Assembly (NCBI GenBank): GCA_038245295.1
Contig: JBBRSP010000014.1
Location: forward strand, 32,001-96,000
Length of the DNA stretch: 64,000 nt
Origin: Candidatus Binatia bacterium
GTDB taxonomy: Bacteria; Desulfobacterota; Binatia; HRBIN30
Direction of reading: 5' to 3'
In this document: positions 1 to 64,000 of the stretch, piece after piece
How positions within the stretch are numbered: the stretch's first letter is position 1
How the letters are laid out: the number at the start of each line of letters is the position of its first letter
Made by a program: the position numbers and the translations under genes
Notes under the pieces: model-generated
What the model was told of the DNA's origin: nothing
Databases searched by the model: none
Seen by the model: only the letters and a program-made list of their open reading frames with translations

Positions 1-887
1 TCGGCGCCAGCCGGGTCGACGAACTGGGGGTCGGTGACGACGTCGGTCGCGTCAATCGGTGTGCTCGAGGCGAAACGATCGGCGGTAATATTTCCGCCGC
101 TGACGTATCCGGATCGCGACGATGCGTTCACCTGGATACCCACCGGAGTGCCGTTCGAGGTCACGTTACCGCTCAGCGCGTTGTTGATGATCAAACCATC
201 CGCCGACCCAACCGTGGTCCCCGAGACGAAGATGCCGCGATTTCCGTTGCGGAACACCGTATTGTTGACGACGCTGAATCGCGGCGATCCACCAACACTG
301 CCGGTAATCAGAACGCCGCTGCCGCCGTTGGCATAGGCGAGGTTATTGAACACAGTCACGTCTTCGCTGTCCTGAACGTAGATGCCGTTGCTACCGCAGC
401 GCGACACCCGGTTGTTCGAGACGACGGCGCGATGCGCCTGGCTCTTCACATAGATCCCGACGCTGCTGCCATAGATGACAAAGCCGTCGACCGTGAAGGC
501 GAGGTTATGATTGAGCTCGATGCCGCTGCCGAAGCCGGTCGCGTCGAGCACGACATCTCCCGCGGAAACGCCGAACTCGATACCCTGCCGGTCGGCGATA
601 AGGGCGATGCGGGCGAAACCCTGGGGCCGAATATCGCCCTCGTGGTAGATTCCCGGTGCGACCACGATGCGGTCGTCGGCCCGCGCCTGTTGCGCCGCGA
701 ACCCAACGGTGCGCAGCGCCGCGGTTGGCGACTGGCCGCTGTTCGAGTCAGCTCCGGAGGGGCGGACGTACCATGTCGTGGCTCCGGCGCTGGTCGTGTT
801 GGCGCACAGGCAGGCCACGGCGAGGAGCGCCCAGCACAGATGGCGCGGCCCTCGCGCGCCGGCACCCTGCCACCAAGCGCTCTGCAC
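1..887 (-). CDS. Secreted right-handed parallel beta-helix repeat protein (DUF1565/pectin-lyase fold), 3' end runs off the window
   Basis: Not in ORF track (no stop in window). Manual translation from GTG 887: signal-like ...LCWALLAVACLCANTTSAGA, then TTWYVRPSGADSNSGQSPTAALRTV...IVVAPGIYHEG, followed by Asn/Gly-rich strand repeats. Confidence 0.75.
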   Translation of the reverse strand, partial: MQSAWWQGAGARGPRHLCWALLAVACLCANTTSAGATTWYVRPSGADSNSGQSPTAALRTVGFAAQQARADDRIVVAPGIYHEGDIRPQGFARIALIADRQGIEFGVSAGDVVLDATGFGSGIELNHNLAFTVDGFVIYGSSVGIYVKSQAHRAVVSNNRVSRCGSNGIYVQDSEDVTVFNNLAYANGGSGVLITGSVGGSPRFSVVNNTVFRNGNRGIFVSGTTVGSADGLIINNALSGNVTSNGTPVGIQVNASSRSGYVSGGNITADRFASSTPIDATDVVTDPQFVDPAGA

Positions 888-894
888 GCGCGCC

Positions 895-1074
895 TCAGAA
901 CAACGTGTAGATGAACGGTCCGAGGGCAGTTCCACCAGCAGTTACCATCAGCCCCCCGAACACGAGAAGGACAAGTACCATCGGAATGAGCCACCACATC
1001 TTGCGTTGCCACAAGAAGCTCATCAATTCTCCGGCGATCCCCGCTCGTTGCCGCACGCTCTCCGTCGTCTTCAT
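895..1074 (-). CDS. DUF5989/SxtK-like small membrane protein (59 aa)
   Basis: Manual translation MKTTESVRQRAGIAGELMSFLWQRKMWWLIPMVLVLLVFGGLMVTAGGTALGPFIYTLF*. WWLxP and PFIYTLF signature; AAGGAG RBS upstream; missing from ORF track. Confidence 0.9.
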   Translation of the reverse strand: MKTTESVRQRAGIAGELMSFLWQRKMWWLIPMVLVLLVFGGLMVTAGGTALGPFIYTLF

Positions 1075-1084
1075 GCCTCACTCC

Positions 1085-2275
1085 TTAGGGACGCACCGGC
1101 AACAACCGGTTACGTTCCAGAAAGTCCCTCAAATTAACCGCCGCCAAACGGTGTCCCGCTACCGTCCAATGGCCGTCATGCCGGAAGTGCAACGGCTCCT
1201 GGACGCTCTGCGCCTGCATCTTGAAGATCGGCCCGTACGCCAGGAACGGCACCGCATGATCGGTGCACCACTGCTGCACTCGCTTGTGCGGCGCCTCGAC
1301 GTCCCACGTCTGCCCCTGCATTGCCGGATTCGACTTCAAAATCTCTTGCCATGTATCGGGGTACACCTGATCTCGACTCGACAATATTGCAAGCGCGAAA
1401 GTTGCGCCCGAAGCGGTCACTTCTTGCTGCAACTGGCCCAACATCTTCTCGGTGTGGACCCAGGCGTCCTGCCATTCCGCATCGAGGCTGGGGGCGTAGA
1501 CCCCGTAGTCGGCGGGTACGCCGCCATGGCTCACCGTCGCATGCACGGCATCGCCTTTGAGGAGACCAAGGCGAACCAACTGGGCCGCAAGCTTGGGCTG
1601 CCGCACGATCAGGAACTGACGCAGAAACTGATAGGCGCGCGATCGCGCGATCAGACCGCGCCAGCCCGTGACCTTCGTATCCTTCTTCAACGACACAACT
1701 TTGATGATCGAACCGTCCGGCGCGTACTCGGGCCGCAACGTGTCTTCCAGGGTGGGCGAGTTGTTCTTGATGTCGTTGCCCGGATAGAACGCCAGGATCA
1801 CAAGATTGGGGCGATAGCGCAGCCCCTTGTCGCGAAACATCAACAACGCACCGGCCGTGCCATACCCACTGACGCCGGCGCTCAACACTTCGACGTGTTG
1901 CGGTCGCGGCGTCAAATCGAGCAGGTCTTCCAACTGACGCGGAAAGGTCGCCATCAACGGTACCTGCATTGCCTCGACGAAGGAATCGCCGAGGACGAGG
2001 ATGCGAAACGTCCCGTCCGGTTTGTCGTACGCATGCTCGACGTCACGCAGTCCATGCGTATTGACTTGAACCGGAGTGACGAACTCGCGGTCCTCCTGTG
2101 TCCAGTACCCTTCCTTGCTCGGGATGAGTCGCGAGCCGCGCAACGGATCAGGCTCCCAGAAGCGATCTGGAACGAGGTGCAGAACGCGCACGCCGACTTC
2201 AAGCAGCGCGAGGGGGAACAGCACTCCCATGGTGGCGAGCACAAGGCCCGCAACGAGTTCACGCCAACGCTTCAT
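1085..2275 (-). CDS. SGNH/GDSL hydrolase family protein with N-terminal membrane anchor
   Basis: Block I LGDSF, block III GND, block V DGHW. Start reset to ATG 2275 (ATGA overlap with carbamoyltransferase stop). Confidence 0.85.
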   Translation of the reverse strand: MKRWRELVAGLVLATMGVLFPLALLEVGVRVLHLVPDRFWEPDPLRGSRLIPSKEGYWTQEDREFVTPVQVNTHGLRDVEHAYDKPDGTFRILVLGDSFVEAMQVPLMATFPRQLEDLLDLTPRPQHVEVLSAGVSGYGTAGALLMFRDKGLRYRPNLVILAFYPGNDIKNNSPTLEDTLRPEYAPDGSIIKVVSLKKDTKVTGWRGLIARSRAYQFLRQFLIVRQPKLAAQLVRLGLLKGDAVHATVSHGGVPADYGVYAPSLDAEWQDAWVHTEKMLGQLQQEVTASGATFALAILSSRDQVYPDTWQEILKSNPAMQGQTWDVEAPHKRVQQWCTDHAVPFLAYGPIFKMQAQSVQEPLHFRHDGHWTVAGHRLAAVNLRDFLERNRLLPVRP

Positions 2276-4053
2276 GTCGGCTTGCGAACGATCGTGTTGC
2301 CAAGGAGGAGCGCGTCCATCCCGCTGCGGGCGAAGGTGCTGAACGCGTCGGCCGGCGTCGTCACGATGGCCTCGCCCTTCAGGTTGAACGAGGTGTTCAT
2401 GACACACGGTACGCCGCTCGATTGGCCAAACCGCTCGATCATCTTGTAATACAGCGGGCTCTCCGCCTTATGCACCGTTTGCAACCGCGCTGAGTTGTCG
2501 ACGTGGGTGATCGCCGGCAGTACTTCGCCCTGCCCCGGCTTTACCGGGACGACGAACAGCATGTAGCGGGCTGGGTAGTGCTTCGCCGCGTCGGGCAGAT
2601 CGAAGTAGCGTTCGGCTGCTTCCGCCAGGACCGACGGCGCGAACGGACGAAACGGCTCGCGGAACTTGATCTTGACGTTGACGATCTCCTTCATGTCGGC
2701 ACGCCGTGGATCGGCGATGATGCTGCGCGCGCCCAGGGCTCGCGGGCCCCATTCGAAACGCCCTTGAAACCACCCCAGCACATGGCCTTTGCCGAGATGC
2801 TCGACGACGGCGTCGACCATGTCGTCTTCGCTCGAGTATGTTTGCGCCGGCATGCCACAGGTGCGCGCGAAGTCGGCCGTCTCACCTTCGGTGAAATCCT
2901 GCCCCCAATAGGCGTGCTTCATGATGAAATTACGCGGCTTACCGAGGACCAGGTGATACGCATAGAGGGCCGCGCCGAGAGCTCCACCGCCGTCACCGGC
3001 AGCCGGCTGCACGAACACTTCCTTCATCGGTGTTTCGCGGATGATACGCCCGTTGGCGACACTATTGAGGGCCACACCGCCGGCGAGACAGATCTTGTCG
3101 AGACCCGTCTCCTTGTGGAGATGGCGCACCATCGTCAGAACGATCTCCTCGGTGACCTTCTGGATGCTGGCGGCGATATCGGCGTAGTGCTGATTGCGCG
3201 CACACATTTCCTCGTAGTTCGACGGCTTGTCGCCGAAGTACGATGGGTAACCGGAGGTTTTGGTAAAGAAGAGCCACGATGGATCGCGCGGTTCGCCGAA
3301 CAACTCGACGAACTTCGGCTTGTAGGTCTGGGTCGAGGAGTGATGGAAGCAGAAATAGTCCATGTCGAGCCAGAAACTGCCGTCCGGCTCGACGTGGATC
3401 AGCTTGTAGACCTTGTCCATGTACTTGGGCTCGCCGTAAGGAGCCATGCCCATGACCTTGTACTCACCCTCGTTCACCTCGAACCCGAGGAACGCGGTAA
3501 AGGCGCTGTAGAGCAACCCGATCGAATGGGGGAAACGAATCTCGTTGGTCAGCTTGATCTCGTTACCGCGGCCCACGCCCATCGTCGCGGTTGACCATTC
3601 GCCGACACCATCGACGGTCAGAATCGCTGATTCCTCGAAGGGTGAGCAAAAAAACGTACTGCAGGCATGCGACAGATGGTGTTCGCTGAACAGGATCTTG
3701 TCGGCCGAGATGCCGAGCTCGGAGCGGATGATGTTCTTGACCCAAAGCTTGTCGAGAAACCAGGTCGTCATGGCGTCGCCGAACACCTTCCATGACTTCG
3801 GCACGACTTGCAGGGCCGTCGTCAGGATGCGTTCGAACTTCACGAAGGGTTTCTCGTAGAACACGACGTAATCGAGATCGTTGATACCGATCCCGGCGCG
3901 GTCGAGGCAGAACTGAATCGCCAGCTTCGGGAACCCGGAGTCGTGTTTGTTACGGCTGAAGCGCTCCTCTTCCGACGCCGCAACGAGGACGCCGTCTTCG
4001 ATCAACGCCGCCGCCGCATCGTGGTAAAAGCAGGAAATTCCCAAAATCCGCAT
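2272..4053 (-). CDS. Carbamoyltransferase, NodU/CmcH family
   Basis: MRILGISCFYHDAAA, EEERFSR, EHHLSHA, DGVGE, GEYKVMGMAPYG, GGVALN, GPRALG.RSI, KFRE.FRPFAP, NTSFN. Confidence 0.95.
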   Translation of the reverse strand: MRILGISCFYHDAAAALIEDGVLVAASEEERFSRNKHDSGFPKLAIQFCLDRAGIGINDLDYVVFYEKPFVKFERILTTALQVVPKSWKVFGDAMTTWFLDKLWVKNIIRSELGISADKILFSEHHLSHACSTFFCSPFEESAILTVDGVGEWSTATMGVGRGNEIKLTNEIRFPHSIGLLYSAFTAFLGFEVNEGEYKVMGMAPYGEPKYMDKVYKLIHVEPDGSFWLDMDYFCFHHSSTQTYKPKFVELFGEPRDPSWLFFTKTSGYPSYFGDKPSNYEEMCARNQHYADIAASIQKVTEEIVLTMVRHLHKETGLDKICLAGGVALNSVANGRIIRETPMKEVFVQPAAGDGGGALGAALYAYHLVLGKPRNFIMKHAYWGQDFTEGETADFARTCGMPAQTYSSEDDMVDAVVEHLGKGHVLGWFQGRFEWGPRALGARSIIADPRRADMKEIVNVKIKFREPFRPFAPSVLAEAAERYFDLPDAAKHYPARYMLFVVPVKPGQGEVLPAITHVDNSARLQTVHKAESPLYYKMIERFGQSSGVPCVMNTSFNLKGEAIVTTPADAFSTFARSGMDALLLGNTIVRKPT

Positions 4054-4057
4054 AACG

Positions 4058-5278
4058 TCAGTGTCCTTTACTCAACGAAGTGTACAACTCGGCAAACGAG
4101 GTAGTGTGTCGGGTCAGAGAGAACTGGTCGCGAGCCCAGGCCTGGGCTCGTTGCCCCATTGAGACGCGGAGCGTCGGATCCTGCAGTAGCGTTTGCAGTC
4201 GCTGCGCCAGCGTTGCCGCATCCCCGGGTTCCGTGAGGAAACCCGTCTGGCCGTCTTGAATCAGCTCCGGGACGCCGCCGGCGTTGGTCGCCACGACCGG
4301 CTTGGCCAGCAGCATGCCCTCGAGGATGACGCGGCCGAACGCCTCCGGCCGTACCGACGTGTGCACTACGACGTCGAGCGCGTTCATGACATCGGCAATG
4401 TCGGAACGAAATCCGGTTGTCATTACATGGTCCGTCAGACGCAATTCAGCGATCCGTTCCTGTAGCCGCTGGGCATAGTCGCCGCCAGCACGATGAACGC
4501 CGCCAATAATCAGCGCTTGGGCGTTCGGAATCGCGTCGACGACCAGGCGCATGGCTTCGACCAGCACCAGTTGCCCCTTCCATTCCTGGATGTTGCCGGC
4601 GACGCCGACCACGAGGGCCGATGGCGCGAGCTTGAGCTCGGCACGCACCGCCGCCGCGTCACTGCTCGGCCGGTATGCGGCTTCATCCAGGGCGTCGTAA
4701 ATCACCAGATTGCGACGCCCGCGCACCCCATTGGCCGCACAGTGCGCGTCGACCGCCTTGGTCATACTCACCAGCGCATCGACGGAACCGGCGGCTCGGC
4801 GCTCGCGGTCGCTGTATTTCTCGAAGCCTTTCACGTGGCAAACGCACGGCGTTCGGGTAAGACGGCAGGCCAGAAAGCCATCGAAGTTGGCGCGTAACCC
4901 ATTGCCGAGATGGACCACATCGGCGCCCGAGGCGCGAATCACGCGTGCCAACCGAAGGGCCGCGGGAAGCTCTTCCATCAGCAATCGCGCACTCTGGCGC
5001 GCCAAACGCAGCGTCTGCCGAACCAGACCGACCGAGCGCGCCCGATGATACCCATCATAGTGCAGCAGCGCGTGTTCCTTCGGCAACTTGCGCCGCGACA
5101 CGTGGTACACGGCGACACCGCGCGCGGCGAGATCCGCTTCGATCCCCTTGGTTTCGTAGAGCACAATCGCCGCGGCAATTCGCTGCGCATCGAGGCCGTA
5201 GATCTCGTGCAGCAAGCCGGTGAGTGATCCACCAACGACGCCGCCACTCGATGCCTCGACGAAGAGTACACGGATCAT
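4058..5278 (-). CDS. Glycosyltransferase family 4
   Basis: WKG motif and EAFGRVILEGM (E-x7-E) GT4 signature. Confidence 0.9.
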   Translation of the reverse strand: MIRVLFVEASSGGVVGGSLTGLLHEIYGLDAQRIAAAIVLYETKGIEADLAARGVAVYHVSRRKLPKEHALLHYDGYHRARSVGLVRQTLRLARQSARLLMEELPAALRLARVIRASGADVVHLGNGLRANFDGFLACRLTRTPCVCHVKGFEKYSDRERRAAGSVDALVSMTKAVDAHCAANGVRGRRNLVIYDALDEAAYRPSSDAAAVRAELKLAPSALVVGVAGNIQEWKGQLVLVEAMRLVVDAIPNAQALIIGGVHRAGGDYAQRLQERIAELRLTDHVMTTGFRSDIADVMNALDVVVHTSVRPEAFGRVILEGMLLAKPVVATNAGGVPELIQDGQTGFLTEPGDAATLAQRLQTLLQDPTLRVSMGQRAQAWARDQFSLTRHTTSFAELYTSLSKGH

Positions 5279-5285
5279 GCCCTCG

Positions 5286-6395
5286 TCAGCTCCGCTGCAG
5301 CGCCGGTTCGGCGTGCCGGTTCAAGAGATCACCCACCATCGCTACGGCTCGATCACAGGTGACATCCTCAGAGAGAACAAGCTCGAAACTAGGTACCGCC
5401 GAAGCCAACTCGTCGAGCTGTGTCTCACGCTGCAACATCAGGCCGCTCGGTAGCAGTTGTTCGAGCACCGCGGCGTAAGCGAAATAGCGGCGCAAGTCAT
5501 TGATCAACAGGTCGCCTGAACTGAGGCGATGGCGTGCTTCCCTATCATCGAGTTGGCGCACCATGCTCGGCGCTCCGCGTCGCGGAAAGAGCAACAATGC
5601 CGCGCGACCGCGATCGGCGAGATGTGACGGAGCAACGCGGTAACCGCCACGATGCAAGCCATAGGAATGCGGAATCGCCTCCAGTACCCCGGCCCGCGTA
5701 CCGAGCCAGTCCTGACTGAAGCGATCGAGAAGAATCGGTTCGTGAACCGCCCAGACCTGTGTCGCGTGGTGGAGCACGAAACTGTCCGACAACAGTCGCG
5801 CCCCTTTTTCGGCGCCGAGAGCCACCGTCAGGGTGGACTTGCCGATGCCGCTTGCTCCGGCCAACAGCACCACCTGATCATTCATCAGCGCCGCACCGGC
5901 ATGCAGCGGATGGCGCCCCTGCATGTGTTCGAGCCACCACCAGCACGGGTAGTAGACCAGATAGGCAAGGATCGTCGGGAAGCGGCGGCGGCGCATTACG
6001 TCGCGACGCTGCCACTGGCGCACGCGGCGGATCGTGTCACTCAGACGACTGTTGCCGAGGCGGAAATAGAAGTCGGCTTCGATCTCGAGACGCGCGCCAT
6101 CCCAGGTCAGGCGCAGGAACAGATCGCGCAGGTCGTCGACCCGAAACCAGTGCAGGGTGTTGCCGTAGTGATACAGATCGCGATCGATGCGCAACGCCGC
6201 CGGCGCCACCTTGCGGATCGATTCCGGCGGCTGCCCGTCGTGCCAGCGCAGGCGCGCACAGATCGTTGGGGTCTCCGGTACCTCGGACAACAGGGGCGCG
6301 AGGTGCGACCTGGAATACTCCGTCAGGTCATCGGCATCCGACTCGAAGAGAAACGGAACGCCCGCCAACGTGCCGGTGACCGGCTTACGGCTCAT
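5286..6395 (-). CDS. HprK-related P-loop kinase, uncharacterised
   Basis: LHAGA...LLAGASGIGKSTL (Walker A) ...LLSD. Start reset to ATG 6395 overlapping upstream stop. Confidence 0.6.
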   Translation of the reverse strand: MSRKPVTGTLAGVPFLFESDADDLTEYSRSHLAPLLSEVPETPTICARLRWHDGQPPESIRKVAPAALRIDRDLYHYGNTLHWFRVDDLRDLFLRLTWDGARLEIEADFYFRLGNSRLSDTIRRVRQWQRRDVMRRRRFPTILAYLVYYPCWWWLEHMQGRHPLHAGAALMNDQVVLLAGASGIGKSTLTVALGAEKGARLLSDSFVLHHATQVWAVHEPILLDRFSQDWLGTRAGVLEAIPHSYGLHRGGYRVAPSHLADRGRAALLLFPRRGAPSMVRQLDDREARHRLSSGDLLINDLRRYFAYAAVLEQLLPSGLMLQRETQLDELASAVPSFELVLSEDVTCDRAVAMVGDLLNRHAEPALQRS

Positions 6396-8803
6396 GCCGC
6401 CGCCCCGGCTGACGGACCACCGCGTCCCGTCCAGCGTTGGGCGGCGTGCTGCATGGCGCGTCCGGCGGGCGCCAGACGCGCGTAGGCGCCACGTGCCAAG
6501 CGCGTCACCGGACCGATACTGCGATGCGCATAGGTGTACGGAACCTCGGTTGGGCCAAAGGTGCGCTTGAATCGCGCCACACTCTCGATGCCGGCACCGA
6601 CCATGTCGTACGTGGCAATCCCTTGTGAGCAGGCCCAACGAATGACCTCCCAGTGCAATAGATTGTTGGGACGCGCATCCTGCGTTGCTGAGTCGCTGGC
6701 ACCGTCGAGGTAGTAGATGCCGCGTGAGTCGTACGGGAAGATGCCGCCCGAAATCAGCTTGTCATCGAGATAGGCGAAGAACACTTTGACGGGCCCGCCT
6801 TTGGCGGCCAGTTCACCGATGGCGCGATAATCGTCCTTGCTGAGCCACGGTGGGCGATTGGATTTGGCGAAGACCTGTTGCGCCATCTCCCAATAGCGAT
6901 CGAGATTCGCGAGCAGGTCACCCTCGACGATCGTCACGCCGCTGTTCTGTCCCTTGCGCACGGCGCGCCGGCACGACGAGCTCAGCGAGTCGCGCCACAA
7001 GGCTTCTTCACCCGGGCGCATGTCCAACAGGAACGTCGCTCGCTGCTCGGTTTCGAAGCCGGCTTCCGCCAGCGCCCCCGTCTCCACTTCCTTGGCGAAG
7101 CGAATCTCGATGTAGGAAACCTTCTGGGCGCGCAAATGCCGGACCACCTCGCGCATGACGCTCGGCAAGAGCGCCGGGGCAACCATCGGCCCGAGGTACG
7201 GCGTGCCCGCTTGTGGCGGTGGCGAGGCGGCGATCTTGAACACACCTTTGCGAAACAGGAACAGAGGCAGTAGGCCGGCTGGTCGCTCCCCATCCAAGAT
7301 GCGTAGCAGCTTGAGCTCGGCACGGCGTTGCGTCGCTACCAATTGCAGCCACGCCAGACGATGAAAGACGCTGGCGTCAGGAAACGCCGCGAGCAACGTA
7401 TCCCACTCGCTCTCTTCGCACGGCAGTAGACGGATCACCTGTGGCGCGACGGTCTTGGTGACCGTGGTCGCTTTCGACACCAGGCCGGTGGAACGCAACC
7501 GCTTCTCCGTTGCCCCGCGTACGGCGGCCCAGATGAACTCCACGTCGGATCGCCGCGGAATCAACACTTCGCGAAAACCCATGCCGGAGTCGCGCCGGAA
7601 GGCAATCAGCAACATCACCGCGGCAAGCGTATAGGCCATGCTCGTAGCGATCGCCGCACCAACGATGCCGTAGCGCGGGATCAGTAGGATGTTAAACAAG
7701 ACGTTGCTGACCAGGGCGACCATGCCAGACGAGATGTTGATGGCCTGCTTATTCCGACTCGTGAAATCACGCGACAAGATCGTGAACACGGACATCATGA
7801 CCGCGCCGAGCATGGCGTAGCTGAGGGGCCGCGCCGCGGCGGCAAAATCGGCGCCATACCAGAGCGGTATCAAGAACGGCCCACCAATCGCGGCAACCAT
7901 GCCGCTCGTGGCGGTCAGAAGAATGGTGCCGCGGCTCGCCTGCGCCGTGAGCGCATGCACGTCGGACTTATCCAGCGAGGCCATCTTGGGATAGATGACC
8001 CAGCCAATGGCTTGCGGGATCTCGAGAACAATCTCTGTAAAGTGGAGGGCGAGGCTGTAGAAGCCAGCCTGCGTGGCCCCGAGAAAGTACGACACGATGT
8101 AGACGTCGCTGCGGAACAGCATGTGCATCGTCAGGATCTGCGCGTACGACAACAAACCGAAACTCATCTGACGGCCAAGCAGCGCACGGTCTGGGCGCAG
8201 GCCGAACGGGATCATCTGACGGGTCGTGTAGAGCAAGGACAACACGACGATTGTCGTCGTTGCGGCGTAGATCCAACTGGCATTCCACAGCGTCAGTCCA
8301 ACAGTGAAACGCGCTCCGACAACCATCACCATGACCAGCGCTGCGCCGGCCAAGGTACGCCGATTGTAGAGCGAGAAGTTCCCCTTGGCCTGCAGGACAC
8401 CCCAGAAGAAGTTGTCCACCAGCAGCAGCGGTACGCGCCAGAGGGCCAGCAGAAGGGCCCACCCCGGCACGCCGCCGAGGATCGTACTCAACAAGGCGTC
8501 GCGTAGGAACCAGGTAGCGGCGCAGACGACGAGACCGAGCACCATCCCCAGGAAGAGCGAGTTGGTGGCAACGCCGGAGAGCGAGGCGCCCTCGCGCCGC
8601 ACACAGTACACGTTGGCCGGAGTGATCCCGAGCTTGGTAATCGTCAGGAGTGTCGTCGGCAGCAATGTGACGAGCGCGAACAGACCGCGTTTGTCCGGCC
8701 CGAGGCCGCGCGCCAAGAAAATCGATGTCAACGTGCCCAACAACGCGACGCCGGCGCGCGAGCCCAGTAGGCCGAGAACATCGGAGGTCATGCCACGTTT
8801 CAT
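6392..8803 (-). CDS. Wzx/MOP polysaccharide flippase fused to C-terminal GNAT/FemAB-like domain
   Basis: About 430 aa multi-TM region (LARGLGP..G, LIPRYGIVGAAIAT) followed by a soluble FemAB-like domain (VFHRLAWL, RRAVRKG, PNNLLHWEVIRWA, RFKRTFG). Confidence 0.85.
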   Translation of the reverse strand: MKRGMTSDVLGLLGSRAGVALLGTLTSIFLARGLGPDKRGLFALVTLLPTTLLTITKLGITPANVYCVRREGASLSGVATNSLFLGMVLGLVVCAATWFLRDALLSTILGGVPGWALLLALWRVPLLLVDNFFWGVLQAKGNFSLYNRRTLAGAALVMVMVVGARFTVGLTLWNASWIYAATTTIVVLSLLYTTRQMIPFGLRPDRALLGRQMSFGLLSYAQILTMHMLFRSDVYIVSYFLGATQAGFYSLALHFTEIVLEIPQAIGWVIYPKMASLDKSDVHALTAQASRGTILLTATSGMVAAIGGPFLIPLWYGADFAAAARPLSYAMLGAVMMSVFTILSRDFTSRNKQAINISSGMVALVSNVLFNILLIPRYGIVGAAIATSMAYTLAAVMLLIAFRRDSGMGFREVLIPRRSDVEFIWAAVRGATEKRLRSTGLVSKATTVTKTVAPQVIRLLPCEESEWDTLLAAFPDASVFHRLAWLQLVATQRRAELKLLRILDGERPAGLLPLFLFRKGVFKIAASPPPQAGTPYLGPMVAPALLPSVMREVVRHLRAQKVSYIEIRFAKEVETGALAEAGFETEQRATFLLDMRPGEEALWRDSLSSSCRRAVRKGQNSGVTIVEGDLLANLDRYWEMAQQVFAKSNRPPWLSKDDYRAIGELAAKGGPVKVFFAYLDDKLISGGIFPYDSRGIYYLDGASDSATQDARPNNLLHWEVIRWACSQGIATYDMVGAGIESVARFKRTFGPTEVPYTYAHRSIGPVTRLARGAYARLAPAGRAMQHAAQRWTGRGGPSAGAAA

Positions 8804-10047
8804 GTCGTGGGTCCCTCGGATGCAGTCGTCATCGTCGATTGGCGCATCACCTCCGGCAGCAGCGCCGCGGCCGGAGGCGGCTTGTGGCGCAAGCGACGGA
8901 AGAAACTCAATGTGTCGTGCACCAATGCTAAACTCCAGTCGCCTGGTTGCCGAATCGCGGACACTTTTTCCTTATTGACCAACAGCGTATCGATTAGCCG
9001 CCTCTCGTCGGCGCGCTGATTGAGCTTCACGTGATGTTCGAAGACAAAGAAGCGCGCATCGTTTTGTGGGCTTTCGAGCAACTCCGGCAAGCGCGGATCA
9101 CCGGTCAGATCGTAGTATTGAATGAGGGGCAAATTGACTCCGGAGAATGCGGATAGCTTCACCCACAACCACGAACGCCCATTGATCTCGAGTAGTTTGT
9201 ATTCGTCGTCCCGCGCATCGTACTTGAACTCGACCTGACTAATGCCTTGGAAACCCGCCGCATCGAGGAGGCGCCGCGCCGCGTCGAACACACGCGGCGG
9301 CAGGGTCATCGTCTCGGAGACACTCGCCATGCCGTGGTAGTAGGGATATTGTGTGCGTTTGCGTCCCGAATACGAACGCATGACCTTGCCGTCGCGGCCG
9401 CTGTAGGACCCGATCGTGTAGAGCTGGTCCGGTTCGCCCGGGATGTTCTCGGCCACCTGAAACTCGCGGCCGGCAAACTCTGCGGCGATCTCTGCCAGGG
9501 TGGCGCGCAACTGTTCCGGGGTTGCCAGGATGCGCAAGCGAAACACTTGATCACCGGCGGTCTCGGCACGTGAGGACGGCTTGATGATCAGTGGAAAGCG
9601 AAAGCCGTCGACGTCGGGAGTTGTACCCGCCGCGAACCGAACACAGCGCGGAATTGCCACACCGCTACGCTCGGCCAACTCATACTGCCAGTTCTTGGCA
9701 AAGATCTGCGTGCCGATCTGCGGCGCCGCCGGGACGTGGTAGCGCGCCGACAGGCGGTCGTAATTGAGAATCAGATCTTCCAGATCAGCGTCCGTGCTCG
9801 GGAACAGGATGCCGCGTCCCTCGAAGCGCTGCGCCAGACGAAGCAACGCATCCGTCAGCGTCTCACCGCGGCGGGGGTCGAAAGTCACCCGCTGCTTGGC
9901 AAACTGCGAGAAGCGTCCGTACGTCGGCGGCCATCGACGGTCGACCGTGATCATGTCCACGCCACCCAACTGCAGGGCATGGATGATCCCGATCCCAGCC
10001 GTCTCGGCGTTTACAACAACCGCCGGATTGCGGAGTGGTCGAGACAT
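8800..10047 (-). CDS. ATP-grasp carboxylate-amine ligase (D-aspartate-ligase-like)
   Basis: FPLIIKP, ENIPG, GISQVEFKYD.RD..YKLLEINGRSW, SGVNLP. Confidence 0.85.
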   Translation of the reverse strand: MSRPLRNPAVVVNAETAGIGIIHALQLGGVDMITVDRRWPPTYGRFSQFAKQRVTFDPRRGETLTDALLRLAQRFEGRGILFPSTDADLEDLILNYDRLSARYHVPAAPQIGTQIFAKNWQYELAERSGVAIPRCVRFAAGTTPDVDGFRFPLIIKPSSRAETAGDQVFRLRILATPEQLRATLAEIAAEFAGREFQVAENIPGEPDQLYTIGSYSGRDGKVMRSYSGRKRTQYPYYHGMASVSETMTLPPRVFDAARRLLDAAGFQGISQVEFKYDARDDEYKLLEINGRSWLWVKLSAFSGVNLPLIQYYDLTGDPRLPELLESPQNDARFFVFEHHVKLNQRADERRLIDTLLVNKEKVSAIRQPGDWSLALVHDTLSFFRRLRHKPPPAAALLPEVMRQSTMTTASEGPTT

Positions 10048-10053
10048 TGGCGA

Positions 10054-10809
10054 CTACTTCATCAAAAGCGTATCGGCCCGCAGGCCCTGGCGGATCGTCT
10101 CCAGCGAGATCACTTCGTTGGGCGGGATGTTGCCGAGGTTGACGTTGCAACCGAAGTGCTTGACCATCCAAACCTGCTGCACCTTCTGAGGAGCCTCAAA
10201 GATGAGGCGGCTCGAGTCGATTTGAACCTCGATCTCCTCGATCAGTCCGTGACGAATCTCGCCGCTCTCGCGATACAGGCCCACCGTACCGGATTCGCGG
10301 CCTTCCGTGACGACTTTTGCGGCGCCCGCTTCGAGCTCAGCCTTGATCTGCTTCACCCAGCGGTACGGCGCGACGACAACCGCGCTGTCCTTGCTGCCGA
10401 CCTCGGAAAACACCTTGAAGTCCTTGGCAAGGCGCTCGATGTACCCGAGCTTTTGGGCCTCGTTCATTTCGACGACACCGTCTGAAACCTCTACCAGACG
10501 TAGGCCCTTGTCCTTGAGGAAGGCGATGTACTCGTCGACCTTGCCGCGATGCACCGCCAACTCGAACATACTGCCGCCGCAGCACACTTCGACACCGTGT
10601 TTCTGCAACAGCGCGATCTTGGCGTCGAGATTCCCGACCACAACCGCCGTCGCCCAGCCGAACTTGACGATGTCCACGTACGGCGCGGCCACCTCCATCA
10701 TCTGCTCGATCTCGGCGATGGACATGCCTTTATCGAGCACGTGTGTGAGGCCCTTCTCGCGTGGTCGCAGGGTCCTGGTTGGATCACCGAAGAGGTCCTG
10801 AATACTCAT
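10054..10809 (-). CDS. comA: (2R)-phospho-3-sulfolactate synthase
   Basis: PRxxGLTHVLDKG, KFGWAT, EVSDG, SEVGSK, EGRESG, FEAP, NVNLGNI, LETIRQGLRADT: full ComA motif set. Confidence 0.93.
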   Translation of the reverse strand: MSIQDLFGDPTRTLRPREKGLTHVLDKGMSIAEIEQMMEVAAPYVDIVKFGWATAVVVGNLDAKIALLQKHGVEVCCGGSMFELAVHRGKVDEYIAFLKDKGLRLVEVSDGVVEMNEAQKLGYIERLAKDFKVFSEVGSKDSAVVVAPYRWVKQIKAELEAGAAKVVTEGRESGTVGLYRESGEIRHGLIEEIEVQIDSSRLIFEAPQKVQQVWMVKHFGCNVNLGNIPPNEVISLETIRQGLRADTLLMK

Positions 10810-10813
10810 AGTC

Positions 10814-12322
10814 TCACCATGCCTTGCCGATTCGTTGGGCGATCGCCGCGCGCAGCACTTCTGGGAAGCGCGTCGCCGATGCCTGCCTCTCGATCGCGCC
10901 GGTGTCCCGGCTTACTTGCTTCTGTAATTCGTTGGCCATGCGCCGCACTTCGCGCGGCGCACAACCACCGCGTGTGGCGCGTTGATGGACGATCTGGGCG
11001 GCGTCTAGCTCGCGCACCAGATCGCGCACGCGAGTCTTGAGGGCGCGCCCCGTGCGCTCCTTGAAACACCGGCTGAGTACGTCGGCCTCTGGTTGTTGAA
11101 CTTGTCGTTGCACCAACTCGCGCACTACGGCCCCAACAATCTCGTGCGCCGTGCGCGCATCGACACCCTCGTGCTGCAGCAGTAGGTCGGCGAGCTCAGT
11201 CGCCCAGGTTCCACCCGAGCGCGCCTGCTGCTCCAGGCGTGCGACGTCGAACTGCGCCTGCGCCACGACTTCGCCGAGCAGGTTCAGTATGGCGCGCACG
11301 GTTGCGGTGGCACGCGGCAACAGGTCATAGGCCGTGTTACGGTTGTCGAGCTGCCCCGAGGGCGTCTGATTGGTGGTGATGACGCTCACCAATTGCCCAA
11401 CCAACTCACGGGCTTTGCCACGGATGTGCGACAGCGCGTAGGGATTTTTCTTGTTCGGCATGATCACGCTGGTGCGGCAGTGGCGATCAGCCAGTTCCAC
11501 GAACCCGAATTCCTCGGTACTCCAGATCTGCAATTCCTCGGCGAGCCGGTCAGCGGTGGTGGCAAGCGACACCAGGATCGCCATGGCATTGATCGGCACA
11601 TCCGTCTGCCACATCGCGTCGCGGTTGTGTTCGGTCAGGGAAGAAAACCCGAGCAGTCGGCACAACCGGGCTCGATCCAAGGGCAGCAGCGAACCGTTTG
11701 TGCTGGCGCAACCGGCGGGTGAGGCGTTCAGCCCGGTTATCTCCTGACGCAGGCGCGATAGATCGCGAGCCAACGGATAGGCAAAACCCAGCAGGTAGTG
11801 GCCCAGCGTCGTTGGGTGGGCATGCTGAAGGTACGTGAAATCGGGCATGAGCGAGTCGACGTGACGGCGCGCCACATCGGTGATGGCATCGACGCAGCTC
11901 GAAACGTCATGCGCCAACGTCCGCATCGCGCCGCGCAGGTGGATGAGCCAGGCAATCGTCAGGGCCTCGCGGCGTGCCCGGCCGGCATGTATCCAACCAG
12001 CGGTCGCGCCCAGGCGTGCCTCGAGCGCGGCATCACGGTTGTTGTAGAGGTCACCCCATTTGGCATCGAGGCGAAGGGCCATCAGCCCGCCTTTGTGCAA
12101 GTCCACCAGGGCCCGCAGCAACTGGTGACCGGGCTTCTCCGGGATCACACCCTGCTCGATGAGCATCAGGGCGTGCGCCAGATCGGCGTAGCTCAGTCCG
12201 TCGAACAACACGTCGGCATATTCGAGCTCGGTGCGAAACGTGTCGACCAATGCCGGCGATGGTGGTTCGACGAGTCGCGAGCCGACTCCAAGCTGATGTT
12301 TACGCTGACGTTGAACGGCCAT
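10814..12322 (-). CDS. Argininosuccinate-lyase (aspartase/fumarase) superfamily lyase with altered substrate motifs; XcbC-like candidate
   Basis: Region 1 HAGRARRE (ArgH: HTGRSRND), region 2 MPDFTYLQHAHP (ArgH: MPGYTHLQRAQP), region 3 TSVIMPNKKNP (ArgH: GSSIMPQKKNP). Confidence 0.85.
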   Translation of the reverse strand: MAVQRQRKHQLGVGSRLVEPPSPALVDTFRTELEYADVLFDGLSYADLAHALMLIEQGVIPEKPGHQLLRALVDLHKGGLMALRLDAKWGDLYNNRDAALEARLGATAGWIHAGRARREALTIAWLIHLRGAMRTLAHDVSSCVDAITDVARRHVDSLMPDFTYLQHAHPTTLGHYLLGFAYPLARDLSRLRQEITGLNASPAGCASTNGSLLPLDRARLCRLLGFSSLTEHNRDAMWQTDVPINAMAILVSLATTADRLAEELQIWSTEEFGFVELADRHCRTSVIMPNKKNPYALSHIRGKARELVGQLVSVITTNQTPSGQLDNRNTAYDLLPRATATVRAILNLLGEVVAQAQFDVARLEQQARSGGTWATELADLLLQHEGVDARTAHEIVGAVVRELVQRQVQQPEADVLSRCFKERTGRALKTRVRDLVRELDAAQIVHQRATRGGCAPREVRRMANELQKQVSRDTGAIERQASATRFPEVLRAAIAQRIGKAW

Positions 12323-12331
12323 TTTCGTCTC

Positions 12332-13531
12332 TCAGTGCAGCACAAACTCGGCCGCCGACGCGCCGGCGATACGGCCGTGAACCAACGAATCGGTGATGCC
12401 GTTTCCCATGAGCCGATTGCGACCGTGTAGTCCGCCGGTCATCTCGCCGGCCAGGAACAATCCCGGAATCGCCGAGGCGCAGCGCGGCGTGATCCGAAAT
12501 CCACCAAGGTGATAGTGCAGGAACGGGTAGATCAGGATGTCCTGTCCGAGCCGACCGGTACGCTCGAGGTACTGGTGAACTTTAGGGAAGACTCCGACGA
12601 GTGTCGACTCCGGCACGTCGCCGATCGTTAGCCACACGCCCGGACCGTCGTCGCTCTCCACCATGTCGCCCGAAGCCAGCAGCTCGAACATATGCTGCGT
12701 CAACGCGTAGCGATCTTGACCGGGTTCGCCGACTACGCGGCGATGGCGGTCCAGAATCCGCACCGGATAGTTCACGATGCTTTCCGGCACACACTTCCCG
12801 ATGTCATCGCGCTGCGAACCAACGATCCCAAAGGGTTGATACTGAAAGAATTCGGCGTGTACTGTTTCCAATCCCAACGCCTTCAGCAGGTCGATCATCC
12901 GATGATTGATGTTCTCTGGATTGGTGGTCGGTTGATGGCGGCGTTGTGATTCATGAAATGTCATGCCGCCGGTGCAGACAACGACGCTGCGAGCCTCGAT
13001 CTCGGAATCCTCGCCCTTGGGATCGCGCAAGCGTAGGACAAAGGAATGCTGACGCACGTCGATGGCAACAACTTCACGGTTTGCCATGGGTTCGACACCA
13101 GACTCCTGCATACGCGAACGCAGCACCTTGATGATCGCCGGGCCAATCTGATCCTTGACGGAAACGATGCGCGGCTCACTGATGCCGCCGGCCCGACGGC
13201 GTACAAGGCGACCATCTTGATCGCGGTCGAAGTCGAGCCCCCAACCTTCGAGAAGCGCAACGGTGGGCGCGACATGCGTCACAAAATTCCGCACCAGCTC
13301 GAGGTCGAGATCGATCCGCGCCGAACGCACGATATCGTCCACGAAGCTTTGCAGCGAATGTTCCGCAGGCAACGGCAACTGCAGACCGCCTTGCGCCATG
13401 CGCGAGTTCGACTTCCCAAGCGGGCCGTCGGAAACCACGGCACAATCGGTGCGTTCCACGGCGGCGATCGCCGCCATCATGCCGGCCGCTCCGCTTCCAA
13501 TTACGACAACGTTGCGCACGACACCAACCAA
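12332..13531 (-). CDS. FAD-dependent oxidoreductase, SdhA/FrdA/NadB flavoprotein family, lacking the C-terminal helical domain
   Basis: VVVIGSGAAG, SNSRMAQGG, TGG, PFLHYHLGG, AGEMTGGLHGRNRLMGNG. Only 399 aa; start codon uncertain (TTG). Confidence 0.85.
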   Translation of the reverse strand: MVGVVRNVVVIGSGAAGMMAAIAAVERTDCAVVSDGPLGKSNSRMAQGGLQLPLPAEHSLQSFVDDIVRSARIDLDLELVRNFVTHVAPTVALLEGWGLDFDRDQDGRLVRRRAGGISEPRIVSVKDQIGPAIIKVLRSRMQESGVEPMANREVVAIDVRQHSFVLRLRDPKGEDSEIEARSVVVCTGGMTFHESQRRHQPTTNPENINHRMIDLLKALGLETVHAEFFQYQPFGIVGSQRDDIGKCVPESIVNYPVRILDRHRRVVGEPGQDRYALTQHMFELLASGDMVESDDGPGVWLTIGDVPESTLVGVFPKVHQYLERTGRLGQDILIYPFLHYHLGGFRITPRCASAIPGLFLAGEMTGGLHGRNRLMGNGITDSLVHGRIAGASAAEFVLH

Positions 13532-13544
13532 GTCCGCAGACGGT

Positions 13545-14294
13545 TCAACCTCGTTTTTCGCAGACCAACATCCAGGTATTCACATCCTTCCCTGGAATCG
13601 CCTCGAGTGCGTGAATGAGCAGGCGCGCCAATCCGCCCAACCGGAAGCGCAAGCGGTTGATGCGGCGCTGCAGCGGGAAATGGCGCAGAATGCCGTCCAT
13701 GCGCTGCACCTCGAAGCCGTTCTGAATCATCTCCTGGCGCAACTCTTCGGGAGAATAGAGAACGTCGAAAATCTTGTAGGTATCGACGCCCTGGCGCTCG
13801 CGTTCGGCCTGCGAAACGTCGCGGTTGAGCGCGTCAACCAGCAGTGCTCCGTGCGGCCGCAAGACGCGTTGGATCTCGCGGTACAGACGCACCCGATCCT
13901 CCGCCTGGAAGTGCCGAATGAAACGACAGGTGTAGACGACATCGAACGACGCATCCTGGAACGGTAGGCGGAACGCGTCCGTGCGCAAGAACGACCACAC
14001 ACCGGCTTGCCCGCCCATTCGTTGTTGGGCCGTTTCGAGCATCGGCTGGCTGGCGTCGATGGCGACGCCGAAGGGCACGGCGCGCATCTCGGCGGTGAGG
14101 CGACCGGGGCCACAGGCGATCTCGAGCGCGGTACGGACGCCGCGCGCCGCCATCACCTCGTTGAGGAACGTGATCTGCCGATCATGCAGCAGGCCGTTCA
14201 GCGGCTGAGCGGTGCGTTTGTGCATGTACGCATCCACCACACCGCGGTCTTGGTAGTAGGACTTGAGGTCGTCCGGTCGATCGAGGGGGCTCAT
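13545..14294 (-). CDS. Class I SAM-dependent methyltransferase
   Basis: LEIACGPGR, DAFRLPFQDASFDVV, RVLRPHG. Start reset to ATG 14294 (ATGA overlap). Confidence 0.9.
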   Translation of the reverse strand: MSPLDRPDDLKSYYQDRGVVDAYMHKRTAQPLNGLLHDRQITFLNEVMAARGVRTALEIACGPGRLTAEMRAVPFGVAIDASQPMLETAQQRMGGQAGVWSFLRTDAFRLPFQDASFDVVYTCRFIRHFQAEDRVRLYREIQRVLRPHGALLVDALNRDVSQAERERQGVDTYKIFDVLYSPEELRQEMIQNGFEVQRMDGILRHFPLQRRINRLRFRLGGLARLLIHALEAIPGKDVNTWMLVCEKRG

Positions 14295-15286
14295 GCGGTA
14301 ATTGAATCCAGTTGAGGTTGTTGGCGCAACGAGGCGAATGTTCGCCGCAGGCCTTCCCCGACATCCACTGCTGGTTGCCAGCCGAGCTCCTGGTGGGCAC
14401 GGGTACAATCGAACCAGGCGCGATCGGTCGCGCGGCGCACTTGATAGTACGTCACCGGTGAACGACGACGCGCCAAACCCAATATCCGTTCGGCCAGACG
14501 CGCGGCAGCGGCGACCGCTGGAACCGGCAGGTACACCGCCTTCCAGTGCTCCTCGGCAGCTGCCTGGTAGAGCGCAACATACTCGCGCTGCGGCACGTTC
14601 GCGTCGACGATTGTGTAGGCTCGGCCTTCTATGCCCGGAACCGTGAGAGCCAGCCAGACGGCATCCGCTACGTTGTCGACGTAGGTCATCGGCAATGGAT
14701 ACTCGGGGCGCGCCAACAGCAGCTTGTAGCCGCCGCGCGAAAAGCTCTGACGCGCCAGCGGCGGACGTTTACCCGGGCCGTAGAGCAGCCCCGGACGCAA
14801 CACGACAACCGGGGCGCCGTGTTGCGCTTCCCAAACGGCGACACGATCCGCGGCAAGCTTCGATCGGCTGTAGTGGCCGCGAGCGTTCGACTCACTTTCG
14901 TACGGGCTATCCTCGCTGATCGTCACGCCGTCCTGGTCGACGCCATAGATCGCCAGCGAACTGATGTGCACGATGCGTTTGACACCGGCAGCACGTGCAA
15001 GACGGATCAGGCGACGCGTGCCGCGAATGTTAGCCTCGGCAAACTCCTCCCAGGGGCCTGTCGTTTCGACGCGCGCCGCCGCATGCACGACGGCATCGAC
15101 ACCCTGCAAGGCGTTGCGAATCGACTCTTCGTTGGCAAGGTCACCTTCGGCCAGCTCAACGCCGGGGCAATTCTGACTGCGGCCCGGGCGCACGAACGCC
15201 CGCACCTCGACGTCGCCTTGCCGTTGCAGCCGAGCCACGATCGCTCGCCCAAGGAAACCGTTCGCTCCAGTAACGAGAACTCGCAC
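14291..15286 (-). CDS. NAD-dependent epimerase/dehydratase (extended SDR)
   Basis: TGANGFLG, HISS, YSRSK (YxxxK), LRPGLLYGPG. Confidence 0.9.
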   Translation of the reverse strand: MRVLVTGANGFLGRAIVARLQRQGDVEVRAFVRPGRSQNCPGVELAEGDLANEESIRNALQGVDAVVHAAARVETTGPWEEFAEANIRGTRRLIRLARAAGVKRIVHISSLAIYGVDQDGVTISEDSPYESESNARGHYSRSKLAADRVAVWEAQHGAPVVVLRPGLLYGPGKRPPLARQSFSRGGYKLLLARPEYPLPMTYVDNVADAVWLALTVPGIEGRAYTIVDANVPQREYVALYQAAAEEHWKAVYLPVPAVAAAARLAERILGLARRRSPVTYYQVRRATDRAWFDCTRAHQELGWQPAVDVGEGLRRTFASLRQQPQLDSITA

Positions 15287-15295
15287 GCAACCTTC

Positions 15296-16366
15296 CTACG
15301 CGGCCGCCAACGATGCCGGACGCATTGCGACGCCCGCTCCGGCCCAGACCTTTTCCAAGAGCGCCACTGCCTCGCGTCCCTCCATGGCCGAGACCGGAGG
15401 CGGCTCGCCATGCGCCAGGGCGCGATAAAGAGCCCGGAAGTGCATCCCCATGCCCGGGTAGAAGCGCTGTGTGCCGGTAACGAAGCCGATGCCGTTCACC
15501 ACGGTCGCGCGCATCAGCTGGCTCGCCTCCTCTAGATTCGGCAGCACTTTGCCGACGAGTTTGGGAGCCTTACGGGTCTGGCGCGTCACCAATGTCATGT
15601 TGTTCAAATTCACTTCGGCGGTGATCTTGGAGCCGAACAATGTGACGCGATTCTGCGGCGGACGGGTGTTGGTTGTAATCGTCAAACTCCCCAAGGCATT
15701 GGCCCCATCCACAACGGCGCGCACCTCTTCGAGACTGCCCTGCGGCGTCTTACGAGCGACAACATGTACGTCGGCGATGCTGCCCACCAGGCCTCGCAGC
15801 AAGTAGATGGGATGTGGCGCCAGATCGTACAAGATGCCGCCCGGCAGAGATGCCTTCCAGTGGCCGGGATCAGGTAGATCCGCTTCCCCGACCGCCGCAC
15901 CGGCGAAGACGTCGACACCCACCAGATCTCCGAGCTTGCCACTCTCCAACAATCCGCGGGCCGCCTGCATCACGGGGTCGAACCAGCGATTGTGATCGAC
16001 CGTCAGGAAGCGGTTGGCGCTCTTGGCGGCGGCAATCATCGCGTCGGCCTCGGCCGCCGTGAGAGACATGGGCTTCTCGACCACAACGTGCAGACCGGCA
16101 GCCAACAATTCCATCGCGAGTTGGGCATGGCTGGCAGGCGGGGTCAGGAGGTGGACGACATCGGGCTGGCCGGCAGCCAGCAACTCCTCGATGTCGGCGT
16201 AACTCGGAACCTGCCAGCGGCTCGTGAAGCGCTCGCGACTTTCACGACTTAGGTCGCAGGCCCCGATAAATTCCACCTCCGGCACCTGACGCAGGTAACC
16301 AGCGTGTACATCAGCGATCCGCCCGCACCCGACAAGGGCGACGCGGAAACGCGCAGAAGCAGTCAT
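15296..16366 (-). CDS. Gfo/Idh/MocA family oxidoreductase (probable NDP-sugar dehydrogenase)
   Basis: VGCGRIA, HVVVEKP, GGILYDLAPH. Confidence 0.9.
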   Translation of the reverse strand: MTASARFRVALVGCGRIADVHAGYLRQVPEVEFIGACDLSRESRERFTSRWQVPSYADIEELLAAGQPDVVHLLTPPASHAQLAMELLAAGLHVVVEKPMSLTAAEADAMIAAAKSANRFLTVDHNRWFDPVMQAARGLLESGKLGDLVGVDVFAGAAVGEADLPDPGHWKASLPGGILYDLAPHPIYLLRGLVGSIADVHVVARKTPQGSLEEVRAVVDGANALGSLTITTNTRPPQNRVTLFGSKITAEVNLNNMTLVTRQTRKAPKLVGKVLPNLEEASQLMRATVVNGIGFVTGTQRFYPGMGMHFRALYRALAHGEPPPVSAMEGREAVALLEKVWAGAGVAMRPASLAAA

Positions 16367-16392
16367 CTATTTGAAATCGACTCTCGTTTACT

Positions 16393-17400
16393 TCAGGCCG
16401 GGACGCGCTGGCGGCTATTGCGCTGCAGCTGCTTGACGTTGTGGTAGACCTCGTCGCCGTAGTTGTGGACCTCGCCACGCTGCAAAACCGAGTGCACTTC
16501 ACGGATGGCGTCGTCCACCGTGCGTAGCGGCACGAAGCCGAGTTTGGCGCGAATGTGATCGAAGGATACCTTGTAGCTGCGACGATCCTCGATGTGATCG
16601 AAGTTTTCGATCTGCGTCCCGGGAATATGGGCAGCCACACGCTCGGCAATCTCGCCGACGGTGTAATTCAAATGTTCGCCGCCGACATTGAAGATGCCAC
16701 GGTTGGCCACATCGGCAGGCGCCTCGACGGAACGCAAGAAGGCTTCGGCAGCGTCCTGGACGTGGATATGCGGGCGCCACTGTGCCGCACCGACGATCCG
16801 TACACGTCCTTCAACGCTCGCACGCGCCGTGATGGTGTTGACCATCAAGTCAAAGCGCATGCGCGGTGACAGTCCGCAGACCGTCGACAGACGCAGGATC
16901 ACGACCTCGACCTTGCCATGCTCCTGGAGCAAGACATCTTCCGACATGATGCGGGTCCGAGCATAGAGAGAAACCGGGTTGAGGTGGGACGATTCGGTCA
17001 ACAACTCGCTGCCGTTGGCCCCGTACACGCTGCACGAGGAGGCAAAAACGATACGTTTCGCATCCGCTTCGCGGCAAGCCTCGAGCAAACAACGCGTCGA
17101 TTCGTAATTCGTGGTCAGGGCCTCGCGCGGGTCGAGATCGCAGGCGGCGTCGCCGACGAGAGCAGCCAGGGCGACAACCGCACGCACGCCCTTCACGGCC
17201 TGAACGACGTCGCGAATATTACAGATGTCGCCGTAGCGCAGTTCGAAGTTGGGATCACCGCGGAGTTCGGAAACGCCATGCTCGCCGTACAGGAACTTGT
17301 CCAGGACTCGGACTTTGTAGCCGCGCTGTAGAAGCTTGCGCACGAGGTGCGAGCCGATATATCCCGCGCCTCCGGTAACGAGCACCGTTTCCTTGTCCAT
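16393..17400 (-). CDS. NDP-sugar epimerase/dehydratase (extended SDR)
   Basis: TGGAGYIGS, LAALVGD, ASSCSVYG, RMRFDLMVN. YxxxK appears as YARTR. ATG 17400 with GGAGG RBS. Confidence 0.88.
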   Translation of the reverse strand: MDKETVLVTGGAGYIGSHLVRKLLQRGYKVRVLDKFLYGEHGVSELRGDPNFELRYGDICNIRDVVQAVKGVRAVVALAALVGDAACDLDPREALTTNYESTRCLLEACREADAKRIVFASSCSVYGANGSELLTESSHLNPVSLYARTRIMSEDVLLQEHGKVEVVILRLSTVCGLSPRMRFDLMVNTITARASVEGRVRIVGAAQWRPHIHVQDAAEAFLRSVEAPADVANRGIFNVGGEHLNYTVGEIAERVAAHIPGTQIENFDHIEDRRSYKVSFDHIRAKLGFVPLRTVDDAIREVHSVLQRGEVHNYGDEVYHNVKQLQRNSRQRVPA

Positions 17401-17420
17401 GACCCCTCCCTGAATACTCT

Positions 17421-18860
17421 TCATACTTGAGACTCACCAGGACCCGCCGCCTGTACTTGCCACTCCATACCGTACACCCCGAGCCATTCACTCAAAGCCG
17501 GCAAAATCCGACAATCCACACCTGCCGACTCACAAGCCGCCTGCACTTCGCTGATCGTGCTGGAGGCCATATCGGAGCGGCAGACAAACACGGCTTGAAC
17601 GTTGTTGACCGATATTGCAAGCGATAACTCAGCCACACCGCCCAAAACCTTGATCCCGTGGATCCTCGAACCCCACTTCTCATGGGACTCATCAACGAAA
17701 GCGATGGGCTCATACCCAGAATTGGGGTCGTCGAGCAAGACTCGGCTAAGTAATTCCCCCCAGCTTCCGGCGCCCACGATGATGACCCTCGTCCGCTGGT
17801 TGGTCGCATCTTTCGGGTGCCGCCGCACCCAGGCGCGCAAGGTAACGCGGGTTCCGGACATCAGGCAAAGCAACAACGCCCAATCGTAAACGAAAACCGA
17901 ACGGGGGTGATACTGCAATCCGACGAAATACGTCAGACCGCCCATCACGATCGATCCCACCGTCACCGCTTTGAAGAGAGCGATGAGGTCCCAGTAACCA
18001 AAGTAGCGAGCCAGGTGCTGGTATGCGCCGAAATAGACCAGCAGCGGTGGTCGCACGAGGACAATGAGCAGCATCGTTTGCGGCAAGTAGCCGGCGTGTG
18101 GCCACTCCATATCGAAGCGCAAGAGCACCGCGAGAGAATATGTGAGCAAAGATATGGCAATATCAACGGCCATCAGCGCGGCGCGGCGGCGCCGACGCCA
18201 GATGTATTTGGCGTGGAAGGCACCAACGACGGTGACCCAGACACCATGGAAGAGCAGACGCAGGTCCCCCCCAAATGTCGCCGTGCGGACGTACTCTAGG
18301 TCGCGTGCCAGCTTGGGGGGCAAAATGTGATCGACGTAATAACCTTCCGTGTCCGCAAGGCCGTCGGGATAGTCCTCGACTTCATCTCGACCCTCGATCT
18401 GACTGGGGCCGACGATCCCGGGCCGCAACGACAGCACCTGGCGTTGCAACGGACTGTAGTACTGGACGAAGTGTGGATCCTCGGGGCGGGGACCGATCAT
18501 GCTCATCTCGCCGCGCATCACATTGAGGAGTTGCGGCAACTCATCCAACTTGGACCAGCGCAAAAGTTTACCCAAACGAGTGACGCGCGGATCCCGTTTG
18601 ACGGTCAGGCGCGAACCCATCTTGTGCGCCCCGTCGACCATCGTGCGGAACTTGAAGATGTGAAAGGGCTTCCCGTACTGGCCAACACGGCGCTGACGAA
18701 AGAAAATCGGTCCAGGGGTATCGAGCCTGATGAGAATCGCCACCAGGATGAACACCGGCATCACACACAACATGCCCAGTGAGGCGAGCAGAAAATCCAG
18801 CAGGTGCTTGGCGAACAGACCCGATGCCGATAGCGCGCGCGTCGCACCCACCGCTTTCAT
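17421..18860 (-). CDS. Initiating phosphoglycosyl transferase (Bac_transf) fused to CapD-like TM and CoA-binding-like domains
   Basis: KHLLD, GPIFFRQRRVG, KFRTM, DPRVT, LDELPQLLNV, SMIGPRPE; then four TMs and IVGAGSWG...IHGIKVLG. Start uncertain. Confidence 0.85.
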   Translation of the reverse strand: MKAVGATRALSASGLFAKHLLDFLLASLGMLCVMPVFILVAILIRLDTPGPIFFRQRRVGQYGKPFHIFKFRTMVDGAHKMGSRLTVKRDPRVTRLGKLLRWSKLDELPQLLNVMRGEMSMIGPRPEDPHFVQYYSPLQRQVLSLRPGIVGPSQIEGRDEVEDYPDGLADTEGYYVDHILPPKLARDLEYVRTATFGGDLRLLFHGVWVTVVGAFHAKYIWRRRRRAALMAVDIAISLLTYSLAVLLRFDMEWPHAGYLPQTMLLIVLVRPPLLVYFGAYQHLARYFGYWDLIALFKAVTVGSIVMGGLTYFVGLQYHPRSVFVYDWALLLCLMSGTRVTLRAWVRRHPKDATNQRTRVIIVGAGSWGELLSRVLLDDPNSGYEPIAFVDESHEKWGSRIHGIKVLGGVAELSLAISVNNVQAVFVCRSDMASSTISEVQAACESAGVDCRILPALSEWLGVYGMEWQVQAAGPGESQV

Positions 18861-18897
18861 ATCGCCAGCGTCGAAGGCGAGGCCTTCGTCGCCGAGA

Positions 18898-20094
18898 TCA
18901 GCGCCGATTCGCACCAAGTATCCTCCGTAGGGCGTCGGCAACATGGGCTACGTCATCATCGGTCATGAGCGTAAAGAACGGCAACGATAGAATCGTCTCG
19001 GCGGCGGCGGACGCCACCGGTAGATCTCCCAGTTCGAGCCCGAAGGCATCGCGATAGAACGAGTGCATATGCAGCGGGATGAAGTGCACCTGGCTGCCAA
19101 TGCCGACGGCCTTGAGCTCTTCGATCACGGCATCTCGATGGATGGTGAGACGCTCCGGCCGCATGCGGATTACGTAAAGGTGCCAGGCGTGCTCGACGTC
19201 CGGCCGGGTTACCGGCAACTCGATCGTATCGACATCCGCCAGATACCGGTTGTAGAGCGCGGCGATCTCCTGGCGGCGGCGGTGAAGATCGGGCAGGCGG
19301 CGCAGCTGGACGATGCCCATCGCCGCGTTGATGTCGGTCATGTTGTACTTGAAGCCCGGATAGGAGACGTCGTACCGCCAGGACCCCTCGCTGCTGTAGC
19401 GGCGCCAAGCATCTCGGCTCATGCCGTGCAAACGACGTGTTCGCATGCGGTCGGCCCATTCCTGGTTCTCGGTGGTCAACATGCCACCCTCGCCCGTGCA
19501 CAGGTTCTTGGTGGCGTAGAAGCTGAACGCCGTAATGTCGCCGATGCTGCCGATATCGCGGCCGCGGTATTTTGCCGGCAGCGAATGTGCGGCATCTTCG
19601 ATCACGACCAGACTCTTGGCCTTGGCAATTTCGAGGATGGGCGCCAGGTCGACTGGATGCCCCGTATAGTGAACCGGCACAATCGCACGCGTCCGCGGCG
19701 TGATCTTTCGTTCGATATCGGCGGGGTCGATGTTGAGCGTGTCTGGCTGAACATCGGCCAAGACTGGCTTGGCGCCGGCATGAATGATCGTCGCACCCGT
19801 CGCCGTAAACGTCATTGTTGTGGTGATCACCTCGTCGCCGGCATCCAGATCCAGGGCGTCGAGCGCCAGATGCAACGCGGAGGTACAGGAGTTGACCGCG
19901 ATGGCGTTGCTGGCGCCAAAGCGAGCCGCAAATTGTTGCTCGAACTCGTGGGTTCGGGGTCCCACTGTGATCCAGCCGGAGCGCATCGTTTCGACAACGG
20001 CAGCAATCTCTTCTTCCCCGAGATCCGGTTTGTAGAAGGGTATTTGCCGCTGCACGGCCGGGGGTGGGGCGACCACCGCGCTGGGTTTGCTCAC
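18898..20094 (-). CDS. DegT/DnrJ/EryC1/StrS PLP-dependent sugar aminotransferase
   Basis: NSCTSALH, EDAAH, FSFYATKNL (PLP Lys), GEGGM, GFKYNMTD, LSLP. Confidence 0.95.
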   Translation of the reverse strand: MSKPSAVVAPPPAVQRQIPFYKPDLGEEEIAAVVETMRSGWITVGPRTHEFEQQFAARFGASNAIAVNSCTSALHLALDALDLDAGDEVITTTMTFTATGATIIHAGAKPVLADVQPDTLNIDPADIERKITPRTRAIVPVHYTGHPVDLAPILEIAKAKSLVVIEDAAHSLPAKYRGRDIGSIGDITAFSFYATKNLCTGEGGMLTTENQEWADRMRTRRLHGMSRDAWRRYSSEGSWRYDVSYPGFKYNMTDINAAMGIVQLRRLPDLHRRRQEIAALYNRYLADVDTIELPVTRPDVEHAWHLYVIRMRPERLTIHRDAVIEELKAVGIGSQVHFIPLHMHSFYRDAFGLELGDLPVASAAAETILSLPFFTLMTDDDVAHVADALRRILGANRR

Positions 20095-20137
20095 AACATC
20101 ACCACCTTCTTCACCAAATGTTCGCGCATCGAGAGTC

Positions 20138-20935
20138 TCATCGTTGTGCGCCTACCGCCGCACGCGGCACGTCGGCACCGGCAACCACCTCCGTCGCTTG
20201 ACCGCGCACGAACACGCCCAGCATATCGGCCTTCAGGACATCCAGGCCCAGGCGATCAATCAGGCGCTCGAAGAGTAGAGAGAGCGCGTACAAGGGGCGC
20301 ACAAAACCGAACGAGTGTGCCAGGGCGAGGCGTTCGAGCCGATCTTCACGGAAGTTGGAGCTCGCCGCCAGGCGTCGCAGCGCCGCGGCGGAATTGGCGC
20401 GGTAGAAGGTCGGGAACAGCTCCTCTTCAAAATCCTGCCATTCGCCGCGCGCGAAGTAATACGAGACCTTCTTGAACAGTAGGTGGAAGCGGTAGGGGGT
20501 CAACGACGCGACGATCATCGCATAGTTGAAGCGATTGGGAGTGAAGGCAATGAAACGCCCACCCGGGCGGCTGATGCGTGCGACTTCACGAAACACAGCG
20601 TCCGGATCCTCCAGGTGTTCAAACACCATCGCTGCCGTCACCAGGTTGAAGGTGCCGTCGCGGAACGGCAACGCCGCCGCGTCACAGACCACCAGATTGC
20701 GGATGCTCGTATGCTTGGACAAGTACGGGTCGCGATCACAACCAACCGCCAGGGTGGCGCGCCGCGGTAGATCCTGGTTGAGGTCGTCATCGGGACAGAT
20801 CTTCTTGCCGCAGCCGATATCGAGCCAGCGGGTCTGGGTTCCGACAGTGGCGTCGAGGAGCCCCTGGTAGATCGCCTTCGGAGACTTGTAGTCCGGATAG
20901 AAGCGCCGAATCATTGCGGCGTTGCGGCCCAACAT
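20138..20935 (-). CDS. Class I SAM-dependent methyltransferase
   Basis: WLDIGCG, DAAALPFRDGTFNLV, VFEHL, RPGG. Start set at ATG 20935 (TGATG overlap). Confidence 0.88.
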   Translation of the reverse strand: MLGRNAAMIRRFYPDYKSPKAIYQGLLDATVGTQTRWLDIGCGKKICPDDDLNQDLPRRATLAVGCDRDPYLSKHTSIRNLVVCDAAALPFRDGTFNLVTAAMVFEHLEDPDAVFREVARISRPGGRFIAFTPNRFNYAMIVASLTPYRFHLLFKKVSYYFARGEWQDFEEELFPTFYRANSAAALRRLAASSNFREDRLERLALAHSFGFVRPLYALSLLFERLIDRLGLDVLKADMLGVFVRGQATEVVAGADVPRAAVGAQR

Positions 20936-22284
20936 CAGGCGCGTCCTCCCACCGCCGCAAGACGCTCGGAGGCGACAGTCCACTCGGGCACGAGCATTTG
21001 AATTAGGCGTTGTACGTTGGCGTCGCCGTCGAACTCGGCGAGGATGCGTCGCCGGGCGGCACGCCCAAGGCGTTGTCGTTCCTCTCGACTTTGCGCCAGC
21101 CGCCGTACCGCGTCGACGATCGGCTCGACGGCATTCGGCTCCACCAGAAAGCCGCACTGGCTGTCGTCCACCAACTCTTCCGCGCCGGGAATACGCGAGG
21201 CAATCACCGGCAACCCCATTGCCATGGCTTCGACGATGACATTGGCGATCACGTCGCGGCGACGTGATCGGCCGGCCAACTCGCTTGCCAGGACAAACGC
21301 GTCACTCATCGCCAACATCTCGACCAATTCTTTGTGAGGCCGTCCGCCGAGCAGGCGAATGTGGTCCTGTAGGCCGAGCTCGCCGATCTGCCGTTCGAGG
21401 TTAACGCGTTCGACACCTTCGCCGACAATCCAACAGCTGACGTCGACACCTTCGCGGCGCAGTCGGGCACATGCTTCGACCAACAGATGCATGCCCTTGT
21501 AGCGTTCGAGTTGCCCGCAGGAGCCGATGACAAGACGATCTGACAATTTGCCCTCTTGGCTCACCGGGGTGAAGCGCGAGATATCAACGCCGTGATAGTT
21601 GACGTGGATCTTCGCCTGCAGCGGGGCGGCAACCAGTTTTGACAAGAAACGCTGATTCGTTTTGGCACATGTGACCACGAACTCAGCCGCGGCAATCTTC
21701 GCCGGCAACATGCGCTGGGTCATGTAGATATCGTAGGCGTGGGCGCTGATGCTGAACGGTAGGCCAGAAAGCCGATTCACCAAGAAGGCGACCGTCGCCG
21801 GGTATGTCGCCCAGTGCACGTGCAGATGGGTAATCCCGTCCTTCTGCAAACGCTCGTTGAGGTGGATCGCCGTCGGGATGAGCGCCAACGATTTGATGAG
21901 ATACGGAAAGGGATGTCCATTGAGCCAGCCACGCAAGCGATTGTAGAGCGTGGCGCGGCTACGTGCGGCGGTCGACTCTTGCTGCGGCGCCTCGGCGCCG
22001 GTACGCCACGCACTGACGACGGCGGCGATAAGTCCGAAAAACCTCCGCGGCGAGCGAACGAGCAAACCGGCGGTTGCCGCCAATGCCTCAGCCGACGCCA
22101 TCGCCGGCAGGTAGGCGACTGTCTTGGCGATAGCGGCGCCCTCGGGTTGTTGGCGCTCGGTACCGGGCCACATCGAGTAGATCAGCGGCTGGACACCGTG
22201 GCGCTTGAGTCCCAGGACCTCCCAGAGCACGAAGGTCTGGTGAAACACCGGAAAGGCTGGGAACAAGTAGCCGAGCTTCGTCAC
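20935..22284 (-). CDS. Glycosyltransferase family 4 (WcaL-like)
   Basis: FP..HQTFV..E, HLHVHW, SAHAYDIY, YHGVD, YKG, RDVIANVIVEAMAMGLPV. Confidence 0.9.
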   Translation of the reverse strand: MTKLGYLFPAFPVFHQTFVLWEVLGLKRHGVQPLIYSMWPGTERQQPEGAAIAKTVAYLPAMASAEALAATAGLLVRSPRRFFGLIAAVVSAWRTGAEAPQQESTAARSRATLYNRLRGWLNGHPFPYLIKSLALIPTAIHLNERLQKDGITHLHVHWATYPATVAFLVNRLSGLPFSISAHAYDIYMTQRMLPAKIAAAEFVVTCAKTNQRFLSKLVAAPLQAKIHVNYHGVDISRFTPVSQEGKLSDRLVIGSCGQLERYKGMHLLVEACARLRREGVDVSCWIVGEGVERVNLERQIGELGLQDHIRLLGGRPHKELVEMLAMSDAFVLASELAGRSRRRDVIANVIVEAMAMGLPVIASRIPGAEELVDDSQCGFLVEPNAVEPIVDAVRRLAQSREERQRLGRAARRRILAEFDGDANVQRLIQMLVPEWTVASERLAAVGGRA

Positions 22285-22286
22285 GA

Positions 22287-23162
22287 TCAGAATCCACCCT
22301 CTTCGGCAAAACGCAACAAGCCCGCGGCCTTGCGCCAGAACGTGTCATCGCGATGCGCGGTCCAGCGACGCACCATGACGCGGCTCATCGGCGTGCGCAG
22401 GAAAGCCGCCAGCAACGGATGGAAGACGACGCGCTGGCGCAGCGGACGAGCCTCGAACCCCATGCCGAACTTGAACTGATCCAGCGGTCCAACCGGCTCG
22501 AGCGATTCCAACCCGAAGGTGATCTTTTCGACCTGGCGTCGGACGAGCATCTCCTCGGTCACGGAGTAGATCAACGCGTTGTTCGGATAGGCACCGAGGT
22601 CATCACTGCACGAGCGCGCCAGCATGAACTCGACGCCATCCTCGAAGCTGACGCTCACCAGGAAGGCGGCAACACGCCCGTCGACCCGCGCTGCCCAGCC
22701 TTCAAATCCCGGCGCTGCGTCGGCGGCACGCCAGAAGCGATCCCATCGATCCTCGCCCATCCCACCGTCGCGGCCCTGGCGCGCCAACGTGTCGGTATGG
22801 GCTTGACGCCCTTCCACAGCCAGATCGGAGAACGAGATCGGTCCGACTTCGCAACGACGCAGCCCACGTCGCACCTTACTGCGGAGGTTGGCGCTCAGAC
22901 CGGCAAGGCCATAGTCGCGATTGTCACAGACGATCTGATAGCTCAGCTTGCCGCTCGCCGAGAGCGGTGCCGCATAACGCGCACCGAGGCATTGCCGTAG
23001 GACTTGTCGAACTTCGACGTCGCTCGGTGCGTACTCGCGGTGCGACGGAGCACTCAGGAAGAAGAACCGGTTCGCGTTGTACCACTGCGCCGACGGCGTT
23101 TGGACAATCCGGTGCCCCAAAGCGCGCAGAAACTTCGCGTATGCATCGGCACTCATCGACAT
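22287..23162 (-). CDS. GNAT/FemAB-like acyltransferase
   Basis: LSANLRSKVRRGLRR, YPNNALIY, LDQFKFGMGF, typical of the FemAB-type GNAT fold. GAGG RBS before ATG 23162. Confidence 0.65.
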   Translation of the reverse strand: MSMSADAYAKFLRALGHRIVQTPSAQWYNANRFFFLSAPSHREYAPSDVEVRQVLRQCLGARYAAPLSASGKLSYQIVCDNRDYGLAGLSANLRSKVRRGLRRCEVGPISFSDLAVEGRQAHTDTLARQGRDGGMGEDRWDRFWRAADAAPGFEGWAARVDGRVAAFLVSVSFEDGVEFMLARSCSDDLGAYPNNALIYSVTEEMLVRRQVEKITFGLESLEPVGPLDQFKFGMGFEARPLRQRVVFHPLLAAFLRTPMSRVMVRRWTAHRDDTFWRKAAGLLRFAEEGGF

Positions 23163-23169
23163 CGATACC

Positions 23170-24606
23170 TCAGAATGCCTCAGAGTAGGGCCTTGGTTGG
23201 TGCATGATGATGCGGCGCATAACCATCGATAGACCAACCAACCAGAAGAGAATCACGAGCTGCCAGAGATCAGCAAACGCCGAGAAGAAGACCATGACCA
23301 AGAAGCTCGTCTTCGCGGCTTTGATGACCCACTGAAGGTCGTGCGCCTCCGTATCCGGATCCGCCGCCGCGAACTCACACCAACGAAGGTTACGCCATGT
23401 ACTCCATAGCAGTGCCAGGAAGGCGAACAGGCAGAAGATCCCACCCTCGACCATGGCCAGCAGATACGAGCTGTGTGGCGCGGTCGTGGAACGCGCCGGA
23501 TCCTTCAGGTAACGCGCCACCTCCCAGTTTCCCATTCCGACGCCAAGAAGCGGGTTGTCCAAGAAGATATCGAAGGCGACCCCCCAGGTTCGGGCGCGAC
23601 GTTCGAGAGAACCGGACCCCTCACCCGATTGCCCGGCTTCTGTTCCGGGGAGGTTGGTGATGCGGTCTAGACTACGCTGTGGAACAAACGCGACCGCCAA
23701 CAATACGAGCATCGCTCCGGCAATGGCCATGCTCAGCAGGCTGGAGATGCTCAATCTTTCGTCGATGATGATCACGATCATGCAGACGGCCATACCCAAC
23801 ATCCCGGAACGCGAGGCAGTCATCATTACCGCCAGAGCCAGAACAACAATCGTCGGAATGATCAGATAGCGCAGCCCCGGGGTCTGCAGGGACCGCATCA
23901 GGTACCACAAGCCGGCGATCGCCATGATCGCGAACATGGCCAGACGATTCGGATTGTACGCCGAGGCGATGAGTGCCGCCTCAGTGGTGGCGCGATAGCC
24001 GTACAAACCGCCACCGGACAGAACGCCTTGGACGCCGCTCAGCGCGCTGGCCACCATGAAGGCGACGGCGAGCAGATAAATCATCCGAACGTGTTCGGCG
24101 GTGCGGATGAAGTTGATGAAGAACACGGTAAACAAAACCCGGTTGATGAACGTTCGCAGGTTCGACGCGGCATGCTCTTGAACGCCGAGAAGGTCGCGTA
24201 AAGAGTCGTCGGGGCCATTCAGGCGGTCAGACAACAGGTACAGCAGGATGATCACGATGAACAGGCGAATCTCCGGGGAACGGATGAACCACCAATCCTC
24301 TTCCCGATAAAGCTTGTAGACCAGGAGGATGAGGAAAAGGCCGCCCATCGCGTTGTTGATGGTCAGAAGTCCCGAGCCTTGCAACGACGCGGGGTACGTC
24401 ATCAAGAACGTCGACAGGAAGAAGGCAATGCCGTACTCGGGACGCGCCACCACGACGGCAACAAACAGCATGCCGATCAGCGGCAGCAGCGCGAGGGTGC
24501 CGAGAACAACCGTACTGGTCGCCACCAAAGCGGCGAATACGACGAACGCGACTACCGGAAATAGACCTCGTGACCTAGTGTTTTGCGGCGAACCAATGGC
24601 CTGCAC
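23170..24606 (-). CDS. Wzy-type polymerase / O-antigen ligase family membrane protein
   Basis: Multi-TM; NPN, TASRSG, R...W...F.DNPLLGVG.GN, PHSSYL..MVEGG. Confidence 0.85.
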   Translation of the reverse strand: MQAIGSPQNTRSRGLFPVVAFVVFAALVATSTVVLGTLALLPLIGMLFVAVVVARPEYGIAFFLSTFLMTYPASLQGSGLLTINNAMGGLFLILLVYKLYREEDWWFIRSPEIRLFIVIILLYLLSDRLNGPDDSLRDLLGVQEHAASNLRTFINRVLFTVFFINFIRTAEHVRMIYLLAVAFMVASALSGVQGVLSGGGLYGYRATTEAALIASAYNPNRLAMFAIMAIAGLWYLMRSLQTPGLRYLIIPTIVVLALAVMMTASRSGMLGMAVCMIVIIIDERLSISSLLSMAIAGAMLVLLAVAFVPQRSLDRITNLPGTEAGQSGEGSGSLERRARTWGVAFDIFLDNPLLGVGMGNWEVARYLKDPARSTTAPHSSYLLAMVEGGIFCLFAFLALLWSTWRNLRWCEFAAADPDTEAHDLQWVIKAAKTSFLVMVFFSAFADLWQLVILFWLVGLSMVMRRIIMHQPRPYSEAF

Positions 24607-24618
24607 GCGAAGCCTCCG

Positions 24619-25344
24619 CTACAGGATCGCCTCCAGGAACGTGGGGATGTAGGACCGACGCCGGTTGAGCACAACGCCTAGAATTCGCCCACCTACCTTA
24701 TCGAGTTGGCGCTTGGCTGCCTCGGCCTCTGTCACCGGCGTGCGGTCCGCCTCGACCACAAGAATGACACCGTCGACCTTGGTCGCCATTACGCTCGTGT
24801 CGGCATAATTATTTACCGGCGGAGCATCGATGATAATGAAATCGTACTGCGACTGGAGTCGCGCCAACAACGAATCGATGACATCCAAGCCAAGCGTCGG
24901 GTTGGGCGCATTGCCGGCCGCAATCACCGACAGATTTAGATCTTCGATACGTGTGGCCAACGCTTCCGGAGCAACACGGCCGGCGGCATAGTCGGTAAGG
25001 CCGGCCGTCGTCGAGAGCGGCAACAAGACGCTGAGGCAAGGTGTCCGAACGTTGCCTTCCACCAGCAGTACACGCGTCTCTCGTTCTTTCGCTAGCGCCG
25101 TGGCCAAACCAATCGCCACCGTTGTCGTGCCTTCACCGTGCTGCGGCGCCGTTACCAAGATCGTGTGCAAGCCCGACGGAACCGCCATGGAGACCAGACT
25201 GGCGCGCAGGCGCTGATAGTCCTCCTGCACGGCCCCGTCCGTCTCCGCCGGTGCCAACAGGGAGACCGGGCGTTGAGGCACCCGGGTGCGACTCCGCTCG
25301 CGTTCTTGTTCCGCCTTCTTCAGCGCCTCGTAGATCTTGCTCAC
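24619..25344 (-). CDS. CpsD/CapB-family BY-kinase homolog with degenerate catalytic motifs
   Basis: MSKIYEALKKAE N-terminus, YDFIIIDAPP, DGVILVV, ILGVVLN. Walker A reads GEGTTT. Confidence 0.85.
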   Translation of the reverse strand: MSKIYEALKKAEQERERSRTRVPQRPVSLLAPAETDGAVQEDYQRLRASLVSMAVPSGLHTILVTAPQHGEGTTTVAIGLATALAKERETRVLLVEGNVRTPCLSVLLPLSTTAGLTDYAAGRVAPEALATRIEDLNLSVIAAGNAPNPTLGLDVIDSLLARLQSQYDFIIIDAPPVNNYADTSVMATKVDGVILVVEADRTPVTEAEAAKRQLDKVGGRILGVVLNRRRSYIPTFLEAIL

Positions 25345-25364
25345 GGCTCCCTCGTTCGCCTAGC

Positions 25365-26963
25365 TCAGACCTTTTGCGCTTCACCGATGCTGGCCAGCAA
25401 CGGTAGCCCAAGATGACGCGCGACATCCGTCTCCGAACGCAATGTACGTGTCATAAACTCGCGGCCAAAGGCGCCGGCGATTCCAACCACGAGCCCGGCG
25501 ATCACCGACAACATCGCCGAGGCGCGCTGTGTGTCGCTCTTCGGTAGAGGCAGAGCCGGACGCTGGACGACGTCCACGTTGACCAGCTTCTGCTCATCCA
25601 TCGCCTGCGAAATGCGCGCCTCTTGCTCGCGTTTGACGTACAGATCGTATGCCTCGCGCTTGTTCCGCACTTCCTGGTCGAGGTGGTCATAATCGACACT
25701 CTTCTGGCGCAGGGCGATCAGCCGTCGATTCGATCGGCTGACTTCATCTTCAAGGCTTGCCTGGCGAGCCCGCAACTCGCTCAGCGAGCTTTCCAACTCT
25801 AAAATGTTGCGCAGGCGATCCTCACGAATCGGATTGGTACGAAAGAGTTGATGCTGGATGATTGTCGGGCGGTCACGCAATTCCGCATCAAGCTGCCCGC
25901 GCAACTCCGAGATCTCATCGGCATTGTCGCTCACGTGACGATCTTTGTCGGTGTATTTGCGCATCAACGTGACACGATCGACCGTGCGGTCCACCAATTG
26001 AGCCGTCAATTGGGTCACGACCGGATTCACTTCGAGATACTGCGATCGCTTGACGATTTCCGGCTGGGCCGCCAGCTGATCACGCAGCACCCGCAGTCGC
26101 TCTTCGGCTCCTGAGACGGCGGTGCTGATCTCGCGCAATTGGCCGGATGCCTCGCCCGTCATGTGTACGGTCGTCGAGATCTCGTCGGTGGGCGACACGA
26201 CCCCTTCCGCCGTCGAGTAATCGATCAGCGTTTGCTCGGCCTTGCGCAGCGACTGTTCCAGCGCCCTCTTCTGCTCGTCGTAGAAACGCGACAACCCTTT
26301 ATTGCCGTGCACTTCCGCATGGTATCCGAGGTACTCGTCGACGACCCGGTTGACGACGCGAGCCGCCTTACTGGGATTGGTGTCGCGATACTCCACCTGG
26401 ATGATGTTGGAGGCTTTGACCGGCGTAATCATCAAGCGCGTCGCGAGGTCGTTGATCTGCGTCCCCAGCATCGCGCTGGCCACCGGCAGAGCCCCGTCAC
26501 CATTGCTGGCCAAGGAGCGCACTACCGAATCCAACAGGTCGCGGCTGCTCATGACGTGAACTTCAGAATTCACCAGTGACTCGTTGAGCTGGATGTTGTC
26601 CAACTTGGTCACCTCAGTGGGCTGGACCGTCGGGTCGGTACGCGACGTCGAGATCATCACCTTCGCCGTGGCGATGTATTTGGGCTTCTGCAGGCACGTG
26701 CTCAGCAATCCCGGCAACGCCACAGCCAGGAAGAGAATCCCGATCAGGCGTTTGCGTTTAAAGACGACGTGAAAGATGTCGCGGATCTGCTCGCCACCCG
26801 TCGGCGACCAACCGCCACCGTAGCCACCAACGTTACCGCCGTTGCCATTGTTCGAGCCGTTGCCGCTGTTCCCACCGTTGCCGCCGTTGGGACTACTGGG
26901 GCCGAAGGTATTGCTGTTTGCGTTGCGGCCCCCGTTGGGGCGACGTTGCGGTTCAAACGCCAT
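25365..26963 (-). CDS. Polysaccharide co-polymerase (Wzz/GumC, membrane half of a split Wzc)
   Basis: N-terminal TM, YIATAKVMI, SEVHVMSSRDLL, long coiled coil, C-terminal P..P then TM, LGLPLLASI. Confidence 0.88.
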   Translation of the reverse strand: MAFEPQRRPNGGRNANSNTFGPSSPNGGNGGNSGNGSNNGNGGNVGGYGGGWSPTGGEQIRDIFHVVFKRKRLIGILFLAVALPGLLSTCLQKPKYIATAKVMISTSRTDPTVQPTEVTKLDNIQLNESLVNSEVHVMSSRDLLDSVVRSLASNGDGALPVASAMLGTQINDLATRLMITPVKASNIIQVEYRDTNPSKAARVVNRVVDEYLGYHAEVHGNKGLSRFYDEQKRALEQSLRKAEQTLIDYSTAEGVVSPTDEISTTVHMTGEASGQLREISTAVSGAEERLRVLRDQLAAQPEIVKRSQYLEVNPVVTQLTAQLVDRTVDRVTLMRKYTDKDRHVSDNADEISELRGQLDAELRDRPTIIQHQLFRTNPIREDRLRNILELESSLSELRARQASLEDEVSRSNRRLIALRQKSVDYDHLDQEVRNKREAYDLYVKREQEARISQAMDEQKLVNVDVVQRPALPLPKSDTQRASAMLSVIAGLVVGIAGAFGREFMTRTLRSETDVARHLGLPLLASIGEAQKV

Positions 26964-26974
26964 ACAACGAAACC

Positions 26975-27709
26975 TTAGAACGTGGTCCCGGCGCCGATGC
27001 GCGGTTCGATGGGGAGAACTCCCCGAATATAGAGACGAACAAAGGTGTTTACGTCGCCAATGAAGGTCCGCGGTATGAAGAGAACATCCCCCGCCTGCAA
27101 GTTCGTTCCCTCCGGATCGCCCGCGGTTAGCGGTCGGGTAAAATCAAGACGCGTGCCTTGATACTCGTTCTGCGCCGGCGACAATCGCAGCACACTGTCG
27201 AGGCGCGCCGTATCGTTGAAGCCGCCGCGATCAGCGATCGCTTGCAGCGGCGTCATGCCCTCTCGATAGGGCACAATTCCCGGCAGACGCACCTCGCCCA
27301 TCACGTACACCTTCAGGTCCGCCACTTGCGCCACCAGGACGGAAACTTCGGGATTTTTCAGACGGTCCGACGTGCGTTCGACGATCAGCTTCTCAAGCTC
27401 CCCCGAGGTCAATCCCGCCGCTCGCATATCGCCGCCCGCCTGCAGCGAGATGCCGCCGTCGGGACGGACCAGAACTTTCACGTCGTATTCCGGGTGGTAG
27501 GTGAACTTCACGCGCAATAAATCACCCGGCTGAATGCGATAAATGCCGATCTGGCCCGGGATCGGCGGCGCCGGCGCATCGAGCGGCGGCAATGGCAACA
27601 TCACCGGCGTCTGGCTGGCGCAGCCTTGCAACCACGCCAGACTCGCGATGCACAAGATCAGCAATCTGTTTGCCACTCTAAAACCGCCTCGACGCATGCC
27701 TAGACTCAC
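26975..27709 (-). CDS. wza: Polysaccharide export lipoprotein (Wza/OPX)
   Basis: Lipobox LQGC; YRIQPGDLL, VRPDGGISL, AAGLT, VYVMGEV..PG, LQAGDVLFIP. Confidence 0.88.
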   Translation of the reverse strand: MSLGMRRGGFRVANRLLILCIASLAWLQGCASQTPVMLPLPPLDAPAPPIPGQIGIYRIQPGDLLRVKFTYHPEYDVKVLVRPDGGISLQAGGDMRAAGLTSGELEKLIVERTSDRLKNPEVSVLVAQVADLKVYVMGEVRLPGIVPYREGMTPLQAIADRGGFNDTARLDSVLRLSPAQNEYQGTRLDFTRPLTAGDPEGTNLQAGDVLFIPRTFIGDVNTFVRLYIRGVLPIEPRIGAGTTF

Positions 27710-29010
27710 CCCACCCTGTCCACGGACTTGGCGCTTATACGATCTCTCGAAAAAGCTATCAATCCCTCGATATCAAAAGTTTTCTGCACCAACGCACCAT
27801 TGTTTTGCAAATCCGCAGAACAGATCGACGCATAGACGCGTTCCACGAGAGCCGCCGACTCTGCCCAATCCGGAAGCGCCGCGGCGGTGGCGCGGGCTGC
27901 GTCAGCAAGTTGCTGGCGGTATTCCGGATCACGCGCCAGCGCTGCCAACAGCGCTGCCAAATGACGACTATTTCCGTTGCGGAACACCAATCCGTTTTCC
28001 CCATGGCGAATGCTCTTCGCCGCGCCTTCGGCCACCACGACGGCGCGCCCCGCGGCAAGATAGTTGAGGATCTTGATCGGATAGCCTGACCAGGAACGGC
28101 GTGGACAGAGGAGGACGTCGGCGGCCGCTAGATGTCCCAAAACTTCCCGGAAGCTGCGCACGACAACAACCCGGGCACCGCGCCCGCACAGCAGTCGCAG
28201 CAACGCGGGGTCAGAATGCCGTTGCCACTCGGCGTCATGGGTCACGACGAGCAACTCCGCCGACGGAATGGCGAGGCGCAACTCTCCGAAGGCGGTCCAT
28301 AAGACGTCGAGATCCTGGTAGCCGTCGAGATTGCCCGCATAGACGACGCGGAAACGCGCCTCGCTCGTCTCGCTCGTGGCATCAGGCAACCCCTCAGGTG
28401 GCACGAATGGCTCCGGTCCACCCGGTGGAATGCACACAATCCGACTCGCCGCCCCCCCGCAGCGCACCAGATACTCCGCAACTTCGGTGGCCAACGCGAT
28501 GCTGCGATCCGCACGGCGCGGCACGTGCCGATCAACAAAGCCCCCAAGTTTGGCCATCAACGCGCGCCAGCGCGGCTGAAAGTACCACGGCAACTCATCG
28601 GCGAGGACGTTATGCGCGTGGTAAACGATCGGCACGCCGGTCAAGCGCCGTACGACCAGGGCGACGAGCATTCCCTCGTAGTTGTGGGCGTGCAAAACCT
28701 CGATGCGCTGACGACGCACGACCCGGAACAGCTCGCGCATCAAGGCGATGTCCAGAATCGCCTTACGACGCCAGGACAATCGCTTTGGTGGGCGGTCGAA
28801 TAGCGGCAGTCGACTGCGATGTACGACCAGACCTCGCAGGGGTACGAGGTTTTCACCGAATGGGTAGGTCACCACGTGCACTTCGTGCCCGCGATCGGCC
28901 AACGCCGTCGCGGTCTCACGAATCAGGACCTGCGAGCCACGTGCGGAGGGGAACGGACACGCCGCCACCATGGCGATGCGCAGGACTCGCCGCGGGCTCG
29001 TCTGACTCAC
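27706..29010 (-). CDS. Glycosyltransferase family 4
   Basis: ACPFP..RGS, HAHNYEG, YAGNLDGYQ, PIKILNYLAAG. Start set at GTG 29010 (GTGA overlap). Confidence 0.85.
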   Translation of the reverse strand: MSQTSPRRVLRIAMVAACPFPSARGSQVLIRETATALADRGHEVHVVTYPFGENLVPLRGLVVHRSRLPLFDRPPKRLSWRRKAILDIALMRELFRVVRRQRIEVLHAHNYEGMLVALVVRRLTGVPIVYHAHNVLADELPWYFQPRWRALMAKLGGFVDRHVPRRADRSIALATEVAEYLVRCGGAASRIVCIPPGGPEPFVPPEGLPDATSETSEARFRVVYAGNLDGYQDLDVLWTAFGELRLAIPSAELLVVTHDAEWQRHSDPALLRLLCGRGARVVVVRSFREVLGHLAAADVLLCPRRSWSGYPIKILNYLAAGRAVVVAEGAAKSIRHGENGLVFRNGNSRHLAALLAALARDPEYRQQLADAARATAAALPDWAESAALVERVYASICSADLQNNGALVQKTFDIEGLIAFSRDRISAKSVDRVG

Positions 29011-30662
29011 TGCAGATACCCCATCGAGGCTAATCGGTCGGCGATCTCGCGCTCTTCGGCGCTGGTGTATTGAGTTTCCTGCCATGGTATCGGCGTCGCA
29101 TTGTCCGCAACGACCACGTCGGCACTTATACCGGTCAGAACGGTTCTGCCATCGAATTCGTGCGGAACATCGAGATCGCAGCAGCTCAGGATCGTTGCGG
29201 CCATGTCGGCGATAGCCGCACGCCGACCAGACGCCGGGACACTCACGGCCGTCTCAAGAAGATAAATTCCGTCCGTTCGATGTGTCCCGTCCATGCCGGC
29301 CAGCTTGCCGCCGCGGCACAGCTGCGGATCGAGGCGATGCATCGGGTTGGTTGCGGCCCCGGTAGGTAGGCACGCGTACGAATAACCATCGTCGAGCGCC
29401 ATCTCGAAGATCACGTCGGGAGCGTACTTTACCCAGTCGCCCTGGTAGAGTTCTTCGCGCCGCCAGGCGCGGCGAATCACCGAACGACCGCTCTCGCCAT
29501 CAGTCAAGGTCGCGGCGGCGGCACAGATATCGTCGCGCACGCGCTCGTAGTCCGCTACGTCCACGATGCCCTGCGGCTCGCGACCGCGCAGGTTGATCCA
29601 GGCACTCGGGAAGTATCCGAGCTCCTCCGAAAACACGCGCGTTTTCGACCATTCAATTTGCGCGAAGCGCGACCGCGACTCCAATCGTCCCGCCACCGCG
29701 CCGCCACCGAGTCGAAATAGCGGCGCTTGCCACGGCGCCGGTACACGCCGCAACGCCGCAGTCTTCAGTCGTCCGGCCAGACCCGCTCCGCGAGAAACGC
29801 GGCGCGTCTGCAGACCAAGGCCAGTCAGCCATTGGTTGAGGTGAACAACTTTGAGCCCGGCGCCACCAAACCCATGGTCCGAAACCACCAGCACCTCGGC
29901 CTCGGGTACGGCATCCCGCAGGCGACCGAGGGCCGCGTCGAGGGCGCGATACACGCTCGGCAAAACGTCGCCGTAGGACTCCGCCCCAACGGCATCGAAA
30001 CGCGGCGAGGCCTGGTCGCTGAAGCGCCAGAAATGATGCGCCGCGGTGTCCGACTCGCCGAACATGATCAGGAATGCGTCCCACTCTTCTCGCGCCAGCA
30101 AACGCAGCGCCAGGCCGGTCTTGATGTCGATGCCCCGCAACAGGCGATCACGCGCCGTCGCATACCAGTCGCCGTCGACACGAAACTCCTGAAAGTCAGC
30201 GAACGGGAACCCGCCCTGCTCGCGCACCAACGCTGCCAGCTCCGGTGGCCACACGAAGCGATCGTCGGCGCGCAACGTCACCGGCGTATCGAAACCGCAC
30301 ACCATACAGCCATTGAGCGGCTCCGGCGGATATGTGCCGGGCAGCCCTAGAACGCAAACGCGTTTGCCGGCGTCGCTTAGTCGCTGCCAGATGGTCGGGA
30401 CCTTGCGAAACGTCGAATTGACGAAGCGAACGTTGTAGGTGCCCAGGTCGCGGCGCGTGAAGTCGAAGATGCCGTGTTTGCCGGGATTGACGCCGGTCAT
30501 GAACGTCGTCCAGCTCGGCAGCGTCACCGGCGGTACCGTCGACGTCAATGGCCCCGAAATGCTGCGCTCGCGCAGCCGCTGCAGGTTGGGTAACCACCCC
30601 CGATCGATCCACGGGTTGATGAGATCCCACGTCGCGCCGTCGAAGCCAACGATCAGCAGCAC
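29007..30662 (-). CDS. Alkaline-phosphatase superfamily protein (type I phosphodiesterase/nucleotide pyrophosphatase-like)
   Basis: IVGFDGATW, STVPPVT.PSW...MTG.NPGKHGIFDF, VVSDHGF, GTHRTDG, C-terminal RLASMGYL. AGGAG RBS before GTG 30662. Confidence 0.85.
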   Translation of the reverse strand: MLLIVGFDGATWDLINPWIDRGWLPNLQRLRERSISGPLTSTVPPVTLPSWTTFMTGVNPGKHGIFDFTRRDLGTYNVRFVNSTFRKVPTIWQRLSDAGKRVCVLGLPGTYPPEPLNGCMVCGFDTPVTLRADDRFVWPPELAALVREQGGFPFADFQEFRVDGDWYATARDRLLRGIDIKTGLALRLLAREEWDAFLIMFGESDTAAHHFWRFSDQASPRFDAVGAESYGDVLPSVYRALDAALGRLRDAVPEAEVLVVSDHGFGGAGLKVVHLNQWLTGLGLQTRRVSRGAGLAGRLKTAALRRVPAPWQAPLFRLGGGAVAGRLESRSRFAQIEWSKTRVFSEELGYFPSAWINLRGREPQGIVDVADYERVRDDICAAAATLTDGESGRSVIRRAWRREELYQGDWVKYAPDVIFEMALDDGYSYACLPTGAATNPMHRLDPQLCRGGKLAGMDGTHRTDGIYLLETAVSVPASGRRAAIADMAATILSCCDLDVPHEFDGRTVLTGISADVVVADNATPIPWQETQYTSAEEREIADRLASMGYLQ

Positions 30663-30699
30663 ACGCGACTCCTGCGTTGGTCCGGCTTGGCGAACCCGT

Positions 30700-32493
30700 T
30701 CATGGTGCCCCACCGCCGACCACCGCCAGGTGGCGGTTCATGGCTTCGTGCATGGCACCGGCGCGCGCCGATTCTTCTTTCGCCAGGTTCTTCTTCTCGC
30801 CCGGATCGCTAGCCAGATTGTAGAGCGACAACGCCGGTAAGCCGCGTGGGTTGTCGGCGTTGGCAACAATCAACTTCCAGTCGCCGTCGAGCCACGAGAA
30901 CAACCGATTGCCTTCAAAGTCTTCTTCCCCGAGCAGCGTCGTGCGCTCGGTGACGGCGAAGAGATCGTGCCCTTGCAGCGTGGCATTGCGGGTATCGGCT
31001 CCGGCCGCGGCCAGGAGCGTTGGGGTAATATCGATGTTGCCGGCAAGCGCATCGACCACCCGCCCGGCGGGCTCCGCTCCCGCCGGCTTGATGATCAGCG
31101 GCACGCGCACCTGCTCTTCGAAAAGCGAGGTCCCGTGCCACCAACTGCCGTGCTCGAAGAATTCCTCGCCGTGATCCGAGGCGACCGCGATCACGGAATT
31201 CTCAAACAGTCCCTTGGCTTTCAGGCGATCGAAAAGGTTGCCCAGATAGGTGTCGAGGTAGGTGACATCCTCGCCATAGAGGCGGCGCATCTCGTCGGCG
31301 CGGGCCTGCGGAGGGTTCGGTTCGGACACACGGGCGATGCCATACCCGGAATATGGGATCTCAAAGTACGGATCGTGCGGATCCATATAATGGATGAGCA
31401 GGAAGAACGGCGCCGGCAGCGGTTGGTCGAGCCAACGCATGACCCGCGCGTCGACGTCGGCGGCGTCCTCATAGTAGTTGTCATGGTAGATGCGATCCTT
31501 CCACAAGCGCTCGCGCAGGACGCGCAGCACCCGGTAGACGGCCAGACGTGTCGCCGAATCGCTGGCACCGAAATAGAAGTCCGGGGGCAGGTAATAGTAC
31601 TCGTCGAATCCCTGCTGGAAATTGAAGATCGGCGCCAGGTTAATGTTGCTGACGAACCCAGCCGTCCAATAGCCGTGCGCCTTGAGCAGCTCCGCCAGCG
31701 TTTGGGCCGAATCGTTCAACACGTCGGCTTTGCGGAACGCACCGTGCGTCGCCGGATATTGCGATGTCAAAATTGTCGCGATCGACGGCCGGGTCCAACT
31801 CGACTGCGCATACGTACGCGAGAACCGCACAGCCGTCCGGGCGAATTCATCAAGACGTGGACTGGCGGTCGGCGAGGCGCCGTACACCCCCAACGCGTCG
31901 GCGCGCAGAGTGTCAGGAATGATCAGGATAATATTGGGCGACGTCGCCTTCTGGCGCAGCGTCGGGCGCGACACCACAGGTTCGACAGCCACCGACCGGG
32001 TGGCCACGAAGCAACCACCCAGGAGAACACCGTAGGCGACCACCGTCGCGCCGATCGCGCCCCAAGATTCGCCGCGCCGTCGCCCCAGCCGCCACAAGGA
32101 GAGACCGATCACCACTGCGGCGAGCAACAGACCGGCATGAATGGCGATGCCGGTGGGTGTGAACACCGGCATGCGTTCCAGGAAGACGCGTTGCTCGATA
32201 TGGTACCGTGCCACGACCAGCGTCAGAACGGCCGGCGGCAACGCCAGGCCTTCGGCAAATTGCCCGTGCCGCGGCCCTACCACGCACCGCAGGAGGCCCC
32301 AGAGGACGCCAATGGTCCCACCGAGAACGCCATAGGCGAGAACGGCGAACCACAGCAGGCCGTATTCTTCCGGGGCCGCACCCGTCAGCAATACAACGGC
32401 GACCTCGGCGAGCCCGGCCAGCGCCCCACCCCACAGCCCTCCTGCCGCACCGGCAAGAAGCCGTTGGACGAAAGTGTTCTTCGGTTCGTACAT
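30700..32493 (-). CDS. Membrane-anchored sulfatase-like hydrolase/transferase
   Basis: About 5 N-terminal TMs; PNIILI..DTLRAD, SSWTRPS, HYMDPHDPY, SDHGEEF.EHG...HG. Start reset to ATG 32493. Confidence 0.85.
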   Translation of the reverse strand: MYEPKNTFVQRLLAGAAGGLWGGALAGLAEVAVVLLTGAAPEEYGLLWFAVLAYGVLGGTIGVLWGLLRCVVGPRHGQFAEGLALPPAVLTLVVARYHIEQRVFLERMPVFTPTGIAIHAGLLLAAVVIGLSLWRLGRRRGESWGAIGATVVAYGVLLGGCFVATRSVAVEPVVSRPTLRQKATSPNIILIIPDTLRADALGVYGASPTASPRLDEFARTAVRFSRTYAQSSWTRPSIATILTSQYPATHGAFRKADVLNDSAQTLAELLKAHGYWTAGFVSNINLAPIFNFQQGFDEYYYLPPDFYFGASDSATRLAVYRVLRVLRERLWKDRIYHDNYYEDAADVDARVMRWLDQPLPAPFFLLIHYMDPHDPYFEIPYSGYGIARVSEPNPPQARADEMRRLYGEDVTYLDTYLGNLFDRLKAKGLFENSVIAVASDHGEEFFEHGSWWHGTSLFEEQVRVPLIIKPAGAEPAGRVVDALAGNIDITPTLLAAAGADTRNATLQGHDLFAVTERTTLLGEEDFEGNRLFSWLDGDWKLIVANADNPRGLPALSLYNLASDPGEKKNLAKEESARAGAMHEAMNRHLAVVGGGAP

Positions 32494-32608
32494 TTCCACT
32501 GGATCTAGACTCCGATGACCGGCGCCGAGAGTCGCGTCGGCGCGGCAGCTCTCACGGGGGCCGCCTCCCCAGCCGTCACCGTGCGACGGACATAGCTCCG
32601 CCCACCCC

Positions 32609-32634
32609 GGGGCTACCCACTCTCGGGTAGCCCC
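32609..32634 (-). promoter_or_regulatory. Perfect 10-bp stem-loop downstream of the RfaH-like gene (candidate antitermination or processing signal)
   Basis: GGGGCTACCC-N6-GGGTAGCCCC, no U-tract; contains GGTAGC. Confidence 0.4.
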
Positions 32635-32681
32635 ATGCACAGCGCCCTTACACCCGAGGTGTCAGGCTGGCCCCGCGTGTC

Positions 32682-33173
32682 CTACAACGACACGCGTTCG
32701 AGCAGATTGAGTGGCAACTCGACTCGCGTCTGTCGCCGCAACAACTCCATCAGAACTCGGACTCGCCCACTACCGCTCACTTTGTTTTCAATGATCCCGA
32801 TGAGTCCCTCAAAGGGGCCGCGGCGGACGCGCACGGAATCACCGGGAACGAAGGCCGGTCCCGAGTGAAGAACTCCCGCCGGCCCGACGCGTTGCCGCAA
32901 AAACTCCACAACCGCATCTTCAAGCGGCGTTGGCGTCAGGCCGAAGCCAATCAGCTTTCTCACCCCCGGCGTCCAAACCACATCCGAGAATTGCGCCTCG
33001 AGATCCGCGTGCACGAACAAGTAACCTGGAAACAGCGGTGTCACCGTCGATCGCGTCGCGAACCGATCGAAGATGCGCGGCAGGAATGTCGTGACGCCAC
33101 GCCGTCCGAGATGGAACTGCGCCGATTCCTCCCGTCGTGGCTTGGTGCTGACTACGAACCACTGCGTCGACAT
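32682..33173 (-). CDS. NusG-paralog transcription antiterminator (RfaH/UpxY/LoaP-like)
   Basis: WFVVSTKPRRE, PLFPGYLFV, TPGV, KOW GDSVRVRRGPFEGLIG, RVRVLMELL. Start reset to ATG 33173. Confidence 0.9.
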   Translation of the reverse strand: MSTQWFVVSTKPRREESAQFHLGRRGVTTFLPRIFDRFATRSTVTPLFPGYLFVHADLEAQFSDVVWTPGVRKLIGFGLTPTPLEDAVVEFLRQRVGPAGVLHSGPAFVPGDSVRVRRGPFEGLIGIIENKVSGSGRVRVLMELLRRQTRVELPLNLLERVSL

Positions 33174-33180
33174 GCTTGGC

Positions 33181-35013
33181 TCAGTCCCCGCCCAGTTGCG
33201 CCAGCCGCGGCTGATCGCGGAACAGGGTCTGCAGCTCCTGCCCAAGTGCATCGACCGCCTCGCGCTTGTTGTCACCCGCCACCGTCACCCGGAACACCCG
33301 TTTGGCGCCGCCGATCTTGGTCGGCGTGAGGCGCGTGTCGAAGCCGTGAGCGCGAAGCTGCTTTTGTAAAGACTCGGCGCGCGTCTGGTTCGGCGTTGAG
33401 AACACCAGCAGTGAGTACAAGCCGGAGCGCTCGCGGAGGACAGGGAAACCGTCGCGTAGTTCCGGAACGCGCACCGACTGCCCGGTCGAGATGACGTCGA
33501 TATCGTCCAGCTCAGGATTGGCGATCTTGAGTACGTCGAGAACCGTGTAACTCGACTGGCCGTAGGCGCGTCGAGCAATCGACGACATTGAATCGCCGTC
33601 GCGCACCACTACTTTGCCGAATGGCATGCCATCGAGCTTGATTTCAGAGCGTTCGTCGTCGGCCATTTCCGCGGCCGTCTCGGCGGCGGCGGGCACACGC
33701 TCACCATGCCCAACAGCCGCCAACTCACCCAGCGGCTCGCTCTCCGCGGCTGTCCGCCCTGCCCCCCTCTCAGGGTGACCCGCGGGTGTTTCCGCGGCAG
33801 CAAAGTTTTCGCTCGGACGTTCGGCGGCAACTGGGTGTCCGTCATTGCGGACACCCGCCGGATCGACTCTCTCGACCAGGATCGGCTTCTCGACGATACG
33901 ATTGGAACCGACCGGGCGTTCCGCTGCGGGCAGGGCTGGCGGAGCCGGCGGTCGCACGTCGGCGCCGGGTCGAATCACTTCAAATTTCGCAGCCGGCGCC
34001 TCGCTTGCTACTTCAGTCGGCGCCGAGTTGTCTGAATCCCGGCGCACCAGCGACAACACACCGGCCGTCGCCGCCACCGCCACCGCGGCAATGCCCACGC
34101 CGCGCCACGGCAGCTGTCGTCGCAGCCGCGGCAGCATCGACTCGCGGCTCAAGACAATCGGTGAAGCGCTGCTCGTCGGCTCCGGCATCGGGCTCGTACC
34201 CATGGTCTCGACACTCATGAGATCGGAGGCGGCTTCGATGATCAGGTCGGCGCCGATGCGCTTCTTTCCGAGGGCGTAACCGATGACCAGAGCATTGTCG
34301 CAGACGACGTTTACCAGACGCGGGATGCCGCGTGAGAAATGGTAGATCTGATCTTCTGCTTCACGGGTGAACAGCTTGAGGTCCGGAGAGCCGGCGGCCT
34401 GCAGCCGATAGGTGATGTATTCGGTGATCTCGTCGCGCGACAGCGGCAGCAGCCGACAGTTGATCCCGATGCGCTGGCGCAGTTGCCGCAGCACGGGATT
34501 GCTGAGCTTCTGACCGAGCTCGGGCTGTCCGGAGAGGACAATTTGCAGAATCTTCTCTTTGGCGGTCTCGAGGTTCGACAGCAGCCGCAGATCTTCGAGC
34601 ACGGAAAACTCGAGGTCCTGCGCCTCGTCAATCAGCAGCGCCACATTGACCCCGTTGCGCAGCTCTTCCAACAGAAACGAGTTGAGCCGCTGCAGCATGT
34701 AGAGCTTCTTGCCGTTGTGAACCGGCAGGTCGAACTCGGCAAAGATGTACTCGAGAATCTCTTCAAACGTGACGTTGGTGTTGAAGATGAACACCGAACG
34801 CGTCTTGTTATCGAGGTCTTCCAGGAGCTTTTTGAGTAGCGTCGTCTTGCCGGTGCCGGCTTCCCCGATCAGCGTGATGAAACCTTTGCGCTGCGTAATC
34901 CCGTAGTTGAGCGACGCAATTGCCTCGCGATAGCGCGCGTTAAGGTAGAGGAAGCGCGGATCTGGCGTGACGTTAAACGGTCGTTCCGTCAGTTGGTAGA
35001 ACTCGCAATACAT
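33181..35013 (-). CDS. ExeA/GspA-family AAA ATPase with C-terminal LysM-like and SPOR-like domains
   Basis: MY.EFY.L...PF..TPDPRFLY, GEAGTGKTT, LIDEAQ, GQPEL, QLRQRI, GIPRLVN; VVVRDGDSMSSIARRAYG...IANP (LysM); C-terminal SPOR-like segment. Confidence 0.88.
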   Translation of the reverse strand: MYCEFYQLTERPFNVTPDPRFLYLNARYREAIASLNYGITQRKGFITLIGEAGTGKTTLLKKLLEDLDNKTRSVFIFNTNVTFEEILEYIFAEFDLPVHNGKKLYMLQRLNSFLLEELRNGVNVALLIDEAQDLEFSVLEDLRLLSNLETAKEKILQIVLSGQPELGQKLSNPVLRQLRQRIGINCRLLPLSRDEITEYITYRLQAAGSPDLKLFTREAEDQIYHFSRGIPRLVNVVCDNALVIGYALGKKRIGADLIIEAASDLMSVETMGTSPMPEPTSSASPIVLSRESMLPRLRRQLPWRGVGIAAVAVAATAGVLSLVRRDSDNSAPTEVASEAPAAKFEVIRPGADVRPPAPPALPAAERPVGSNRIVEKPILVERVDPAGVRNDGHPVAAERPSENFAAAETPAGHPERGAGRTAAESEPLGELAAVGHGERVPAAAETAAEMADDERSEIKLDGMPFGKVVVRDGDSMSSIARRAYGQSSYTVLDVLKIANPELDDIDVISTGQSVRVPELRDGFPVLRERSGLYSLLVFSTPNQTRAESLQKQLRAHGFDTRLTPTKIGGAKRVFRVTVAGDNKREAVDALGQELQTLFRDQPRLAQLGGD

Positions 35014-35134
35014 GCCTATCTCCGATGTCCGCCGCTACGCGTCTGTCCACAACCCATCATTCCAACCACGGCGCGTCTCGCCAGGGCCGCCGGCCGCGCG
35101 GATCGCAACCGGCTCCAAGAGCTCTGATCATACC

Positions 35135-36565
35135 TCATGCGGCCGCGCCCTCGCCGCGCTGGCCACCCTTGCGGAAGGTATTGGCATCCATCCCGTGGGC
35201 CCGCAGCTTGCGGTGCAGGGTTGCCTGGTCAACGCCGGCATGCCGCGCCGCCGCCGTCACACCGCCGCCAAAACGCTGCAGCAGTCGCGTCAGGTAGTCG
35301 TGCTCGGCGTGACGCATGTGGTCACGCAGCCCTTCATCATCCGGCGCCAAGCGATCGTCATCGAGCCCGGGAGCACGGACCGGTACATCGACATCGGCGA
35401 TCATCGTCCCCTTGGTGCGTAGCACCGCGCGCTCGAGCACGTTCAACAATTCCCGCACATTCCCGGGCCAGCGATGCGCGACCAGACGTTCGAGGGCCTC
35501 GTCCGACACACTGTCGATACCCTTCTGGCGTGCCAACGCGTGGGTGCGCAGGAACTCCGTCACCAGCAGGGGAATGTCGCTGCGACGCGCCCGCAGCGGC
35601 GGCAGATCGAGAGGCATGACGTTGATCCGATAGTAGAAATCCTGCCGCATGCGTCCGAGCGCCACACATTCGGCTAGATCCTGGTTGGTGGCGCATAGAA
35701 CCCGCATGTCCACCGACACTCGCCGGTTGCTGCCGAGCGGTTCGATGGCGCGCTCTTCCAGTACGCGCAAGAGTTTGGCCTGCATGGCCAGCGGAATGCT
35801 TTCGACCTCGTCGAGGAACAACGTCCCCTTATTCGCCAGCTCGATTTTCCCAACCCGATCCTGGTCGGCGCCGGTGAAGGCGCCACGCGCGTAGCCGAAG
35901 AGCTCGCTCTCGAGCAAATGCTCGGGCAGGGCGGCGCAGTTTATCGCCACGAAATGCCCGGCGCGCCGCTTCCCCTGGGTGTGCAGGGCGCGCGCGACGA
36001 GCTCCTTACCGGTCCCCGACTCGCCGTGAATGACCACAGTCGCGTCGGAGTCGGCCAGCAACTCGATCGAGGAGAACACCTCGCGCATCGCCGCGTCGCG
36101 ACCGATCATCTCGGCAAAACGGTTGCGTTCGGCCAATTGGCGGCGCAGGTCGGCAATCTCGGCCAGCAACCGGCGGCGCTCGGAGACCTTCTGCAGCGCC
36201 AGCAGAATCTCCTCCGACTCGCACGGCTTGGTGATGTAATCGCTGGCGCCCTCACGCACGGCTTCGACCGCGCCGCGAATGCTGGCGTGTCCGGTCAACA
36301 TGATGACATCAGTCTCCGGCCAACGTTGGCGAATCTCTTTCGTCAAGCTTATGCCATCTCGATCCGGCATGATCAGATCGACGATCGCCATCGAATACGG
36401 CTGAGCTTCCAGGCGGGTGACGGCGATCGCCGCGCTTTCGGCTTCGTCGACGACAAACCCCTGGGTGCCGAAAAGCTGCAAAAGTTGAGTGCGGATGAGC
36501 ACGTCGTCATCCACGACCAACACCCGCGTCGGCGCCACGGCTGCACTGTCTTTCAGGCTCGACAC
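35135..36565 (-). CDS. Sigma-54-dependent response regulator (REC-AAA-HTH, NtrC/AtoC family)
   Basis: [40 protein letters not shown], Fis-type HTH. Start approximate. Confidence 0.92.
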   Translation of the reverse strand: MSSLKDSAAVAPTRVLVVDDDVLIRTQLLQLFGTQGFVVDEAESAAIAVTRLEAQPYSMAIVDLIMPDRDGISLTKEIRQRWPETDVIMLTGHASIRGAVEAVREGASDYITKPCESEEILLALQKVSERRRLLAEIADLRRQLAERNRFAEMIGRDAAMREVFSSIELLADSDATVVIHGESGTGKELVARALHTQGKRRAGHFVAINCAALPEHLLESELFGYARGAFTGADQDRVGKIELANKGTLFLDEVESIPLAMQAKLLRVLEERAIEPLGSNRRVSVDMRVLCATNQDLAECVALGRMRQDFYYRINVMPLDLPPLRARRSDIPLLVTEFLRTHALARQKGIDSVSDEALERLVAHRWPGNVRELLNVLERAVLRTKGTMIADVDVPVRAPGLDDDRLAPDDEGLRDHMRHAEHDYLTRLLQRFGGGVTAAARHAGVDQATLHRKLRAHGMDANTFRKGGQRGEGAAA

Positions 36566-37251
36566 GCCAGGTGTATCTCCCAGAGAACCTCGCCGCTGGG
36601 CAGACGTCGCGACTCCAAGGTGCCACCGTGCAGTTCGATGACCCGCTGTGCCACGGCGCGGTGGACATCCGCCTCGGCTGAGAGGCTGACCAACCCAGGG
36701 GCCAGCGTAACGTCGATGATCGCACGCGGACTCGGACCAACCGCCCCAGACGTGCCCGCCACGTAGGCCGTCACCCGCACGACCGCCGGATTGGCGGCCA
36801 CTCGCGGGGGCGCCAGTGACTTCATCAAACTGTCGAACCCTAGGGCCAACAACCCCGGGTCGAGATCCAGCATCGCATCGAACCCGCACTGCACGTCAAG
36901 ACGCGCCCGTGTGCCAAGTACCATGCGCAACCGCTGAACCAAGGCATCCATTGCGGTTCGCAGCGGCAACGCCATGGGTTGAATCGCGCGCAGCGACAAA
37001 TAATCGAGCACCACGCGTAGGAATTCGTCCAATCGGCCCACCGCGCCGCGGATCTCTTCACCCAGGAGACTGTCGGTTTCGGCCGTCCGGTCGGCCAGAT
37101 GCTGCATCCGCTGGAACAGATTTCCCAGCACGTGACCAATCGCATCAACGACGTCCATGCGTAGCGGCGCCAGCAATTCGCTGGGTGCGAATTCGCCACG
37201 CGCCGCACCGGCACCGGTCGCCGTGCGTTCCAACCCGGGTACCGCCGTCAA
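36553..37251 (-). CDS. Degenerate, sensor-less histidine-kinase-like protein
   Basis: H-box-like IGHVLGN and C-terminal RVIELHGGTL; no N, G1 or G2 boxes; overlaps regulator start. Start uncertain. Confidence 0.55.
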   Translation of the reverse strand: MTAVPGLERTATGAGAARGEFAPSELLAPLRMDVVDAIGHVLGNLFQRMQHLADRTAETDSLLGEEIRGAVGRLDEFLRVVLDYLSLRAIQPMALPLRTAMDALVQRLRMVLGTRARLDVQCGFDAMLDLDPGLLALGFDSLMKSLAPPRVAANPAVVRVTAYVAGTSGAVGPSPRAIIDVTLAPGLVSLSAEADVHRAVAQRVIELHGGTLESRRLPSGEVLWEIHLACRA

Positions 37252-37450
37252 GCCGCGCTCCCGACCGCAATGGACGCGTCGAGAAGGCCGCTCTTGCGTT
37301 TGTGTAAAGTCTGCATCGATTCGAAGCGTTAACCCGTACCTAGGCCCTGCAACTTTTTCAAGTCAAACCGGATGAGAGGCAGAAGACTTTGCCGACGCCC
37401 CCCGGGACGCGTGGACAGAAGGGCGCGCATGTGGTTGAGCCAGGCGGACG

Positions 37451-38269
37451 ATGCTGAGCCTGATGCGTCACCCGCTCGTGCAGTTCTTCCTTCTTGGCGG
37501 CGCTTTGTTCCTGGTCTACCGCCAGGTGCAACCGCCGACCGACGACCCGAGGCGGATTCACATCAGCGCCGGCCTGGTCGAGGGATTGAGGCAAGACCAG
37601 TTGCGGCGCCTCGGCGCCCTCCCCTCCGCCGACGACGAAGCGGCCCTGGTGCAGCGCTACGTCGACGACGAGATCCTGCAGCGCGAAGCCGCCGCGCTAG
37701 GGCTCGGTCGCGGCGATATCATCATCCGCCGCCGGCTGATTCAGAAGATGGAGTTTGTTCTGGAAAACTCCGACCCGCCGGGTGAGCCAACCGATGAGGA
37801 CCTGCGACAAGTTTTGCGAGCCCACCCCGAGCGGTACGCCCTGCCCCCTCGCACCTCGCTGCAGCACATCTTCGTCAGCAAGGATCGCCACCCAAGCGAC
37901 GGCGCCGAGGAGGCCAGTCGCTTGCGTGTCGACATCGAGCACGGAACCGAACCGCGCATCCTGGGTGAGCCGTTTCTGCAGGGCCTCGATCTGCCGATGC
38001 GTAGCGATACGGAGCTGACCAACCTGTTCGGACCCGAATTCGTGACCGCCGTCCACGCCATGCGCCTGGGCGTCTGGTCACAACCCATCGCCTCGCGCTT
38101 TGGCTGGCACCTCGTCCTGGTGCGCGAACGCGGCGGCGCCGTAGCGCCCCCGCTCGACAGCATTCGCGTCCGCGTCACCGAGGACTGGCGTGCCGACCAA
38201 CGCGAGCGCGCACGTCTCGATGGACTCGCCGAGCTCCGCCGGCATTACACCGTGACGCGCACGCCATGA
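37451..38269 (+). CDS. PpiC/parvulin-type peptidyl-prolyl isomerase-like membrane protein (Rotamase_2)
   Basis: P.VQFFLLGGALF, EILQREA..LGL..GD.IIRRRL.QKMEF, WSQPIASRFGWHLV. Confidence 0.85.
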   Translation: MLSLMRHPLVQFFLLGGALFLVYRQVQPPTDDPRRIHISAGLVEGLRQDQLRRLGALPSADDEAALVQRYVDDEILQREAAALGLGRGDIIIRRRLIQKMEFVLENSDPPGEPTDEDLRQVLRAHPERYALPPRTSLQHIFVSKDRHPSDGAEEASRLRVDIEHGTEPRILGEPFLQGLDLPMRSDTELTNLFGPEFVTAVHAMRLGVWSQPIASRFGWHLVLVRERGGAVAPPLDSIRVRVTEDWRADQRERARLDGLAELRRHYTVTRTP

Positions 38270-39276
38270 GACTCGCCTGGCTCGTCCCGTTGCTGCTGTC
38301 GTGCGTAGGGCATCATGAAGCCCGGGCCCACGCGTTCTCGCCCGGTCTTCTCGAAGTGCAACAGCAGACGGCCGACAGCTTCCTCGTCCACTGGACCCCG
38401 CCGCGTGGTAGCGCCGAGAGCGAAAGTGGAAATCTTAAAGTGGAGCCGATCTTCCCGGCCGACTGCACCAGCCAGCCACTCGCCGGTGACGACAGCGGCG
38501 CCGCCACCCTGCTGCTGCGTTGCGGCGATCAAGGTCTCGACGGCGCAACCTTGACGATCCGCAATCTCGCCGTCAGCCGCAGCGACGCCCTGGTTCGCCT
38601 GCGCTGGCTTGACGGTAGCGACCTCTCGGGCGTCGTCCATGCGGGTGCGCCGGAGTTGCGCGTCCCTGCCGGCTCGCGGCACGGCTCGGGCTGGCAGGTC
38701 GGAGCTCACTATGCACAGCTCGGAGTGAGGCATATCGCCGCAGGCTGGGATCATCTGATGTTTCTCTACCTGCTCGTCTTGCTGGCGCGTGCCAGGCATC
38801 CGACGGGAACGGGTCTTGCCAAATCGGTCCTGTGGACAGCAACCGCATTTACCCTGGCGCACAGCATTACCCTCTCGATGGCGGCGCTCGGGGTGCTGCG
38901 GCTGGCACCGCAGCCGGTGGAGGCGACAATCGCCCTGAGCATCTGCTTTTTGGCCGCGGCATTGGTCCCCAAGGGTGTAACCACGCTGCGGCATCAGGAC
39001 GCGGCATTTGCCTTCGGGCTCTTGCATGGCCTTGGCTTCGCCGGCGCGTTACGCGAGGCTGGCCTACCGCCGACTCATTTGCCGCTGGCGCTGCTTTCCT
39101 TCAACGTCGGCGTCGAGATCGGTCAGATCCTCTTCGTCTCGGCCGTGATTGTTGCCGTTGCCGGCGTGGAGCGCATCGGCCTGACGCCACGGCGATTGCA
39201 ACTGGCATCCGCATACGCCATGGGAGTCGTGGCCGCCGCCGCAACAATCGAAAGAGTAGTCCTGTTTTGGAGGTAG
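38266..39276 (+). CDS. HupE/UreJ family membrane protein
   Basis: Signal ending AHA, LGVRHI..GWDHLMFL, TAFTLAHSITL, VEATIALSI, FGLLHGLGFA, FNVGVEIGQ. Confidence 0.9.
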   Translation: MRLAWLVPLLLSCVGHHEARAHAFSPGLLEVQQQTADSFLVHWTPPRGSAESESGNLKVEPIFPADCTSQPLAGDDSGAATLLLRCGDQGLDGATLTIRNLAVSRSDALVRLRWLDGSDLSGVVHAGAPELRVPAGSRHGSGWQVGAHYAQLGVRHIAAGWDHLMFLYLLVLLARARHPTGTGLAKSVLWTATAFTLAHSITLSMAALGVLRLAPQPVEATIALSICFLAAALVPKGVTTLRHQDAAFAFGLLHGLGFAGALREAGLPPTHLPLALLSFNVGVEIGQILFVSAVIVAVAGVERIGLTPRRLQLASAYAMGVVAAAATIERVVLFWR

Positions 39277-39284
39277 GTTTGAGC

Positions 39285-41435
39285 ATGAGGTTCCAACTGC
39301 GCACGGCGATTGCCATCTCCCTGGCATTGGTCTGCAGCCTCGCCCTCCCGGCATCACCGGCAGCGGCGGTTTGCGGCGGTGATTGCGACAGCTCCGGCGA
39401 AGTGACCATCGATGAGCTCGTCACCCTGATCAACATTCCGCTCGGATCGCTTCCTCTCGCGCGTTGCCCACAAGGTGATCGCAATGGTGACAGCGAGATC
39501 ACCATCGATGAGATCGTCGCCGCCGTGAACAATGCCCTCGGCGGCTGCCCGGTCGACGCAACCCCAACGCCGTCGCCGACCGAGACGCGCCAGCCCACCC
39601 CCGAACCAACCTGTCCGAGTTTCAACGCCACCGGTAATGTCTACTTCGGCGACCTACACGTACACACCATCAATTCGTTCGACGCTCACATGTTCGACGT
39701 ACGCACGACGCCCGAAGAAGCCTACCGCTTCGCGCGCGGCGACACGGTCCTGTTGCCGCCGCTCGACAGCAACGGACACGGGACGCGAGCGGTACATCTC
39801 GATCGGCCGCTCGACTTCACCGCAGTAACCGATCACTCCGAGTTTCTGGGCGAAGTCGAAAATTGCTACGTGCCAGGGTCACCGAGCTACGATGTCGAGA
39901 CCTGCCAGCTCTTCCGCCGGGGCAGCTACGAAGGAGTGCGCGCCTTCGGCCTGCGCCTGTCGATGTCCAAACCGGTACGTTTCCCCGACATCTGCGGCAC
40001 GAATAACCGTATCTGCCTCGAGACTGCCGCGCCGGTTTGGCAACGCATCCAGGACGCCGCGGCGCAGGCCAATGATCGCTGCAACTTCACTTCGTTTGTC
40101 GGCTACGAATACAGCCTGGCCACGGGCGCCAGCACGCTGCATCGCAATGTCATCTTCCGCAACGAACATGTGCCGTTCCCGATCAGCGCCTTCGAGCAAC
40201 GCACACCGCTCGGTTTGTGGCGCGAGCTCAAGAACGCCTGCCTCGACGCCGGCACCGGCTGTGATGTCCTCGCCATCACGCACAATGCGAACGAGAGTAA
40301 CGGTAAGATGTTCCGCATCGAGTATCCGGGAGCAACGACGCTAGATGATCAGCGCGGCCAGGCCTCGCTGCGGGCGCAGCTCGAACCGCTCTTCGAAATC
40401 TATCAGCACAAAGCCAACTCAGAGTGCCTCGACGGTCTCTCCGGAATTCTTGGCGCGCCGGATGAGCAGTGCAACTTCGAGCGGCGGCGGCCGGCGCCCA
40501 TCGATGATTGCGGTGATGGCATCGGCCAGACCGGGGCCACCGGCAACGGCTGCGTGTCGCGTTACGACTACATCCGCAATGTCCTCCTTGGCGGCATGGC
40601 CGAAAAGCAGCGGTTGGGAGTCGACCCCTTCAAGGTCGGCTTCATCGGCAGTACCGACACCCATAACGGCACACCCGGCAACACCGAGGAGTCCAATTTC
40701 GTCGGTCACCGCGGCCTCGACGACGACACTCCGGAGAAGCAACTGGGCGCCGGAGTTCTCACCGACGGCGGTCTCATCTTCAGCGGCGGTGGACTCGCAG
40801 GAGTCTGGGCGCCACAGAACACCCGCGAGGCGATCTTCAGCGCTTTGCGGCGCCGCGAAACCTTCGCCACCAGCGGCACGCGTCTGACCATCCGCGTCTT
40901 CGGCGGCTGGGAGCTGCCGCAGAATATCTGCGCGGATCCGAACTTCGCGCAGGTCGGCTCGAGCCTCGGTGTCGCCATGGGCCAGGATCTCGCCAGCCGC
41001 CCGATCAGTGCCGGCGCGCCATCGTTCGCGGTTGCGGCGATGCGGGACCCCGGCACCGAGCAACGTCCGGGCACGCCGTTGCAACAGTTGCAGGTCGTCA
41101 AAGGATGGGTCGACGGCGGCGAGCTGCACTACAAGGTCTTCGACGTCGCCGGCAACCCCAACAACGGAGCGTCCGTCGACATGAATACCTGCACCCCCCA
41201 AGGTAGCGGCGCCGATTCGTTCTGCGAGCGTTGGACCGATCCGGAATTCAACCCGGCCGTGCCGGCGTACTACTACTTCCGCGTCATCGAAAACCCGTCT
41301 TGCCGGTGGAGCACGTACGTATGCAACCGCTTGCCGGTCGACCAGCGACCGGCGGCGTGCGCCGATCCGGCCACGCCGCGAACCATTCAGGAGCGCGCCT
41401 GGAGCTCGCCGATCTGGTATCAGCCGCAGGGGTGA
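39285..41435 (+). CDS. Secreted DUF3604 (PHP-like) protein with N-terminal Cys-flanked dockerin/EF-hand-like module
   Basis: Signal peptide; CGGDCDSSGEVTIDEL...DRNGDSEITIDEI...GC; PT linker; YFGDLHVHT..SFDA, LDF.AVTDHSE, LHRNVIFR, STDTHNG, QERAWSSPIWY. Start reset to ATG 39285. Confidence 0.88.
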   Translation: MRFQLRTAIAISLALVCSLALPASPAAAVCGGDCDSSGEVTIDELVTLINIPLGSLPLARCPQGDRNGDSEITIDEIVAAVNNALGGCPVDATPTPSPTETRQPTPEPTCPSFNATGNVYFGDLHVHTINSFDAHMFDVRTTPEEAYRFARGDTVLLPPLDSNGHGTRAVHLDRPLDFTAVTDHSEFLGEVENCYVPGSPSYDVETCQLFRRGSYEGVRAFGLRLSMSKPVRFPDICGTNNRICLETAAPVWQRIQDAAAQANDRCNFTSFVGYEYSLATGASTLHRNVIFRNEHVPFPISAFEQRTPLGLWRELKNACLDAGTGCDVLAITHNANESNGKMFRIEYPGATTLDDQRGQASLRAQLEPLFEIYQHKANSECLDGLSGILGAPDEQCNFERRRPAPIDDCGDGIGQTGATGNGCVSRYDYIRNVLLGGMAEKQRLGVDPFKVGFIGSTDTHNGTPGNTEESNFVGHRGLDDDTPEKQLGAGVLTDGGLIFSGGGLAGVWAPQNTREAIFSALRRRETFATSGTRLTIRVFGGWELPQNICADPNFAQVGSSLGVAMGQDLASRPISAGAPSFAVAAMRDPGTEQRPGTPLQQLQVVKGWVDGGELHYKVFDVAGNPNNGASVDMNTCTPQGSGADSFCERWTDPEFNPAVPAYYYFRVIENPSCRWSTYVCNRLPVDQRPAACADPATPRTIQERAWSSPIWYQPQG

Positions 41436-41445
41436 GGCGTGGGGT

Positions 41446-41486
41446 GTCGGACCTGTCAGACCTGTCGGACCCGTCGGATCGGTCCG
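41446..41486. repeat. 9-bp tandem repeat, about 4.5 copies (consensus GTCGGACCT)
   Basis: GTCGGACCT GTCAGACCT GTCGGACCC GTCGGATCG GTCCG directly after the DUF3604 stop. Confidence 0.8.
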
Positions 41487-41623
41487 TAGCCCAGTTGCCA
41501 CGTCGACGTTGCACCTCTGCAACGCCCCAGGTGCGCCGCTTGTCGAGCCAATCGATCGAGCGTTATGAGGTGGCACGGTCCCGAACTTGCTCCTGTTGCC
41601 AGCATGACAATGCAGGTTGAACG

Positions 41624-42580
41624 ATGAGCCGACGCCTTTTGCATCCGCTGACGCTGGCCGCCTTTGGCTTTTCCACGGGCGTCTTCGATGCCGTGCTGTT
41701 GCGTAGCCTCGGACTGGTATTCACCGTTGGATCTCACGATGCGACGGCCATTGTCGGCCTCTACTTTGGTATTTCGTTCGCCGGGCTCGGTCTGCTCCTC
41801 GGGTACGTCATCGCTGGTCGGCGACGTGACGCGGAAGCCAACCGCACCATCGCGGCCCAGTTGACGGCTTTGCAAGCGGCCCAGGAGCGCTTGGCGCAAT
41901 CCGAGAAACTGGCGGCGCTTGGACAGCTCGCCGCCAGTATCGCTCACGAGGTACGCAACCCTCTGGCCGTCATCCGCTCGGCAACACAAGAGCTGGCCGA
42001 GACGGCGCCCAGCGATGCCAATCAGGTCACCCAGGCCAGCCGCTTTGTCCTCGAAGAGATCGATCGCCTCAACAACGTGATCTCCTCGCTGCTTACGTTC
42101 GCCCGACCGCCTCAGTTGAACGCCAAGAGAATCGACCTCACGGATATCCTCACACGTGCCATCGACCTGTCGAACCATCAACTACGCGCTAAGCATATCC
42201 GGGTCGATGTCGAGGCGACGTGCCGCGAGGCACAACTGTACGGTGACCCAGACCTGCTGACGCAGGCCTTCGTTGGTTTGCTGAGCAACGCCGCCAGCGT
42301 CGTGCCGCCGGACGGTCGCGTGACCGTCGCAGCGCGGCGTCAGGATGCTGCCGTCGAAGTGGACATCACCGACAGCGGCCCAGGCGTGCCAGTCGAGCTG
42401 CGCAAGCGCATCTTCGAACCCTTCTTCACGACGCGCAGCGAAGGCACGGGGCTCGGCCTCGCCATCATCCGTCAGATCATCGAAGCCCACGCCGGCAGCA
42501 TCCAGGTCACCGACAGTCGCAGCGGCGCCTGCTTCCGCTTGCGCCTTCCCGCCGCGGCGGCGTCGCTGGCAGGCGCCTGA
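41624..42580 (+). CDS. Membrane-bound sensor histidine kinase (NtrB-like)
   Basis: Two TMs; EKLAALGQLAASIAHEVRNPL, LLSNA, DSGPG, FEPFFTT, GTGLGL. Confidence 0.93.
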   Translation: MSRRLLHPLTLAAFGFSTGVFDAVLLRSLGLVFTVGSHDATAIVGLYFGISFAGLGLLLGYVIAGRRRDAEANRTIAAQLTALQAAQERLAQSEKLAALGQLAASIAHEVRNPLAVIRSATQELAETAPSDANQVTQASRFVLEEIDRLNNVISSLLTFARPPQLNAKRIDLTDILTRAIDLSNHQLRAKHIRVDVEATCREAQLYGDPDLLTQAFVGLLSNAASVVPPDGRVTVAARRQDAAVEVDITDSGPGVPVELRKRIFEPFFTTRSEGTGLGLAIIRQIIEAHAGSIQVTDSRSGACFRLRLPAAAASLAGA

Positions 42581-42583
42581 ATC

Positions 42584-43927
42584 ATGCAGCCGCACATTCT
42601 CATCGTCGACGACGAAGCGAAGATGGCTGAGGTCATCGCCATGGCGCTCACCCGCACTGGGTATGACTGCGTGACGTGCACCGACGGCGAAGCGGCCATG
42701 GCACGTTTCGAGTCGGACGGAGCCGATGCCGTAATCACCGACTGGAAGATGCCGGGGATGGACGGCATTGAGCTCATGCGCCGCTTACACGCGTTGCGCC
42801 CACAACTGCCCGTGATCGTGCTGACGGCGCATGGGAGTGTGCCCTCGGCGGTCGCCGCGATGCGCGACGGCGCTTTCGACTACGTCACGAAACCCTTCGA
42901 TAACAACGAACTAAAGGCGGTTTTGGCGCGCGCCCTGCGGATGCAAACCCTCGAACGCGAAAATCTGTATCTGCGGCAGGAGATCGCCAGCCGCTACACG
43001 CCTGACGCAATCGTCGCCGCCAGCCCGCGCAGCCGCGAAGTCCTCGATCTCGTTCGCCGCGTCGCCCCCAGTCGTGCGAGTGTGTTGATTCAAGGCGAGA
43101 GCGGCACCGGCAAGGAGCTCGTGGCGCGCCTACTGCATTACTGGAGTGACCGCGTCGGCGAGCCATTCGTGGCGATCAACTGCAAGGCATTTGCCGAGGG
43201 TGTCCTCGAGAGCGAGCTCTTCGGGCACGAAAAGGGCGCGTTCACCGGGGCCAGCTCGACGCGGGTCGGCTGCTTCGAGCGCGCCAATAGCGGCACGCTG
43301 TTTCTCGACGAGATCGGCGAAGTCAGCGTCGAGTTCCAGGCCAAGCTGTTGCGTGTCTTGCAAGAAGGCGAAGTCTTGCCGGTCGGCGGCAACCGCGCCC
43401 GCAAGATCAACGTGCGGGTCGTGGCGGCAACCAATCGTAAGCTGACGGAAGAAATGGCAGCGGGCCGTTTTCGCGAAGATTTGTTCTTTCGCCTTAACGT
43501 CATTCCGGTGCAGCTGCCGACGTTGCGCGAACGCAAAGAGGACATCCTGCCCCTGGCGCAGCACTTCCTGGCGCGCTTCGCGGCGGAGGCGTCGCGGCCG
43601 CTGTCGTTCAGCGCCGAGGTAGAGGCGGCCCTCGTCGCTCACGAGTGGCGCGGCAATGTTCGTGAGCTCGAGAACACGATCGAGCGGGCCGTCGTATTGT
43701 GTCGCGGCGCCGAGATCCAACCGGAGGACCTCCTCCTCACGGCGATGCCCGGCGCGGGAGTTGTTGCCAGTGGCGGCGACTTGCAGTCCGTCCTCGATCA
43801 AGCCACCGCGGCGCGCATTCGCAGCGCTCTACAAGCCACCAATGGTCAGCGCGCCGAGGCAGCCAAAGTCCTCGGCATCGAGCGCACGACCTTGTACCGA
43901 TTGATGCGCAAGCTGGGGATTCAGTGA
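42584..43927 (+). CDS. Sigma-54-dependent response regulator (AtoC/ZraR-like)
   Basis: [50 protein letters not shown]. Confidence 0.95.
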
Positions 43928-43967
43928 CTCTTGAGCCCTCTCCCGGTGTTGGTAGGGCGTCGCCAGA

Positions 43968-44741
43968 TCACTCCCCGTGGTCCGGCCGCCACGCTCCCGA
44001 CGCGTAGCGCTCGAGGCCGCCGAACATCTCGCCCGACGCCAAGCTGGTCATGCCATGCCGGTACTCGCCCAACAGTGCTTCGGCGAGACTCAAGGACCAT
44101 TGCTCGTACGACGATAGACGATCGCCGCGCAGCGCCGCCTGCGGCCGCGACGCAATCTCATGCGCCAGGGCGATCGCTTCAGGCAAGGCGCGGCCCGGGG
44201 GAACGAGACGGTTGGCGAGACCCATGCGCAGCGCCTCCGCACCGGAGACGCCGCGGCCGGTGAGGATGAGGTCGAGGGCATGGCTGTGGCCGATGAGTCG
44301 CGCCAGGCGGATCGTTCCGCCGTCCATCAGCGGAATTCCCCAACGCCGACAGAAGACGCCAAAGATCGCATCCTCCGCCGCGACGCGAAGATCACACCAC
44401 GCGGCAACTTCCAGACCGCCAGCAACGGCGTGGCCTTCGACCGCGGCGATCACCGGCTTGCCGAGCAGCATACGCGTCGGGCCGACTGGGCCGTCGCCAT
44501 CCGGCAAAACGCGAGTGACGCGCTCGGGGTCGCCGCCGCGCATCGCCTTGAGGTCAGCGCCGCAACAGAATTTGCCGTTGGCGCCGGTGAGAACGGCAAC
44601 AGAGAGTGAAGCGTCGGCATCGAAGCGTCGGAACGCATCGGCGAGGGCGTCCGCCGTCGGGCGATCGATTGCATTGCCAACCTCGGGCCGATCGATGGTG
44701 ACGACGACGATTGGGCCATCCGGTTCATAGTGAATACTCAT
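43968..44741 (-). CDS. Enoyl-CoA hydratase/crotonase family protein
   Basis: FCCGADLK, KPVIAAVEG.AVAGGLE, CDLRVA, RRWGIPLMDGGT. Confidence 0.92.
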   Translation of the reverse strand: MSIHYEPDGPIVVVTIDRPEVGNAIDRPTADALADAFRRFDADASLSVAVLTGANGKFCCGADLKAMRGGDPERVTRVLPDGDGPVGPTRMLLGKPVIAAVEGHAVAGGLEVAAWCDLRVAAEDAIFGVFCRRWGIPLMDGGTIRLARLIGHSHALDLILTGRGVSGAEALRMGLANRLVPPGRALPEAIALAHEIASRPQAALRGDRLSSYEQWSLSLAEALLGEYRHGMTSLASGEMFGGLERYASGAWRPDHGE

Positions 44742-44813
44742 CGAGTGTTTCCTCCGCAGCGCGGTCTACGACAGTGCGTCGGCCGATGAAACCATCCGAA
44801 TCGTTATCAAGGA

Positions 44814-44995
44814 GTGCTCTCCCAGACCGTCGTCCCGACGAAGGCTGAGCACCGGTGGTTGGACCCGCGCCGCGATCCCTCCGACGCGGGATTATCAGGC
44901 GTGCTGAGGACAATGCAGGGCTGGGCCGCCGTTTCCAACGCTCCAGGAAGCCCCAGGATCGACGATCTCGGGTCGGGGTAGGTCCACCTAGCCAC
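44814..44995 (-). ncRNA. Candidate structured non-coding RNA (family not recognised)
   Basis: Nested complementary segments across an intergenic region, GAAA-capped apical stem on the minus strand, second hairpin at 44814-44852. Confidence 0.3.
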
Positions 44996-45208
44996 ACAAA
45001 CTCAACGTTTTTTGGCGTTTCGGTTCGTTCAGCCGTGTTGGATGGCTGATTTCGTTACGGAATTTCTCGGCGTCCGAGCTCGCTGGCTTGCCCGTCAGAA
45101 CGGATTGCCCCGCCCTCCCTCAATCTCACAGCACCTCGCATTGCAGACCGCGGCCCCGTGGGCGGGCGTTCGGACTCACGTCCCGACTCGGGCCGGCGGA
45201 GCGCGCGA

Positions 45209-45640
45209 TCAGGACTTACCGTAGTCGACGGTGAGCCAATGCTCCGGCTTGATCACAACGATGATCTCCTCGGCGCGCTGTTCGGCCGTCATCTTCAAGA
45301 AGGCTTCGCCACCGCGTTCGCCGAGATACCGATGCGCCATCTGGCGCATGTCGCGCTCGAAGTTCACGGCGTCGAAGGTCACCGGCCCTTCGACGCTGAC
45401 GTATTTGTAGGGTGCCTTCTCCGCCTGCACACACAAACTGGCGCGACCGGCATCGCGCAGCAGCAGGGCTTTCTTCGATGAACCGTGGGTCGAGATGCGA
45501 ATCACTCCGCCGGCTTCGTACGTGTACCACACCGGCACCGCCAGCGGGGCGCGGCCGGGATGGTTGACGCTGAGCACCGCGACGCGCGTGTCGGCGAGAA
45601 ACGCTTCGCGTGCCGCCCGGGTCATCGAAAATTGCGCCAT
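45209..45640 (-). CDS. Pyridoxamine 5'-phosphate oxidase-like split-barrel protein (possibly F420-dependent)
   Basis: EAFLA...VAVLS, P.AVPVWY, SKKA, SLCVQ....PYKYVSVEG. Confidence 0.85.
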   Translation of the reverse strand: MAQFSMTRAAREAFLADTRVAVLSVNHPGRAPLAVPVWYTYEAGGVIRISTHGSSKKALLLRDAGRASLCVQAEKAPYKYVSVEGPVTFDAVNFERDMRQMAHRYLGERGGEAFLKMTAEQRAEEIIVVIKPEHWLTVDYGKS

Positions 45641-45650
45641 GCTTCCTCCG

Positions 45651-46799
45651 TTAGGCCAAGCCCATACGCTTGGCGATGATCACCTTCATGATCTCGTTCG
45701 TGCCGGCGTAGATGCTCTGCACGGCCGCATCCGCATAGTCCATCGAGATCGGGTATTCCTTCATAAAGCCGTAGCCGCCGTGCAGTTGCAAACACTCGCC
45801 CGTGACACGCTTCTGCAGATCGGTTGTCCACCACTTGGCCATGCTGACTTCCTTGACGATCTCTTCGCCGCGCACATGCGCCGCCAACAGTTTGTCGACG
45901 AAGGCCTGCCCGACTTCGATCTCGGTCGCCAACTCGGCCAGCTTGAACTGCGTGTTCTGGAAACTGGCGATCGATTGGCCGAAGGCTTTGCGTTGGCGAC
46001 AGTACTCGATGGTGTCGTCAAGCGCCCGCCGGCACGACGCAATCGACGCCACACCGATACAGATGCGCTCCTGTTGCAGCTTCTCCATCAGCATCTTGAA
46101 GCCCTGCCCTTCCTTGCCGAGGATGTTCTCGACCGGGACAATGCAATCTTCGAAATGCAGCTCGCTGGTGTCCTGACCACGCAATCCGAGCTTATCGAGC
46201 TTCCGGCCACGCTGAAAACCGGGGCTGTTCGCCTCGACGAGGATCAAGCTCACACCCTTGTGCGCCGGCTTGGCATTCGGGTCGGTCTTGCAGACGACGA
46301 CGAACAGATCGGCGATCTGGCCGTTCGAGATGAACGTCTTGGAACCGTTCAGTACGTAATGATCACCCTGGCGTAGGGCGCGTGTCTGAACGTTGGCCAA
46401 ATCCGAGCCGGTACCCGGCTCCGTCATCGCCACGCCCATCACACATTCACCGCTGATCGCCTTGGTCAGGTACTTCTGCTTCTGCGCCTCGGTGCCGTAC
46501 GAAGTGATGTAGGGCATGCAGATGTCCGAGTGCAACGAGATCATCATCCCATGAGCGCGCATGTAGGCGAGCTCTTCCATGATGATGGCATCATAAAGAA
46601 AGTCGACGCCCGAGCCGCCGTATTCGGCTGGCGCGTTGGCGCCGAGAAAGCCTTCTTCGCCGGCGCGCCGCCAGGTGGCGCGGTCACTCATACCGCGCTC
46701 GTTCCACTCGCCGATCTTCGGCTCGATCTCCTTTGCCGCAAAGCGTTTGAACTGCTCGCGGAAAAGCTCGTGTTCTTCTGTGAAGATGTCTCGTTTCAT
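45651..46799 (-). CDS. Acyl-CoA dehydrogenase (long-chain type)
   Basis: AMTEPGTGSDL, LNGSKTFISNG, GQDTSELHF, RKAFG, QLHGGYG, IYAGTNEIMK. Start reset to ATG 46799. Confidence 0.95.
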   Translation of the reverse strand: MKRDIFTEEHELFREQFKRFAAKEIEPKIGEWNERGMSDRATWRRAGEEGFLGANAPAEYGGSGVDFLYDAIIMEELAYMRAHGMMISLHSDICMPYITSYGTEAQKQKYLTKAISGECVMGVAMTEPGTGSDLANVQTRALRQGDHYVLNGSKTFISNGQIADLFVVVCKTDPNAKPAHKGVSLILVEANSPGFQRGRKLDKLGLRGQDTSELHFEDCIVPVENILGKEGQGFKMLMEKLQQERICIGVASIASCRRALDDTIEYCRQRKAFGQSIASFQNTQFKLAELATEIEVGQAFVDKLLAAHVRGEEIVKEVSMAKWWTTDLQKRVTGECLQLHGGYGFMKEYPISMDYADAAVQSIYAGTNEIMKVIIAKRMGLA

Positions 46800-46944
46800 G
46801 GTTCTGCCTTTCTTACCTGTCATTGCGGCGGAGGCGCAAATCCACCCTTCATCGGACGCAACAATTTCACCCGCGTCCCGGCCGTCACCGCGACGACGCA
46901 TCTGATATGAGGGCCAGCGCACGTCCACCACAGGGGAGAAGCCG

Positions 46945-47346
46945 ATGCCGACCGATCATCCAAACGCCACACGCATCAAGCGCCTGTTCGAAGCCTTTCG
47001 CAGCGCCGATCTAGCAACGATTGAAGAGATGATTCCAGAGGACGCCGTCTGGCGTTTTCCCGGGCGCCACGGCCAGATCGCCGGCGAACACCGTGGCCGT
47101 CAGGCAATCCTCGGTTTTCTGCTTCAGGTACAATCCCTCACCAGCGGAACCTTCCATCTCAGTCTACTCGATGTCCTGGCCAACGATCACTGGGCGGTGG
47201 CGCTGTTCGTCGGCCATGCCGAACGCGATGGCAAGACACTCGACAATCCCACCTGCCTGCGCATGCGCCTCGATGCCGACGGGCGTGTCGTCGAGGTATG
47301 GGAGTTTGTCTGGGACCTGTGGAGCGTCGACGAGTTCTGGAGATAG
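46945..47346 (+). CDS. SnoaL-like / NTF2 family protein
   Basis: HPN...I.RLFEAF...D, DAVW.FPG....AG.HRG, DGRVVEVW. Confidence 0.85.
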   Translation: MPTDHPNATRIKRLFEAFRSADLATIEEMIPEDAVWRFPGRHGQIAGEHRGRQAILGFLLQVQSLTSGTFHLSLLDVLANDHWAVALFVGHAERDGKTLDNPTCLRMRLDADGRVVEVWEFVWDLWSVDEFWR

Positions 47347-47370
47347 CCGACACAACGCGCGACACGAACC

Positions 47371-50300
47371 TCACCCAACCGCCGGGTCCCGCGGCCTGCC
47401 GCCGGCGTTGAGTTCGACGAAGAGTTCACAGCCGAGCGGACGCAAAACGGCCCGGGCTTCCGCGAGTGCGCTGGTTCGCCGCTCGGCGGAACGCGCCAGG
47501 CTTGCCTGATCGAGGTGAACCAGGGCCTGCTCCAGGGGCATATGTAAACGTGTCGCAATCGCCAGACTGCGTTGCCACGCCCGCTGCGCCGCGGCTTCAT
47601 GCCCAGCCGCCGCCGACAGGCGAGCTCGAGCCCGATGAAAGGCCGGAGCAGCGATCGGAAACAAGAGCGCGAAGCGCCGCAGCGTCTGCATCGCCAGGCG
47701 AAGTTCGGGCGTCACATCACCACCCGCCTGGCGCAGCCAGAAGAGCACCTCCGCCGCTGCGGCGACACCATCGACACACTGCCCCGTCGCCGGCCATTCG
47801 CCGCGATTCAGGCGACCGGTCAGGCGGCGACAGGCGGCGGTCGCCACGGCGGTGTTACCGCAATGAAGCGCGGCGCGGGCCAGCGTGCCGTCCAACATCA
47901 CGTTGGAGAGCGTGTCCGGAAGGTGTTCGATCAAATCCTTTGCCGCGCTGGCGAGGGCGAACGCCTGCGCCGCCTCGCCGCGCGCGAGCAACGACCGCGC
48001 TGACATGAATTTGGCCCAGCCGACATGCTGAGCGTTCGAGCGGCGCGACGCCATGCGGCGAACGTGCTCGATCTGCTCGTCGGCACCGACGACATCGCCG
48101 GCATAGTAGAACCCATGTGCCGCGATCGTCCGCGAGATCTCCGCCTCGTGGGCATCACTGATCGACTCGAACAGCTCGGCCGCTTCGATCCCCAAGGCGC
48201 GTGTCTCTTGCCAACGCGCCAACCCAACGCAGTGCATCGCCTCCAGGTAGAGAGCCAGGGCGCGGCCGCGCGTATCGCCGCGCCTGCGTGCCACGCGTTG
48301 CGCTTGCCCAAAATAATGTCGCGCGACGGTGCCGGCGCGCGCCGTGCCGAACACAAATCCCAGGTTGGCGTACGATTGCACAGTCGCCGCATCGGCGCCG
48401 CAGCGCTCGGCTGCCGCCAGACCACGCAGGATCGCCGCCAAGGTGCGCGTCGGGTCTCCCGCAAAGAAGTAGAGGGTCGACAACTGGTTCCAGGCCAGGG
48501 AAGCCTCAAGCACGACTTCCGAGGCTTCGCGGGACAACACCGGACGCCAACGCTGCGGCACAGCCAGGCCGACGACGCGACGGCCCGAAGCGCCTAACAC
48601 GGCGCGTAATGCGCCGAGGCGCGATTCCGGGGGAGGCTTGCCGAGGCCGCGCAGCGCCTGCTCTGCATAAGCGATACTCTCGGATAGGTCGGCAACACCG
48701 AACGCAGCTACGCTAAGCATGCGCTGGCGCCGGGGTTGGCTGATGGCAGACGCGGGCGGCGCCGCCACCTCAGAGGCGCGCTGCAGCGCGGCGTAGGCTT
48801 CACCATACGCGCCGGCCCGCAGCGCGTATTCGCCGGCAAGATCAAACTAATGCGTTACGCGCTCGCCGTCGCCTGCCACAAACCAATGATGTGCCAATTG
48901 TGATGACAGGCCCTCCATCTCAGGCCGCCCGGCGTGGCGGGCCTCCAAAAGACGCGCGGCGCGCTCATGCAACTCCGGACGTCGTTGCGGCGATAGCTCG
49001 GCGTAGGCAACTTCGCGCAGTTGATCGTGCGAGAATCGCAGTTTGCCGTCGCCGGCATCGTCGAAGATTTGCCCCGCACCAGGGTCGACAGGACCTCCAG
49101 CTCGCGATCCCCGTCGAGCGACGCCAGCTGACGGAGCGCCGCCGCATCGAGCTCGCGACCAAACACGGAGGCGGCCTGCACCACGTCCAACACGCCGGGC
49201 GGCAAGCGGCGCAGGCGGTCCAGAATGAGATTCTTCACGTTGCCCGGCAGCCAGAGAGCCACCGGCTCGCCGAAGGGACGTGGCCGCATCTGCCAATGGC
49301 CGCGGTCGCGCTGCAGAACCTCCGTCGCCACCGCAGCGCGCAGATACTCCCCGACAAAGAGTGGGTTGCCTTCGCATCGTTGCAGTAGTGCCTCCATCAG
49401 GTCGGCGGGCGGACGGGCGACCGCAAGCATGGCGCCGACCATCGTCGTGAGGCTTTGCGTATCCAGGCGTCCGAGCTCCAGCAGCGTCGCACCCGGACTC
49501 GCGGCCAGCCGTTCGACGGCCGGCGTGGCTTCACCGCTGCGATAGGTGCCCAGAAATACTGCCGGCATCTCGGCGGCGGCCCCGGCCGCCAGCGAGCTGA
49601 GGGCGGCAATCGACAAATCGTCCGCCCACTGCAGGTCATCGATCACCATCAAGGTTGGGGTGCGACGCATGAACGCGGCGATCGTTTCGATCAAGTCCGA
49701 CAGTATGCGCGCCCTTGCCGCTTCACCATCCAGAGACTCGGGCTCCGGCTGGGAGTCGAAACCCGGCACCGAGGCTAGTGACGATTCAAAGGCGGCCAGA
49801 GTGCGGGCCCGCGGGCCGAGAATTTCAGCCGTAGCGGCAGCGCCGCCATAGCGGCAATCGTCAGCAATCGCGCGCAACAGCGGCACGAACGGGTGTAGCG
49901 CCGCGCCGTGCACCTCCGGACCTCCGGCGTTGGAACGGATTGGCAGGCACTCGCCCGTCAGCACCCGCATGTGCGATTCGGTGGCCCGGCGCGTCGCCTC
50001 CATGGCAAAGCGTGTCTTCCCGACGCCGCTCTCCCCAGCCACCATCGCCACGCCACCGCGCCCCCGGCCAGCCTCGGCAAACAGGCCGTCCATCGTTGCC
50101 AGTGGATCGTTACGGCCGACGAAGCCGGCCCGATACAGGTAGGTCGGGGCAACTGTCGGATCGTCGTAGCCGCGTTCGCCGCTCATCTGTCGCAGCGCGG
50201 CAGCAATGTCCGAGGCGTAGCCCGGCCGCTCTGCCGGCTCATTGTGGAGCAGCGATAGGACGAGATCCTCGAGTGGGCGCGGCACATCGGCGAAGCACGA

Positions 50301-51005
50301 CGGTCGCGGAGCGGCGGCGCGTGCCCGCCCAGTCCAGAGATCCCGCTCGGCCAGAGTGAACGGCAGACGCGCCGTCAGCGCCTCGTACATCATGATGCCG
50401 ACAGAAAAGAGATCCGAGCGGGCATCGACATATTCGCCGCGAAACTGTTCTGGCGACATGTAGATGGGCGTGCCGTAGATGAGCCCGCCCGCCTCGAGCG
50501 ACTCGCGTGAGACGGCGCCCGCAAAGTGGCTGGCGAAGCCGAAATCGACCAGCACTGGCTCATCGTTCGGGCGCAACATCACATTCGCCGGTTTGAGGTC
50601 GCGGTGCACCACCCCTTCGCCATGGAGAAAGGCAAGCGTATCGCACAGCCGCGCAAACAGCCTCGTGACGCGGGACGGCTCGACCGCATCGCGGCCAGCG
50701 TTCCAGCGTTCCTCAAGCGTCGGTTCCTCGAGTAGCTCCATGGCGTACCACGGCAGACCGTCCTCCACACCGTGATCCAGGATGGACACAACGCCAGAAT
50801 GGCGGACACACGCCAGCGTGTAGATCTCGCGCCGCAGACATTCGAGATCTTCCCGATGCCGCGAGAACAAGGCCTTGAGCGCCACCGGCCGCTCAACATC
50901 GGGGTGGACCGCGCGGTACACGACGCCGCCGGCGCCCTGCGAGATCCTTGCAGTTATTCGATACGGTCCGACCGAAGACGGCAAGGGAACTTCGGAATCG
51001 ATCAT
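47371..51005 (-). pseudogene. Ser/Thr kinase-AAA ATPase-TPR multidomain gene disrupted by a frameshift (about 49072) and an in-frame TAG (48847-48849)
   Basis: VALK, HRDLKPAN, DFG, GTPIYMSPE; GESGVGKT, IDDLQWAD, GNPLF. Homology continues in another frame (FSHDQLREVAY...LAHHW), hits TAG, then resumes in frame (AGEYALRAGAY) into ORF 47371..48768. Confidence 0.8.
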
Positions 51006-51047
51006 GCTTACCGCGATCTTAGCGCCGGGCTTGCGGCACGCACCCGA

Positions 51048-52013
51048 TCAGATCTCCTGGCCGGTGAGTCGCAGATCCACCGTCACATGAACGCACACGG
51101 GAAGGTGCTGCCGCGTTTCGATCCCAAGCGTATCGGCGAGACGCAAGCTCGCATACGGCTCGACAACCAGGTCGCGCCCGAACAACGTCGCCACAGGATG
51201 AACATCGGGCGCGGCGCGAAACTCGAACTGCGCGCCGACGACCTCCTGGTAGCAGACAGGGTCGCCTCCCGTCTCGGCGGCGCTGCGGAATTGCTTGAGA
51301 AAGACCAGCCGCAGGCGATCGAATCCGGTTACGTCCGTCACCAATTCACCCAACTCGATCCCGAGCGTATCCAGAACCGACTCGATCAAATTTTGGGTGA
51401 TGTTCTCCGTCGTGTCGGCGACCTCCTCCGCCAGCGTCTTGCCGAGGAGCTTGGTCATTAGTCCCGCCGTGCCACTCTGCTTGACCGCCAGAACCGTCTC
51501 TTCGGTCGCCGGCTTGTTTGGGTCGTACTCGCGGAACACCAAGGACTCGACGCTGAAGACGACGTCAGGCGCGTGCCAGGCGATGCGACCGAGGATCTTT
51601 GGGAAACCAAAGATCTCGCGGCCCATGATCACGCCGGCGGGATTGTCGACCCACAAAAAGGGGTTGAGCAGATGGATGCCGCGATCGACGCCGTCGACCG
51701 TCAACTTGACAGGAACGAATACAGCCACATCGCGCTCGCTGATAAAGCCCTTCTTGGCGTCCTCGGGATCCTCCGAGCGGATCTTTGGGAAGCTGGCGCA
51801 GGCAAGGACGGCAAGGCAGCGATCGCCCGCACTTGGCCATGGCGTCGCGATGACCCGTCCGCCCGACGGCACCTGAATTCGCTCGTCACACAACTTCTGC
51901 ACATGTGAGCGCGAAGCCCGGAACGGGAAGACAAACAAATCGGCGCCATCAATCAGGACGGGCTGGCGATGACACCAGTCGCCGTCACAACGCACGAACA
52001 CTGCGTCACTCAT
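51048..52013 (-). CDS. Acetoacetate-decarboxylase-like protein
   Basis: PFLWVDNP....GREIFGFPK (Schiff-base Lys motif), VFLKQFR. Confidence 0.7.
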   Translation of the reverse strand: MSDAVFVRCDGDWCHRQPVLIDGADLFVFPFRASRSHVQKLCDERIQVPSGGRVIATPWPSAGDRCLAVLACASFPKIRSEDPEDAKKGFISERDVAVFVPVKLTVDGVDRGIHLLNPFLWVDNPAGVIMGREIFGFPKILGRIAWHAPDVVFSVESLVFREYDPNKPATEETVLAVKQSGTAGLMTKLLGKTLAEEVADTTENITQNLIESVLDTLGIELGELVTDVTGFDRLRLVFLKQFRSAAETGGDPVCYQEVVGAQFEFRAAPDVHPVATLFGRDLVVEPYASLRLADTLGIETRQHLPVCVHVTVDLRLTGQEI

Positions 52014-53992
52014 GGTTTAACACGCCCTTCCTGAATCGCCTTGCCCGCCAGCAGACCGCCTTCCGTCGCCGACTCGAGGCAGCCGGAACTGAGTTCCGTA
52101 CGCACCCAGTCACCGGCGACCGCGAGATTGCGGAAGCCAGTGTCGCCGGGCTCCAACCGATGCTGCGGAGACTTCGGACCGACGGTCACGTATCGTTCCG
52201 ATCCCTCGTTGTTCTTGCGGAAGTACTGCGCCTGTAGCCGTTGCATGCCGCTGTGCGCCGCGTCAGGGTCATGCAGCATGGCCATGGAGAAGTTAGGCCA
52301 AATGCCATTCGCCTTGGTCGCGAGCCACGCCGCGGCGCTCTTCTGGATGTCGGGGTCGTCGGGGTGGTCCGTCTCATGGAACTCGTCGCACAGGTAGTGC
52401 ACGGAAACGGGACCACCTTCGGGCCAATTCTCGATCGGGATGAGGTGCGACATGTCGACCCACGCATTGAACGGGCGCTCGTAGGAGATGAGCATCCCCT
52501 CCTCGGGCTGCTCCTCCCAGCCGAGTTCGCGGCTGCCCTTGGTCAACCACAACTGCACCGCCTGGGTCCCGACCGTGGTCGCCGTTGAAGTTGCCTGTTT
52601 GAACCTCGGACTGGCGTTCTCCAGTTCACCGACCAGGGCCGGCGTGAGTCCGCCCATCGAGATGCCGAGGACAACCACGTCGAAACCGTCCGCTCCCTCC
52701 TGCCCACGGCGCAGTGTCAGAGACGTCGTCGGCCCCTTACTGATCGGCGGGGCATGGAATGGCCATGCCAGACGGACCGAGCCGTCCTTGCCGGTGACCG
52801 GGGCGAGCGGATCATTGTACTGCGCCGCGTCGATCGGCAACCGGAAATCGATTGCCGAAACCACCGGCGTCGCACCGTCCGCTTCGACGTGCAGCTTCGT
52901 CACCTCGTGCATGAAGCGAAACCTCACACCGCGTTGCTTCAGCGCCAGGTAAATCGGCGCGAAGACGATCTCTCCCATGCCGCCTTTCATCTTGTACGAA
53001 AAGTGGCCCGCGTAGTCGAAGACCATACGCAGAACGGCATGCAAGGTTACGCCCGTGGCCAGACCGGTGCGTCGGCTGAACGCCAGATCATAGAGAGCCA
53101 AGATGGGTGCGGACTCGTGTCCCAGGTAAGCGGGAATGTCCTTCGGCCCATGTTTCTTCAACCAGTCACGGTAATCGATGTCGTTCAGGTGGGCGATTCC
53201 CCGGGACAGCACATCGTCGCGCAGCACGCCGGTGATGTTGGCGGCGAGCAGGTAGACGACAATCCACGCACGCCGCACCGCAGGCTCATCCATCCGCGGC
53301 TGCGCCAAGCGCCAGATCGCCCCAACCGCCTTATCGATCAGCATTAAGACGGGTTCCTCGGCGGCGGCTTCCAGGAAGTTGCCGACAACCTCCCCCGCCA
53401 GCGCCAAGGCATGTTCCACCCCGTGAACGATCGCGATGAATTTGTCGATGCCCCGGGGCAACTGGTCGAGAAAAATATCGGCGTGCGAAATGCCCATATC
53501 TGCCGCCAGAGCTTTGCACCGCTGCACGAACTCACTCAACGACTGACGCACCAGAGCGGCCAGCCCTGGTCGGCTCGTACGAAAGCCCGGGGCCTGACCA
53601 TTCGCGGGGAAATGGGCCAACCACGGCTGCTTCTGCCACACACCGGCCGGGTGCTGCTCGGCCATCCAGATGTGGTCCCAAGGCAGCAGCACATCGTTGA
53701 ACTCCGGCAAGAGAGTTGCCGGGTCCGCGGCGTGCACCTCCTTGTAAGCGACGCGCAACAGGGACAGCGCCGAGTTGTAGAATCCGAGCAAGAGGTGTAG
53801 GCCGTGCTCGTGAATTCTCTGCCCGTTCAACGAATCGCGCGTGCTGGCGCCCTTACCTCCGAGCAACCAATCCTTCTGGTAGACGGTGATCTCGAAGCGC
53901 TCGGGATCGGCACCGTGGGTCAGCGCCCAGGCGGTCGCCAGCGAACCCATCCCTCCACCTAAGATCGCCACTCGAATCTTGTCAGACGGCAT
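52010..53992 (-). CDS. FAD/NAD(P)-binding oxidoreductase (carotene-desaturase-like N-terminus), uncharacterised
   Basis: VAILGGGMG, LGGKGAS, IHEHGLH...GFY, GMGE.VFAP, NL..AGDW, GCLESA..GG. Strong GGAGG RBS. Confidence 0.8.
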   Translation of the reverse strand: MPSDKIRVAILGGGMGSLATAWALTHGADPERFEITVYQKDWLLGGKGASTRDSLNGQRIHEHGLHLLLGFYNSALSLLRVAYKEVHAADPATLLPEFNDVLLPWDHIWMAEQHPAGVWQKQPWLAHFPANGQAPGFRTSRPGLAALVRQSLSEFVQRCKALAADMGISHADIFLDQLPRGIDKFIAIVHGVEHALALAGEVVGNFLEAAAEEPVLMLIDKAVGAIWRLAQPRMDEPAVRRAWIVVYLLAANITGVLRDDVLSRGIAHLNDIDYRDWLKKHGPKDIPAYLGHESAPILALYDLAFSRRTGLATGVTLHAVLRMVFDYAGHFSYKMKGGMGEIVFAPIYLALKQRGVRFRFMHEVTKLHVEADGATPVVSAIDFRLPIDAAQYNDPLAPVTGKDGSVRLAWPFHAPPISKGPTTSLTLRRGQEGADGFDVVVLGISMGGLTPALVGELENASPRFKQATSTATTVGTQAVQLWLTKGSRELGWEEQPEEGMLISYERPFNAWVDMSHLIPIENWPEGGPVSVHYLCDEFHETDHPDDPDIQKSAAAWLATKANGIWPNFSMAMLHDPDAAHSGMQRLQAQYFRKNNEGSERYVTVGPKSPQHRLEPGDTGFRNLAVAGDWVRTELSSGCLESATEGGLLAGKAIQEGRVKP

Positions 53993-54890
53993 GCCCCCTC
54001 CCCTCGGTTCCCTGACGGCGCCCGACTCTCATTCAGTCGCGCGCTATTTTGACGAAACGGTGCGTCTGTACCAGCTTTTCTGGCATGGTCCCACAGGCGC
54101 ATTACATTTCGGCATGCGCGGCGAGGAAGCCACCAATCACTATGAAGAGTTGTGGAACACCAACCGGGTCGTGGCCGACTTCGTCGGCATCTCGCCGGGG
54201 GAGCGCGTCCTCGATGCCGGCTGCGGTATCGGTGGCAGTGCCTTGTGGTTGGCCCAGCAGCGGCAAGCCGCCGTAGTCGGTGTCACGCTGAGCGAGTCGC
54301 AGCTCCGCGTCGCCCAGCAAGCGGTGCGACAGCAGGCGATGACGGCGCGCGTCGAGTTCCTCCGGCGCGACTACGTCAACACGCAGTTGCCGGATCGATC
54401 CTTCGACGTCGTTTGGGCGCTCGAAAGCGCGTGCTACGCCGCCGACAAGCACGCCCTGTTACGCGAGGCATACCGGGTTTTGCGACCCGGCGGCCGTCTG
54501 GTCGTGGCAGACGGCTTTCTGAAAAGTGCCCCCCGGGGACACATCGAGGCCCGCCTGTTCGATTCGTTCACGCGCGGGCTGGTCCTGCCTGTTTTGCCGA
54601 CCGTCGACTTCTTCCAAGAAGCGATGGCCGAGTGCGGGTTCAGCTCGGTCACGACACAAAACCATGACGATGACGTGCGCGGCTCCTGCAACCGCCTGTT
54701 CTGGCGCTGCCTACTTACCTACCCGATGGCTAGGCTGGCACACACGCTGGGCCGGGTGTCGCGCTTACAACTGGCGAACAGCCGTGCCGGTATCGCCGCC
54801 GCCTCGCTCCTGCGCACGGGCGTGCTCGAGTATGCGCTGATCAAGGGCGTCAAGGATGTGGCCCCAGGTCCGAGCCGCGCCGGAGTCTGA
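53991..54890 (+). CDS. SAM-dependent methyltransferase (tocopherol/sterol methyltransferase-like)
   Basis: LHFG, RVLDAGCGIGGS, GVTLS..Q, SFDVVWALES, RVLRPGGRLVVAD. Start uncertain. Confidence 0.85.
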   Translation: MPPPLGSLTAPDSHSVARYFDETVRLYQLFWHGPTGALHFGMRGEEATNHYEELWNTNRVVADFVGISPGERVLDAGCGIGGSALWLAQQRQAAVVGVTLSESQLRVAQQAVRQQAMTARVEFLRRDYVNTQLPDRSFDVVWALESACYAADKHALLREAYRVLRPGGRLVVADGFLKSAPRGHIEARLFDSFTRGLVLPVLPTVDFFQEAMAECGFSSVTTQNHDDDVRGSCNRLFWRCLLTYPMARLAHTLGRVSRLQLANSRAGIAAASLLRTGVLEYALIKGVKDVAPGPSRAGV

Positions 54891-54906
54891 AGACAACCGC
54901 GTGGTG

Positions 54907-55485
54907 CTACGGCTGTAACAAGCGCATCACCCAAGCCTTGCCGCGGCGCAGGAAGACTTCACGGTGATGCAGTCGCGACTCGCCGCGGGTCCAGAATTCG
55001 ATGCGCTCGGGCACGACGCGGTAGCCGCTCCATTCGGGCGGCCGCGGCACGTCCTTATCCTCCATCAACTTCGTGAAGCCCTTCAAACGAGTCACCAGCG
55101 TCTGCCGGTCGTCGATCGGTTGGCTCTGCGCCGAGACAGAACCGGCCAACTGACTACCGCGCGGCCGCGACTTCCAATAGGCGTCGGCCTCGGCGGCGGT
55201 CACCGCCCGCACCCGCCCTTCGACGCGCACTTGGCGACCGAGGATGTCCCAGTAGAAGGCCAACGCGGCGCGCTTGTTGTCGGCAAGCTCGCAGCCTTTG
55301 CGACTCAGCGTGTTGGTATAGAAGACGAAGCCGGTTTGATCGGCACCCTTGAGCAGCACATAGCGCACATCCGGGCGCCCAGCGGTGTCGGCTGTGGCCA
55401 AGGCCATTGCATCATATTGTGGCGCCCCCGATTTGGCGGCGGCACGGTACCAGCTTTGAAAACGACGGATCGGATCGATTGCCAT
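54907..55485 (-). CDS. pdxH: Pyridoxamine 5'-phosphate oxidase
   Basis: AMALAT, R.VLLK, FYTN..SRKG, RQVRVEG, YW.SRPRGSQ, S.QS, PRP..WSGY, IEFW....SRLH.R. Start reset to ATG 55485. Confidence 0.92.
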   Translation of the reverse strand: MAIDPIRRFQSWYRAAAKSGAPQYDAMALATADTAGRPDVRYVLLKGADQTGFVFYTNTLSRKGCELADNKRAALAFYWDILGRQVRVEGRVRAVTAAEADAYWKSRPRGSQLAGSVSAQSQPIDDRQTLVTRLKGFTKLMEDKDVPRPPEWSGYRVVPERIEFWTRGESRLHHREVFLRRGKAWVMRLLQP

Positions 55486-55553
55486 AGGCGGCTCGTACAC
55501 CGAGCGACCCGCTGAGAGAAGTAGGAGCCGACAATCGTGCGAGTGGCGCCGTC

Positions 55554-56714
55554 CTACGCGGCGACGCCGGAAGCGGTCTCTTCCAATTGATCCACCCGCG
55601 GACCACGCGTCAGCCACGCCCCCGCCGCCTTGCGTCCGGCCGCCTGCATCGCCGCCAATACCGAGCGTTCGAAGTAGAGATACGAACCAGCATTGAAGCA
55701 TTGTCCATCGCGCGCCGGCCGCACGGCTTCGTACAACTTTACCTCGCGATACCGCCCATCACTGCCCTCGGCGAGGCGATTGCGATCGAGCAGAAGCTTG
55801 CGGTCGACGTTGTACGCGTTCTCCAGGAAACTATCGACGGTGCGCTCGACGGCGCGTCCGAAATGGGCAAACGGTGTCGCTTCTTCCTCGGCCGCTTCGG
55901 TCACCAGCACCGTAACGATCTCTTCCGCGCCCAGGGCAACGACGGGGGCCAGGGGGGTGTTGACGAGAAGGCCGCCGTCCCACAGCAGGTAACCACCGAC
56001 ATTCACCGGTGGGAATAACAACGGGATGCTGCAGCTGGCCAGAACCATATCGACGGTGATGGCATCGACGAGGTGGTAGTCGGGCGGCCGGGTCAACGGC
56101 GTCTCGGTGGTCACGAAGCGCACGACGCGCCCCGTGTGCGCATCGACGGTGTTGATCGCCAGATGCACACCTCGGTTGGGGACCACGACTTCACCGCCGA
56201 ACGCCTCGACGAGTCGGCCGCGCAGGCTGCTGGTGTCGGCCAGATACGGAACCGCGATTCCCTCCAGAAGATCACTCACCAACTCGAAGCGCGCGGTCAG
56301 CAGATACTCGACAATCAACGCCATGGCACTACCGCGCTCCGGCGGAAAGTGATGGCGGGCACGCTGTAAGAATGTCGTCCAACGTCGCCCCGGAATGATC
56401 GATTGAAGCACCTCACGGCCGGCCAGTCGGAGCAACGTCTGCACGGCGCTCCAGAAGAACCGCGAGCTCACCACGGCCGGTGGGTCGTCGGCGATGCCAT
56501 TCCAGAACTCCATCATCTGGCGCGGCGTGTGACCGGCCGCAATGAAGGCGCTGTTGATGGCACCGGCCGAGGTGCCCGAGAGAACTGTCGGCCCGTCGGA
56601 GAAACGCGGATCGCGCAACAAACGCTCGTAGACGCCGACCTGGAAGGCGCCGCGCGCCCCACCACCCGAAAGGACAAGACCTAGTTTGCGATGCCGCCGC
56701 TTCGTCGTCGCCAT
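55554..56714 (-). CDS. Patatin-like phospholipase
   Basis: LSGGGARG, GTSAG, DGG. Start reset to ATG 56714 (GGAGGGAG RBS). Confidence 0.9.
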   Translation of the reverse strand: MATTKRRHRKLGLVLSGGGARGAFQVGVYERLLRDPRFSDGPTVLSGTSAGAINSAFIAAGHTPRQMMEFWNGIADDPPAVVSSRFFWSAVQTLLRLAGREVLQSIIPGRRWTTFLQRARHHFPPERGSAMALIVEYLLTARFELVSDLLEGIAVPYLADTSSLRGRLVEAFGGEVVVPNRGVHLAINTVDAHTGRVVRFVTTETPLTRPPDYHLVDAITVDMVLASCSIPLLFPPVNVGGYLLWDGGLLVNTPLAPVVALGAEEIVTVLVTEAAEEEATPFAHFGRAVERTVDSFLENAYNVDRKLLLDRNRLAEGSDGRYREVKLYEAVRPARDGQCFNAGSYLYFERSVLAAMQAAGRKAAGAWLTRGPRVDQLEETASGVAA

Positions 56715-56886
56715 GGGCTCTCCCTCCCGCAACCACCCCTCAAAGTTCCGCAACAATTCAACGTCTGGTCACAGTCTCGCGTTTTGCGCCGCTTTTCAAC
56801 CGAAACCGTGGAGGCAGGATGTTCGGTGTTACGGGCAGCGCCGCGTTCCCGCTCCTAACACCCCAACCCCTTGGCACTCTAAGACG

Positions 56887-57369
56887 TCACTGCGCCTCTG
56901 CCTTGCACAAGATGCCGGCGGCGAGGAAAAACGTGCCGGTCTTGTTCACCGCCATGCTGTAGATGTCGGCTTGGCCGGCCGGCTCGACCTTCCCAACGCG
57001 CCACGCGTGCGTCGATACACGCTTCTCGTTTTTCTTCTGATCGTCGTATTCGTAGCCTTCGGGGTAATGATGCGCCGCCTCGAGATCGTCGCCCACCTGG
57101 AGATCCGCGGCTCGCACCTCGACCATGCCACGTTTGAAGAGCACCTGGTCGGCACCAACCCGAAAGCTGGCGCCTGCTTCCAGCGTCACCTTCAGGACAG
57201 GCTGCGCTTCGGCAACTTGGCGAGCGTTGATCATGGCGCGGAAACGCACGCGGCCATTCTCCTCGCGCGTGAATACGGACATCGCCTTGCCGGCAACACC
57301 CTTGACGGTCATCGCCCCCTCGGGCGTCTCCACCTTCGTATCGGAAGCCAGCGCACACACACCACTCAT
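56887..57369 (-). CDS. Free-standing Hint (intein-fold) domain protein with degenerate splicing residues
   Basis: Block A-like CALASDTKVETPEG, block B-like GASFRVGADQVLF, A.DLQVGD.L, block F-like VGKVEPAGQADIYSMAV, block G-like TFFLAAGILCK. GAGG RBS. Confidence 0.7.
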   Translation of the reverse strand: MSGVCALASDTKVETPEGAMTVKGVAGKAMSVFTREENGRVRFRAMINARQVAEAQPVLKVTLEAGASFRVGADQVLFKRGMVEVRAADLQVGDDLEAAHHYPEGYEYDDQKKNEKRVSTHAWRVGKVEPAGQADIYSMAVNKTGTFFLAAGILCKAEAQ

Positions 57370-57450
57370 ACGGCACCTCGCAATGCGCGCCGCTTAGCGC
57401 GGATACAGAAGTCGGTCTAGCGCCCTGATCGACGTCGCGTCGGCTGAGGT

Positions 57451-57473
57451 CGCAGGCTGAAGCCTGCGGCTAC
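57451..57473 (-). repeat. GTAG-type REP-like palindrome
   Basis: Minus strand GTAG-C-CGCAGGCT-TC-AGCCTGCG, intergenic just after the peptidase stop; only one copy noticed. Confidence 0.6.
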
Positions 57474-57495
57474 CGCCTGGGGAATGCGGCCCGCT

Positions 57496-58704
57496 TCACG
57501 CCGACAATCGAGCAATCAACGCCGGACGTTTCATCAACGCACGCCAGGCAGTCTCGACCTCGGCTTTCGAGAGACTGCGGACGATACGTTCGATCTCTTC
57601 GGGCGGGGGCACACCGAGCAGTGTGTTTTCGGCGAGAGCCAGGGCACGATCGAAGCGACTGTGCGCCAGCGACGCATACCGGTAGCGCAACTTCTTGCGG
57701 CCGCGCTCGATCTCGTCCGGCGTGAAACCATCGCGGGCGGCGTGTTCACAAACATCCGTGATTGCACCCTCCAGACGCGCCAACGAACGGTGCGCGGCGC
57801 TGGCCGAAATCGTCACCACCGCCCAGTCGGGGCCCCAATCCAGATGGGCTCCGACTTCGTAGCCGAGACCGAGACGTTCGCGGATTTCCTGGAAGAGGCG
57901 ACTATCCGGATCGGCGCCGACCAGATCGAGGGCCACGCCGGCGGCGGCGATTTGCCGCGGTATCGGGGTCACGGGCATCATACGCAGGATGAATCCCTGT
58001 CCACCGTCGTCGCGCACACGCACCGGTCGCACCGCGTGACCATACTGCACTTTGCGTGGCTTTGGCGGCTCCAACGAGCTCTTGTGCGAGAAGCTGCGTT
58101 TTACGGCACCCTTGGCCGCCTCAAACTCGACGCCACCAACCAGCGACAAGACGCTGCGCCCATGTGTGAAGTGTGTTGCGATGAAGGCGGCCACATCCGC
58201 GGCCTGCATTTGCCGCAGGCTCTGCATGCTGCCCCAGACGGGATGGGCCAATGGGCCGCTGAAGAAGTTGCACCAGGCACGTTGGTGTAGGCGTTCAATC
58301 GGATCGTCGATGCGACCGCGCGCTTCGTCCATGACGACGTGCCGCTCCTTGCGGAAGCGCCTCTCGTCGACCTGGCTGTGATAAAACTGCTCGGCCAACA
58401 ACTCGAGCGCGTCGCCAACGTCTTCATTGAAGACTTCGAAGGTCAACGAGATGTTCTCGTAGCCGGTGTCGGCATTGTGCTCGCCGCCCAGCTCGGCAGC
58501 GCGACGATTGAGAGCCACCTGATCGAAAAGACGGGTTCCCTGGAACAGCATGTGTTCCGACATGTGGGCGATCCCGGGGAAGCGCTCGTCGAAGCGGGCT
58601 CCGGCGCGAATGGAAAGAGCAATGGCGGTAAGTGGTCCGGGCATCTGCTGATGGACGACGCGCAATCCACGCTGCGAGAACCGGCGGACGGTGTTTGAAA
58701 TCAT
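57496..58704 (-). CDS. M16 (pitrilysin/insulinase) family zinc peptidase
   Basis: GIAHMSEHMLFQGT (HxxEH), NADT, ER.VV.DE, SRLFQEIRERLGLGY. Confidence 0.92.
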   Translation of the reverse strand: MISNTVRRFSQRGLRVVHQQMPGPLTAIALSIRAGARFDERFPGIAHMSEHMLFQGTRLFDQVALNRRAAELGGEHNADTGYENISLTFEVFNEDVGDALELLAEQFYHSQVDERRFRKERHVVMDEARGRIDDPIERLHQRAWCNFFSGPLAHPVWGSMQSLRQMQAADVAAFIATHFTHGRSVLSLVGGVEFEAAKGAVKRSFSHKSSLEPPKPRKVQYGHAVRPVRVRDDGGQGFILRMMPVTPIPRQIAAAGVALDLVGADPDSRLFQEIRERLGLGYEVGAHLDWGPDWAVVTISASAAHRSLARLEGAITDVCEHAARDGFTPDEIERGRKKLRYRYASLAHSRFDRALALAENTLLGVPPPEEIERIVRSLSKAEVETAWRALMKRPALIARLSA

Positions 58705-58788
58705 TGGGGTCGGCGATTAGCGGCGCGGCGCAGGGGGGGCAACGTTTGACGACCGGCAATCGGCTCGGGCCGTTCGCCCGCGCCGGCT

Positions 58789-59391
58789 TCAGGTTGCGTC
58801 GGCTTCGACGAAAGCGACGGCGCCTTCGAAGTCGGCAGCGGTGATTGCACCGTCGTCGCGCAGTTGGCGCAGCAGCGGGCGGATCTTGATGACGCTGTGC
58901 AGACGCAGACCCGCTTGCTCGATGACACGGGCTCCCGACTGTTCGCGATCGACCACAACGACGATGTCGCTCACCACCAGACCCGCTTCGCGCAGCGGCT
59001 GCAAAGCCTCGATCTTGGCGCCGCCGGTGGTGATGACGTCGTCGACAACCAGCGCGCGGGCGCCGGGTTCGAAGACTCCTTCCACCAGCTTACGTGTGCC
59101 GTAGGCCTTCGCCTCTTTGCGCGGGTAGACGAGCGGCTTGCCGCCGGCCAGCGACATCGCGACCGCCAACGGCAGGCCGGCGTACGGAATGCCGGCAACA
59201 CAGTCGTACGCGACGTCGCGCGTCGTCTCGAGCATGGCGCGGGCCACCTGATCGAGCACTGCGGGGTGGGCGATGACGACACGCAAGTCGACGTAGATCG
59301 GCGAGTGGCGCCCGTCCTTGAGAACGAAGTCGCCAAACTTTACCGCGCCGATGCGATGTAGAGAACGCGCTACGTCGATCGCCAAGCTCAC
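58789..59391 (-). CDS. pyrE: Orotate phosphoribosyltransferase
   Basis: KFGDFVLK.G..SP.YVDLR, RKEAKAYG, VVDDVITTGG, VVVDREQ. Confidence 0.93.
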   Translation of the reverse strand: MSLAIDVARSLHRIGAVKFGDFVLKDGRHSPIYVDLRVVIAHPAVLDQVARAMLETTRDVAYDCVAGIPYAGLPLAVAMSLAGGKPLVYPRKEAKAYGTRKLVEGVFEPGARALVVDDVITTGGAKIEALQPLREAGLVVSDIVVVVDREQSGARVIEQAGLRLHSVIKIRPLLRQLRDDGAITAADFEGAVAFVEADAT

Positions 59392-61124
59392 TCAAGCCCT
59401 CGCGAACGACGCCGTAGCAACAGCAACGCGGCCGGCAACAAGAGCGCCGACCAGGCCGACTGGCCGGTAGCCGCGCCGGTCACCGGATCCACCACGCAAC
59501 CGCAGCCGCCGCCACCGCCGCCGCTATGGCTCACTGCCGTCGCCACCGGGGTAGGAACGGTAGTACCGGTTCGCGTGCGGGTTGGGAGTGCTGTGAAGCT
59601 CGGCATGATAGTCGGCGTGAATGTTGCCGCCGACGTGTGAGTCGGCGCTGGCGGCGTTTGCGTCGGCGACGGGGACGTCTGGCCTGTCGGTGTCGATGTC
59701 GGACGAGACGTTTGTGAAGGCGTCGGGGTCACCGTCGCGTCCTCCGGAGTGGGTGTTTCCGTGGGCGTCGGCGTCGGCGTCGGGCTCATCAACAGCGGCT
59801 TTGTCCCGAGTGGGTTATCCGTGATGTAGACGTCGACTTGATTGTCCTGATCATCCGGGATCAGACGCCCGGCGGCTTGGAACACGACGCGCAGGCCGTC
59901 GCCACTGATCTGTGGATTGTTGCTGTCGGCCGTGACTTCCTGGCCGCCGGCATCGACGCTGACGCGCCGCACCTCGCCGTCGTTAAGATCGACAACGAAC
60001 ACATCGACATGGCCGTTGCCGTCGCCGGCGATGAGGTTGTTGGCTTGCGATTCGAAGACGACGAAACGGCCGTCGGCACTGATACTGACAGCACCACTCA
60101 CACCGTTGCCGCGCTCGCCCGATTGATTCTTCGACAACAAAAACGTCTCGCCGGTGTCGCGGCGATGGACATAGACATCGGTCCCGGAGTCGTCGTCGGC
60201 CGCATCGAGATTCGTCGCATTGGAGAGGAACGCAACAACGTTCCCGTCGGCGCTGACGGCCGGCGCGTTGATACCGGCGCTGCTCGACGCATTCGCCTGG
60301 CTACCGTCGGTCGCCACACTCACACGCTGAATCTCGCCGCTACAGCGATTACGCACAAAGACGTCGCGGCGCTCGTTGGTATCGGCAGGGACGAGATTGC
60401 CGGCGTCCGAGTAGAAGGCCACGATGCAACCGTCGGCGCTAATGGACGGTCCGCCACTCGGGCCGTCGGCGGTGCCGATGGTGGGCGAGCCAAGGCTCGT
60501 CAGCGTCAGCACTTCGGTCTGCTGAGTTGTCTGATCGTAGACGAAGATGTCGCTGACGTGATTGACGTCGCTGAGGTCGAGGCGGTCGGCCTCCGACACG
60601 TAGGCGACGAAACGGCCGTCCTGGCTGAGCGCCGACGGCAAATCCGGCACGGCGCCGCCGCCGAAGCCGTCCTGGCTGAGCGAAAGCTCGGACGTCACGC
60701 TCAGGCCGCGGTCGAAGACGAATACGTCGGGGCGCGTGTTGAAGTCACCCTGTACGATGTTGGACGCCGCCGACCCGTAGGCGATGGTGCCACCATCGGC
60801 GCTGATCGACGGCGGGAAGCTGCTGTCGTTCGGATCGCGGCCGGTGGCCGAGATACTCACACGATCGGTGGCCAGGGTCAGGGTGTCGGTGAGGAACACG
60901 TCCACCAGTTCGTTCAGGTCGCCGGAAACCAGGTTGGAGGCAGCCGACTGAAAAACCACCAGGGTGCCGTCGGCGTTGGTGTGCGGGTTCAAACTGCGCC
61001 CGTTGGGAGCCGTGCCACCGAGACGCTTGAGCCCTTCCGCTGCCGCCGGCGACGTCAGCGCCAAGGTGACAGCCGCGAGGCAAGTAAACGATTTGATCCG
61101 ATCAACCCGGCTCGACAGCATCAT
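59388..61124 (-). CDS. Secreted TolB-like (PD40) beta-propeller protein with Pro/Thr linker and Gly-rich/Cys CTERM sorting tail
   Basis: Signal peptide; repeated (P)SISADG..V.F.S.A.NLV..D.N...DVF; PT-rich linker; SGGGGGGCGC...WSALLLPAALLLLRRRSR. ATG 61124 with GGAGGAG RBS. Confidence 0.85.
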   Translation of the reverse strand: MMLSSRVDRIKSFTCLAAVTLALTSPAAAEGLKRLGGTAPNGRSLNPHTNADGTLVVFQSAASNLVSGDLNELVDVFLTDTLTLATDRVSISATGRDPNDSSFPPSISADGGTIAYGSAASNIVQGDFNTRPDVFVFDRGLSVTSELSLSQDGFGGGAVPDLPSALSQDGRFVAYVSEADRLDLSDVNHVSDIFVYDQTTQQTEVLTLTSLGSPTIGTADGPSGGPSISADGCIVAFYSDAGNLVPADTNERRDVFVRNRCSGEIQRVSVATDGSQANASSSAGINAPAVSADGNVVAFLSNATNLDAADDDSGTDVYVHRRDTGETFLLSKNQSGERGNGVSGAVSISADGRFVVFESQANNLIAGDGNGHVDVFVVDLNDGEVRRVSVDAGGQEVTADSNNPQISGDGLRVVFQAAGRLIPDDQDNQVDVYITDNPLGTKPLLMSPTPTPTPTETPTPEDATVTPTPSQTSRPTSTPTGQTSPSPTQTPPAPTHTSAATFTPTIMPSFTALPTRTRTGTTVPTPVATAVSHSGGGGGGCGCVVDPVTGAATGQSAWSALLLPAALLLLRRRSRGLE

Positions 61125-61223
61125 CCGTGGTCTCCTCCCCTGCTCTGGCGCGCTCGCATAGCACGGCGGCGCCAAAGGCAACAGCAAGAACACGCCGTTG
61201 CATCCTCGCAAAACCTCAGCTTT

Positions 61224-62177
61224 ATGACGTACTTCATGACGGACTCGCCAACGGCAATCAGCGTAGACAACCTGACGCATCGTTATGCCGAGCGGGTTGC
61301 CCTCGACAACGTTTCCTTCAAGGTTCGCCGCGGTGAAATGTTCGGCCTGCTCGGGCCGAACGGCGGCGGCAAGACAACCCTCTTCAAGATCCTATCGACC
61401 CTGATGATGGCCAGCTCCGGTGAGGCTCAGATTCTCGACGCGCCGTTGTCGCAGCCGGCGCGTGTGCGCGAGCATCTTGGCGTCGTGTTCCAACAACCGA
61501 GCATCGACGGCAAACTCACCGTGCGCGAGAACTTGTGGTGCCATGGATACCTTTACGGACTCCAGGGCGCCGAGCTGAAGCGGCGCAGCGCGCTGCTGCT
61601 GACGCAGCTTGGGTTGAGCGATCGCGTCGACGACATGGTTGACACCCTGTCGGGCGGCCTGCAACGCCGCGCCGAGCTGGCCAAGTCACTGCTGCATCAA
61701 CCACCGGTGCTGTTGCTGGACGAGCCATCGACCGGGCTCGATCCTGGGGCACGGCGCGACTTCATGCACTACCTGCAACGCTTGCGCGATGAGCAAGGCG
61801 TCACGATCGTGCTCACGACTCATTACATGGAAGAGGCGGAGCGCTGCGACCACGTTGCGATCTTGCACCAGGGCAAGTTGGTCAAAGTGGCCAGCCCCGA
61901 AGAGTTGAAGGCCAGCGTTGGTGGCGACATCGTGGCCGTGCAGGCGACCGACCCCGAAGCCCTCGCCGTCAAGATCGAACAACGCTTCGGTTGTACGGTG
62001 CAACGCGTCGACGGGGCGTTGCGCATCGAACGCAAGGCCGGCCATGAGCTGGTACGTGATCTGGTCGATGCGTTTCCCACCGAGATCGTGTCGATCACCT
62101 ACGGCAAACCAACGCTCGAGGATGTATTTATCAGCCTGACCGGCCATCGCTTCTGGGCTGCCGAGGAGAACTCCTGA
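61224..62177 (+). CDS. ABC-2 type exporter ATP-binding protein (DrrA-like)
   Basis: GPNGGGKTT, LSGG, LLLDEP, TTH, PTLEDVF..LTG. Start ATG 61224 or 61236. Confidence 0.93.
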   Translation: MTYFMTDSPTAISVDNLTHRYAERVALDNVSFKVRRGEMFGLLGPNGGGKTTLFKILSTLMMASSGEAQILDAPLSQPARVREHLGVVFQQPSIDGKLTVRENLWCHGYLYGLQGAELKRRSALLLTQLGLSDRVDDMVDTLSGGLQRRAELAKSLLHQPPVLLLDEPSTGLDPGARRDFMHYLQRLRDEQGVTIVLTTHYMEEAERCDHVAILHQGKLVKVASPEELKASVGGDIVAVQATDPEALAVKIEQRFGCTVQRVDGALRIERKAGHELVRDLVDAFPTEIVSITYGKPTLEDVFISLTGHRFWAAEENS

Positions 62178-62953
62178 TGCCGCGCGTTATGTTGCCGGTC
62201 ATTGCCCTCTGGAAGCGCGAGATGTTGCGCTTCGTACGCCAGCGCAGTCGCATCTTCGGAGCTTTCGCGCAGCCCCTGCTTTTCTGGGTGCTGCTTGGAA
62301 GCGGTTTCAACGCTTCCTTCCGCCCAGCCGGCGCTGGGAGCGGAAGCTCGTACTCAACCTATTTCTATCCCGGCACCATCGCCATGGTGCTGCTGTTCAC
62401 GGCAATCTTCTCGACCATCTCGACTGTCGAAGACCGCAAGGCCGGCTTCCTTCAGGGAGTGTTGGTGTCGCCGGTGCCGCGATGGGCCGTGGTGCTTGGA
62501 CAGGTCATGGGCGGCACCACGCTAGCCGTCGTCCAAGGCATCCTGTTTCTTCTGCTGGCGCCGATCGCCGGAGTGACCCTGACACTCCCGGGTGTCATCC
62601 TGAGTATCATCGTCATGAAGTTGATTGCCCTGGCGCTGACGAGCCTGGGCTTGATCATCGCCTGGCGCATGGAATCTACGCAGGGCTTCCACGCCATCAT
62701 GAATCTGATCTTGTTGCCGATCTGGTTCCTCTCCGGCGCCTTCTTCCCGGCAGCCGGGGCTCCGGCGCCCATGCGCTTGGTGATGAACCTCAACCCGCTC
62801 ACCTACGGTGTCGCGGCGCTGCGCCGCGCCCTTTATTGGGGAACCGACACCGACCTCAGCAACGTCGCGGCGTTTGGACCGTCGGTGGTGATCACGATCA
62901 TCTTCTGCATCGTCACCTTTGCAATCGCCGTACGCACCGCCGAGCGGCGCTGA
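62177..62953 (+). CDS. ABC-2 type exporter permease
   Basis: Six TMs; FLSGAFFP, NPLTYGV; TGATG coupling to the ATPase. Confidence 0.92.
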   Translation: MPRVMLPVIALWKREMLRFVRQRSRIFGAFAQPLLFWVLLGSGFNASFRPAGAGSGSSYSTYFYPGTIAMVLLFTAIFSTISTVEDRKAGFLQGVLVSPVPRWAVVLGQVMGGTTLAVVQGILFLLLAPIAGVTLTLPGVILSIIVMKLIALALTSLGLIIAWRMESTQGFHAIMNLILLPIWFLSGAFFPAAGAPAPMRLVMNLNPLTYGVAALRRALYWGTDTDLSNVAAFGPSVVITIIFCIVTFAIAVRTAERR

Positions 62954-63045
62954 CAACTTTCCAATTCAAACGGCGCTCAGGTGCCGCCGTCAATCCGTCC
63001 ACCGGGCTGAGACGGATGGGTTCTGCTGCGTGTGGCCCTTTGCCT

Positions 63046-64000
63046 TCAAGGTACCGAACGAGGCGGTTGTCCCACAGGTGCGGCCGTGCCCAGTCGCTCA
63101 CGACCGTACGAATTCTCCTGCACGGCAGAACACCAGTCGCGATGCGTGAGGTACCAGGCGATCGTACGCCGTAGGGCGGCGGCAAACTCGAATTGGGGCG
63201 CCCAGCCGAGTTCGGTGCGAATCTTGCGCGCATCGACGGCGTAACGGCGGTCATGTCCTGGGCGATCGCTGACAAAACGCTTCAGCTCGCCGTGCCGGCG
63301 CATACCGCGAGCGCGCAGCGACGTGCTGTCGGGAACGAGGTCATCGAGAATGCCGCACAGTTGATCGACCAGATCAACGTTGCGCAGCTCATTGCCGGCT
63401 CCGATGTTGTACTTCTCACCGAGGCGTCCACGCTGCAGGACCGCCAGGATGCCGAGGCAATGATCCTCGACGTAGAGCCAATCGCGAATGTTGCCGCCGT
63501 CGCCGTAGATCGGCAGATCCTTGGCCTCGAGGGCGTTCAAGACGGTGAGAGGAATGAGCTTTTCGGGGAATTGATACGGACCGAAGTTGTTCGAGCAGTT
63601 GGTGATCAACACCGGCAAGCCGTAGGTCGCGAAGTAGGCACGTGCCAGATGATCTGCCGCCGCCTTGGAGGCCGAGTAGGGCGAGCTTGGCGCATACGGA
63701 GTTGTTTCGCTGAACTCGCCGCTGGCCCCAAGGGATCCGTAGACCTCGTCGGTCGACACGTGCAGGAAGCGACAACTCGCAACCTCGGCCGGATTGTCCT
63801 TCAGATGTTGGCGCGTCGCCTCCAGCAGCTCGAACGTGCCGACGGTGTTCGTCTCGACGAAAGCGCGCGGACCATCGATGGAGCGATCGACGTGTGACTC
63901 GGCGGCGAAGTTGACGATCCACTGTGGGTGGTGTTGCGCGAACAGCTGCCGGAGCAAGGCCGCGTCGGCGATATCGCCTTGGACAAACGTGTAGCGCGGA
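63046..64000 (-). CDS. rfbB: dTDP-glucose 4,6-dehydratase, 5' end outside window
   Basis: NFAAESHVDRSI, HVSTDEVYG, PYSASK, CSNN.GPYQFPEKLIP, RDWLYVEDH, DRPGHDRRY. Confidence 0.95.
   Translation of the reverse strand, partial: PRYTFVQGDIADAALLRQLFAQHHPQWIVNFAAESHVDRSIDGPRAFVETNTVGTFELLEATRQHLKDNPAEVASCRFLHVSTDEVYGSLGASGEFSETTPYAPSSPYSASKAAADHLARAYFATYGLPVLITNCSNNFGPYQFPEKLIPLTVLNALEAKDLPIYGDGGNIRDWLYVEDHCLGILAVLQRGRLGEKYNIGAGNELRNVDLVDQLCGILDDLVPDSTSLRARGMRRHGELKRFVSDRPGHDRRYAVDARKIRTELGWAPQFEFAAALRRTIAWYLTHRDWCSAVQENSYGRERLGTAAPVGQPPRSVP

Follow-up and report, generated by a model that had tools for sequence, protein, structure and literature searches.

A four-gene cassette with a putative role in C-sulfonation within a Wzx/Wzy polysaccharide operon of a Candidatus Binatia bacterium

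Four contiguous genes on the minus strand of the window (the whole 64,000-nucleotide stretch analysed) may together convert PEP and sulfite into phosphosulfolactate, sulfoacrylate, and then 3-sulfopropionate, and join this acid by an amide bond to a glycan amine; this reading of the sequence is the one we prefer, at slightly less than even confidence. An activated three-carbon C-sulfonate would thereby be placed on the lipid-linked repeat unit exported by Wzx, or on a nucleotide-sugar precursor. The initial annotation had proposed such a pathway; an XcbC-type lyase, a reductase-type flavoprotein with an altered motif, and the synteny now speak for it, whereas product, acceptor, and sulfonated polymer stay predictions. 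Literature searches returned no description of sulfonate-acyl glycan decoration of this kind.

The genes for a flavoprotein, a lyase, ComA, and an ATP-grasp ligase follow one another at gaps of 9, 4, and 6 nt, and the last gene ends in a 4-nt overlap with the start of wzx; both the contiguous, co-directional arrangement in a Wzy-dependent operon and the flippase overlap had been noted initially, and both are borne out. The host operon (1085..33173, minus strand) comprises nusG, sulfatase- and phosphodiesterase-fold genes, GT4s, wza, wzz/wzc, a wzy-like gene, DegT, an initiating transferase, SDRs, methyltransferases, a carbamoyltransferase, and SGNH. The cassette lies in a co-directional run of wza, wzz/wzc, wzy-like, wzx, three GT4, initiating transferase, DegT, and nusG genes, and the wzx, wzy, chain-length/export, and initiating transferase genes of a Wzx/Wzy polysaccharide locus are all there. 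Its GC content of 61-62% is that of its flanks, and a promoter/terminator scan gave counts at chance level. The operon's gene order is kept in a related locus (L101), save for a methyltransferase that is not shown there and is present in another (L009). No neighbour of the cassette is more constant than the Wzx flippase (6392..8803, minus strand; Polysacc_synt plus Acetyltransf_6/FemAB), the flippase part of which is 45-62% identical, and beside the cassette, in eight of the nine loci of one four-gene set. Its fusion to a C-terminal FemAB-like GNAT domain (a TIGR03019 match at residues 466-759, under the cut-off) was overlooked in the initial annotation. In several relatives, orthologs (41-44%) of a GT4 glycosyltransferase of the operon (20935..22284, minus strand) adjoin wzx and the cassette.

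ComA (10054-10809, minus strand, 251 aa) matches PF02679 with an E value of 2.6e-85 (286 bits), aligns over its full length with PDB entries 1u83 and 1qwg, and, at 35.5% identity to XcbB, has the XcbB/ComA character of the xcb pathway; comA is single-copy in the assembly, which is 96.6% complete. Addition of sulfite to PEP by this enzyme, as shown for its orthologs, is highly likely. The chemistry of XcbB and XcbC is established in Xanthobacter autotrophicus Py2 (PMC9457059). The window lyase (10814-12322, minus strand, 502 aa, Lyase_1 plus ASL_C2) is 43% identical to XcbC of that species (Xaut_4873) and 30% identical to the host ArgH, agreeing with XcbC against ArgH at 113 positions and with ArgH against XcbC at 46. 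Residue 164 is Tyr in the window lyase and in XcbC, and His, which we take to be catalytic, in the host ArgH. In a quick tree whose single ArgH outgroup had a long branch, the lyase fell in the XcbC group, apart from host ArgH and XcbD (SH-aLRT 98), and the XcbC-type assignment thus withstood a check for grouping with ArgH. Judged from these sequence likenesses, the lyase very probably eliminates phosphate from phosphosulfolactate, yielding sulfoacrylate as Xanthobacter XcbC has been shown to do. Its score on the NCBIfam XcbC model (NF052535) is 501.7 bits, under the cut-off of 575; L010, a true xcb cluster, has a lyase that likewise falls short (505.6 bits).

A CoM cluster, or housekeeping argH and nadB genes brought there by chance insertion, is hardly credible as an explanation. 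The lyase does score 279.4 bits against an argH cut-off of 279.5, and the best NCBIfam match of the flavoprotein is nadB, far under its cut-off (150 versus 452.75 bits), but the host encodes an ArgH-like gene, NadB, and SdhA elsewhere in its genome, and true xcb clusters (L010, L078, L181, L182, L192) show no ATP-grasp or flavoprotein of the cassette kind. Across the whole assembly (96.6% complete), ComB, which the archaeal CoM pathway calls for, was not found, XcbA had no match, and the best XcbD model score was 80 against a cut-off of 600; the earlier statement that CoM genes are missing from the window therefore extends, for ComB, XcbA, and XcbD, to the genome, and the cassette is not for CoM synthesis. 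ArgH, NadB, and CoM-synthesis identities were rejected on the model scores, the residues, and these missing genes.

The flavoprotein (12332-13531, minus strand, 399 aa, FAD_binding_2, PF00890) belongs to the Frd/Sdh family and is a predicted sulfoacrylate reductase. It stands alone, without a C-terminal domain or an Fe-S partner gene, and its AF2 model (pLDDT 95) has E. coli FrdA as best fold match (TMq 0.91). The motif I His/Arg/Arg and the proton-channel Glu of Frd/Sdh (Glu250, Arg274, His339, Arg373) are present in all 119 homologs; the second proton-channel Arg is Val253 here. In place of the motif II His/Thr that binds the C1 carboxylate are Gln232 (109/119 homologs; the other 10 keep His) and Pro249 (119/119). 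Position 114, occupied in the host NadB by a Glu that presumably acts in amino-acid binding, is Ala (114/119). These three features, namely the retained carboxylate and proton-donor residues, the change of His/Thr to Gln/Pro, and the missing NadB glutamate, underlie the sulfoacrylate reductase reading and agree with the reductase-type assignment made initially. Using non-covalent FAD, the enzyme would, with fair likelihood, reduce the double bond of sulfoacrylate to give 3-sulfopropionate, the sulfonate analogue of succinate. In non-fumarate reductases of the FAD_binding_2 family, motif I is intact and the specificity change lies in motif II (bioRxiv 2022.01.20.477176). With the fumarate, urocanate, methacrylate, and acrylate reductases of this family, the window flavoprotein shares the fold, the motif I residues, and the proton-donor Arg/Glu; unlike them, it has a Gln/Pro motif II and lacks any appended heme, FMN, or Fe-S module, and its context is biosynthetic rather than respiratory. 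No sulfoacrylate reductase was reported among the literature listings searched; if real, the enzyme would be a new activity, derived from fumarate reductase, within a well-studied family.

Among 80 metagenome loci, comA or the lyase accompanied the flavoprotein in 8 of the 12 Gln-type loci, in none of the 63 His-type loci, and in 2 of the 5 in which the motif was unscored; neither was seen at three Gln-type marine loci (L107-L109) or at L111, and the L011 flavoprotein keeps His232 though beside an XcbC-type lyase. The nearest His-type relatives examined (L115, L135) belong to Hdr/hydrogenase or TCA clusters, where they adjoin Fe-S subunits. Met375 and Asn42, considered as sulfonate-specific residues, were rejected because both also occur in L115 and L135 and are thus marks of descent only. 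The four-gene cassette contains no electron-donor gene. A fused ETF gene, which adjoins GT4-wzx in six fetched stretches from family f3, was dropped as a candidate donor: it also flanks L052, where the flavoprotein is not shown, and in G000 it is found on a different contig.

The fourth protein (8800-10047, minus strand, 415 aa) is an ATP-grasp carboxylate-amine ligase with a weak Pfam match to ATPgrasp_Ter (E 2.9e-6) that would join the sulfonate acid to the glycan amine. Fold matches were PylC, biotin carboxylase, and an L-amino acid ligase; the PDB contained no close relative, and an Atlas search confirmed the carboxylate-amine ligase family and nothing further. Some homologs bear the automatic name D-aspartate ligase, an enzyme (Aslfm) that ligates D-Asp to peptidoglycan Lys. 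The likeness to Aslfm- and PylC-like amide ligases is one of fold and automatic names; no characterised close relative was found. An ATP-grasp gene is close to comA in 46 of the 57 stretches fetched, and in three of the four plasmid regions examined, distant homologs of the ligase accompany genes for a flippase, a deacetylase, a GT4, or a GNAT protein. From family chemistry and context, formation of an acyl phosphate followed by an amide to a glycan amine is likely. The amine would be that of an amino sugar made by the DegT-family aminotransferase (18898..20094, minus strand, a domain match), with the Gfo/Idh/MocA oxidoreductase (15296-16366) as candidate partner in its supply, or that of an amino acid installed through the FemAB-like domain; a second GNAT (Acetyltransf_6-like) protein (22287..23237, minus strand; weak Pfam match, E 5e-4) could be an alternative source of an amino-acyl acceptor. 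Observations counted against the sulfopropionyl reading include the lyase score under the XcbC cut-off, the His232 of L011 and of some homologs, the Gln-type loci without comA or lyase, the lack of an electron-donor gene, the variant loci described below, and the lack of DegT near the cassette in family f3, in the fetched 11-20 kb stretches of those relatives.

All four genes recur together at 15 other loci in at least five gene orders, 14 of them beside surface-glycan genes; the grouping is therefore not due to chance, and the synteny expected initially, next to flippases, did recur. The cassette did not turn up in any cultured organism, and searches of plasmids yielded only xcb clusters and distant matches. 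Related loci differ in their middle genes, and in our preferred explanation the cassette is one variant of a modular family consisting of comA, a phosphate-removing enzyme, an optional redox enzyme, and an acid-activating ligase. Twenty-one stretches have ligase, lyase, and comA without this flavoprotein (most lack clear glycan genes), nine loci use ComB, and in 8 of 57 stretches a HAD and a D-2-hydroxyacid dehydrogenase accompany the ligase clade, a ninth such stretch ending before any ligase. In genus g2, the two module types occupy the same site (L044, L045, L048, and L049 of this genus show neither a flippase nor a glycosyltransferase match in the surrounding 10 kb or so), and L055 has both modules and one ligase. 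These variants favour an alternative that we consider unlikely yet serious, namely that the glycan is sulfonated with sulfoacryloyl, sulfolactoyl, sulfopyruvoyl, or cysteate (the last possibly as amine partner on a uronic acid), the flavoprotein oxidising, hydrating, or disposing of an intermediate, since the HAD and dehydrogenase loci cannot give sulfopropionate and share the ligase clade. That clade (support 100) spans both locus types; a separate clade of HAD-type ligases was compatible with an AU test (p 0.255), so the claim is limited to a common clade, and ligase specificity may differ between modules. Intermixing of the two modules on the ligase tree was dropped for the same reason. Ala114, the failure to find an XcbD-type adding enzyme in the assembly, and the Fe-S company of L115 and L135 also argue against the alternative; the first two appear to weaken the cysteate route in particular.

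Acceptors other than polysaccharide (a short lipid-linked glycan, glycolipid, protein glycan, or free small molecule, with polysaccharide one use) for the acid as proposed seem rather improbable. They would suit the family f3 loci, where only GT4 and wzx adjoin the cassette, the loci with GT2 and GtrA, EamA, PMT_2, or ABC-2 genes (L011, L103-L105), and those with an AMP-binding ligase (L106, L113); in the portion of PMC517825 available, moreover, sulfolactate is 5% of the dry weight of B. subtilis spores. On the other side are the ligase/wzx overlap in a full Wzx/Wzy operon, kept in L009 and L101, and L110, which has wzx and wzy independently. Catabolism, in which a C3 sulfonate would be broken down to yield sulfite and PEP, is very improbable: SAR11 comA pairs flank a transporter and were proposed, in the part of PMC11796062 consulted, to serve phosphosulfolactate uptake and its conversion to PEP, and multi-copy comA lies among solute-binding proteins in G002 and G237, but the latter copies are distant (27-30% identity), and the cassette contains no transporter and is linked to a flippase and to a ligase that consumes ATP. 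PAPS-reductase genes in two related loci (L079, L011) likewise argue against it. Sulfite probably comes from APS/PAPS reduction, and the initial phrase "without PAPS" thus holds for the transfer step only.

Known anionic sulfur groups on bacterial glycans are mostly sulfate esters from PAPS-dependent sulfotransferases. De novo C-sulfonation of surface polysaccharides giving N-(3-sulfopropionyl) sugars is the wider picture that we draw at the same slightly less than even confidence, with swappable middle modules (reductase, HAD and dehydrogenase, ComB, or lyase alone) perhaps diversifying the group (3-sulfopropionyl, sulfolactoyl, or sulfoacryloyl); such an anionic coat might be widespread in one uncultured bacterial class, to judge from the 46 of 57 stretches with comA and an ATP-grasp, and found in other phyla. 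If so, the C-sulfonate amide would withstand sulfatases and acid, would supply soils and sediments with organosulfonates by a biosynthetic route so far overlooked, and would account for comA and xcbC homologs in bacteria without alkene metabolism, where they can be mistaken for CoM synthesis, argH, or nadB. Clostridium difficile type B flagellin, with a sulfonated peptidylamido-glycan whose C-sulfonate is attached via an amide to Fuc3N, is a precedent for a C-sulfonate amide-joined to an amino sugar of a bacterial glycan; there it is taurine on an Ala-Gly peptide, and the accessible part of the report names no ComA-type synthesis (PMC5207245). With the Py2 CoM pathway (XcbB, XcbC, XcbD, XcbE, XcbA; PMC9457059), phosphosulfolactate and sulfoacrylate are predicted common intermediates, but the window has the Frd-like flavoprotein and ATP-grasp in a polysaccharide operon instead of XcbD and XcbA. 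B. subtilis YitD/YitC (ComA/ComB) likewise place ComA outside CoM synthesis, by a phosphatase route to sulfolactate; the passage of PMC517825 names no lyase, reductase, or ligase and no flippase link. XcbC-type lyases occurred in 2 of 401 genomes of the G304 phylum (both in xcb clusters) and in 1 of 401 of the G301 phylum. A further observation counted in favour of the preferred reading is that in G221 and G023 the flavoprotein gene is broken and comA intact; in G023 the lyase gene is broken as well.

The four genes recognized by the initial annotation, i.e., flavoprotein (12332-13531), lyase (10814-12322), comA (10054-10809), and ATP-grasp (8800-10047), were borne out in coordinates, minus-strand orientation, and Pfam identities, as was the overlap of the ATP-grasp stop with the wzx start. 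The genes are separated by 9, 4, and 6 nt, and the Wzx/Wzy operon around them was likewise confirmed by Pfam. Absent from that description was a FemAB-like GNAT domain at the C-terminus of the window flippase (6392-8803). The same fusion is found in two fetched loci, L009 and L101, and in L008 the two are separate adjacent genes. Directly 3' of wzx lies an HprK-related kinase-like gene (5286-6395), which has no Pfam match and is also present in L009, L050, and L101. Sulfatase-fold and phosphodiesterase-fold genes occur as two pairs, one at the operon head (29007-32640) and one beyond the operon's left end (L186:3255-6022). The methyltransferase upstream of the flavoprotein (13545-14294) probably starts at 14294, not 14408, which would make it overlap the SDR stop.

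The host assembly (96.6% complete) contains a single comA, no ComB or XcbA, and nothing close to the cut-off for XcbD; the lack of ComB and other CoM genes that had been noted for the window thus extends, for these three, to the assembly. A separate ArgH-like gene is present, and a NadB above its cut-off is encoded elsewhere. On these grounds, CoM, arginine, or NAD synthesis was rejected, and that these are CoM or housekeeping genes is hardly credible. The cassette parallels in function the first half of the bacterial CoM pathway without belonging to it. ATP sulfurylase, APS kinase, and a PAPS-reductase-family gene lie on other contigs of the assembly, and sulfite can therefore be supplied. 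Complete xcb (CoM) clusters were observed in L078, which has an XcbD-XcbE fusion and comes from the same class as the window, and in L010 and L192, from two genomes of the phylum to which G304 belongs.

The lyase scored 501.7 bits against XcbC (cut-off 575) and 279.4 bits against argH. Its best plasmid match is the X. autotrophicus Py2 XcbC, Xaut_4873, which adjoins a phosphosulfolactate synthase gene; identity is 43% to this protein, 30% to host ArgH, and 26% to XcbD. At 113 positions the lyase agrees with XcbC against ArgH and at 46 with ArgH against XcbC; Tyr164 is as in XcbC, and ArgH has there a His that we take to be catalytic. A quick tree of 47 rows, with one long-branch ArgH only, groups the lyase with XcbC proteins and apart from ArgH and XcbD (SH-aLRT 98), as the initial annotation had supposed. 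According to PMC9457059, XcbC converts phosphosulfolactate to sulfoacrylic acid by phosphate elimination.

The best fold match of the flavoprotein model (pLDDT 95) is E. coli FrdA. Among the 119 homologs listed (120 of 276 minus the query, probably including one from the unpublished genome G177, on which none of the conclusions depends), Glu250, Arg274, His339, and Arg373 are invariant and position 249 is always Pro; 114 have Ala at position 114, and at position 232 there are 109 with Gln against 10 with His. In the same numbering, the host's own NadB and SdhA carry His232 and Thr or Ser249, and NadB also has Glu114. Reductases of other unsaturated acids conserve motifs I and III, with motif II (His/Thr) variable (bioRxiv 2022.01.20.477176). 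The residue pattern fits a predicted substrate that, like sulfoacrylate, bears a single carboxylate and differs at its other end. In the best 80 of 498 metagenome loci, which are related to one another, so that the p-value was given no weight, comA or lyase accompanies the flavoprotein in 8/12 Gln-type (at position 232), 0/63 His-type, and 2/5 unscored loci; no comA was seen in four of the Gln-type loci, and two His-type loci have Fe-S partners within Hdr/hydrogenase or TCA clusters. L011 (Chitinophagales; L011:5803-14177) is a counter-case, in which a His232 flavoprotein lies beside an XcbC-type lyase; this locus, which resembles an Arn-type lipid-linked amino-sugar pathway, also carries PAPS reductase, ATP-grasp, GT2, DegT, and GtrA genes, with comA on a separate contig of its genome. 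The cassette itself encodes no electron-donor gene.

The cassette is real, recurring, and coupled. All four genes occur in 9 of 13 loci from a GTDB scan (L012 and L013, from G177, are outside the nine); a wzx resembling that of the window is present in eight, and the remaining one, in a Gammaproteobacteria MAG, has a different flippase and a GNAT. The locus nearest to the window by sequence is L009, in which the flavoprotein is split in two pieces; it is whole in L101, a locus with the identical lyase and ligase. ComA was found in 59 of 301 genomes of a class-wide sample that counts G177 (= G305), and 57 stretches were taken from 55 of them, leaving out G000, G177, and two weak partial hits. 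Three more loci come from these stretches: L053, with all genes intact, L050, with an internal deletion in the flavoprotein, and L044, in which three of the genes are broken. Metagenomes supply L104, L105, and L110, which have different ATP-grasp subfamilies and, in two cases, a lyase truncated where the contig stops. The synteny proposed initially thus recurs at 15 loci beyond the window in at least five gene orders, six of the 15 being close kin of family f3 with a single gene order and not independent; 12 contain a flippase, two contain GT2 or ABC-2 genes, and L044 contains none of these. In L050:7819-13377 (genome G221), flavoprotein residues ~54-351 are deleted, the ATP-grasp is on the opposite strand, and ACP, PLP decarboxylase, and, further along, AMP-binding genes are inserted, an arrangement that suggests the exchange of one tailoring module for another. 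The broken flavoprotein, lyase, and ligase of L044:7617-11650 (G023) may reflect decay or assembly error; three congeners have HAD and dehydrogenase genes at the same site.

In 46 of the 57 stretches, comA has an ATP-grasp nearby; among the 11 ligase-free ones are a single true xcb cluster, contig ends, and distant copies of comA. The middle genes are lyase plus flavoprotein (9), HAD phosphatase plus D-2-hydroxyacid dehydrogenase (9), ComB (9), or lyase alone (21); L055 carries both two-gene modules, and L098 ends before any ligase. Two other loci, L106 and L113, carry a ligase of the AMP-binding type. In family f9, in which many loci are of the lyase-alone form, none of 20 genomes (G177 counted) matched the flavoprotein profile at E 1e-60. 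One ligase clade (support 100) is common to the lyase-flavoprotein and HAD-dehydrogenase loci, and the two modules swap at one site in genus g2; a single HAD-type ligase subclade was not rejected (p-AU 0.255). The constant logic is therefore to add sulfite, remove phosphate, and activate the acid. With this clade shared between the modules, more than one acid is a candidate substrate of the ligase, and attachment of a different C3 sulfonate group is a plausible if unlikely alternative.

The cassette most likely sulfonates a surface glycan. It would belong to the acyl-tailoring cassettes of Wzx/Wzy loci, and one of its enzymes probably has a new activity. The specific route we suggest, somewhat short of probable as a whole, would convert PEP and sulfite to phosphosulfolactate and this to sulfoacrylate, both steps on the basis of tested orthologs; reduction to 3-sulfopropionate and its amide linkage to a glycan amine would follow. 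The amine may come from DegT, de-N-acetylation, or an amino acid placed by the FemAB-like domain; deacetylases are found in L077, L079, and L110, and none was recognized in the window. The four-gene form has a strong glycan context; that of genus g2 and of most lyase-alone loci is weak. A different acceptor (cf. PMC517825, on B. subtilis spores) is rather doubtful, and catabolism (cf. PMC11796062, on SAR11) very improbable. A structural precedent for the glycan reading is the taurine-capped flagellin glycan of C. difficile (PMC5207245). A literature search mostly missing subscription journals, and hence weak evidence of absence, found no paper combining phosphosulfolactate with ATP-grasp, and no such cassette or sulfopropionyl or sulfolactoyl glycan among the titles and abstracts listed.

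HAD and dehydrogenase orientation, mutual and relative to comA, varies among L045, L046, L048, L049, L052, L055, L056, L089, and L098. Genomes G002 and G237 have eight and six distant ComA matches, respectively (L090, L091, L100), among solute-binding-protein arrays, MmgE/PrpD, and PGA_cap genes, possibly for sulfonate uptake or catabolic use. In L087:9632-13663 and L088:6386-10423, comA-comB-ATP-grasp has a GNAT upstream and, after it, a galactonate-dehydratase-like gene of the enolase superfamily. In family f9, a PA0069-family radical SAM gene with an intein-like LAGLIDADG insert lies upstream of a lyase-alone cassette (L067:134-1948).
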